From IMG/VR virus record IMGVR_UViG_3300006141_000006: a stretch of 37,717 bases of DNA; one strand, 5' to 3'. Below the pieces are notes generated by a model, which saw nothing but the letters and a program-made list of their open reading frames with translations, searched no databases and was not told the origin of the DNA. Position numbers and translations under genes: made by a program. Each line of letters opens with the position of its first letter. Position 1 is the first letter of the stretch. The stretch is from an uncultured virus (IMG/VR IMGVR_UViG_3300006141_000006). Lineage: Duplodnaviria > Heunggongvirae > Uroviricota > Caudoviricetes. Positions 1 to 37,717 of the stretch are shown here, one piece after another.

Positions 1-1251
1 ATGGCTAATCTTTCCGGCGCAATCAACGCGGTATTCGGGCCTGGGTCTACGCTTGCCGGAATTGCAATGGTTGTTGGAGGAGCAGTCCTTGCTTTTACGA
101 ATTTCTTCTCCATGCTCCAAAACGGATTCAGCTTGGCGAACGAAGTGCTCATGCTTCTGGGCATTGCCATTACGGCTTTGGGCGCAATCATTCTTGGCGT
201 ATCTACGCCGGTTGCCGCAGCAATCGCTGGAATCGTAGCTGTGGCGGGTACGCTTGCGGCGGTGTTCCCAGACGTGGTAGCAGCGGTAATTACAAGCTGG
301 GATACCTTGCGCCAAACTTTTGTGGATTCCTTACAACCGATTGTTGATGTTGTCAGTTCCATCCAAACATCTATTCAAGAATGGTTTGATCAGATGCGCG
401 CCGGATGGGAAAACTACATTCAACCAGTGCTTCAGAATATTATTGATAAATTTAACGAGGTAGTACAACAGCACATTGCCCCGCTGATCGAGCAAATCCT
501 GAAGCTCATTGGTAATATTTCAGAAGTTGTAAAAATTCTTTGGGAAACTATCTTATCTCCTTTTGTATCGTGGCTTATTGGGGTTATGGGACCCAAAATC
601 GGTGCAACATTGGAATTTATTGGTAGTGTTTTTCTTACTACCATTGGCGTTATAAGCGACCTGATTACGGGTCTCCTGCAAACATTGAATGGCCTTATCA
701 AATTTTTAACTGGTGTTTTCACAGGCGATTGGGAAAAGGCTTTCAACGGAATACGAAATACTGTCGACGGTGCAATAACATTTGTTTCTGGCATAATCGA
801 CGGCTTCGTTGAAAATCTAAAAAGTGCAGTTAATTGGTTGAAAAATTTCCTAGGATTATCGAATGAAACCGCAAGAGTAAAATCACCAAGCGGATACAAC
901 ACAATTCATAAGTATTCACAAGTTTATACCATTGGACGGGCAGAAAATGTTCTTAAATCTGCACCCCTGCCCCGTCTTGCCAACGGCGCAGTAATCCCAC
1001 CCAATCAGCAATTTGCTGCGATTTTGGGTGATCAGCGAAAAGGGTACAACATCGAAGCTCCTGCGGACCTTATTTACCAAATGGTCGCAAAAGGTATTCG
1101 GGATTCCGGCGCGGCCTTGAACGGCGGCGGAAACCGCCCCATTACCGTTATTCTGCAAGTAGACCGCCGGGAGCTTGGCCGCGTTGTTTATGAAGTGAAC
1201 ACCCAGGAAACACAGCGCGTCGGCGTTCGGCTGGCAAGGGGGACAACATGA
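1..1251 (+). CDS. Tail tape measure protein, C-terminal part (5' truncated by window edge)
   Basis: Hydrophobic helices, W/F-periodic amphipathic repeats, 'LPRLANGAVIPPNQQFAAILGD' and 'VILQVDRRELGRVV' TMP-type tail; precedes tail-tip genes. Confidence 0.9.
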   Translation: MANLSGAINAVFGPGSTLAGIAMVVGGAVLAFTNFFSMLQNGFSLANEVLMLLGIAITALGAIILGVSTPVAAAIAGIVAVAGTLAAVFPDVVAAVITSWDTLRQTFVDSLQPIVDVVSSIQTSIQEWFDQMRAGWENYIQPVLQNIIDKFNEVVQQHIAPLIEQILKLIGNISEVVKILWETILSPFVSWLIGVMGPKIGATLEFIGSVFLTTIGVISDLITGLLQTLNGLIKFLTGVFTGDWEKAFNGIRNTVDGAITFVSGIIDGFVENLKSAVNWLKNFLGLSNETARVKSPSGYNTIHKYSQVYTIGRAENVLKSAPLPRLANGAVIPPNQQFAAILGDQRKGYNIEAPADLIYQMVAKGIRDSGAALNGGGNRPITVILQVDRRELGRVVYEVNTQETQRVGVRLARGTT

Positions 1252-1643
1252 ATCTTCCTGTATTCACCGTTGACGGCACAGAGTATCCCAACGTGAACGT
1301 TTTGAGCTTGAAACGATCCTTTTCGGTCCTGGACGGTCCAAACGCCGGGCGGGTTATGGACGGCTCCATGCAGCGGGACATCATCGGTACTTATTATAAT
1401 TACACGCTGGAAATCGCATCCGATTACAGCGACCCGGAGGAATACGACCGGCTGTATGAGGTGATTTCCGCCCCGCAAAACAGCCATACCCTCATCATTC
1501 CATACGCACAGGGAACCCTTACCTTTCAGGCATATGTCGCAAACGGCGAAGATTCGCTTTTTCATATCTATGACGGCCTGAACAAGTGGGACGGCCTGTC
1601 CATCAACTTCATTGCCATGAAGCCGCAGAGGAAGCCAGCATGA
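1248..1643 (+). CDS. Distal-tail-like / minor tail protein
   Basis: ATGA overlap with TMP; 'AGRVMDGSMQRDIIG' motif typical of post-TMP proteins. Confidence 0.7.
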   Translation: MNLPVFTVDGTEYPNVNVLSLKRSFSVLDGPNAGRVMDGSMQRDIIGTYYNYTLEIASDYSDPEEYDRLYEVISAPQNSHTLIIPYAQGTLTFQAYVANGEDSLFHIYDGLNKWDGLSINFIAMKPQRKPA

Positions 1644-3169
1644 GTGTTCGTATCGAGTATCAAGATATTGCCGCAGGCGCGGCGGAAGACGCCGGTATTT
1701 CCACGCAGGACGCGCAGTCCTTCAGTCAACCGGCCATGCTTCCTTTTCCGACAGACCTGCCGCCGCTGGCGTCGTTGGAACCGAATGGCTGGATTCTCGA
1801 CGGTTCCCGTGAAATCATAGACGGGCAGCCCGCCCGCTTTTGGTCAGCGGCCATGAGCGGGTCAGACGGCGCGTTTGAGGCCCCGCCGGAAATCACCATC
1901 GTTTTCCGCGCGCGGTACACGTCTCCGGGAATCTTTCTGCGGTTCGACCCCGCGTCCGGCGAATACTGCCCCCGTGTCACCATCCAATGGCGGCGCGGCA
2001 CGGCTTTGCTCGCGGAAGCCGCCTTCACGCCGGATGGCCCGGAGTTCTTTTGCAGCCGCACAGTGGAAGCTTATGACCGGATCAGCATTCGTCTGGAAGA
2101 AACCAGCCTTCCGCACCGTTTTGCCAAATTGACGCAGATTGTTTTCGGCGTAACGCGGGTGTTTCTGCGGGATGAGCTGCGGAATGTGAAAATCACGGCG
2201 GAAGCCAGTATCATTTCCTCCGAAATCGCCGTCAATACTCTGGACTTCACCTTGGACAGCGAGGACGATCTTGCCTACATGTTCCAATTCAAACAGCCGG
2301 TATCCGCCTATGACGGCGACAACCTGATTGGCGTTTTCTACATCGACCATTCCACCCACCGGGCGGCGGGGCTGTACGACGTTTCCTGCATCGACGCTAT
2401 GGGCGTTCTGGACGAGGACACCTTCCCCGCAGCGGTTTACACCAACTATCCGGCGAAAACGCTGCTGGAAGAAATTCTAGGCGGTCATTTTGATCTAAAT
2501 CTGGATGCCTCCCTAGCGGCGGCAACGGTGAGCGGATACATCCCGGAGGGGACCCGCCGGGAGGCTCTGCAACAGATGGCATTTGCTCTCTGCGCCATTG
2601 CAGACACCAGCGGGACCGATGCCGTGCGAGTTTATAAGGACCGGGAAAATACCCCGAGTCGTTTCCCGCTCCATCGGGTATACACAGGCGGGACGGTAGA
2701 GACTGCGGCAATCGTTACCGCGGTACGGGTGACCGCCCACGCTTATAGTCTGACCGGAAGCGGGAACGACACCGTAGAGGTGGGCGGGAAAACCTACTAC
2801 CACACCGCCGCAGTGACGGAAATTCTCAATCCAAAAGCAACCGCCAGCGACAAACAAAATGTGATTGAGGTGGACGGCGCAACTCTGGTAAACTCCGGGA
2901 ACGTAGCGGTAGTGGCGCAGCACATCTACGACTATTACGCCAAACGGGACCGGCAGCGCGTCAAGATCGTGCTGGCCGGCGAACACCCTGGCGACCGTAT
3001 TTCCACGCCGACGCCCTGGAAAACCATGATCAGCGGTTACATCACCCGCATGGATATTGTTTTGAGCGGCATTGCGGCGGCAGACTGCGAGGTGGTTGGC
3101 GAAGACCTGAATCTTTCCGGCGATCCGGAAATTCGGTACAGCGGTGAATTTTTCGCAGGAGGGATTTGA
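1640..3169 (+). CDS. Baseplate hub / Tal-like tail protein
   Basis: ATG 1640 overlaps upstream stop; position after Dit-like gene; beta-rich, 'GTRREALQQMAFA' hub-like motif. Confidence 0.7.
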   Translation: MSVRIEYQDIAAGAAEDAGISTQDAQSFSQPAMLPFPTDLPPLASLEPNGWILDGSREIIDGQPARFWSAAMSGSDGAFEAPPEITIVFRARYTSPGIFLRFDPASGEYCPRVTIQWRRGTALLAEAAFTPDGPEFFCSRTVEAYDRISIRLEETSLPHRFAKLTQIVFGVTRVFLRDELRNVKITAEASIISSEIAVNTLDFTLDSEDDLAYMFQFKQPVSAYDGDNLIGVFYIDHSTHRAAGLYDVSCIDAMGVLDEDTFPAAVYTNYPAKTLLEEILGGHFDLNLDASLAAATVSGYIPEGTRREALQQMAFALCAIADTSGTDAVRVYKDRENTPSRFPLHRVYTGGTVETAAIVTAVRVTAHAYSLTGSGNDTVEVGGKTYYHTAAVTEILNPKATASDKQNVIEVDGATLVNSGNVAVVAQHIYDYYAKRDRQRVKIVLAGEHPGDRISTPTPWKTMISGYITRMDIVLSGIAAADCEVVGEDLNLSGDPEIRYSGEFFAGGI

Positions 3170-3714
3170 CAGCTTTGGAACAATTTCGGAATTATTTGAT
3201 TACAGACCGTACGCAGAGCGACGTAGAACGCGTGCGGTATCTGGCGGGAATGTGGGACCCGTTTTCCCGGTCCTGGCGGGGAACGCCGGAAGAATGGGAC
3301 GAGTGGGAGGCGGGACCGAAGGGCGCGTACAACGCCAAGGACCTCAATCGCGTGACGCTGGCGGCCTCGTACCTTTTGACGAAGTTAGCAGAAGCCGGAT
3401 ATCGCATTCCGGCGGGTATTGTTCCAGCTTTTATGGTATCTGTTCTTGTGGACCCGCCCGGCAGCGGAACCGCCTATGGCGCGTTGTTTTACCGCGGCGA
3501 ACCGGTAACGGTCCGGGCGGAACCAATCGGAAGCAGCCGCTTCCTGGGCTGGGCGGAAAACGGCGAACGCGTCAGCGAGGACCCGGTTTACACCTTTACA
3601 GCCAATGCCGACTGCACCTTGACCGCAGAGTTTGAGGCAAGCTGGGTGGTTGAATCCAGCATCGTCGGCGCAGGACGCATCGGAACAGCAATTCTTGGAA
3701 GGGGGATTTCGTAA
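3166..3714 (+). CDS. Tail protein: conserved N-terminal half plus InlB-B-repeat-like small beta domain
   Basis: RBS GGAGGG, TTG start; '[22 protein letters not shown]', then '[26 protein letters not shown]'. Confidence 0.65.
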
Positions 3715-4148
3715 TGTATGTACCTACCGTGTGGAAAAACGGCGATCTGCTGACGGCGGAAAACCTGAACAAGCTGGAAAACGCCGTAAGCAACGAACAG
3801 ATTGGCCCGCAAGGCCCACAGGGAGAGGCGGGGCCCCCTGGACCGCAGGGAGACCCAGGCCCGCAAGGACCAACGGGACCCGTTGGTCCGCAAGGCGAAA
3901 CCGGCCCCGCCGGTCCGCAAGGCCCAGAGGGTCCAGCAGGCCCGCAAGGCCCGCAGGGCGACTCCGGCGTTATCAGCTTTAATGGCCGCAGCGGCGCGGT
4001 TGTGCCCGAAAGAGAGGACTACACCGCAGAGATGGTGGGGGCGATTCCCACTGGAGATGTTGGTAATTTTCTGGTTCGCACCCAGGAAGAATATGACACT
4101 CTGCCGGAAAAAGACCCAAATACGGTTTACCTGATTCCGGAGGAATGA
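3714..4148 (+). CDS. Collagen-like tail fibre protein
   Basis: 18 Gly-X-Y triplets, '[11 protein letters not shown]' and C-terminal '[19 protein letters not shown]'. Confidence 0.85.
3804..3965 (+). repeat. Gly-X-Y coding repeat (ggcccgcaa-like 9-mers)
   Basis: Directly visible 9-bp periodicity. Confidence 0.9.
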
Positions 4149-4151
4149 CCC

Positions 4152-4883
4152 ATGCTTCGAGCGGGAGAACAGAAAATCGCCGCAGTATACTGCGGCGGCG
4201 CAAAGATCAAACGGGCTTATGTTGGAGATACGCTGACGTTTGAAGCAAACAAGCCGTCCAGACTGCCGGAGGGCTATCAAGAAGTCCGATACATTCAATC
4301 ACTCGGCAGCGTTTTTCTAAATACAGTAGTTATGGGCGCAGCGATGAAAATGGTAATGGATGTGGAGCCGACGGAAGTTCCATCAAGCGGAATTTATCAT
4401 TATTTTTTATTTGCATATTCCAGACATTCGGTCAGCAATGGCAGATATCAACACAGGCAGCTTGCAGTAAACTACGCGCCAACTTTTATTGGCGGAGTCA
4501 TGGGCTCTGGTTCCGGCACATCCACAACGCCCAGTTGGCCTTTCTCGAAAATTACGGAAAATGTAACCCCAAGACGTATGTTGATAACGGTTGATTACCC
4601 AAACACAAAAATTATGGTGGATGACACCACTTTTAAGGGCCTTGCTACCGCCGCATCCTATATACCAAACGCAGCGGTTCGTGTGTTAGGCAGCGCGGCA
4701 GCTGAGACTTCCTCGGTTAAAGCCAAATTGTATTCTCTCAAATTCTATGACGGCGATGAATTGATTCGGGATTTTGTTCCCTGTATCAACCCGGAAGGCA
4801 TTACGGGCGTCTACGATATTATTGGAGACCTGTTTCGCTCAAGCGCAACCTCTACACCGCTTATTGCAGGCCCCGCCGTATGA
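4152..4883 (+). CDS. Putative receptor-binding / lectin-like tail protein
   Basis: RBS GGAGG; 'LPEGYQEVRYIQS...LYSLKFYDGDELIRDFVPC..GVYDII' beta-sandwich-like module with an AT-richer middle. Confidence 0.6.
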   Translation: MLRAGEQKIAAVYCGGAKIKRAYVGDTLTFEANKPSRLPEGYQEVRYIQSLGSVFLNTVVMGAAMKMVMDVEPTEVPSSGIYHYFLFAYSRHSVSNGRYQHRQLAVNYAPTFIGGVMGSGSGTSTTPSWPFSKITENVTPRRMLITVDYPNTKIMVDDTTFKGLATAASYIPNAAVRVLGSAAAETSSVKAKLYSLKFYDGDELIRDFVPCINPEGITGVYDIIGDLFRSSATSTPLIAGPAV

Positions 4884-4896
4884 AAGGAGGACTACC

Positions 4897-5154
4897 TTGC
4901 CGACGCCTAAAACATGGAGGAAAGAGGATATCCCCACGCCGAACGAGATGGAAGCCTATCTCTCCCGCATTCAAGCGGTGCGGGATGCATTCCCCGGCGT
5001 GTCTGGGTTTCCTTCCATTCCGCCCGATATGAACCGCCTGACCTTTGAAACCGCCAACAACTTGGAACAGATTCTTCTGCAAACACATGAGCTGTTCACG
5101 CAAATGAAAAAAAGCCGGATGTATGCCGGTGAGACTGCATCAGGAGGTTTTTGA
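4897..5154 (+). CDS. Small tail protein (apparent C-terminal half of split gene)
   Basis: AAAGGAGG RBS then TTG at 4897, in frame with ORF 4774..5154. Confidence 0.65.
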   Translation: MPTPKTWRKEDIPTPNEMEAYLSRIQAVRDAFPGVSGFPSIPPDMNRLTFETANNLEQILLQTHELFTQMKKSRMYAGETASGGF

Positions 5155-5156
5155 CT

Positions 5157-5561
5157 ATGCAGGACGCAATTATGAAAGGGACCGGAAATTCCCGCTATTT
5201 GAAATCCGTGAGCGGGTTTCTGACGCTCTATCCAACCTATGAAGCCTTTGTCGATGCGCTGGTAAGCGGCACCCTGCCAGTCGATTTCAACGGCATCAAC
5301 CCGGATGGCTGGGCGCAGGAGGGAACGCCGCTGGACAAGGCGAGCCTGTTGACGGATTCTACTGCGGGGCTGGCCGGATTAAGTGAGGAAGATACGCCAA
5401 ATGATATGTTCGCCGCGCTGTTTCATAAGGCAAACGGCGCAAAGACAACGGCGGACAGCGCATTGAGTAAGGCAAATGGTTTGATTACCTATGGCACCTC
5501 TGATTTAACGGCTGGCAGTTCTAATTTGACAACCGGAACAATTTACCTTGTGTATAAGTAA
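5157..5561 (+). CDS. Tail fibre anchor-like protein
   Basis: AGGAGG RBS; 'QEGTPLDKASLL' motif; ends 'TGTIYLVYK'. Confidence 0.6.
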   Translation: MQDAIMKGTGNSRYLKSVSGFLTLYPTYEAFVDALVSGTLPVDFNGINPDGWAQEGTPLDKASLLTDSTAGLAGLSEEDTPNDMFAALFHKANGAKTTADSALSKANGLITYGTSDLTAGSSNLTTGTIYLVYK

Positions 5562-5573
5562 GGGGGAATTGAT

Positions 5574-6560
5574 TTGTCGACGCGGTATGTTTGGAGTATA
5601 TATCCAGTTTCAATCAAAGATGATCGAACAACAGCAATATATGCTCGTGCAAGTCATGCAGAGGTATTCTTATGTAATAGCTATCAAACAACTGTTATAC
5701 ACGGACAAAACAGCGCGTCGAATGGATATTTATTGGTGCAATATACCCCAGTTGGCGGCATTACTGTATCTGGGATTGGTGGAACCGATAAAAGTAATCC
5801 AACGAGCAGTTATCGATACGCCATTTTAAATGGGAGATATTATCATTCTTCAGGATCCTATGTTCCGAAGTCTAGTACACTTTGCGAAGTAATAAGCGGC
5901 CAATATTGGCACGCACAGTTCCACTCCGGCTTAAGCAATGGAGATGCGACAATCTACATAAATGATTCAACAGACGACTTTAATTCTAGAGAAAGATTCT
6001 ATAAATCGAATGGGGTATTATCAAAAGGAAGCACAATATCTTCTTATAAGACGCAAGCAAGTAAAAATTTAGAAGATGGTGCCTTTTTAGAAAACGGCAC
6101 TGCTTGGTGGAGAGAATATTTAGGTTCTGATACGATTGATCCCACTGCGGTTGCATATTCCAAATCTGATCTTCAGGCAGGAGAATCTGTAACCATTCAA
6201 GTATCTCCCAGAACCCCGACATATGGGGGAACTATTTCCTATCAATATCAATATTCCACCGACGGAGGAAGCTCCTGGACAAATATCGGCAGCAAAACCA
6301 CAAATACCAGCGTATCCGTTACGATTCCAGACGGGGCAAAGCAGTTCAAAGCCCGCGTGCGGGCTTCCGACAACTACGGCTTTACATCATCGGACTATGT
6401 TACGGGCCCAGCCTTGGGTGTTTCTGTGTTGAAAGCCTATGTTGGCATAAATACCAAAGCCCGCGCCGTTTCAAAAATTTATGTCGGCGTGAACGGTAAG
6501 GCACGCGAAGTAGTAAAGGGATATATTGGCGTGGGTGGCAAGGCACGAAAATTTTTGTAA
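5574..6560 (+). CDS. Tail-associated protein with AT-rich N-terminal region and Fn3-like domain
   Basis: AAGGGGG RBS, TTG start; 'YQYQYSTDGGSSWT..FKARVRASD' Fn3-like; repeated '(Y/I)VG.NGKAR' tail. Confidence 0.65.
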   Translation: MSTRYVWSIYPVSIKDDRTTAIYARASHAEVFLCNSYQTTVIHGQNSASNGYLLVQYTPVGGITVSGIGGTDKSNPTSSYRYAILNGRYYHSSGSYVPKSSTLCEVISGQYWHAQFHSGLSNGDATIYINDSTDDFNSRERFYKSNGVLSKGSTISSYKTQASKNLEDGAFLENGTAWWREYLGSDTIDPTAVAYSKSDLQAGESVTIQVSPRTPTYGGTISYQYQYSTDGGSSWTNIGSKTTNTSVSVTIPDGAKQFKARVRASDNYGFTSSDYVTGPALGVSVLKAYVGINTKARAVSKIYVGVNGKAREVVKGYIGVGGKARKFL

Positions 6561-6623
6561 AATCTGTATGCCCATTTCTTATGCAACTTTTGTCCTCAAT
6601 CCCCGCTGATAAGGAGGTGAAAC

Positions 6624-7250
6624 ATGTTTACTCTATACGCAGAAAAAAACAAACTGACCTTGCGGGGGCGGGAAACGCTCACCAGCGGGAGCGTCAACAT
6701 CTACGATGTGCGGTTCACGTTTTCCGCGGATTGGGATGGATTAAGCCGAATCGCTGTATTCCGGGCTGGAACCAGCGGCGAACCGACCGCCGTGAAAGTG
6801 GATGAAAACGGCGGATGTGTGATTCCTTGGGAGGCTCTGACGAAAAAGGGCGTCCTGCTGATGGCCGGCGTCTACGGAACGGGAGAAGGCGGAGAGATTG
6901 TCCTTCCCACCGTCTGGGCAAGCCTGGGCACAATCTTTGAGGGCGCAAAGCTCGGTCAAAACACCCAGCCGCCTACGCCGGATTTATGGCAGCAGGAGCT
7001 TGCCGGGAAAGCCGACGGGCTGGATTACACGACGGATGGCGAACTTGGCTTATATGCAGGAAAGAAGCTGCTGTCTTCCGTCCCTATCCAGGGAGGCGGA
7101 GGAGGGGGCGTATCCGATCACCGGCTTCTTTCCCACCGGGAGGATGAAAACCAGCACCCTATATCGTCCATCATTCACTTGGAAGAAACGCTTGACACCA
7201 TTCCTACTGCAATGACCGCAGAGGAACTGCGAAAAATTCTGATGACTTGA
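6624..7250 (+). CDS. Upper-baseplate (BppU-like) N-terminal domain protein
   Basis: AAGGAGG RBS; 'VRFTFSADWDGL..AVF..CVIPWEAL..L.AGVYG'. Confidence 0.6.
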   Translation: MFTLYAEKNKLTLRGRETLTSGSVNIYDVRFTFSADWDGLSRIAVFRAGTSGEPTAVKVDENGGCVIPWEALTKKGVLLMAGVYGTGEGGEIVLPTVWASLGTIFEGAKLGQNTQPPTPDLWQQELAGKADGLDYTTDGELGLYAGKKLLSSVPIQGGGGGGVSDHRLLSHREDENQHPISSIIHLEETLDTIPTAMTAEELRKILMT

Positions 7251-7264
7251 AAGGGGATTATGCT

Positions 7265-7768
7265 ATGACACCAAGAACAGCTATGACCGACACCTATGTA
7301 AATTCCATCCGCCTACAGGAGTTTTGGACCGCAATCAAGACCGCCCTGGCAGGAAAGGCCGATATTGGGGCCCTAAACAACTACACAACGCCCGACGCGG
7401 TCGCAACGGCCATCACGTCCGCACTGGCGAACTATGCCACAAATGCCAGCGTACAGACGGCCATTGCAACGGCTCTGGCGAATTATATGACTTCTGCGGA
7501 GGTGAATCAGGCCATTGCTGACGCTGTTGTTGACGCCAGCGGAATTCGGTTTGAGGCGGTGGAGGCCCTGCCGGAGGCCGGAGAATCCAATGTGATCTAC
7601 CTGGTTCCCAGCGCGGCAAATGCCGTGAACAACGCAAAGGACGAATATATGTGGCTGGACGGCAAGTGGGAGCTGTTTGGCAGCACTGCCGTTGATTTGA
7701 GCGGTTATTGGAGCAAGGACGCGCTTCGGGCTATGACGGCGGACGAATTGCAGGCGATTCTGGTATGA
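7265..7768 (+). CDS. Tail fibre-associated protein
   Basis: Ala/Thr-rich 'ALANY' repeats; 'EALPEAGESNVIYLVP..DEYMWLDGKWELFGSTAVDLSGY'. Confidence 0.65.
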   Translation: MTPRTAMTDTYVNSIRLQEFWTAIKTALAGKADIGALNNYTTPDAVATAITSALANYATNASVQTAIATALANYMTSAEVNQAIADAVVDASGIRFEAVEALPEAGESNVIYLVPSAANAVNNAKDEYMWLDGKWELFGSTAVDLSGYWSKDALRAMTADELQAILV

Positions 7769-8370
7769 GTATTGAAAAATACCTGAACGGTCAACGGACG
7801 CAGGAGCTTTGGACGAAGATCAAAACCGCTCTGAGCGGCAAGCAGGACCGATTGATCCCGGATGAAACGATTCTGATAAAAGATGGAGGCATTTCCGTCA
7901 AAACGCCGGTGAAACCGCTGACAAAGGCTGCGTATGATGGGCTGTCCGAGGAGGAGAAGCAGGCGGAGGCGGTGTATCTGGTGGACGAGCCGCCGTGGAC
8001 GCCCATTCCGCTCTCCATTCAGGAGTACGATACGGAAGATGGCTGGCATGTACGGAAATGGTCTAACGGATATGTGGAGATGTCCATCCGCCAGACAGTG
8101 TCTATTCCTAGTAATAGGTGGAACAACTGGTTAAATGTATTTGTATCTGTACCTAGCATATTTCTAAGCATCCCCTATCCATTGACGTTGGTGGAATTCT
8201 ATTCAGAAAATGTCACTGAATCTGGGCCCTCTCCCTTTTTCTTATTTTTTCGCAAAGAAAATGACAGTTTGAGAGAGACCAGAGTATATGATGCCGTTCG
8301 TGGATCTCCGGCTCCTAGCCAAGCTATGAATTTTATGGTAGACCGAAAAATTTGCGGCCGCTGGAAGTGA
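7765..8370 (+). CDS. Tail fibre / receptor-binding protein 1 ('RKW..G...GRWK' C-terminal domain)
   Basis: ATGA overlap; C-terminal domain paralogous to that of next gene. Confidence 0.7.
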   Translation: MSIEKYLNGQRTQELWTKIKTALSGKQDRLIPDETILIKDGGISVKTPVKPLTKAAYDGLSEEEKQAEAVYLVDEPPWTPIPLSIQEYDTEDGWHVRKWSNGYVEMSIRQTVSIPSNRWNNWLNVFVSVPSIFLSIPYPLTLVEFYSENVTESGPSPFFLFFRKENDSLRETRVYDAVRGSPAPSQAMNFMVDRKICGRWK

Positions 8371-8379
8371 GGTGAAATC

Positions 8380-9288
8380 ATGAACGCATATTATAAAGGT
8401 CAACTCCTTTGCGGTCCACGCGGCCCAGCAGGCCCAGATGGAAACCCAGTCGGAACGGTTATCAGCTTTTTAGGCTTAACCGCACCAAAAGATTATCTGA
8501 TTTGCGACGGCGCAGAATACCATATTGCGGATTACCCGGAACTTGCCGAATTCTTCCAGCAGCAGTTTGGCGCGGCAAATCACTTTGGCGGGGGTGGCGC
8601 AACTTCCTTCGCTGTGCCGGATATGCGGAATCTGTTCCTCCGGGGATATCATGGTGAATCGGAAGAACCATTGAGCGGAAATGTCGGTGAAAAACAGGAG
8701 GCCACCAAAATCCCGAATATCTACGTAGCAGCTTATGGCAGGGGACTTTTCGTTGGGAAAAATCCGAGCCTTGATGGGAACTGGCCGGATCAGGTGGATA
8801 GGAAAGAACCTGAACAATCTACATATTCCGAAACTTCGGCAACCGTACATTCAGGGGCCGTTTCTGCTCACTATACAACCCGCCCCGTCAACATGGCTGT
8901 GCTGTTTTGCATCAAGGCAGTGGAGAGCATTGGTGGCTTGGATGAATACGATACGGAAGACGGCTGGCACGTGCGGAAGTGGGCCGATGGCTATGTTGAG
9001 ATGATTTTAGAAACAACCACAAATACCAACAATTGGTCGCCGCTTACTACTAATATCCAATACAATACACTTACTTCAATAAATCTGCCTTTTTCGCTCG
9101 TGAAAAGATACAAAACGGATGCGAATGCCTTTGACAACAACGGCGGCTATCAATCAGTCGGGGCTTTCCAGCAATTAAATTCCAACCATCTATTAAGTTC
9201 CACCGGAGATTTTTGGATGATTGCCTTCTCCAATGCACCGCCAAAATCGGTCGGAGTTACAATCGAAATCACAGGCCGTTGGAAGTGA
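8380..9288 (+). CDS. Tail collar-domain fibre / receptor-binding protein 2
   Basis: Collar motif 'PVGTVISF..PKDYLICDG..YPELA..FAVPDMRNLFLRG', 'TRPVNMAVLFCIKA', then the GRWK domain. Confidence 0.85.
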   Translation: MNAYYKGQLLCGPRGPAGPDGNPVGTVISFLGLTAPKDYLICDGAEYHIADYPELAEFFQQQFGAANHFGGGGATSFAVPDMRNLFLRGYHGESEEPLSGNVGEKQEATKIPNIYVAAYGRGLFVGKNPSLDGNWPDQVDRKEPEQSTYSETSATVHSGAVSAHYTTRPVNMAVLFCIKAVESIGGLDEYDTEDGWHVRKWADGYVEMILETTTNTNNWSPLTTNIQYNTLTSINLPFSLVKRYKTDANAFDNNGGYQSVGAFQQLNSNHLLSSTGDFWMIAFSNAPPKSVGVTIEITGRWK

Positions 9289-9341
9289 GAAAACCCAAAC
9301 GGACTTCCCACAAAAACCACAAATTGAAAGGAAGGAAAACC

Positions 9342-9674
9342 ATGCCTGAAATTTGTACGGATAATCCCCGCGACTGCCCACTGCTGCCGCGTATTGAGGT
9401 GTTGGAGCAGGACAGCGCACACAATAAGGAATCTCATAAGGAGATTTACCAGAAGCTGGACGCTTCTCACACCTCGGTTGCGGTCATTGAGGAGCGTTTG
9501 AACCAGATCAAAGAAGACACGGAAGAAATCAAGACCGCCTTGCAGGAGGAGAAAAACACCGTCCAGGAATTGCGGGACAAGCCCGGCAAACGCTGGGAAA
9601 GCCTCGTGGAGAAAACAATCTGGGCGGTCTGCGCCGCCGTCATCGCCTTTTTGCTTGGGAGGGTGGGGCTGTGA
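9342..9674 (+). CDS. Coiled-coil protein with C-terminal TM helix (XhlA-like lysis accessory)
   Basis: GAAGGA RBS; coiled coil plus hydrophobic tail; first gene of lysis module. Confidence 0.6.
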   Translation: MPEICTDNPRDCPLLPRIEVLEQDSAHNKESHKEIYQKLDASHTSVAVIEERLNQIKEDTEEIKTALQEEKNTVQELRDKPGKRWESLVEKTIWAVCAAVIAFLLGRVGL

Positions 9675-9892
9675 AAACATCAAACCGGGTCCTGCTGGCG
9701 ATGGGGCTCTTTGCCTTGGCCTTCATCATTGCCATGACCGCTATTTTCTGTGTCAAAGGCTCTGTGCCGGACACGTTGATCCAGTACACGTTAGGCGCGG
9801 GCGGCGTGGAAGCTCTCCTGCTGGCGGGAATTAAGATCAGCAAAGTATTGACCGGGGACAAGCCCGGAGAAAGAGAGGAACGCTATGATTGA
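9671..9892 (+). CDS. Small two-TM membrane protein (lysis module)
   Basis: GTGA overlap; two hydrophobic segments. Confidence 0.65.
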   Translation: MKTSNRVLLAMGLFALAFIIAMTAIFCVKGSVPDTLIQYTLGAGGVEALLLAGIKISKVLTGDKPGEREERYD

Positions 9893-10196
9893 CCTGACGC
9901 CGGTTGTGAATGCCGCAATTCTGCTAATTGCCGCGCTGATCACAGCCTTTGTCATCCCGTGGCTCAAGCGTAAGACCACCGCGCAGGACCGGGAAGAAAT
10001 GCTCAAGTGGGTGGAGATTGCCGTGGCCGCGGCACAGCAGCTCTACCACAACCTCGACGGTGCGGCGAGGAAACAGTATGTGCTGGACTTTCTGGCAGAG
10101 AAGGGGTATTGCCTGAATGACAAGGAGATAGACAATGCGGTTGAAGCGGCGGTGCTGAAGCTGCACAAAGAACTGGAAAATACGACCAATAAATGA
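9885..10196 (+). CDS. Holin, LL-H-like family
   Basis: N-terminal TM; 'IAVAAAQQLY..G..RKQYV..IDNAVEAAV'. Confidence 0.85.
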   Translation: MIDLTPVVNAAILLIAALITAFVIPWLKRKTTAQDREEMLKWVEIAVAAAQQLYHNLDGAARKQYVLDFLAEKGYCLNDKEIDNAVEAAVLKLHKELENTTNK

Positions 10197-10211
10197 TGGA
10201 GTACAAATATT

Positions 10212-10553
10212 ATGAAAAAAGCCATGCTGAGTCAGCCAATGAATGGAAAAACCGACAAAGAGATTGTCAAAACCAGAAATCAGGCAATCGAAGTTCTGAC
10301 AAATCACGGATATGAGATTGTGAATACTCTGTTTACCGACGAATGGTATAACGATGAGAACATGAAGGCGCGGGGCGTTGTTCAAATTCCCCTCTGTTTC
10401 CTTGCTAAAAGCCTTGAGAATATGAGCCTTTGCCATACCGCTTATTTCTGCAAAGGTTGGGAGAATGCCCGTGGATGCCGCATTGAGCATGAAGCTGCGA
10501 AAGCCTATGGCCTGGAAATTATCTACGAAGGTGACAACGATGACAACGGTTGA
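10212..10553 (+). CDS. DUF4406-like protein
   Basis: 'AMLSQPMNGK...YFCKGWENARGCRIEHEAAKAYG'. Confidence 0.6.
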   Translation: MKKAMLSQPMNGKTDKEIVKTRNQAIEVLTNHGYEIVNTLFTDEWYNDENMKARGVVQIPLCFLAKSLENMSLCHTAYFCKGWENARGCRIEHEAAKAYGLEIIYEGDNDDNG

Positions 10554-11175
10554 ACAAGTCTTGAACATTGCCCGCACCGAACTGGGGGTGAAGGAGTCCC
10601 CGGCCAACTCCAACCATGTCAAATACAATACCTGGTTTTATGGCCGGGCAGTTTCCGGCAGCGCCTATCCCTGGTGTATGGCGTTTGTTCAGTGGGTCTT
10701 TGCGCAGGCCGGAGCCAAATTGCCCTATACAACCGCCTCTTGTTCCGCTCTGCTGAATTGGTACAAGAAAAACCGCCCCGCTAGTGTTGTCAAATCTCCC
10801 CAGCCGGGAGACATCATCATTTACAATTTTGGACATACCGGCATTGTGGAGAGCGTTGGAAAAGGCATGATCACCGCTATCGAAGGCAATACCTCGCCCG
10901 GAACCGCCGGGAGCCAGTCCAACGGCGGCATGGTCTGCCGCAGGACGCGCAAAACTTCCACCGTTACCGCTTATATCCGGCCCAATTATGAAAAGGAGGA
11001 AAAAATTATGGACAATACGCCCAGCCCCGCACATAGGGAAGCCGTTGAGTGGGCTAAGAAGCACAAAATCCTCAATGGCAATACCCAGGGGGATTTGATG
11101 CTTTCTCAGCCAATCACCAGACAGCAAATGTGCTCCTTGCTTTACAACTACCATAAAGCGTTTGGAAAAACTTGA
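10540..11175 (+). CDS. Endolysin, CHAP domain plus SLH-like C-terminal domain
   Basis: 'YPWCMAFVQW', 'GHTGIV', 'IEGNT' CHAP motifs; 'AVEWAKKHKILNG..PITRQQM'. Confidence 0.9.
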   Translation: MTTVEQVLNIARTELGVKESPANSNHVKYNTWFYGRAVSGSAYPWCMAFVQWVFAQAGAKLPYTTASCSALLNWYKKNRPASVVKSPQPGDIIIYNFGHTGIVESVGKGMITAIEGNTSPGTAGSQSNGGMVCRRTRKTSTVTAYIRPNYEKEEKIMDNTPSPAHREAVEWAKKHKILNGNTQGDLMLSQPITRQQMCSLLYNYHKAFGKT

Positions 11176-11200
11176 AACCCGATGAAAGCCGTGTTAAAAT
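11172..11200 (+). promoter_or_regulatory. sigmaA-type promoter of post-lysis cassette
   Basis: TTGAAA-17 bp-TAAAAT with extended -10 TG. Confidence 0.65.
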
Positions 11201-11222
11201 CTAAAGAAAGGAGTGTGGCGGT

Positions 11223-11459
11223 ATGAACGATACGGAAAAGATTCAGAGCTTTGGCGATATGGTGGAGGCCACGGAAAAGTTAACGAAACCCTGGCGCTGT
11301 GCACTGATTATCACGAATTTTTTATGGGCCCTTGTATTTTTGGCGTTTATTTTGTTGGCATACCTTACCCCGGATACAAGTTATCAATACCAGGATTTCA
11401 ACAACCATACGCAGGTTCAGACCACCGGTACGGAAACCGCTGCCGCACAAGGTGATTAA
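11223..11459 (+). CDS. Small single-pass membrane protein
   Basis: AAAGGAG RBS; one TM segment. Confidence 0.75.
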   Translation: MNDTEKIQSFGDMVEATEKLTKPWRCALIITNFLWALVFLAFILLAYLTPDTSYQYQDFNNHTQVQTTGTETAAAQGD

Positions 11460-11461
11460 GT

Positions 11462-11548
11462 TTGGCAAGACAGGTGCAAGTTCGCAGGCCCGGCGCAAAG
11501 CGTCCCCGAAAACCACGGGCGGCAAGAGGAAGGAAAAAAGGACGGTGA
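11462..11548 (+). CDS. 28-aa highly basic micropeptide (not in ORF track)
   Basis: AAGGTGA RBS, TTG start; MARQVQVRRPGAKRPRKPRAARGRKKGR fills the gap between neighbours. Confidence 0.55.
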   Translation: MARQVQVRRPGAKRPRKPRAARGRKKGR

Positions 11549-11554
11549 CGGCTT

Positions 11555-11857
11555 TTGAACAGCCAACACCGCGCCATCCGCGCACTGCTGCAAAGTATGT
11601 CGCCCAAACGGGCAATTTCGTATATCCAGGCATTTGAGCTTCCACAGGAGGAAGAACTTTTCTTGATCGAGTGCGATGTGCGGGGAAAAAGTTATGTGCA
11701 AGCCGCCCGGGAACACAATACCTCTCCGGAGGTCATCAAGCGGCGGAGGCAGAGGGCCTACATGAAAATAGTGGGTGGAATCGCACAGGAAGCCCACCGG
11801 GGGGAGCCCCGGGGGTCTTTTCGTTTCATTCCATTGTCGCCTGAATTGCCCGTTTGA
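11555..11857 (+). CDS. HTH protein, sigma70 region-4-like
   Basis: 'GKSYVQAAREHNTSPEVIKRRRQRAYMKI' HTH pattern. Confidence 0.65.
   Translation: MNSQHRAIRALLQSMSPKRAISYIQAFELPQEEELFLIECDVRGKSYVQAAREHNTSPEVIKRRRQRAYMKIVGGIAQEAHRGEPRGSFRFIPLSPELPV
11792..11822 (+). terminator. Possible intrinsic terminator
   Basis: CCGGGG-GGAG-CCCCGG stem followed by TCTTTT; lies within the 3' end of the HTH ORF. Confidence 0.4.
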
Positions 11858-11924
11858 TAAAGGCGTTTACACGCTCTCCCCGGACGGCGGCGTGGGCCGG
11901 ATATATGCTGTGCATGGGTTGCCG

Positions 11925-12314
11925 TTACATTCTGTTTGCCTGAATTTTTGTCATGAGGGCTTCCTGTAAAACCTGGGAGAAGTTGATCCCCATAGATACC
12001 GCGCGTTCGTTGAGCCACGCCGGAATGGTCAAGGTTTTCTTGATTGCCCTTGTATCCTGATACTGGTTGATGTCACATGCGACTAAGGTAACGAAACTGT
12101 CGCCATCGCAGGAGACCGCCGACACATCAGACGGTGGAACAAGCTCACGGTTTTCTTCCAGCAGCGTCAGCAGATACCCGGCAAGGGCTTCCTGGGCGCA
12201 GGCCATGGTTTCGTTGAGCGTCCCACCATAAGTCTGACAGCCCTCCAAATCGGGAAATTCAACCCAATAAGTTTTATCTTCCTTGTGGAAAACTGCGGGA
12301 TAAACGAACAACAT
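11925..12314 (-). CDS. hicB: HicB family antitoxin
   Basis: GGAGGT RBS; 'YPAVFHKE..YWVEFPDLEGCQTYG' and RHH tail 'KKTLTIPAWLNE..INFSQVLQEAL'. Confidence 0.92.
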   Translation of the reverse strand: MLFVYPAVFHKEDKTYWVEFPDLEGCQTYGGTLNETMACAQEALAGYLLTLLEENRELVPPSDVSAVSCDGDSFVTLVACDINQYQDTRAIKKTLTIPAWLNERAVSMGINFSQVLQEALMTKIQANRM

Positions 12315-12328
12315 GATACTACCTCCAA

Positions 12329-12358
12329 TCAACTTAGGAGCAGGGCTTTGTCTTTCGT
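12329..12358 (-). pseudogene. Probable hicA remnant
   Basis: After GAGGGG RBS: ACG AAA GAC AAA GCC CTG CTC CTA AGT TGA, i.e. (M>T)KDKALL, at the position where hicA is expected. Confidence 0.5.
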
Positions 12359-12380
12359 GTTCCATTCCCCTCACGGGCAG

Positions 12381-12409
12381 ATTGTAACACGTGCCATATA
12401 TATTTTCAA
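12381..12409 (-). promoter_or_regulatory. hic promoter
   Basis: TTGAAA-17 bp-TACAAT, extended -10; CACGTG palindrome in spacer. Confidence 0.7.
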
Positions 12410-12440
12410 GGAAAGTTTTAAATGATAAGAACGCCGTCCC

Positions 12441-12839
12441 ATGACCGTGGCGGTCAACCAGAACGTGCTTTTTACCGAGACGCCTGTTTGCTGCAACCGG
12501 GGCTATGTTACCCATCGAGAGGGCAGCGGCCTTGTTGCCCTGCGGGGGAGCACCAACCAGTGCCGCGCTCGGTACAAGGTCACCTTTGGCGGCAATATTG
12601 CCGTGCCTACCGGTGGAACTGCAGGTGCAATTTCTGTTGCGCTTGCCATCAACGGGGAGGCCCTGAACAGCGCCATCGCCACCGTAACGCCCGCCGCCGT
12701 GGAGGAATATTTCAACGTATTCTCCACTGCCTACATCGATGTGGACCGGGGCTGCTGCCTCAGCCTGTCCGTGAAAAACATCAGTACCCAGGCGATCAAC
12801 GTAGCGAACCCAAACCTCATTGTTGAGCGCGTGGCCTGA
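12441..12839 (+). CDS. Beta-rich hypothetical protein (BclA-CTD/C1q-like guess), possibly 5'-damaged
   Basis: Clean ORF with alternating beta pattern; no SD before ATG. Confidence 0.55.
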   Translation: MTVAVNQNVLFTETPVCCNRGYVTHREGSGLVALRGSTNQCRARYKVTFGGNIAVPTGGTAGAISVALAINGEALNSAIATVTPAAVEEYFNVFSTAYIDVDRGCCLSLSVKNISTQAINVANPNLIVERVA

Positions 12840-12853
12840 AAGGAGAGAATGAC

Positions 12854-13234
12854 ATGGATAAACTGAAAGAAAAACTGTGGGAAGAACTGGAAGAAATCGA
12901 CCGTAAGCCCGAAATTGGCCCCGGCGATCTGGAACTTGCCCATAAACTGACAGATACCATTAAGAACATTGATAAAATCTGCATGTTGGAAGAGGGCGAA
13001 GGCTATAGCTCCGCCAACCGAGGACAGCACTATGTCCGAGGCCATTACAGCCGAGATGGTATGCGAGGCGACAGACAGGATGGCTACAGCTCCCGCCGGG
13101 ACAGCCGCGGCCGATACAGCCGGGACGACGGACGGAGTAAAATGATGGAGCACTTAGAGGCGGCCTTGGATTCCGCGACGGAACAGGACCGGGAGGATAT
13201 CCGCCGTTTTATGCGGAAGTTGGAGAACGCGTGA
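12854..13234 (+). CDS. Hypothetical phage protein with 'YSRD' repeats
   Basis: AAAGGAG RBS; helical ends, R/G/Y/S/D-rich middle. Confidence 0.8.
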   Translation: MDKLKEKLWEELEEIDRKPEIGPGDLELAHKLTDTIKNIDKICMLEEGEGYSSANRGQHYVRGHYSRDGMRGDRQDGYSSRRDSRGRYSRDDGRSKMMEHLEAALDSATEQDREDIRRFMRKLENA

Positions 13235-13253
13235 CAAAGGGGGTGCAGCTGTT

Positions 13254-13592
13254 TTGACTGCGCCAAACCTCAAGGAAATCGAGTGGGGGATTTCTCAGCT
13301 CGAAAATCAGGAAAGCACGGAAAGCCGTTACATGCTTCTAGCCGCGCTCTACACCTGCCGGAACGAAATGCTGGGCCTGTCGGTCCCCGCTGCACAGGCC
13401 GCGTCCTATTCCGAGGCTTCCATGCCAGCCGAATCCACACTGAACCAATATGGGGACAGTGATTTTCTTCAGGCGGTAGCCGGGAAAAACCCGGCCTCTG
13501 CCTGGGCGGTTATGGATGAATTGATGGACACGCTTCGCGTCGTCAATCAGCGTACTTACGAAAGCGTTATGCGTAAACTTGGAAAGCTGTAA
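13254..13592 (+). CDS. Hypothetical phage protein
   Basis: AAGGGGGTG RBS, TTG start. Confidence 0.75.
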   Translation: MTAPNLKEIEWGISQLENQESTESRYMLLAALYTCRNEMLGLSVPAAQAASYSEASMPAESTLNQYGDSDFLQAVAGKNPASAWAVMDELMDTLRVVNQRTYESVMRKLGKL

Positions 13593-13598
13593 AATTTT

Positions 13599-13642
13599 TT
13601 ATAAGACGCTATATCTTACGAGGAAGATATAGCGTCTTATAA
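13599..13642. repeat. Perfect 19-bp inverted repeat; candidate attP or terminator
   Basis: TTATAAGACGCTATATCTT-ACGAGG-AAGATATAGCGTCTTATAA, 26 bp from integrase stop. Confidence 0.6.
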
Positions 13643-13668
13643 GTTCTTTCGCAAAAAAAATTTTCTGA

Positions 13669-15171
13669 CTATTTCAAGTGGTAAACAAGGTTAAACGCCG
13701 ACGGTTTTGACTTCTTTTCTTTATAATAGCGGATAGAAGCTATTACAGAATGCAACAGCGCGTTTTGCGCCGGCGGCTCGCTTGACCGGTACACATCCAA
13801 AACATTTTGTATCTTCTTCGCCCGTTCTTTGCTGTCAAAATTCTTCGCATCTTCAATCTTCTGTTTGGCCTCGCTGCGCCGGGCTTCCAGGTCTGCGAGT
13901 TTTCTGGTGACAGCCGCCATGCGTTCCCGGAAAGTAGGAAGATCATATTCGCCCAGTTCTAGCAGCTCATACAAACGCGTTTTTTGCCGGTTTGCCAAAG
14001 ACAGCTCTTTTTCAAGGGCGCAAAGCGCGGTTTCCAAAGAGGTGGTATCCGCTTCCTGCTCAGGCAGCTCTATTTTCATTTCTTTCAAAATATCGCCCAA
14101 GTGATCAAGGACAGCATTTTCTACCAAAGAAAATTTCGCGGACGCGCAGCAGCCTTTTTTCGGGCAGAGCAGGTACGGCTCGCCTTTCATGGTCATGCGC
14201 TGCATATTCCCGCCGCAGTTTCCGCACTGTACGAGGCCCGCCAGCGGGCTTTTAATGGTTCCGTCCCGTTTCGACGGCCGGTATCTGCCTTTCATAATTT
14301 CCTGTGCCCTTTCAAAAGTTTGATTGTCTATGATGGGAGGATGCAGTCCATCTGTGATCGTCCATTTTTCTCTGGGATTGTAGATGGTAATGTGTTTCAA
14401 ATTGCCCTTTGTGTTTTTCTTGATGTGCGTTTTTTGATCCCATACAATTTTTCCGATGTAAGTTGGATTTTGAATGATCTTCGCAATGCTGCCGCGTCCA
14501 AACTGCGGCGACCGGTGGGGCCGTGCGCCCATTGCGTTGATCTGCCCGGCAATGGAAACACATCCATATCCTTGCAGGTACAAATCGAAAATCATTCGGA
14601 CAAACCGGGCCTCCGGCTCAAAGATTTCCAAGGTGGGCCGCCGGTCCACCGTAATCTTTTTGTACCCGTAGGGCGCGTTTGCTACATAGCAGCCATCCCG
14701 GATAGAACGCTGCAAGCCGCGGCGGAGGCGTTTGTTAATGATCTTGTATTCCCGGCGGGACATAAACGTTTTGAATTCCGCCATTTCGTCGTCCATTTCG
14801 TCCGCCAAATCATAGACCTTATCCGGCGTCACAATAAGCGTCCCGCTTTCCCGGAACGCGTCCAGGATGATTCCCTGATCTTTCATGCGGCCGCGGGAAA
14901 GCCGGTCCAGATCCATGCAGAGTACCGCGTCATACCGGCCCATCTCCACCGCTTCCAACATTTTAAGCATCTGCGGGCGGGCGTACAGGCTTTCTCCGCT
15001 GACGACCTCCGGGTAATAGTCCACGATATCCAGCCCATGCCGCTGGGCGCACTCCTTTAACCATTCCCGGTGCCGGTGAAGAACCTCATCGGTCTCCATA
15101 CCTTCCTCCATGCGGGATTTTCGCAGATAGGCCGCAGCGGTTTTGCCCAGCATATCTTTTTTATAATCCAC
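13669..15171 (-). CDS. Large serine recombinase (integrase)
   Basis: 'YLRKSR' catalytic Ser, 'DLDRLSRG', recombinase domain, CxxC zinc ribbon, coiled coil; GAGGTGA RBS before GTG 15171. Confidence 0.95.
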   Translation of the reverse strand: MDYKKDMLGKTAAAYLRKSRMEEGMETDEVLHRHREWLKECAQRHGLDIVDYYPEVVSGESLYARPQMLKMLEAVEMGRYDAVLCMDLDRLSRGRMKDQGIILDAFRESGTLIVTPDKVYDLADEMDDEMAEFKTFMSRREYKIINKRLRRGLQRSIRDGCYVANAPYGYKKITVDRRPTLEIFEPEARFVRMIFDLYLQGYGCVSIAGQINAMGARPHRSPQFGRGSIAKIIQNPTYIGKIVWDQKTHIKKNTKGNLKHITIYNPREKWTITDGLHPPIIDNQTFERAQEIMKGRYRPSKRDGTIKSPLAGLVQCGNCGGNMQRMTMKGEPYLLCPKKGCCASAKFSLVENAVLDHLGDILKEMKIELPEQEADTTSLETALCALEKELSLANRQKTRLYELLELGEYDLPTFRERMAAVTRKLADLEARRSEAKQKIEDAKNFDSKERAKKIQNVLDVYRSSEPPAQNALLHSVIASIRYYKEKKSKPSAFNLVYHLK

Positions 15172-15195
15172 GAAACAATCACCTCGCTTATTCAA

Positions 15196-15223
15196 CCGCC
15201 CCGGCGGGATAACGCCGGGGCGG
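15196..15223. terminator. 11-bp GC hairpin in integrase leader
   Basis: CCGCCCCGGCG-GGATAA-CGCCGGGGCGG; T-rich tail only on + strand. Confidence 0.5.
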
Positions 15224-15251
15224 GGTTTATCTTGGTTTCCTTTTCTATGTA

Positions 15252-16415
15252 TCAGGTTTCCTTTTCTAACAGGGCATTAGGGTCTGTATGCTTTGAGAAA
15301 CGGCGGCTGATGACAACTTGATACATATCCTCCGCTGGTTCTATTGGCTTCAGTAGTTTTGTATACCGGCTGATAACTCCGAGCATATACCGGCTGTAAT
15401 TCCCAATTTCATAGATATTTGCAAGGCCACACCGAATCTCTTTTTTATCTTCGTCCGGTATGACGACAATTAGCTGAATCCCATTGACGATGAGGCGGCA
15501 AATCCATTTCCGAACATTGCCTTTATACAAGACGGCTAAATAAGATTCCGTCTTTTTGTATGTAATATCTTCCAGATTAACATAGTTTGCAAATAGATTC
15601 TTTAAGTGATAGTATGCGTTCATCTCCGCACGTGTAGGCTTTGCCGTAGATTCCTTTACCGGCTCGGCAGATACTCCTGGGGTGGGTGGATTATCCGAGT
15701 CCTCACGCGCAAAGAGTGCAGTTTTGATTTTGTCATTCATGGTTTCACTGATGAATTCCTGCATAGAACCCTGTAATATGGGGCGGAACCGCTCCAAAAC
15801 AGCCTGGGTTTTCATCCCGGAATAGACGTCCTGCAAGAAGAATCGGACAAAGTCATCCGACGGCCTTTGGAATTCTTCTGCCAGTATTCCCTTGAAGCGG
15901 CTTTGATATTTCAAGAGGGAAGCCGCGTCAAAAACTTTAGAAACGCTGAAAGTCTCTTTCCGAAATCGTTTCAATTCCTCAATCTGACTTTCTTTCATGT
16001 GAAGCAGATCGAAGTCCAGGAACGGCAGCACATCCATTTTGTTTTGATTTTCGAGGTCCGTATAAAAACGGTAGCGAACGCCGTTGGTCAGGATCGCAAA
16101 TTTCGCAGGCGTGGTGGAGAAGTAGCGGAAAAGCTGGGAATCATGCTTTTCCAGGTTCCGGTTTATAGATTTCGCTTCAATGATGATAACCGGGTTACCA
16201 TCTTGCAAAATGGCGTAGTCCACCTTTTCGCCCCGCTTAATACCTACGTCGGCCACATACTCCGGGGCAAACTCCTTTGGGTCGAACACATCATAGCCCA
16301 GCAGTGAAAAGAATGGCATAATGATTGCAGTTTTCGTAGCTTCTTCGGTTTGAATGGAGTCTTTCAAGGATTCTACGCGCTTGATAAACTGGATTAAGCT
16401 CTCGTTGAATTCCAT
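15252..16415 (-). CDS. Type I restriction enzyme HsdR N-terminal-like PD-(D/E)XK domain protein
   Basis: 'TEEATK..LGYDVF..PEY..KVDYAI..IIEAK..QLFRYF..ILTNG'; AAGGAG RBS. Confidence 0.85.
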   Translation of the reverse strand: MEFNESLIQFIKRVESLKDSIQTEEATKTAIIMPFFSLLGYDVFDPKEFAPEYVADVGIKRGEKVDYAILQDGNPVIIIEAKSINRNLEKHDSQLFRYFSTTPAKFAILTNGVRYRFYTDLENQNKMDVLPFLDFDLLHMKESQIEELKRFRKETFSVSKVFDAASLLKYQSRFKGILAEEFQRPSDDFVRFFLQDVYSGMKTQAVLERFRPILQGSMQEFISETMNDKIKTALFAREDSDNPPTPGVSAEPVKESTAKPTRAEMNAYYHLKNLFANYVNLEDITYKKTESYLAVLYKGNVRKWICRLIVNGIQLIVVIPDEDKKEIRCGLANIYEIGNYSRYMLGVISRYTKLLKPIEPAEDMYQVVISRRFSKHTDPNALLEKET

Positions 16416-16453
16416 ATTCTTTCTCCTTCTATATTTCTGCACCTGACGGGCGG

Positions 16454-17206
16454 TTACTCAAAATAACTTTTGTCGCAGATGCCCAGCACCAGACCTTGGC
16501 AGCGGACATCCTCCGTCATAGGCCGGGGCGGGTAGGCGGGGTTGTGCGAAATCAAAACGCCGTCGCCCAGTTCCTTAATCCACTGCTGTCCGTCCATAAA
16601 GAACACACCGGTCTGACCGGGTATTATCTCGGTACAGGACCGGACAAACAGCTTGTCTCCATCGTAGTAGGTTGGTTCCATGCTGTCTCCGCTGACTGCG
16701 GCCAAAAAGGATGCACCTCGGGGAGGTCGCTTCGTCAAGTCCAATTCTTCAGCTTCGTCATACCCAGCTGGCTGACCCGTTCCTGCACTCATAGGCATGG
16801 TGGGAAACCACTTCATAATATAGACTGCCTTTTTCAGATCATACGGCGATTTCTGCATTAGCTCAGTACATCGCTGATACTCTACATCTAATACACTACC
16901 CACCGCTTTCTTACCGTATTGGTCAAGGGAGCGGTATTTTTTTATGTGTTCCATTTCAGTGAAATCTACTTCAAATCCACTAGATTTTCCATAGTTTGGG
17001 TCAGTAACATCGTCTTTAATCCAAAAATCCAAAGTTGTATTAAAATATTCCGCAAGTTTTTTAAAAGTGGAGAGTTTCAAACCATCGTATCCTTTTTTAT
17101 ACCATCCATCAATCGTTGTGTATGGTATTCCACTGTTCTGTGACATTGAATTCTTATTAAGCCCATATTTTTCCATAAGAAAATCAAGCTTATGAAGAAA
17201 ATCCAT
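16454..17206 (-). CDS. CI-like repressor (HTH plus S24 peptidase)
   Basis: N-terminal HTH, 'SAGTG' cleavage site, 'VSGDSMEP' and 'IKEL' catalytic motifs. Confidence 0.93.
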   Translation of the reverse strand: MDFLHKLDFLMEKYGLNKNSMSQNSGIPYTTIDGWYKKGYDGLKLSTFKKLAEYFNTTLDFWIKDDVTDPNYGKSSGFEVDFTEMEHIKKYRSLDQYGKKAVGSVLDVEYQRCTELMQKSPYDLKKAVYIMKWFPTMPMSAGTGQPAGYDEAEELDLTKRPPRGASFLAAVSGDSMEPTYYDGDKLFVRSCTEIIPGQTGVFFMDGQQWIKELGDGVLISHNPAYPPRPMTEDVRCQGLVLGICDKSYFE

Positions 17207-17228
17207 TATCTCACCTCCTTAGTTTAAT

Positions 17229-17257
17229 ATAGTACCACAGCAGAAAATATAATGCAA
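17229..17257 (-). promoter_or_regulatory. Lysogeny promoter (cI)
   Basis: TTGCAT-17 bp-TACTAT, extended -10. Confidence 0.7.
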
Positions 17258-17263
17258 GAAAAA

Positions 17264-17345
17264 TTTTACCCCATAGGGTAAAAAAAGGCTTGACAACTTA
17301 CGGCGTAGGGTGTATAGTATGCATATGAGTTACCCCGCAGGGTAA
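17264..17345. promoter_or_regulatory. Three operators TTACCC-N4-GGGTAA
   Basis: 17266-17281 and 17330-17345 perfect; 17298-17313 degenerate (TTACGG-CGTA-GGGTGT). Confidence 0.8.
17290..17318 (+). promoter_or_regulatory. Lytic early promoter
   Basis: TTGACA-17 bp-TATAGT. Confidence 0.85.
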
Positions 17346-17363
17346 AAATGAGGAGGTGAACTG

Positions 17364-17570
17364 ATGCTGAGATTAAGGAGAGCTCTTGATTCCAAGCAAA
17401 TGACAGTAAAGAACTGTGCGGAACTCATCGGAATATCTGAAAAGTCGCTTCGCAACAAACTTTCTGGTTCCAGTGATTTTACTTACAAGGAAGTAAAAAA
17501 GTTGTCTGCTATGTTCCCGGACTTTAATATGGACTATTACCTGTCCGAGGACATCAAGCCGGGGGCGTAG
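17364..17570 (+). CDS. Cro-like HTH regulator
   Basis: 68-aa XRE HTH divergent from cI; AGGAGGTG RBS. Confidence 0.88.
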   Translation: MLRLRRALDSKQMTVKNCAELIGISEKSLRNKLSGSSDFTYKEVKKLSAMFPDFNMDYYLSEDIKPGA

Positions 17571-17585
17571 GGAGGGGGTGAGGAA

Positions 17586-17711
17586 TTGCAAATTCCCATT
17601 GACGCCACTACAGAAGAAATTGCCGCCCTTGTGGTGGCGGCACAAGAACGGCAGGAGGTCAAGATAACGATTGATGGCGCGGAAATCTGGAAAGGGTTTA
17701 TTTCCCGTTAG
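17586..17711 (+). CDS. 41-aa hypothetical (not in ORF track)
   Basis: GGGGGTGAGG RBS, TTG; MQIPIDATTEEIAALVVAAQERQ... Confidence 0.55.
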   Translation: MQIPIDATTEEIAALVVAAQERQEVKITIDGAEIWKGFISR

Positions 17712-17755
17712 GAAAGTCCCCGTTGACGTTGAACGAATTCAAGCGGAGTATGAGG

Positions 17756-18277
17756 TCACAACGTATTTCTTTGGGAGGCCCAGCCCGCAGGCAGTTCAAG
17801 TTTCATTTGAACTGGACGCCCACGGGTGGAGCAGACTTGAACAGTCAAGTGAGTGGCGGAATCTTCTGGAAGTTCTTGCATCCCTTCAAAAAGAACAAAA
17901 GCACTTTGTGCGCTCAGCCCGGATACAGCGATAGGCATTGGAGTTGAGAATATCTGCCGCACGCCAGTGATTTCTTTTCCAGAACGGCGGATTGTTTCAC
18001 GCAATAGAGTCGAAGAAGGTGTGCAAGCGGTTTTTCCCTCTCCGCACAGCAGAAAGAATTGCGTCACGGCAATAGAAAGCCTGGATTTGTTCTCAATCCC
18101 AATATGGAGATATGTCACATCTTTATAGGATTTGATGCTATATATCCGGATTCTAAAATTTTTCCTTTTGGAAATGAGATCATTAGCCAGATTATACAAA
18201 GACAGCATCAGACTTAATGACGCAATTGCCGCAGTTGGATTAGTTTTTGCCCATTGCAAGACTACATCTGCAATCAT
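17756..18277 (-). CDS. Moron-like membrane-anchored protein
   Basis: GAAGGTGA RBS, own promoter, N-terminal TM, opposite to early operon. Confidence 0.75.
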   Translation of the reverse strand: MIADVVLQWAKTNPTAAIASLSLMLSLYNLANDLISKRKNFRIRIYSIKSYKDVTYLHIGIENKSRLSIAVTQFFLLCGEGKTACTPSSTLLRETIRRSGKEITGVRQIFSTPMPIAVSGLSAQSAFVLFEGMQELPEDSATHLTVQVCSTRGRPVQMKLELPAGWASQRNTL

Positions 18278-18308
18278 TCTGGTTCACCTTCCTGTCGATA
18301 TGCGTAAA

Positions 18309-18337
18309 ATTATACCGCAACAGGAAGAAAAACGCAA
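18309..18337 (-). promoter_or_regulatory. Promoter of moron gene
   Basis: TTGCGT-17 bp-TATAAT. Confidence 0.7.
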
Positions 18338-18387
18338 TTGCTATTTTCAGTGCTTGAGCAGAGCGGGATACGGCGTGAGAAAGGAGG

Positions 18388-18666
18388 ATGGTTGTGGCCC
18401 CGAAAAAGAATTCAGCCCCCGATATCGAGAAGGATATCCAGAGGCTGAAACGGCAGGTATTATGGCTGACTATTTTGGTTTGTCTCTTGATTGGGCTGAC
18501 TATCAGGCTGTTTTTCGAGTGCAGCAGGCTCAACGGAACTTTGGACCTCATCACTGAGAACATCGGGCTTATCTCCGATTTCAGCGGATTGGTTCTCTCT
18601 AAGTTCGAGCAAATCGACAAGCTCCTGGAATTTTTCAAGGAATTCATAAGGATGCACTTATTATGA
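18388..18666 (+). CDS. Hypothetical membrane protein
   Basis: AAGGAGG RBS; one TM. Confidence 0.6.
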   Translation: MVVAPKKNSAPDIEKDIQRLKRQVLWLTILVCLLIGLTIRLFFECSRLNGTLDLITENIGLISDFSGLVLSKFEQIDKLLEFFKEFIRMHLL

Positions 18667-18947
18667 TGCAAAAGCAGCCCTCAGCACAGCATTTTCAATA
18701 TTGGAAAAAGCTATGCTGAGGTCCAAGATTTGAGCTATTCCAATGCGCTTAGGTCAATGTCCTCATCTTTTTGTGGGATATGGTTATCCAAGTAATTGTA
18801 ACCGAATCGCTGGAAGGCCGCCAGCGTGGCCCGTTGTGTCGGCCCTGCCGGGGCTACGCAACAAAAAACCAACAAATTTAGTCCGGCATTCAGGGGCTGG
18901 TCAATAAGGACAGCCTGAGCCGCATACCATCAGAGGGAGGCGATAAT

Positions 18948-19220
18948 ATGGAATCGGCGATTCAGACAACCGTTACATACAAAACTGAAATTGTCAGCGG
19001 GAAGGAAGTCCAAGTGGAAATCACCAAGCAGATAGGGCTTCAAACCCTGATGCTTGAAGGGAAGCCTACCCTTGTGGAAGCGGTAACCTACAAAAAATAT
19101 CCAGGAAAAAACAACATCCAAAAAAATTTTACCCCTGCAGCTCCGCCGAAAAGCCCGGAGGAAACCGCTGCACAGCTGGCAAGGCTCAATGAACTCTACG
19201 CAAATTTGTTTGTCAGCTAG
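18948..19220 (+). CDS. Hypothetical protein
   Basis: GGGAGG RBS. Confidence 0.7.
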   Translation: MESAIQTTVTYKTEIVSGKEVQVEITKQIGLQTLMLEGKPTLVEAVTYKKYPGKNNIQKNFTPAAPPKSPEETAAQLARLNELYANLFVS

Positions 19221-19263
19221 CGGTTTCACCCTCTCTTGGTTTGCAAAGAAAGGCAGGATATTT

Positions 19264-19404
19264 ATGAAGAAAATACTCCAAATTGAGCCGATTGCTGAAA
19301 ATTTCTGGCGCATAACTACAAAATCGGATGCGGACCTGTTTATTTGCGTGGTGCAGGCACCCACTTTGAAAGACGCTTGGAACGAAGCCCTTAAATCTCT
19401 TTAA
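19264..19404 (+). CDS. 46-aa hypothetical protein
   Basis: AGGCAGGA before ATG 19264. Confidence 0.5.
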   Translation: MKKILQIEPIAENFWRITTKSDADLFICVVQAPTLKDAWNEALKSL

Positions 19405-19419
19405 TTGGGAAGCTGTCCG

Positions 19420-20103
19420 ATGAATACGGAAGAATTACAAAAAAGGATTATAAAGCATGGGAAATGGCAGCGCGGAGAACCAGACGGAGAAAGACTTGAT
19501 CTTCATGGAGAAGATCTCCACGGGGCCAAGCTCTCTGGGGCTGATCTCTCCGAGGCCAATCTCTACGGGGCTGATCTCTCTGGGGCTAATCTCTCTGGGG
19601 CTGATCTCCACGGGGCCAAGCTCTCTGGGGCTGATCTCTTCGAGACCAATCTCTCCTGGGCTGATCTCTCTGGGGCTGATCTCTCCGAGGCCAATCTCTC
19701 CGGGGCCAATCTCTACAAAGCCAAGCTCTCCGGGGCAAATCTCAAAAATGTAATAGTTAATACATCAACAAAATTCTGGGCATTGCAATGCCCAGAAAGC
19801 GGACAATATACCGCATGGAAAAAAGCGGGCGGTCTGATTGTAGAGCTGGAAATCCCTGCGGATGCACAGCGATCTTCTGCCACCAGCCGAAAGTGTCGTG
19901 CAAGCAAAGCAAGAGTTATCAGTATCACAAACACAGACGGGGTGCCAGCAGGAAAACACGTATGTAGTAATTATGACCCTAATTTTGTCTATACCGTAGG
20001 CGAAACCATAGAAGTCTCAAACTTTGACACGAACCGTTGGAATGAGCGCGCACCTGGAATTCACCATTACATTACCCGCCAGGAAGCTGTGCAGCACGTA
20101 TAA
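19420..20103 (+). CDS. Pentapeptide-repeat protein with DUF5758-like C-terminus
   Basis: About 16 L(S/H/Y)GA(D/N/K) repeats; '[32 protein letters not shown]'. Confidence 0.88.
19501..19743 (+). repeat. 15-bp tandem coding repeat (ggggctgatctctct-like)
   Basis: Directly visible. Confidence 0.9.
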
Positions 20104-20139
20104 AAAAAGCCCTGCCGGGCGATCTGGCACCGGCGGGGC
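20102..20139 (-). terminator. Hairpin with U7 tail on minus strand
   Basis: A7 then GCCCTGCCGG...CCGGCGGGGC on + strand. Confidence 0.55.
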
Positions 20140-20194
20140 AAGGATAAAAACAAACGGTATTATAGCAGCTGCACAAATTGCATAGCCGTACAAA

Positions 20195-20274
20195 ACAAAA
20201 GAATTACCCCGCTGAATGTGCGACCATCCAGCGGGGCAGGCAAGACCGGCTGACAAGCATCAAACGGGCTTGAT
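20195..20274 (-). ncRNA. Predicted ~80-nt antisense sRNA
   Basis: Promoter TTGACA-17-TATATT (20309-20281) and hairpin 20206-20237 with U-rich tail, both on minus strand. Confidence 0.5.
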
Positions 20275-20328
20275 AGAACAAATATAGCACAACTCTCTGT
20301 TTCTGTCAAGCCGCAGGAAGGAGAAATT

Positions 20329-20481
20329 ATGAAAATCGACCTGAAATTTTGCGGCGGAGAACTGCACATCGAACGGGATCCCATAGATTTGGACAAGCTC
20401 CAAGCAATCTGCGGCATTTTATACGCCGCCATTGCAGCCGGCGGGATTAACCTGTTTGTGTTCATACTTAAAAATTTTTGA
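20329..20481 (+). CDS. 50-aa peptide with hydrophobic C-terminus (not in ORF track)
   Basis: AAGGAG RBS; MKIDLKFCGGELHIERDPIDLDKLQAICGILYAAIAAGGINLFVFILKNF. Confidence 0.65.
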   Translation: MKIDLKFCGGELHIERDPIDLDKLQAICGILYAAIAAGGINLFVFILKNF

Positions 20482-20495
20482 AAAAGGAGGAGGCT

Positions 20496-20699
20496 ATGGA
20501 AACACTAGGAGACTTCGCGCGGAAAAACAGGTTGGAACGCGCAGGGATTCCCACCATCGTCAAAATCGGCGAAAATACTTACAAGGGGGTTGGACTGGAT
20601 TGGATTCTGGAAAACCCAATTCTCTCCAATCATCCATTGGGAGGTTTTGTAAAGTGGCATAGAGGAACGTCAATTGTTGGAAAGGAAGATAATTTATGA
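20496..20699 (+). CDS. Hypothetical protein
   Basis: AGGAGGAGG RBS. Confidence 0.65.
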   Translation: METLGDFARKNRLERAGIPTIVKIGENTYKGVGLDWILENPILSNHPLGGFVKWHRGTSIVGKEDNL

Positions 20700-21292
20700 A
20701 GCATCAAGAACGTTGCAAATCGGATTTTGAGCCGCCTGATCACCGACCGCTTCGCATATTTGCAGTCAGTTTTCTGCTGCTGCTTGCTTTGACTCTGTTT
20801 TGCATCCTGCGATCAAGCGAAGCAACACAGCATTCGAGGAACGTTCCGCAAAATTCGACGGTCACGGTTCAAATTCTGACGCGCCGCAGAACGGAAAGGA
20901 CCATGAAAAAGTTACATCGCAGCATCCCAGGGATGACCGAAAACGAGTTGATTGAAGCGGCCCTGCTGGCGCGGGCCCAGGTGATCGAGAACTGCACTGT
21001 TACCCACTACGACGCTTGTGTAGCTTGCTGTGGAAAGTCGGATGGCTTTACAATTACTGGCGTTCAGGCAACACCCTATGTCACCGTAGCGGTGGACCCG
21101 GCGGTCATCCCGTTGGGCAGCGATGTGCTGGTTGACTATGGTGATGGCGAAATTCATTATTACCGTGCCGACGATATCGGTTCCATGGTGACGGGGAATC
21201 ATATTGATCTCTGCGTTAGCAGCCATGAAGAAGCTATAGCCTTGGGCGTGCGGACAGCGACAGTCTACTGGGTAGAACAGGAGGATGTATGA
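20696..21292 (+). CDS. Membrane-anchored 3D (Asp-Asp-Asp) domain protein
   Basis: TM, then 'TVAVDPAVIPLGS..YRADDIG..GNHIDL'. Confidence 0.88.
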   Translation: MKHQERCKSDFEPPDHRPLRIFAVSFLLLLALTLFCILRSSEATQHSRNVPQNSTVTVQILTRRRTERTMKKLHRSIPGMTENELIEAALLARAQVIENCTVTHYDACVACCGKSDGFTITGVQATPYVTVAVDPAVIPLGSDVLVDYGDGEIHYYRADDIGSMVTGNHIDLCVSSHEEAIALGVRTATVYWVEQEDV

Positions 21293-21798
21293 CGAATAAG
21301 AAAATCCTGGACGTGACCTGTGGAGCCCGTACAACCTGGTTTGATAAGCACCATCCCGCCGCTTTGTATTGTGACTGCCGACGGGAAACATACTACAAAT
21401 TTTGGAAGAATGCGGGAAATTGTTCACTGAATATTGACCCAGATATTCTCTGCGACTTCACAGCCTTGCCGTTTCCAGACAACACGTTTTCGTTGGTTTT
21501 GTTTGATCCGCCCCATCTGATCAGCGCGAAGGAAACGTCGTGGTTGGTTAAGAAATACGGGAAACTGGACAATAACTGGCCTCAGATGTTGCACGATGGG
21601 TTTGCTGAGTGTATGCGAGTGTTGAAGCCGGATGGAATCTTGATTTTCAAATGGTCTCAATACGACATACCCGCTGAAAGGGTTTGGAAAGCTATTGGAC
21701 AAAAGCCCTTGTTTGGACACCATAGCGGAAAACAATCTCGTACATTTTGGGGATGTTTTATGAAGCTTTTAGATTTGTATGATACCACATTGAGGTGA
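21289..21798 (+). CDS. SAM-dependent amino-methyltransferase (probable DNA MTase)
   Basis: 'ILDVTCG' motif I, 'FDPPH' catalytic motif, 'RVLKPDG'. Confidence 0.8.
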   Translation: MTNKKILDVTCGARTTWFDKHHPAALYCDCRRETYYKFWKNAGNCSLNIDPDILCDFTALPFPDNTFSLVLFDPPHLISAKETSWLVKKYGKLDNNWPQMLHDGFAECMRVLKPDGILIFKWSQYDIPAERVWKAIGQKPLFGHHSGKQSRTFWGCFMKLLDLYDTTLR

Positions 21799-21813
21799 CA
21801 AAGGAGGCACAGA

Positions 21814-22158
21814 ATGAAACTGTACGATAACGACACGTACCGCGATGAGTTTATGGCGATCGTGTACGCTCTTTTACATAGCGACGGGACGAATGACCGG
21901 GCAAATCAAATCATTGACGCGTTTGACAACGCCCCGGCGATTGATGCAGAGCCAATACCGTCAAGAGCCCCGCTGTCCCTGGAAGAACTGCGGGAGATGG
22001 ACGGGGAGCCTTACTGGCACGTTGGATTGCGGGATGATTCTCCAACTCCCCATTGGGCAATCCTGCCTAGCAATGTGGCGCAACGTCCACAAGATTATTT
22101 TTACGGAAAATATTGGCTTGCCTACCACCGCAAGCCGGAGGAAGCCTCATGTACATGA
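21814..22158 (+). CDS. Hypothetical phage protein
   Basis: AAGGAGG RBS. Confidence 0.7.
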   Translation: MKLYDNDTYRDEFMAIVYALLHSDGTNDRANQIIDAFDNAPAIDAEPIPSRAPLSLEELREMDGEPYWHVGLRDDSPTPHWAILPSNVAQRPQDYFYGKYWLAYHRKPEEASCT

Positions 22159-22484
22159 CGGAAGCAGAAATCTGCCGGGATTACCGCCTCACGGCAGACA
22201 CACACAAACCGGAGCAAATTGGGATATTGGCGGACATGAACCTTTGCCGCCGAAGCCAAATCGCCGGCATCCTGGAACGGCACGGGGAATCCATTATCCA
22301 GAAAAGAGCTATGCCCACCAGGGCCGAGATCGATCGCCGGAAAGAGCTGCGCCTTACCATGTACCAGCAGGGGATGACCGATTCGGAAATTTCTGCCGCC
22401 TTGGGAGAATCCTACTACACTACATGCTATTGGCGGCGCGGTCACGGCCTCCCGCCAAACAAAAGGAGAACAAAAAATGGATAA
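22149..22484 (+). CDS. Hypothetical HTH protein
   Basis: GGAGG RBS; 'YQQGMTDSEISAALG..WRRGHGLPPN'. Confidence 0.7.
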   Translation: MYMTEAEICRDYRLTADTHKPEQIGILADMNLCRRSQIAGILERHGESIIQKRAMPTRAEIDRRKELRLTMYQQGMTDSEISAALGESYYTTCYWRRGHGLPPNKRRTKNG

Positions 22485-22647
22485 ACGCGGCGTACCAGGC
22501 GAATTGGCGTGCGTGTGTTGTTTTGAGCCGAATTGCTTTGGCTGTTCCGTTTTTGCACGTGCTCTTTCCTTGGAAACGATGGAAAACCTGCCGGATTACG
22601 CTGAGGAAGGCGAAAAATTTCAGTTGGACTGGGAGGAAAAATTTTAA
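22477..22647 (+). CDS. 56-aa Cys-rich hypothetical (not in ORF track)
   Basis: AAGGAG RBS; MDKRGVPGELACVCCFEPNCFGC... Confidence 0.55.
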   Translation: MDKRGVPGELACVCCFEPNCFGCSVFARALSLETMENLPDYAEEGEKFQLDWEEKF

Positions 22648-22839
22648 TATTGCTGCATTCTGCCACAACAAAAGAAAGTAGGGATTGTCAAAAGGAACAA
22701 GGGAAGAATTGGCCACGTTGCTGGATGGCCGACAAGTGCGACAACACGATTCTCCTGAGATGGGACCGGATCAAGCGGAAATACCTGTCTGGAGACGAAG
22801 ATGCCTAAACCAATACGAAATCACAATCCCAGTAAACCC

Positions 22840-22903
22840 TCCGGCCCTCCACCGGACATTTCCGCCCGGGAGGGAGGGCGGCAGAACCCGGTGGAGGGCC
22901 GGA
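22840..22903. repeat. 16-bp perfect inverted repeat with nested 6-bp stem
   Basis: TCCGGCCCTCCACCGG / CCGGTGGAGGGCCGGA; inner CCGCCC/GGGCGG. Confidence 0.85.
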
Positions 22904-22937
22904 ACGCACTCATATCAACCGGAAAGGAGGAACCCCC

Positions 22938-23294
22938 ATGGACCCCAGTATTCAGAAATCCATCCTGCAAATGGCCCGCGGCGCCATTCAGGAACGGGCG
23001 GACTACGAGATGTCCGGCATCCTAGCCAACATCCTGGACCCCAACACGTCCGCCACCGCGAAGCGCAAACTGACGATCACCCTGGAACTCAAGCCGGACG
23101 ATACCCGGCAAAACATCACCGTCAGCTGCACCGCCAAATCGACGCTTGCCGCTACCAATGCGGTTGTCACATCCTTGTATGTGGCGGATGAGGAGACGGT
23201 GGTGGAGATGGTGCCGCAAATCCCCGGCCAGTTCGGCCTGGACGGCGGCGAACAGGAAGCAGCGCCCCACCTAAAGCTCATCAAAACATCTTAG
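22938..23294 (+). CDS. Conserved phage early protein
   Basis: AAAGGAGG RBS; 'NILDPNTSATAKRKLTITL', 'PQIPGQ'. Confidence 0.8.
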   Translation: MDPSIQKSILQMARGAIQERADYEMSGILANILDPNTSATAKRKLTITLELKPDDTRQNITVSCTAKSTLAATNAVVTSLYVADEETVVEMVPQIPGQFGLDGGEQEAAPHLKLIKTS

Positions 23295-24296
23295 AGCAGT
23301 TCTCTGAAATAGCAATAAGAGAAGAGATATGGTAAGATGGTAGCGGGGTGAGGAAGATGCTGCATAACGAAGCAAGGAATTTGCTGGTAGAAGCGTATGA
23401 GAAAACGCACGACGCAAAAGCAGTTGCGTTGGCATACGGGGTATCTGTGCCAACGGTATACCGGCTGGCAGAGCAAAAGGCCAAAACTGGAAGTGTGGAT
23501 CTGCGCGTAAGTGAACGGGGACGTAAGCGAGTGCTGACGCCGGAAGATTCAGAAAGAATTGCGAAGGCGATAGACAGTCAGCCGGATATTACACTTTCAG
23601 AAATCGTAGAGAAATTGGGGCTGCCAGTTGGAATAGAAACGGTACGCCGGAGAATCCAGGCCATGGGGTATCGGAGAAAAAAGAAGATGATCCACGCTTC
23701 AGAACAGGAGCGTCCCCGATGTGCGGGCCAAGAGAGAACAATGGAGTGGGTTTGCGAAGACAACACGGGCTTCCCGTCTGGTTTTCCTGGATGAAAGTGG
23801 AGTCAATATCAATATGACCAGACGGTATGGCCGAGGAAAAGGAGGCCGGCGGGTGGTAGATCGTGCGCCGCTGAACACACCAAAATCTACGACCATTTTG
23901 TCCTCGATTCGTCTGGATGGAACAATGGCCTTTACGACTTTTCAGGGTGGAACAACAGCGGACAAGTTCCTGAACTATTTGAAAGAGACTCTGGTTCCCA
24001 CCCTCCGGCCAGGTGATATTGTGGTAATGGACAATCTCAGGACTCACCACATCCAAGCGGTAGGTGAGCTGCTCCATGATGCCGGAGCGGAGGCCCTTTA
24101 TCTGCCCGCGTACAGCCCGGACCTGAACCCTATTGAAAAACTTTGGTCTAAGGTAAAAGCCACTTTAAGAAAGCTTCGGGTCCGTTCTCCCGATGCGCTT
24201 GATTCTGCTATTCAATTTGCCTTTCGCTGTGTCTCCCCACATGATTGTCTTGCCTGGTTTCGCCACGCTGGTTATTGTTTATTTTGAGAATTGCTC
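23294..24296 (+). mobile_element. IS630-family insertion sequence
   Basis: Terminal IRs GAGCAGTTCTC / GAGAATTGCTC, flanking TA at 23292-93 and 24297-98, DDE transposase. Confidence 0.93.
23357..24287 (+). CDS. IS630 transposase in two frames (HTH ORF 23357..23794; DDE ORF ending 24287), +1 transition near 23714-23719
   Basis: 'FLDESG', 'VMDNL', 'YLPAYSPDLNPIEKLWSKVK'. Confidence 0.88.
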
Positions 24297-24318
24297 TAAT
24301 TAAAAAGGAGAACCCGAT

Positions 24319-25050
24319 ATGTTGAAAGAATTTATCCAGCACATCCAGCAAACGACGCAGCCCCAGATCCGGACGATTGACGGCAAGACGTTCGTCATCG
24401 CAGCGGGCGGAAGTGCAACGGAAGTCCGCCCCGCCTTTGACCACCCAGACCTGCTGGGTCTGACCTCCCTGGATGCCATGGTAAAGCTGGTCAAAACGGA
24501 AGCGTCCGAACTGGACACGCCCCTGTACATCACCATCCCCGACCATTTGACGGCCCGCTGCTTTGGGCAGCCGGATTTGGATGCTGGATGCTTCCGGCAG
24601 GTCTACTATGAAGCCAACGCCACCGACGTCCCCGGCTGGAACGAGCAGACGCAGCTTGGATTTGAGCAGGCGCAAATTGCGCTTCGGACGCGCTTCCAGG
24701 AAACTGAGGGTACGTTGTATGCCATGAAACTGCTGTCGGACATCAGCTGTGGCGCCAGCGTCATTTACAACGACAGCGGCATCGCCACCACCGTTACCAC
24801 TAAAAAGGGTGTGGCCCTCCAGACAAATGAGCAAATCCGGCCCCTACTCAAACTCCGCCCCTACCGCACTTTTCAGGAGGTGGAGCAGCCGGAGAGCATT
24901 TTCCTCATTCGCGTCAACGACCGGGGCATCAGTTTCACCGAGGCCGACGGCGGCATGTGGAAGCTGAAAGCCCGGGAGACCATCAAGGCATTTTTAGAGG
25001 AGCGGCTTGCCGAGGAGGTTACAGAGGGAGCCGTCATTGTTGCCCTGTAA
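24319..25050 (+). CDS. Conserved phage early protein
   Basis: AAGGAG RBS; 'LRPYRTFQEVEQPES..EADGGMWK'. Confidence 0.8.
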   Translation: MLKEFIQHIQQTTQPQIRTIDGKTFVIAAGGSATEVRPAFDHPDLLGLTSLDAMVKLVKTEASELDTPLYITIPDHLTARCFGQPDLDAGCFRQVYYEANATDVPGWNEQTQLGFEQAQIALRTRFQETEGTLYAMKLLSDISCGASVIYNDSGIATTVTTKKGVALQTNEQIRPLLKLRPYRTFQEVEQPESIFLIRVNDRGISFTEADGGMWKLKARETIKAFLEERLAEEVTEGAVIVAL

Positions 25051-25052
25051 GC

Positions 25053-25092
25053 AAAAGAGCGCCCCGGCGGGCACAGCAACACCCGCCGGGGC
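25053..25092 (-). terminator. 11-bp GC hairpin with minus-strand U tail
   Basis: AAAAGAGC-GCCCCGGCGGG-N10-CCCGCCGGGGC. Confidence 0.5.
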
Positions 25093-25151
25093 AGGATCGG
25101 TGTAAAGCTAATTCTATAAAATGCTATACAAGAAGAACAGGAGGCTTATCC

Positions 25152-26585
25152 ATGAGAACCAGCCAAATCAAAGTCAAAAATTTATTCGGCATTCGGGAAA
25201 TGACCCTGGACGGTAAGTCCGTGGAACTTTCCGGGCCGAGGGGCAGCGGGAAAACCTCAGTCCTGGACTCCATACGCTACGGCCTGACCAACCGCTCAGA
25301 TCGGGATTACATCGTGCGTAAAGGAGCCGATGAGGGTGAAATCATCATTGAAACCGACTCGGGTCTTACCATTGACCGAAAGGTGCTTCCGGAAAAAAGC
25401 GCCGGAACGGTTAAAGTAAAAAGCGGCTCCATGCTTCAGACACGGCCCGCAGAATTTCTCTCCCAGATTTTCACCCCGCTCCAGCTGAATCCGGTGGAGT
25501 TCTGCGAAATGAGCCGCCAGGAGAAAAACCGGGTAATTCTTTCCCTGATTTCATTCTCCTGGGATCTGAACTGGATTCGCGCCCAGTTCGGCGAAATCCC
25601 CGATGGAGTGGACTACTCCAAGCACATCCTGGAGGTCCTGCACGACATCCAGGCAGAAAACGGCGTCTACTTCCGCTCCCGCCAAGGCCTGAACCGGGAT
25701 ATTCGGAACAAGCAGGCATTTATCGCCGATATTGCCGCCGGCATTCCGGAAGATTACGACTATGACCACTGGAACGCCTACAACCTGGGCGACAAATATA
25801 AGGAGCTGGAGCGCATCCGAGAGACCAACAGCCGCATTGAACGTGCAAAGGCGTTTCAGGAAGGTCACGATTCCAATCTCCGAGGCTTGGAGGCGGATCG
25901 GGATATTGAAATTGCCGCCATTGACCGTGAGATCGCCCAGGAGCGGGCGCGGCTTGCTGGAGACATTGAGCGGCTGAAAGCAGAAATCCGCGCCGCATCG
26001 GACAAACTCTCTGGCCTGGACGCCCGCCGCGAGGAACGGGCCGCCGCTGCACAATCCAAATTTGAAGCGTCCGCCGCCAAGCTGGAGCGGGACATGGGTG
26101 TGGCCAGTCAGTACGCCGGACAGGAGCCTCAGGATACGGCGGCCCTCTCCGCGGAATTGGATTTGGCGGAGGCTATGCGGAAGCACCTGAATGAATACCA
26201 GCGGATGACAGCCATGCAGGCGGAGGTTCAGTTACTGTCGGAGAAGTCGGAGGAGCTGACACAGAAGATTGAGCTGGCCCGGGAGCTGCCCGCCAGAATC
26301 CTGGAGACGGCGAAAATCCCGGTAGACGGCCTGACGGTTGTGGACGGTGTGCCGCTGATCAACGGCCTGCCGGTGTCAAACCTCTCCGATGGGGAACTGC
26401 TGGAGCTGTGCGTGGATATTACGGTCAGCAAGCCGGGGCAGCTGCAAATGATTTTAATTGACGGCACGGAGCGCCTGGACCAGCAGAACCGCGAACGGCT
26501 CTACGCCAAGTGCAAAGCCAAAGGGCTGCAAATCATCGCCACCCGCGTGGCGGACTCCGATGAATTGGAGGTGGTGGAACTATGA
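25152..26585 (+). CDS. SMC/SbcC-like ATPase with long coiled coil
   Basis: Walker A 'GPRGSGKT', signature 'LSDGE', Walker B 'ILIDGTE'. Confidence 0.88.
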   Translation: MRTSQIKVKNLFGIREMTLDGKSVELSGPRGSGKTSVLDSIRYGLTNRSDRDYIVRKGADEGEIIIETDSGLTIDRKVLPEKSAGTVKVKSGSMLQTRPAEFLSQIFTPLQLNPVEFCEMSRQEKNRVILSLISFSWDLNWIRAQFGEIPDGVDYSKHILEVLHDIQAENGVYFRSRQGLNRDIRNKQAFIADIAAGIPEDYDYDHWNAYNLGDKYKELERIRETNSRIERAKAFQEGHDSNLRGLEADRDIEIAAIDREIAQERARLAGDIERLKAEIRAASDKLSGLDARREERAAAAQSKFEASAAKLERDMGVASQYAGQEPQDTAALSAELDLAEAMRKHLNEYQRMTAMQAEVQLLSEKSEELTQKIELARELPARILETAKIPVDGLTVVDGVPLINGLPVSNLSDGELLELCVDITVSKPGQLQMILIDGTERLDQQNRERLYAKCKAKGLQIIATRVADSDELEVVEL

Positions 26586-27163
26586 CCCACTGGAAGAAAG
26601 TTGTATCGGACCCGAATTATATCGGCGAAGCGGATTTCCAAGAGGGGGAGGAAAAGGTCCTCACCATTGGACATATCAACGCCTCCGAAACAGTCACAAC
26701 TGCCGAGGGCAAGAGCAAAAAGGCCGTTGTCCACTGGAAAGAGAAGGATCAGAAACCGATGATCCTGAACGTAGCCCGGTCCAAGAGCATTGAAAAGGTT
26801 GCCGGGACGCCGGACATAGAACGTTGGCCGGGCGTGGCAGTCCAGCTGTACATTGAACATGGCATTAGGGCTTTTGGCGAAATTGTCAGTGCCGTCCGGG
26901 TCCGGCCCTTCAAGCCCCGTGTGCAGCGGCAGGAACCTGTCCTGCCCTGCGAGGATTGCGGCGCGGAGATCACACCGGCGATGGGCAAAGACGCCCGTTG
27001 GCTGGCGGGCTATACCACCAAAAATTACGGCGTCCCGCTCTGTGCATCCTGCGCTCAGAAGCGGAAGGAGCAACAGAAAGCCACAGCGGAAACGGATGGG
27101 GCGGAGGACGTTCCACCTCCTGAACTTGCGCCGGAGGAAACTGCCGAAGAAGGAGGCGTTTGA
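26582..27163 (+). CDS. Recombination-module protein with CxxC...CxxC finger and acidic tail
   Basis: Between ATPase and nuclease; 'CEDC', 'CASC'. Confidence 0.7.
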   Translation: MTHWKKVVSDPNYIGEADFQEGEEKVLTIGHINASETVTTAEGKSKKAVVHWKEKDQKPMILNVARSKSIEKVAGTPDIERWPGVAVQLYIEHGIRAFGEIVSAVRVRPFKPRVQRQEPVLPCEDCGAEITPAMGKDARWLAGYTTKNYGVPLCASCAQKRKEQQKATAETDGAEDVPPPELAPEETAEEGGV

Positions 27164-27985
27164 ATGTTGCAAGTTGTAACTTCCAAAAATTATTTTGACC
27201 CGGAAATCCAAATGGCTTATATGGGCCATTCGCAATTCCTGGCCTTCGACCGCTGCGAAGCAGCGGCACTGGCGGAGCTGCGGGGGGAATGTACGCCCCC
27301 CGCCTCCACGGCGCTGCTGGTGGGCGGCTATATCGACGCTTATTTCTCTGGGAGCCTGCCACTTTATCAGGCCCAGCACCCGGAACTGTTCAAGCGGGAC
27401 GGAACCCTCAAAGCGGAGTTCGTCCATGCCCAGGACATCATTGCCCGCATGGAGGAAGACGAACTTTATATGTTGCTGATGTCTGGGAAGAAGCAGGTGA
27501 TCCGCACCGGAGAGATCGCAGGCGTCCCGTTCAAAATCAAGATTGACAGCCTTCTGGACGCGGATACCTGCGAACGGATTGCGGAACGATTCCCAGACGC
27601 TGCCACGGTCTTTGGCTTCTGCGACGGGGCAATCGTCGATCAAAAGGCCATGCGGGACATGAGAGACGTCTGGGTCGAGGGAGAACACCGACGCCTCCAC
27701 TTCATCGAAGCGTGGGGCTATGACTTCGAGGGGGCCATCTATCAAGCGGTAGAGGGCCATGGATTGCCCTTTATCCTGGCGGTAGGGACGAAGGAGGCGT
27801 CGCCGGACCTAGAGGCCATTGCGATTTCCGATTCCGTCCTGAGTGCCCGTCTGGCGGAAGTGGAAGACCGTGCCCCGCGGTATCAGGCCATCAAGGAGGG
27901 GCGGGAGCCGCCTCGCCGCTGCGAATGCTGCGATTACTGCAAAGCAACCAAAAGACTGACGGCGATCCAGCTTTACACAGGATAG
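27164..27985 (+). CDS. PD-(D/E)XK exonuclease-like protein
   Basis: 'FKIKIDSL..IVDQK..GAIYQ', C-terminal 'CECCDYC'. Confidence 0.8.
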   Translation: MLQVVTSKNYFDPEIQMAYMGHSQFLAFDRCEAAALAELRGECTPPASTALLVGGYIDAYFSGSLPLYQAQHPELFKRDGTLKAEFVHAQDIIARMEEDELYMLLMSGKKQVIRTGEIAGVPFKIKIDSLLDADTCERIAERFPDAATVFGFCDGAIVDQKAMRDMRDVWVEGEHRRLHFIEAWGYDFEGAIYQAVEGHGLPFILAVGTKEASPDLEAIAISDSVLSARLAEVEDRAPRYQAIKEGREPPRRCECCDYCKATKRLTAIQLYTG

Positions 27986-28010
27986 GACTGATCGTGTTCA
28001 CCCCGCTTCC

Positions 28011-28053
28011 TGTTGAATTTTGACAAATAGACCCCGAAATTGGCACATATAAT
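28011..28053 (+). promoter_or_regulatory. Over-spaced promoter before replication genes
   Basis: TTGACA (28020)-22 bp-TATAAT (28048). Confidence 0.5.
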
Positions 28054-28086
28054 AATTGTGAGGCATGAGAAAAGGAGGTGACGCCC

Positions 28087-28650
28087 ATGCCAAGATACCC
28101 CACGCGCACACGGCGGACATCCGGCGCGGAGCTGGCGGAACGCATCAAGGCGGATTTGTCTGTGGAAAAAGTCTTCGAGTTTTATGGCTATCTCCCGAAC
28201 CGGAACGGCTATATCCTCTGCCCGTTTCACAATGAAAAAACAGCCAGCTTGAAGCTGTACAGCGGAGAGAGGCCGGGATGGCATTGTTTTGGCTGTGGGA
28301 GGGGCGGGACGGTCATTGACTTCGTGATGAAGCTGTTTAACTTGTCCTTCCAGCAGGCCATCCTACGCCTGTGCTCCGATTTCGGCATCCATATGGGCCT
28401 GGATCTTCCGGTTCCTTCCAGACAGCAGGAGGTGCGGGAGCTGGAAGTAGCCCAAAGGCGGGAAGCGGAACGCAAAGCCGCTATGGAAGCGGAGCACCAG
28501 GCCGCCGCGGAGGAGTACCGGTATTTGTGGGAAATCCGGCAGTATTTTGAAACGGAGGCCCCGCCCGTATCCATGGAAGACATCCACCCGCTGTATGCCG
28601 AAGCCCTGCGCCGCCTCTCATGTCTGGAATACTGGTTAGATATTCATTGA
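28087..28650 (+). CDS. Stand-alone CHC2 primase zinc-binding domain protein
   Basis: 'CPFHNEKTASL..WHCFGCGRGGTVIDF'; AAGGAGGTG RBS. Confidence 0.9.
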   Translation: MPRYPTRTRRTSGAELAERIKADLSVEKVFEFYGYLPNRNGYILCPFHNEKTASLKLYSGERPGWHCFGCGRGGTVIDFVMKLFNLSFQQAILRLCSDFGIHMGLDLPVPSRQQEVRELEVAQRREAERKAAMEAEHQAAAEEYRYLWEIRQYFETEAPPVSMEDIHPLYAEALRRLSCLEYWLDIH

Positions 28651-28665
28651 TGGAGGTGGTCTTAT

Positions 28666-30549
28666 TTGAAAATTGAAATACCGGTCTTTGAAAAAGACGA
28701 ATATCTGAGCACAACAACCCCTTACGAATGGCTGTATAGCCATCGGGCAAACCGCCTGGAATTGAAGCAGTTGTGCAACCGCATGGCGGAAGAAGCCATG
28801 AAAGCGGGCGTTCGCAACTTTCCGTCGCTCTATAAGGAATACGTCGCGTCCGTCCAGGGCGGCAGTGTGTTCGGCGTGGAAAACCAGACGGATTTCACCG
28901 GCCAGGAACAGGGCCTTTGGTGTGGGAACTGGACGGCGGACGACGGCGGCATCTACGGCATGGACCGTGCCGGGTTCGAGGTCTGCGCCTGTCCACACCC
29001 AATTCTCCCCACCCGGCGGCTGGTGAACATCGACACGGGCCTGGAAAAAGACGAGCTGGCCCACAGCCGCGGCGGCATCTGGAAGCGGCACGTCTTTGAT
29101 AAAAGCACCATATCCGATGCGCGGTCCATTGTCAAGCTCTCGGATTATGGTATCGCCGTCAACTCGGACAGTGCCAAGCACCTGGTCCGCTTCCTGGGGG
29201 ACGTGGAAAGTCTGAACTATGATCGCATTGAGGCGGTCAACAGTATTGGGCGCCTAGGCTGGATTGATGGCTATGGCTTTTCCCCCTATGAGGAAAACAT
29301 CGTATTTGACGGTGCGGACCAATATAAGGATTTCTTTGAGAACGTTCGGGAGCGTGGCAGCTATGACGCCTGGCTGGATGCCTGCCGCTCGTTCCGGAAG
29401 GGCGAAGGTATCCCCACCCGCGTTATCCTGGCGGCCTCCTTTTCCAGCGTGTTGGTACGGCCTTGCGGGGCGCTGCCCTTTTTCCTGCATCTCTATGGCG
29501 GGACCGAAGTGGGCAAAACGGTGGGTCTGAAGCTGGCGGCCTCCGTCTGGGCCAACCCGGAGGCAGGGCGGTTTATGCAGAGCTTCAACGCCACCAGCGT
29601 CGGCAAGGAACTGGGAGCCTCGTTCTACAACTCGCTCCCCTTGATTTTGGACGAGCTGCAAATCAAGGACGGCAGTCCCGGCGTCCAGCTGAAATTCCAG
29701 CAGATGATTTATGAGCTGGCGGAAGGCATCGGGCGCACTCGGGGAAAGAAGTCCGGCGGTCTGCAAAAAACCGGCACATGGCGGAACTGCATCATCAGTT
29801 CCGGCGAGTACCCGCTGATTGACAGCACTACGGCAGCGGGCGCGGTCAACCGCACCGTGGAAATTCACTGCCAGGACGTGAAGCTGTTCCAGAACAACTG
29901 CATCGGCGACGGTAAAGCGGTTTCTATCTTTCTGGAACGCAACTACGGCTTTGCCGGGAAAGTATTCGTGAAGCAACTTCAGCAGGCAGGAAACATGGAC
30001 AAGGCCATGGCGCTTCACGACCGCTTCATCGGTGAGATTACCGGCCGGAGCGATGTCACGGACAAACAAGCGTCCTCTGCGGCGCTGCTCCTGACAGCGG
30101 ACGCGCTGATAGAGGAATGGATCTTCCAGGACGGAATCCGCCTGGAAGCAGACGTTCTGATTCCCTTCCTCTCTACCAGAGCAGACATGGACCGGAACCA
30201 GCGGGCCCTGGAATTCCTGCACGACCAGATTGCCATGAATCCCGTCCACTTTGACCCGGACCGGGCGGAGGAAAAATCCGCAGCCATCTGGGGCGACGCC
30301 GATAAGAAATACATTTATATCATCAAATCGCAGTTTGACAGTCTCCTGAACGACAATGGCTTCAAGGCAGATGACTTCATCCACTGGGCCAGAGAAACCG
30401 GTGTCATCAAAATCGGAAAGGACGGGAAAAGTACCATCCCACACCGCTGTGGGGGAAAACTGGCCCGCTGTATCTGGCTCACGACGCAATCGGCTCCCAA
30501 AGAAGAATCCGCTGCATTTGAACCGGAAGATGAGTTCCTTCCTCTGTGA
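28666..30549 (+). CDS. DUF927-type replicative helicase/initiator
   Basis: 'RLGW', Walker A 'GTEVGKT', 'LPLILDE', 'GRTRG..WRN..ISSGE'. Confidence 0.85.
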   Translation: MKIEIPVFEKDEYLSTTTPYEWLYSHRANRLELKQLCNRMAEEAMKAGVRNFPSLYKEYVASVQGGSVFGVENQTDFTGQEQGLWCGNWTADDGGIYGMDRAGFEVCACPHPILPTRRLVNIDTGLEKDELAHSRGGIWKRHVFDKSTISDARSIVKLSDYGIAVNSDSAKHLVRFLGDVESLNYDRIEAVNSIGRLGWIDGYGFSPYEENIVFDGADQYKDFFENVRERGSYDAWLDACRSFRKGEGIPTRVILAASFSSVLVRPCGALPFFLHLYGGTEVGKTVGLKLAASVWANPEAGRFMQSFNATSVGKELGASFYNSLPLILDELQIKDGSPGVQLKFQQMIYELAEGIGRTRGKKSGGLQKTGTWRNCIISSGEYPLIDSTTAAGAVNRTVEIHCQDVKLFQNNCIGDGKAVSIFLERNYGFAGKVFVKQLQQAGNMDKAMALHDRFIGEITGRSDVTDKQASSAALLLTADALIEEWIFQDGIRLEADVLIPFLSTRADMDRNQRALEFLHDQIAMNPVHFDPDRAEEKSAAIWGDADKKYIYIIKSQFDSLLNDNGFKADDFIHWARETGVIKIGKDGKSTIPHRCGGKLARCIWLTTQSAPKEESAAFEPEDEFLPL

Positions 30550-30597
30550 GCGAAGCGATCATACCCCGTACACTTCACAGGCTCTGGAAATACCTTG

Positions 30598-30842
30598 GGT
30601 GTAACAGAGGAATCCATTACAGCGCAATGTTTTCCGGCGTTAATTTCAATTTGTTACACCTGTTACACCGAAAAAGACACTCCATTTTTATTAGAGATAC
30701 ACACTCAAAAAGATGTGTATATCTTGTTTTTGCAAGCTGATTCAAAAAACAGTGTAAAGGTGTAACAAATCCGCGTACCCATTGCACGGCAATATATACA
30801 GCGTTACACCCACAGGTGTAACAGCGTGTATCACGTGTAACA
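30598..30842. repeat. Iteron-like GGTGTAACA/TGTTACACC cluster; candidate replication origin
   Basis: Copies at 30598, 30652, 30661, 30759, 30803, 30815, 30835 in an AT-rich intergenic gap. Confidence 0.75.
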
Positions 30843-30908
30843 GCTACCGTTAAATAAGCCAATACATTCCACGGAAGTTTATATAAATCATACAAAGGAG
30901 TTGATATT

Positions 30909-32441
30909 ATGTCCCCTGCAATTACTCTGCGCCCCTATCAGCAGGAGTGCATTGATGTGATTGAAGCACAACCGCCCGGGCCTTATCTCGTACAGATGGC
31001 CACGGGGCTGGGCAAAACGGTCACCTTCGCCAATATCCCCCGGCACGGGGGGCGGATGCTAATCCTCTCACACAGGGAGGAGCTGGTAGAGCAGCCGCGT
31101 AAATACTTTGACTGTTCCTTCGGCGTGGAGCGGGCCGAATCCCGCAGTCATGGCGAGGAGGTGGTCAGCGCGTCTGTCCAGAGCCTGGCACGTCGGCTGA
31201 ACAAGTTTGACCCCCAAGATTTCGACTTGATTGTCTGCGACGAGGCCCACCACGCCGCTGCCAAAAGCTATCGGACAATCTTTGACTACTTCCGTCCGAA
31301 AAAGCTGGTTGGTGTCACAGCTACCCCCAACCGGGGCGACAAGGTCCGCCTGGACAACGTTTTCAGTAAAATTATCTTCCAGCGGGATCTCCGTTGGGGA
31401 ATCGAAAACGGTTATCTCTGCAATATCCACTGCCGCCGGGTCAACATCGGCTTCGACTTGAGCAAGGTCCATACCAGCCGGGGGGACTATGCGCCTGGGG
31501 AGCTGGCACAGGCCATGGACGGCACAGCAGATGCCATCGCCGAGGCATACCACACGCTGGCAGTGGGCGCTACCCTCATCTTTGCCGCTGGTGTCAACCA
31601 TGCCAACGAAATTGCCCGGCGCATCCCCGGCGCGATGGTGGTCACCGGGGAAACCAAGAACCGGGCCGCCATCATTGACGCTTTCACCCAGGGCGAAATC
31701 CCCTGCATTGTCAACTGCATGGTTTTCACGGAGGGCACCGACATCCCCCGGGTGGAGACCGTCATCATTGCCCGGCCCACCCAGTCGGAAACCCTGTATG
31801 CCCAGATGGTGGGCAGAGGCCTGCGGCTGTATCCTGGCAAGGCTCAGCTTCAGCTGATTGACTGCGTGGGCGTCACCGGCAGGGCCAGCCTCTGCGCCGC
31901 TCCCTCCCTGCTGGGCCTAGACCTGGAGAACATCCCCGAGCGGATGCTGGCAAATATCCAGGGAGACCTGCTGGACCTTCCGTTGAGGATCGCCACAGCG
32001 AGCGATACTCCGGAAAGCTGGGTAAAAAACGTGGAGCTGGTCAACCTGTGGGCCCAGGAGCAGCAGTATCGGACTCATGATGTCAACTGGTTCAAGATGC
32101 CGGACGGTTCCCTGATTTGCGCCCTGCCGGAAAAGCAGGTATTGACCATCCCCTGTCCGGACGCCCTGGGACAAGTGGTCTTTCCAGACGGTCGCACCTG
32201 CGGGATGCAGGAGGCCCTGGACAACGCCTACAAGGTCCTGCTGCGGGACTATCCGGACGAACGGACCCTTTGGGACCTGAAGATCGTGCGCCGCTGGGGG
32301 AAGGCCCCAGCTACGGATAAGCAGCTTGAAATCATTCAAAAACGCTGTAAGGGCTTCGACGTTACAGGCCTCACCAAAGGTGACGCCAGTCAAATCCTGA
32401 ACCGGGTGTTCAACAACCCCAGAAAACGGAGGGGAGCATGA
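30909..32441 (+). CDS. Superfamily 2 DEAH helicase
   Basis: 'LRPYQ', 'TGLGKT', 'DEAH', 'TAT', 'QMVGRGLR'. Confidence 0.93.
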   Translation: MSPAITLRPYQQECIDVIEAQPPGPYLVQMATGLGKTVTFANIPRHGGRMLILSHREELVEQPRKYFDCSFGVERAESRSHGEEVVSASVQSLARRLNKFDPQDFDLIVCDEAHHAAAKSYRTIFDYFRPKKLVGVTATPNRGDKVRLDNVFSKIIFQRDLRWGIENGYLCNIHCRRVNIGFDLSKVHTSRGDYAPGELAQAMDGTADAIAEAYHTLAVGATLIFAAGVNHANEIARRIPGAMVVTGETKNRAAIIDAFTQGEIPCIVNCMVFTEGTDIPRVETVIIARPTQSETLYAQMVGRGLRLYPGKAQLQLIDCVGVTGRASLCAAPSLLGLDLENIPERMLANIQGDLLDLPLRIATASDTPESWVKNVELVNLWAQEQQYRTHDVNWFKMPDGSLICALPEKQVLTIPCPDALGQVVFPDGRTCGMQEALDNAYKVLLRDYPDERTLWDLKIVRRWGKAPATDKQLEIIQKRCKGFDVTGLTKGDASQILNRVFNNPRKRRGA

Positions 32442-32839
32442 AAGCTACGGTAACCATCCTATCGCGTCCCCGGAGCGAGGCCCAGCATCAGGCAAACGTC
32501 ATAAACTGGGCCCTGCTCCACCGGGAAGAACACCCGGAATTGGCCCTGCTATATCACATTCCAAACGGCGGCAGCAGGGACCCGGTGGAAGCCAGGCACT
32601 TGAAGGATCAAGGCGTCAAGCGCGGCGTCCCTGACCTCTGCCTTCCGGTTCCCCGGGGCCATTACCACGGCCTGTATATGGAACTAAAAACAGAGACCGG
32701 CCGTGCCACCGCGGAACAGGAGTGGTGGGGGGAGCGGCTTTGCGCGCAGGGGTACGCGTGGCGAATCTGCCACGGCTGGCAAGAGGCCGTCACGATACTG
32801 GAGGGCTATCTGTCCCTGGAGGGAGGCGCGGCCTTATGA
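32438..32839 (+). CDS. VRR-NUC nuclease
   Basis: 'HIPNGG..GVKRGVPDL..YMELK..G..T.EQ..W'. Confidence 0.9.
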   Translation: MKATVTILSRPRSEAQHQANVINWALLHREEHPELALLYHIPNGGSRDPVEARHLKDQGVKRGVPDLCLPVPRGHYHGLYMELKTETGRATAEQEWWGERLCAQGYAWRICHGWQEAVTILEGYLSLEGGAAL

Positions 32840-33210
32840 GCGGAACCGGCTTCACCTTTCCCTGGGAGAGTGCCGCCATACACGGCGATCCGATGCCGGC
32901 GGGGCTCAGTCTCGCGGACCAGATGGCCTACACCTCCCTGCGGCAGATTTACCATTCCTACCGCGTAAAGACCATCTCACGGGAGCAGGCCGCCAGGGAG
33001 AAAATCCTGGTCCGGCGCTCTTACGACAAGGCCGTAGATGACCAGGCGTTCGCCGACAAGCTCACCCGACACCATGTTCGGGTGCTGAAGGACTCCGAGG
33101 CGGCGAAAGCGGCCTGCAGGAAAGACCCTACCCCGGAGAACGCACGCCAGCTGTGCGATGTGCTGGACGGGTTGGAGAGATACAGGCAAGAGGACGCGTT
33201 CAGCAGCTAG
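32836..33210 (+). CDS. Hypothetical protein
   Basis: GGAGG RBS, ATGA overlap. Confidence 0.75.
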   Translation: MSGTGFTFPWESAAIHGDPMPAGLSLADQMAYTSLRQIYHSYRVKTISREQAAREKILVRRSYDKAVDDQAFADKLTRHHVRVLKDSEAAKAACRKDPTPENARQLCDVLDGLERYRQEDAFSS

Positions 33211-33338
33211 AGGCCATCTTATTCAGAGAACCTCGGGACGGCTCTAAGGGCACTTAAAATGGCAAAGAAGGGGGGCCATGGGTAGCCGCCTCATGGTGGG
33301 AGGAATATCAAGCCGAAAATGGGTGGTGGATATATACT

Positions 33339-33635
33339 GTGAGCAAATTTGGAAACGAAGAAAAGGCCAACATCTGCTTCGACTGCCGCCGTGCCTGCGG
33401 TGGATGTTCTTGGAGTTCATATGACCCCAAAACAGGGGAAATTCGTTTTCAACCGGTTCCTGGCTGGGTTGCGGTGCGAACTGTGATTTTGAATTCAAAC
33501 AGAAACGGGAAAGTATACCTGAAAACTTGGCATATAACTGCCTGCCCATTGTTTGAACCGGACCCGCCGCGCGAGAGTAACCCGGCTGAGCTTACAGAAG
33601 AACAGCTTCGGAGGGTTATGCGGCGGTGGGACTGA
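33339..33635 (+). CDS. Cys-rich hypothetical protein
   Basis: 'CFDC..ACGGCSWS..PVPGW..CPLF'; start uncertain. Confidence 0.6.
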   Translation: MSKFGNEEKANICFDCRRACGGCSWSSYDPKTGEIRFQPVPGWVAVRTVILNSNRNGKVYLKTWHITACPLFEPDPPRESNPAELTEEQLRRVMRRWD

Positions 33636-33701
33636 CTGCCCGCATGGGTGATGAAGGAGGAGACATCTTTATGTATTTTTTCGAAAAGGGAGGACGCCGG
33701 A

Positions 33702-35030
33702 ATGAAGTTTGCTGAGCTGGAGGCGGAGCAGAAAAAGCCGCTTGCGTATAAAATTGACCGTGCCTGCGAGGCGATTGAAAAAGCCTTTTCCCTTTCCAGA
33801 CACGTTCCAGCCCTGGCGTTCTCCGGCGGAAAAGACAGTACGGTGCTTTGGGATTTAATTCGCCGGTATTTCCCGCATCTGGAACAACGGCTGCATGTGA
33901 TCTATGGAAATACTGGCGTCGAGTACCCAGAGAGCCTGCGCTTTGCTCGGGAGATAGGAGTCGCGTGGGGCGGAGGGCGGTTCCATGAGGTTACGCCGCT
34001 CAAACTGGAAAAGGACGGCTTGAAGTATGAGGCCCAGTGCGAAGTTCTGCAATATCTGACGGAGCATGGCCGCCTGTCGGAAATCCTAAAACCGGACGGG
34101 AAACTGAAGTACACATCCATCCTGGATAATCTGTGCCCGCCGGAGATGTGGGAGAACTTCAAGCGGCGGAACCTGATTTGGAGAGCTGGAACCCCGAAAA
34201 GTTATTTCTGGTGCGTTGATCAATACGGCTGGCCATTGCTGGGGAAAGCCTTTTCCAAGCTGAAAGCCCACCGCATCAACATCGACTGCTTCCTGCGCTA
34301 TTCTCAAAGCAAGAGCGAAAAATCAGACTTGTTGGACTATTATGATATCTTGCAGCAAGTGAAAATCTCCCAGGCGTGCTGCGACATCCTTAAAAAAGAA
34401 CCCAGTGAGGCAATGCAAGCGGAATTAGGCGTGGATGTGATTTTCAAGGGCCTGATGGCGGCGGAATCCCGAACGCGGAAAACCAATTTCTGCACACGCG
34501 GGTATTTATTTGAATCTTGCCGGAAGCATCTGCCGGACGGCGACAGCTTCTGGCACTGTAATCCGATCTCCATTTGGACGGATGATGATATCTGGGACTA
34601 TATCCACCGGTTTGAGGTTCCTTATTCCCCTTTGTATGACATGGGTTGGCAGGAAGATGATTATTGTGATGGGGAATATCATAAAATCAAGCGAAACGGC
34701 TGCATGGCCTGCGGGACAGACCTCCTGTTCCCTAATAATCATCTTGCATCGCTGCGCCATACCCACCCAAAAGCCTGGGAAGTTTTTATGCGGCGGGGGC
34801 TTGCGGACGAAATTCTAAAGCTTCAACGGGCAAAGCGGAACGGGCAGTATTCCATTTTTGATTATTGCAGCGGCACCGATTATCTGATTGATTCCAGACC
34901 TTGTGCCTTTGACCGGATTGATCAGCTTGTGCTGGACGAGGTTGCTTCTGCCTCAGACATGCGGGAATATGATGCAGAAGATGAGGGCTATAAAGAAGAT
35001 ATTAAAATTTTTGAAGAGGAGCGTCCATGA
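33702..35030 (+). CDS. PAPS-reductase-family (PP-loop) protein
   Basis: 'AFSGGKDS', 'NTGVEYPE', 'CC..LKKEP', 'PISIWTDDDIW', 'RNGCMAC'. Confidence 0.9.
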   Translation: MKFAELEAEQKKPLAYKIDRACEAIEKAFSLSRHVPALAFSGGKDSTVLWDLIRRYFPHLEQRLHVIYGNTGVEYPESLRFAREIGVAWGGGRFHEVTPLKLEKDGLKYEAQCEVLQYLTEHGRLSEILKPDGKLKYTSILDNLCPPEMWENFKRRNLIWRAGTPKSYFWCVDQYGWPLLGKAFSKLKAHRINIDCFLRYSQSKSEKSDLLDYYDILQQVKISQACCDILKKEPSEAMQAELGVDVIFKGLMAAESRTRKTNFCTRGYLFESCRKHLPDGDSFWHCNPISIWTDDDIWDYIHRFEVPYSPLYDMGWQEDDYCDGEYHKIKRNGCMACGTDLLFPNNHLASLRHTHPKAWEVFMRRGLADEILKLQRAKRNGQYSIFDYCSGTDYLIDSRPCAFDRIDQLVLDEVASASDMREYDAEDEGYKEDIKIFEEERP

Positions 35031-35221
35031 AGGATAAAGTCACCTCCACCGACATCAAACGCGCCCTTGCGGAGGGACACAGGAACAGCTGCGCTTATTT
35101 GTGCGTAAATGGACAGATTATCCGTAAAAGAAAACAATGCGTGGGGAGTAAGTTGATGGAACCTACCTATTTCCGTACATCCCCGCATGGTGTCCGAAGA
35201 TGCAGAGAACGGAGGGGGACG

Positions 35222-35557
35222 ATGGGACCGGAAGATAAGGGTAAATACACGGTATACTGGAACGGTGTGCCGTTGAGTGACACGCCGATAGCACCGGGGA
35301 TAATCCATAAAATCGAGCTGTCGGCGGATGCGTTGAATCAGGAAGTTGTGCCATTGTTAGGGCCAATGGAGTTTACCATGTACATCAAAGTGCCGAAGCA
35401 CTGGCGCTGTAAAAGCCGGAGACGCTTTATTAAGCTGCTTATGTCAAAGGGAATTAGTCGGAACCAAGCCGAGCGTGTGGCAGGAGCAGCGAGAGCCGCA
35501 GGAGTGCCGTATGGAGAATTGTGGCGAAGCCGCTTCTTTTGGGGTGAGGGCCTATGA
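35222..35557 (+). CDS. Hypothetical protein (in-frame upstream extension from 35027 may be a gene remnant)
   Basis: GGAGGGGG RBS before ATG 35222. Confidence 0.55.
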   Translation: MGPEDKGKYTVYWNGVPLSDTPIAPGIIHKIELSADALNQEVVPLLGPMEFTMYIKVPKHWRCKSRRRFIKLLMSKGISRNQAERVAGAARAAGVPYGELWRSRFFWGEGL

Positions 35558-36456
35558 GAATTGGACTTATCGACGAGGATTCCCACAACTTCCCAAACTT
35601 GGCACTTATGAAACTGTCGGCCTGGCACAAGGCCCAGGGCGACACGGTGGAATGGTGGTGGGGATTCGGGCAGTACGATCGTGTGTATATGAGCAAGGTA
35701 TTTGACGAGACGTATTCCCCGGACATCCCGGAACCGCTGAACACCCGCGAGATTATCAAGGGCGGGACGGGGTACGGTCTGGACAACCGACTGCCGGATG
35801 AAGTCGAGCATATTTGCCCGGACTATTTTATTTACCCGGAGCTTACCAAAGAAACCGCCTACGGATTCCTGACACGGGGATGCCCGCGCGGATGTTCCTT
35901 CTGCATTGTCGCTTCCAAAGAGGGGCGGGCGTCGGTAAAGGTCGCGGACCTGTCGGAGTGGTGGAGGGGGCAGAAGAACATCAAATTACTGGACCCCAAC
36001 CTGCTGGCTTGCCCGGAACACATGGACCTGCTGGGGCAGCTTGCGGACAGCGGCGCGTGGGTAGACTTTACGCAAGGACTGGACGCCCGCCTGCTGACGG
36101 AGGAGAACATCAAAGCAATAGGCAAAATCAAGCTGAAAGAGATTCATTTCGCCTGGGACTACATGGCAGAGAGCAATACGGTGGTGCGGGGCCTGCGGCG
36201 GTATGCAACCTACGGGAAGAAAAACCGGCACGGGAAGTTTGGGTCGGTCTATGTCCTGACTAACTACGACACCAGCATGGAGGAAAACCTATACCGTATC
36301 TACACCCTGCGCGATATGGGATTTGACCCGTATGTGATGATTTATGATAAGCCCAATGCGCCGCGTGAAATACGACTGCTCCAGCGGTGGTGCAACAACC
36401 GCCCGATATTCCGGGCGGAGCCAGATTTTTACAGATATAATCCGAAGAAAGGTTAA
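35554..36456 (+). CDS. Radical SAM protein
   Basis: 'TRGCPRGCSFC' CxxxCxxC; N-terminal 'FPNLALMKLS..GGTG'. Confidence 0.9.
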   Translation: MRIGLIDEDSHNFPNLALMKLSAWHKAQGDTVEWWWGFGQYDRVYMSKVFDETYSPDIPEPLNTREIIKGGTGYGLDNRLPDEVEHICPDYFIYPELTKETAYGFLTRGCPRGCSFCIVASKEGRASVKVADLSEWWRGQKNIKLLDPNLLACPEHMDLLGQLADSGAWVDFTQGLDARLLTEENIKAIGKIKLKEIHFAWDYMAESNTVVRGLRRYATYGKKNRHGKFGSVYVLTNYDTSMEENLYRIYTLRDMGFDPYVMIYDKPNAPREIRLLQRWCNNRPIFRAEPDFYRYNPKKG

Positions 36457-36459
36457 ATT

Positions 36460-37032
36460 ATGGAAAAAAAGATATTGAGCCAGACGGACCGTCTTTGTTT
36501 GGTGGCGCTGGCCGGGTGCTTCTTGGCCCCGCATTTGGCGGTGTGGGCGATGGACGCAGCGGCCATCCGTGCGGCGGAGCGGGTGGACAAGCCCATGGCG
36601 GAGTTTGTTTGGGAGGCGCCGGTGAACCAGCCCCAGCTGCTGGAGGCAATGGTGATCCAGCTGGAACAGGAGCTCTGCCGGGCGGATGTCCCTCTGGATC
36701 GGGAGCTTCAGGCGGTGCTCCGGGAGGCCTGCGAAGAACACAGCGTCCCTATCCACCTGGCCCTGGGCCTGATCGAGGTGGAGAGCCGCTTTGATTCCGA
36801 TGCGGATAACGGCCTTTGTTACGGCCTGATGCAGCTCAACAGGCGGTACTATCCAGACGGTCTCGCCCCTGCCGAGAACATCCGGGCCGGGGTGGCCCAC
36901 CTGGGCAAGCTGCTGGAGCGGTATGGGGATACAGCGGTGGCCCTGACCGCCTACAACGCAGGGCACGACACCGGGTCAAGGAGCTACGCCAACGCCGTCC
37001 TGGCGGCGGCGGAACACTGGAAGGAGAACTGA
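36460..37032 (+). CDS. Lytic transglycosylase (SLT domain) with N-terminal hydrophobic segment
   Basis: 'IEVES', 'GLMQL', 'ALTAYNAG'. Confidence 0.9.
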   Translation: MEKKILSQTDRLCLVALAGCFLAPHLAVWAMDAAAIRAAERVDKPMAEFVWEAPVNQPQLLEAMVIQLEQELCRADVPLDRELQAVLREACEEHSVPIHLALGLIEVESRFDSDADNGLCYGLMQLNRRYYPDGLAPAENIRAGVAHLGKLLERYGDTAVALTAYNAGHDTGSRSYANAVLAAAEHWKEN

Positions 37033-37034
37033 GT

Positions 37035-37229
37035 ATGTGTTTGAACAATACCGAACGCCGGGTAACGGCAAAGCTGCGGGAATGGTTCGGCCGGGGCAAG
37101 GTGGATCAGGTGGAATCTACCGGAGATGGCCGCTGCTGGCGGGCCCGTTTAGTGGGCGGCGGTCTGGCCTATGCCACGGTGGAGGAGGACGGCTCAATCA
37201 CCATTGAGGAGCGGGAGGTGGTGTGCTGA
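37035..37229 (+). CDS. Hypothetical protein
   Basis: AAGGAG RBS. Confidence 0.65.
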   Translation: MCLNNTERRVTAKLREWFGRGKVDQVESTGDGRCWRARLVGGGLAYATVEEDGSITIEEREVVC

Positions 37230-37504
37230 TGGAGCTCATCCCACACGCCACCCGGACAAGCTTCCGGCAGCTGCTCATGCGGAGGAGGCTGGAGGTTCCT
37301 CCGGTCCAAGAACTGGTCCTGCGTCAAAATTCCCGGATACAGCGGTCCGCCTACATTTTGCGTTGGCGGGACGGCCAGCGTAAGCACCATATGGCGGTCT
37401 ATTACTTCTGTGCCGGTCAGCCCTACCTGGAGGTGGATTCCAAGGTCGTCCCCATTACCTTGGAGGAGGTGCAGATATATGGTATGTGCAAGGAAAAAGA
37501 ATGA
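37223..37504 (+). CDS. Hypothetical protein
   Basis: GGGAGG RBS; start 37223 or 37229. Confidence 0.65.
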   Translation: MLMELIPHATRTSFRQLLMRRRLEVPPVQELVLRQNSRIQRSAYILRWRDGQRKHHMAVYYFCAGQPYLEVDSKVVPITLEEVQIYGMCKEKE

Positions 37505-37559
37505 GCCCCGCACAGTTAGCAGACTGTACGGGACTCGGGGCGCTATAACAATCAAGTAC
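37493..37559 (-). ncRNA. Predicted ~65-nt antisense sRNA
   Basis: Promoter TTGATT-17-TATACT (37594-37566); 14-bp hairpin 37503-37536 with two G-U pairs on minus strand plus U-tract. Confidence 0.5.
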
Positions 37560-37606
37560 ATGGTTAGTATAGCATCCCACATCTTGAAAATCAAGGGGGA
37601 TTTGTT

Positions 37607-37717
37607 ATGATTCCGGAAAATTTGCGGGAGCAGTGGGAGTTGGTCCAAGCCAGGGCCGAGGTGCTGTTCCTGGCGGATCACGGCGGCGGCTACCCCGACT
37701 GTCTGGCCGGGGATGGT
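37607..37717 (+). CDS. Hypothetical protein, truncated by window end
   Basis: AAGGGGG RBS; open to edge. Confidence 0.6.
   Translation, partial: MIPENLREQWELVQARAEVLFLADHGGGYPDCLAGDG

Follow-up and report, generated by a model that had tools for sequence, protein, structure and literature searches.

What is an early operon of a temperate phage doing with promoters that point against it, each followed within a short distance by a terminator? The window studied here, a whole stretch of 37,717 nt, is that of an Oscillospiraceae-type temperate phage, and its plus-strand early operon (17207-37717) contains minus-strand promoter-to-terminator units at 20.3 kb (unit A), 20.15 kb (unit A2), and 37.5 kb (unit C), along with a decayed fourth unit at 25.1 kb (unit B). 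Units A, C, and the decayed B punctuate this long operon. To our knowledge, the control of early operons by antisense RNA is textbook material for lambda and has hardly been charted in phages outside those of enterobacteria. A preliminary description of the locus, made from the letters of the DNA, proposed that A and A2 are tandem antisense small-RNA genes belonging to no named family.

We asked how often such units would arise by chance. A purpose-built detector found three promoter-terminator units on the minus strand of 17207-37717 and none on the plus strand, against a mean of 0.175 units per strand in dinucleotide-preserving shuffles (n = 200), not one of which reached three. Two of the units had hairpins at or below -20 kcal/mol; the corresponding shuffle mean was 0.02, and 0/200 shuffles had two or more. 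Counted alone, neither promoter-like sites (15 vs. 12.2 ± 3.4) nor terminator-like sites (35 vs. 23.9 ± 4.6) were clearly enriched; it is the co-occurrence of promoter and terminator in units that is non-random and not a product of chance. The third, weaker match of the detector (29047..29135, minus strand), formed by TTGACA-17-TATGGT and a modest hairpin, lies inside the primase/helicase gene. Detector counts over the collected loci of relatives (44 vs. 5 and 9 vs. 3) are biased, because many of those loci were collected via the gene adjoining a unit. As read from the sequence, the promoter of each unit stands 20-45 nt ahead of its terminator hairpin, and in the complete copies A and C the -35 directly adjoins the Shine-Dalgarno of the next plus-strand gene, as the preliminary description had noted.

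The promoter of unit A (20281..20309, minus strand) consists of TTGACA, a 17-nt spacer, TG, and TATATT, agreeing with the consensus at 11/12 positions in addition to the TG, and it ties with the plus-strand early promoter at 17290 as the best promoter match in the window. Its -35 (20304-20309, minus strand) is 6 nt from the Shine-Dalgarno of the following plus-strand gene. With a start inferred 7 nt past the -10 and an end placed in the U-rich tail, the predicted small RNA (20197..20274, minus strand) would measure ~78 nt and would be made up of a 5′ hairpin (~20272..20241) and a terminator hairpin. The latter is an intrinsic terminator stem-loop (20205..20238, minus strand) of 14 pairs, two of them G·U, and is followed by the tail ATTCTTTTGTTTTG (20204..20191). 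Direct reading and a scan both recovered the promoter and hairpin that had been reported here, and they upheld the claim that the two non-Watson–Crick pairs are G·U only when the minus strand is read, being A/C mismatches on the plus strand. The fold is correspondingly better on the minus strand (-37.8 vs. -29.4 kcal/mol), with a z of -5.8 that none of 200 shuffles equaled, and an A/G polymorphism among close relatives at 20215 turns one G·U into G-C on the minus strand. Four sequence data sets matching 16000-26000 all consist of assembled contigs, three of them probably from DNA, and speak neither for nor against transcription. The predicted RNAs had been described as free of open reading frames; that of unit A does contain an 18-codon ATG frame, which has no ribosome-binding site. 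Longer minus-strand frames across the units (101, 79, 170, and 69 aa) have no PHROG match, and we rejected them as genes because their reading would have to cross promoters and terminators. Taken together, these features suggest that unit A is a genuine gene on the minus strand whose product is a small non-coding RNA of ~78 nt, transcribed from a near-consensus housekeeping-sigma promoter.

Upstream of this unit on the operon strand lies an early gene (19405..20103, plus strand) encoding pentapeptide repeats and DUF5758; the first operon-strand gene after unit A (20329..20481, plus strand) encodes a protein of 50 aa with a hydrophobic C-terminal half and no family match, found only in five near-identical viral contigs. 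For this and a 67-aa plus-strand gene, homologues were confined to the same five contigs and PHROG gave no match, nor did a metagenome scan with the 67-aa protein.

Between unit A and the upstream gene sits A2, for which the preliminary description was accurate as to parts: an extended -10 promoter (20159..20167, minus strand; TGCTATAAT) with no usable -35, and a terminator (20102..20140, minus strand) made of a hairpin (20140..20109) and T7 (20108..20102), the latter overlapping the TAA stop (20101-20103) of gene 19405-20103. Between promoter and terminator there is no ORF. The single odd pair of the stem is, as had been said, a wobble on the plus strand only, the fold is weaker on the minus strand (-21.7 vs. 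-27.3), and stem substitutions in relatives (20113 and 20130) are likewise plus-strand wobbles and minus-strand mismatches. At this place relatives carry TGgTATACT or TGtTATAAT ahead of cargo ORFs. We do not retain A2 as a second small-RNA unit, since related phages have variable minus-strand genes behind TGnTATAAT at the homologous place; most likely it is an empty cargo (moron) slot rather than a designed second RNA, and its promoter probably belongs to a minus-strand cargo gene that is lost or absent. A ~50-nt RNA may arise from this promoter as a by-product, and the A2 terminator could serve unit A as a back-up, ending any read-through at ~175 nt.

At the far end of the operon, the recurrence of the layout at 37.5 kb proved correct. 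The promoter of unit C (37566..37594, minus strand; TTGATT, a 17-nt spacer, TG, and TATACT) has a -35 that abuts the Shine-Dalgarno of the gene starting at 37608, and the predicted small RNA (37496..37559, minus strand; ~64 nt) would be single-stranded in its 5′ part, GUACUUGAUUGUUAUAGCG, which is followed by a terminator hairpin (37536..37503) in which three pairs are G·U. The tail of this RNA shares bases with the stop codon (TGA, 37502-37504) of the gene upstream, and the fold again favors the minus strand (-25.9 vs. -18.1). A pattern scan for further units of this type returned only the three already known. In the two related loci, L158 and L159, the unit is conserved between flanks that cannot be aligned—the -35, the TG, the -10, the 5′ sequence, and the stem are all kept, with the promoter in the form TTGATT-17-TG-TACAAT and stem changes that convert U-A to C-G and U·G to C-G.

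The partial recurrence claimed for 25.1 kb stands as far as the hairpin is concerned, and a good minus-strand promoter is absent. Unit B (25052..25119, minus strand) has kept its terminator (25093..25060) and its strand preference (-31.7 minus vs. -28.5 plus), has a broken 5′ hairpin and no -35, and matches covariance model R1 at E = 2.5e-9 with non-standard pairs in the 5′ helix. An intact form is found in L182, where the neighbor gene is 84% identical at the amino acid level. These comparisons indicate that unit B is, by its sequence, a decayed member of a widespread family, and such units can evidently decay, given that the window's copy has neither promoter nor 5′ hairpin. Upstream of distinct homologues of the adjoining gene (25152-26585), B-type units occur within 700 nt in 52/69 cases, made up of 37 of the 45 distinct regions taken from viral contigs (34 adjoining the start codon and three within 700 nt) and 15 of the 24 from genomes, which include those of cultured Oscillospiraceae and relatives (nine adjacent and six within 700 nt). 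Among cultured carriers of B-family or related units are Dysosmobacter segnis BX15 (L191), Oscillibacter ruminantium GH1 (L193), Caproiciproducens faecalis AGMB10547 (L204), Clostridium minihomine Marseille-P4642 (L205), and Faecalispora jeddahensis JCD (L206). Sense-strand units were found upstream of none of the 69, and 17 neighborhoods had no unit at the thresholds used.

Both the structure and the promoter of this family appear to have been selected. Across 17 distinct RNAs, 96.4% of cells in the alignment were paired, compared to 82.5% in shuffles and 29-53% in slid controls; the covariation score was 0.451 against 0.195 in shuffles, with 0/500 shuffles as high, and compensatory change was present in nine of the 18 pairs. 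G·U cells numbered 15 on the strand of the unit and three on the opposite one. Nothing in the family is better conserved than the promoter, whose TTGACA is nearly invariant, and the T-run begins a few bases past the upstream stop codon. Although units A, B, and C are alike in design, we did not unite them in one family because R1 recognizes A and C only weakly and by their terminators (E 0.065 and 0.15).

Close relatives of the window say little about unit A. Among those compared (G001, G002, and five viral contigs), the intergenic gap is identical at 222-223 of 225 positions (98.7-99.1%), barely above the flanking genes, and for this reason the clade is too uniform to test covariation. Beyond it, relatives of the upstream gene at 68% amino acid identity or less yielded no match to the gap besides one of 14 bases in L057 (E 0.75, chance level), and the distinct distant relatives among those listed have their next gene after at most a short gap, with no such unit. 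A pattern scan was more productive, recovering A-type units in 22 viral contigs, of which five belong to the window type and 17 (eight distinct sequences) to a diverged one in which the flanking genes differ on both sides. Both hairpins recur in the homologues of L163 and L165, where G·U pairs are restricted to the strand of the unit, and the diverged type has kept a promoter with re-arranged geometry, TTGCGG-17-TGgTATAAT, a 7-nt indel being accommodated through another -35 at 17 nt. Across the eight diverged versions, variation falls almost entirely in the two hairpin loops: outside the loops there are five variable columns in 97 positions, whereas loop 1, only 7 nt long, has five variable columns and seven versions (Fisher test against the non-loop part, p = 5e-5), and loop 2 also exists in seven versions. 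Some variability of loops is expected without selection, since no part of a hairpin is under less constraint. Behind the unit, L165-type phages have a minus-strand cargo gene that is variable and has a TGnTATAAT promoter of its own. We considered whether the unit there might be the leader of a repressor operon and ruled this out by mapping the complete phage G063, in which the early promoter is located farther along and transcribes back across cargo and unit.

Promoter hexamers and stems are thus conserved for A, B, and C, a result that runs against the refutation envisaged in the preliminary description and, with the sequence features above, supports real and selected minus-strand units for short non-coding RNAs. 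That they belong to no named family also agrees with our searches: Rfam gave no match at gathering score anywhere in the window and nothing near threshold, the best sub-threshold match of an E-value search of 20000-20400 scoring 21 bits against a threshold of 80. Literature searches turned up no account of units like these from Gram-positive or Oscillospiraceae phages, and the accessible part of a 2025 review (PMC12197685) names no early-operon RNA from Gram-positive phages, mentioning only SprY of S. aureus.

What might these RNAs act upon? That of unit A is perfectly complementary to the untranslated early-mRNA leader just upstream of the next gene, and this leader has properties of its own. 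A plus-strand hairpin (20294..20324), at the top of which lies the complement of the minus-strand -35, pairs an anti-Shine-Dalgarno (20294-20306) with the Shine-Dalgarno GGAAGGAG (20316-20323) of the 50-aa gene. The closing hairpin alone is no better than shuffled sequence (z -0.4 and -1.1; window -0.4). Thermodynamic folding of short pieces, on which the following figures are based, nevertheless predicts that in both A types the Shine-Dalgarno is unpaired with a probability of 0.58-0.59 in the free leader and of 0.02-0.07 when the part targeted by the small RNA is blocked. Shuffling that part lowered the mean probability to 0.10 (L165) and 0.20 (window), and only 2% of 300 upstream shuffles reached the native openness in each A type. 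In these models, then, it is the switch behavior and not the stability of the hairpin that is significant. The leader of unit C showed no such switch in the folding test.

We slightly favor, on balance, an explanation in which the units encode OOP-like cis-antisense small RNAs directed against the leader of the next early gene, A2 being an empty cargo slot. On this account, the loops of the unit RNA would contact the mirrored hairpin loops of the mRNA and a duplex between RNA and leader would form. The duplex might then be cut by RNase III or, in the A type, the RNA might capture the stretch that otherwise occupies the anti-Shine-Dalgarno, and the anti-Shine-Dalgarno so freed would close the ribosome site and turn the downstream gene down. 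Convergent transcription could add interference. A more tentative extension, possible although we would not rely on it, is that the RNAs form a layer of immunity. Here, RNAs made steadily in the lysogen from the near-consensus promoters would use their two loops to shut the matching leaders of incoming or leaking early mRNA, the loops would be under diversifying selection such that phages with different loops escape one another, and each operon would have several checkpoints, the slot behind one of them being a landing site for exchangeable cargo.

Several other explanations deserve weighing against this cis-antisense reading. The backward promoters may act through RNA polymerase itself, by collision or as a sitting-duck block, with the terminator there to limit antisense transcription and the RNA without function. 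The near-invariant TTGACA of the B family, whose promoter is its most conserved part, would fit, as would the constant position of the promoter at the start of the next gene and convergent with the early promoter; a pure roadblock would, however, need neither the 5′ hairpin that compensatory and G·U changes have preserved nor the single-stranded 5′ sequence that unit C has kept, and we regard it as unlikely. We are similarly doubtful that the RNAs act in trans on host messages, other phage genes, or superinfecting relatives. Homologues of unit A do form a self-contained module that moves between different flanking genes, their hypervariable loops would suit specificity groups, and promoters so near consensus would presumably be active in the lysogen, yet a duplex scan of four predicted RNAs across the window's 33 gene starts, crude in that it takes no account of intramolecular structure, gave best matches within the shuffled background. 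The G·U pairs of A, B, and C on the minus strand, the T-runs that follow the hairpins on that strand only, and the near-consensus minus-strand promoters conserved in 52/69 neighborhoods also make it very improbable that the hairpins are plus-strand mRNA elements, serving as 3′/5′ stabilizers or processing sites beside an incidental likeness to promoters. For that view speak the stem changes of A2, which are tolerated as plus-strand wobbles, the leader hairpin around the -35, a plus-strand feature, and the folding of the plus strand, which is also significant (z -4.3 and -4.8) even if weaker than that of the minus strand in A, B, and C.

Two further possibilities concern the immediate surroundings of unit A. 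If A and A2 were together the leftover promoter or promoters, leader, and terminators of a lost minus-strand cargo gene, now functionless, one would understand why A2 is exactly a promoter and a terminator, why variable cargo with a TGnTATAAT promoter stands behind the unit in L165-type phages, and why the gap is absent next to distant relatives of the upstream gene. The account suits A2 and not A, which is invariant outside its loops as the cargo behind it is replaced, and units B and C stand alone in many diverged phages, each with its terminator against the stop codon of the convergent gene; we therefore prefer the relic for A2 alone and give it little credence for the pair. Alternatively, the hydrophobic 50-aa protein (20329-20481) directly downstream could be a type I toxin and the RNA of unit A, antisense to its leader and predicted to work the anti-Shine-Dalgarno switch, a Sok-like antitoxin. 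Since homologous units flank unrelated, non-hydrophobic genes (MNENDK.. and MSEIT..) and the genes after B and C units encode an SMC-like ATPase and a transglycosylase, we consider this scarcely credible.

Among known systems, the proposed cis-antisense units look like a hitherto undescribed form of control akin to that by lambda OOP. OOP RNA is described as 77 nt long, transcribed from pO, antisense to cII, and dependent on RNase III (PMC7067206, PMC12197685). Like OOP, the units have their own promoter inside and convergent with the early operon and a predicted RNA of less than 100 nt ending at an intrinsic terminator, all of which is known here from the DNA; B-family units are also near replication genes, and cis-antisense action is predicted for the units as well. 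OOP overlaps the 3′ coding end of cII, whereas the overlap of the units with the upstream gene is limited to its stop codon or a few bases, and their RNAs mirror the leader of the downstream gene; in addition, there are several units per phage, and the hosts are Gram-positive Oscillospiraceae. For the leader, plasmids provide the closer precedent. CopA/CopT of R1, Inc RNA of ColIb-P9, RNA I of ColE1, and the pT181/pIP501 countertranscripts are constitutive stem-loop RNAs made opposite the leader of the gene they control; recognition is through hairpin loops, binding refolds the leader without covering the ribosome site, and loop changes create new incompatibility groups. The units share with CopA and Inc RNA a stem-loop RNA opposite the leader of the next gene and conserved stems, and the loop-restricted variation of the diverged A type resembles incompatibility groups, although specificity groups are only predicted here. 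Whereas the plasmid RNAs control replication genes, the putative targets here are assorted phage early genes, and both kissing and switch are predictions.

The preliminary description had drawn its comparison with P1 c4 and P4 CI RNAs. The c4 RNAs of P1/P7 and the CI RNA of P4 arise by processing of longer precursors and have repeated target sites on which they act in trans. They are like the RNAs proposed here in being small phage RNAs that would hold lytic functions down in the lysogen, but the units have by their sequence their own promoter and terminator, and we found no repeated trans sites at the 33 gene starts scanned. With no trans target above background there, this comparison is weaker than those with OOP and plasmid antisense RNAs. 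For the immunity-layer reading the model is STnc6030 of the Salmonella prophage BTP1, which is reported to exclude superinfecting self-like phage by base pairing that point mutations escape (PMC7067206). STnc6030 and sar/sas of P22 are, like the RNAs proposed here, antisense RNAs of prophages, and there they are expressed in the lysogen; unlike the units, STnc6030 belongs to phages of enterobacteria, is ~786 nt long, lies opposite late genes, and lacks a compact, conserved design of two hairpins.

These results add at least two or three conserved, uncatalogued families of putative small-RNA genes to the temperate phages of the Oscillospiraceae, a family of abundant gut bacteria. They also add a fixed geometry, in which a promoter and the following gene's ribosome site or start codon interlock, and one family whose variation is confined to hairpin loops. 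Several cultured carriers exist, so the question is directly testable. If the RNAs work as predicted, they would offer a testable route by which prophage lytic genes are silenced or timed or relatives excluded, and they may provide compact, orthogonal RNA switches.

The minus-strand features that the preliminary description reported in the 225-bp gap at 20104-20328 were all found exactly as it had set them out. Unit A consists of a promoter (TTGACA-17-TG-TATATT, 20309..20281) facing a 14-pair hairpin followed by a U-rich tail (20238..20205); behind it lies A2, with the promoter element TGCTATAAT (20167-20159) and a second hairpin with T7 (20140..20109), all on the minus strand. T-runs stand 3' of the hairpins on the minus strand only, and in the plus-strand reading A-runs precede the hairpins and nothing T-rich follows. 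In the stems of units A, B (25.1 kb) and C (37.5 kb), G·U pairs on the minus strand become A/C mismatches on the plus strand. Strand folds gave -37.8 kcal/mol on the minus strand versus -29.4 on the plus strand for A, -25.9 versus -18.1 for C, -31.7 versus -28.5 for B, and -21.7 versus -27.3 for A2, bearing out the strand preference previously assigned to each wobble in the gap.

The window (52.5% G+C) is a temperate phage or prophage. Genes for a serine integrase (13669-15195), an endonuclease (15252-16415) and a CI-like repressor (16454-17206) lie on the minus strand, whereas plus-strand genes predominate from an early promoter at 17290 (plus strand, TTGACA-17-TATAGT) to the window end, among them a methylase, SMC-like ATPase, exonuclease, primase/helicase, helicase, PAPS-reductase-like protein, radical SAM protein and transglycosylase. 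Relatives of the window genes belong to Oscillospiraceae and neighbouring Clostridia, and the DNA is present in mouse-gut runs. Several other elements were noted. Where the prophage probably ends, immediately past the integrase gene, a 20-pair hairpin (13598-13643) could act as a terminator or belong to the attachment region. Just past the cro-like gene, 17621-18720 is a possible minus-strand moron, with ORFs at 17756-18277 and 18240-18671 and strong terminator-like hairpins at 17653..17621 and ~18720..18677 (all minus strand); a related phage carries 821 other bases in place of 17727-18647, and a family match for the candidate was found on neither strand. Within the pentapeptide-repeat gene, a perfect 10-bp palindrome with a 4-nt loop (19774-19797, TTCTGGGCATTGCAATGCCCAGAA) is followed by a minus-strand T-rich tail. 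An IS630-like insertion sequence with overlapping frames (23292-24299; HTH 23357-23794, DDE_3 23721-24287) sits within the early operon; mapped sequencing runs show it at 4-6 times the surrounding depth, with loose ends at either side, and in one contig 23291 is linked straight to 24297.

We scanned the early operon (17207-37717) with a detector that, at arbitrary thresholds, required a promoter score of at least 10 (TG counted), a single hairpin reaching -12 kcal/mol or better, and a T-rich tail placed 12-110 nt downstream of the promoter. It detected three units, all of them on the minus strand, while 200 dinucleotide-preserving shuffles averaged 0.175 units per strand and never contained three (0/200); units with a hairpin of -20 kcal/mol or better numbered two, against a shuffle mean of 0.02. 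The third match (29135..29047, minus strand), antisense inside the primase/helicase gene, is weaker than the others, with TTGACA-17-TATGGT, a modest hairpin and a T-rich tail. Strand counts across the collected loci (44 versus 5 and 9 versus 3) are too high, since genes next to a unit served to retrieve many of these loci, and one of the five 'plus' matches in the former count is a reversed copy of unit A.

Within the close clade (five viral contigs and genomes G001 and G002), the gap is identical at 222-223 of 225 positions, and every difference sits in a hairpin stem or A-run. Two more distant loci, L163 and L165, found via a weak nhmmer hint, are alignable over the whole of unit A and have in common with the window a long 5' hairpin (CAAGCC...GGUyUUG), the terminator, the junction with the neighbour's Shine-Dalgarno sequence and, in 3/3, G·U pairs on the unit's strand. 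Their promoters carry a 7-nt spacer indel offset by TTGCGG, 7 nt further up, as -35; the 17-nt spacer and TG-extended -10 are therefore kept. A scan for the shared-block pattern returned 22 viral contigs, of which 5 belong to the window type and 17 to the L165 type. The latter comprise 8 distinct sequences that differ almost only in two loops: each loop occurs in 7 versions, 5 columns of the 7-nt loop 1 vary, and the 97 non-loop positions have 5 variable columns (Fisher test, loop 1 versus non-loop, p = 5e-5 for 8 versions, which are related and not independent). Outside the A-type units everything varies on both sides: the adjoining gene on the plus strand is either a 64-aa gene (MNENDK..), an MSEIT.. 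gene or, in the window, the 50-aa gene, and behind the terminator, on the unit's strand, lie differing cargo genes of 121, 135 or 190 aa, each preceded in the variants inspected (L229, L231, L233/L165) by a TGnTATAAT-type promoter of its own. In layout the complete 42-kb phage G063 mirrors the window, running from an early promoter (TTGACA-17-TG-TATATT, with a CI-like HTH gene divergent from it) through a 59-aa gene, cargo and unit (both antisense) and the MNENDK gene to the transglycosylase. L163 and L165 have a second antisense unit ~460 nt from the A-type one, immediately upstream of the transglycosylase gene (TTGACG-18-TG-TATAAT, with a 46-nt gap before the terminator), so that two units flank two small genes.

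At the cargo position the window instead carries TGCTATAAT, followed by 13 nt, a terminator hairpin and T7; it contains no ORF there, and we read A2 as an empty cargo slot. A2 may still yield a ~50-nt RNA, and its terminator would back up that of unit A, whose U-tract is interrupted. A2 might alternatively be a second designed small RNA; a perfect TGNTATAAT in the 225-bp gap is unlikely by chance (~0.007 by our own post hoc arithmetic); against this, both A2-stem substitutions among relatives are plus-strand wobbles, so selection on a minus-strand A2 RNA is unsupported. Of the tandem small-RNA system first proposed, one conserved RNA gene, unit A, stands, with A2 read as an empty cargo slot.

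The recurrence reported at 37.5 kb holds: unit C is a detector-type minus-strand unit kept in two loci whose neighbour gene is 69% identical (L158 and L159). Both retain the -35 together with the Shine-Dalgarno complement (CCCCCTTGATTTT), as well as the TG, the -10 and the 5' sequence GUAyUUGAUUGUyAUAGC; the stem is kept too, with U-A and U·G each changed to C-G, while the coding flanks are unalignable on both sides. Unit C is thus a conservation island. A pattern scan for further members found none beyond these three. Back to back with its promoter, a plus-strand TTGAAA-16-TG-TATGAT (37584-37611), its -10 containing the next gene's ATG, is possibly an incidental promoter likeness.

For unit B we collected homologues of the SMC-like ATPase gene at 25152-26585 (phrog_1499) from viral contigs and genomes, most of which have an antisense-strand unit upstream: TTGACA over the gene's ATG, 17-18 nt, then TATCAT, TATGAT, TAAAAT or TATAAT, and a short 5' hairpin ahead of a G+C-rich terminator whose T6-7 lies against the preceding gene's stop codon. 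Among 45 distinct upstream regions from viral contigs, the unit was adjacent to the start in 34, within 700 nt in 3 and absent in 8; the corresponding figures for 24 genome regions were 9, 6 and 9, and sense-strand units numbered 0 in all 69. For 17 distinct RNAs (related, not independent), RNAalifold returned two helices with compensatory change in 9/18 pairs. Of the cells, 96.4% are paired versus 82.5 ± 1.4% in shuffles (29-53% in slid controls), and the covariation score is 0.451 versus 0.195, which 0/500 shuffles reached. The non-Watson-Crick cells include 15 G·U on the unit's strand, with only 3 that would be G·U on the other; within the 5' helix the figures are 15 and 1. In a more distant subgroup (L109, L123-L127, L135, L193, L204-L207) the RNA is shorter and its 5' part is single-stranded and U-rich. 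The copy previously noted at 25.1 kb fits the family's covariance model R1 (E = 2.5e-9) and is evidently decayed, having a broken 5' helix and lacking a -35, while L182 (neighbour gene 84% identical) has the intact form. As separate observations, the B -10 hexamer, ~30-45 nt upstream of the gene start, is always flanked in loci L076-L135 and L180-L210 by a G+C-rich 4-5-bp inverted repeat that co-changes between loci (CCCC/GGGG, GCCC/GGGC, CTCC/GGAG, GCTCA/TGAGC, CTGC/GCAG, CCGCT/AGCGG; a 17-bp perfect palindrome in L097) and might represent an operator, or else form a plus-strand hairpin immediately before the ribosome site; L076 (1381-1466) carries a ~21-nt tandem duplication (GCCAGTCCCGCCCCGCCGAAGT) between 5' hairpin and terminator.

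The comparisons show conservation of the units as strand-specific promoter-to-terminator modules whose predicted product is structured, in support of the original small-RNA reading, the RNA itself being predicted. This product is most likely a cis-antisense regulator of the mirrored early mRNA leader, a reading drawn from the start-locked position, the loop-confined variation and a leader switch in the A types. Every unit is anchored at the start of the following operon-strand gene, with variation on its other side, and the -35 adjoins that gene's Shine-Dalgarno sequence in A and C, as had been described for the complete copies, and lies on the ATG in B. In plasmid copy-control RNAs recognition starts at loops, and by analogy loop-confined variation would be expected of loop-initiated RNA-RNA recognition; relaxed constraint on the loops is a partial alternative explanation of their variability. 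For the cis-antisense reading, folding of the leader adds that in both A types the -35 complement lies within, or caps, a plus-strand hairpin joining an anti-Shine-Dalgarno stretch to the Shine-Dalgarno sequence (20294-20324 in the window; AUCCUCCUU with AAGGAGGAU in L165). When the leader is free, its complement of the small RNA 5' end would compete for the anti-Shine-Dalgarno stretch, and the probability that the ribosome site is unpaired is 0.58-0.59 in both types, falling to 0.02-0.07 when the target stretch is blocked and to a mean of 0.10 or 0.20 when it is shuffled; only 2% of 300 shuffles were as open as native for each of the two diverged sequences, and the closing hairpin by itself is not exceptional. 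Because blocking or shuffling the target lowers this probability, binding of the unit A RNA should close the ribosome site, leaving the site itself untouched. The switch is predicted for the A types only; for B and C the default would be either polymerase interference or, as with OOP, processing of the junction by RNase III.

Rfam has no family for the units, as the preliminary description had anticipated, and the parts of the literature covered contain no description of such units in Gram-positive or Oscillospiraceae phages. Membership tests led us to reject type I antitoxins, and contrary to the likeness once suggested, the units, each with a promoter and terminator of its own, do not look like c4/CI RNAs. 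The nearest known system is by analogy lambda OOP, described in the portions consulted of PMC7067206 and PMC12197685 as a 77-nt cis-antisense RNA with its own promoter, convergent within the early operon. The units differ from it in number per phage, host group and sequence, and in their target, which would be the downstream gene's leader and not, as for OOP, the upstream gene's coding end. In design the units, whose function is predicted, are closer to plasmid antisense control than to OOP.
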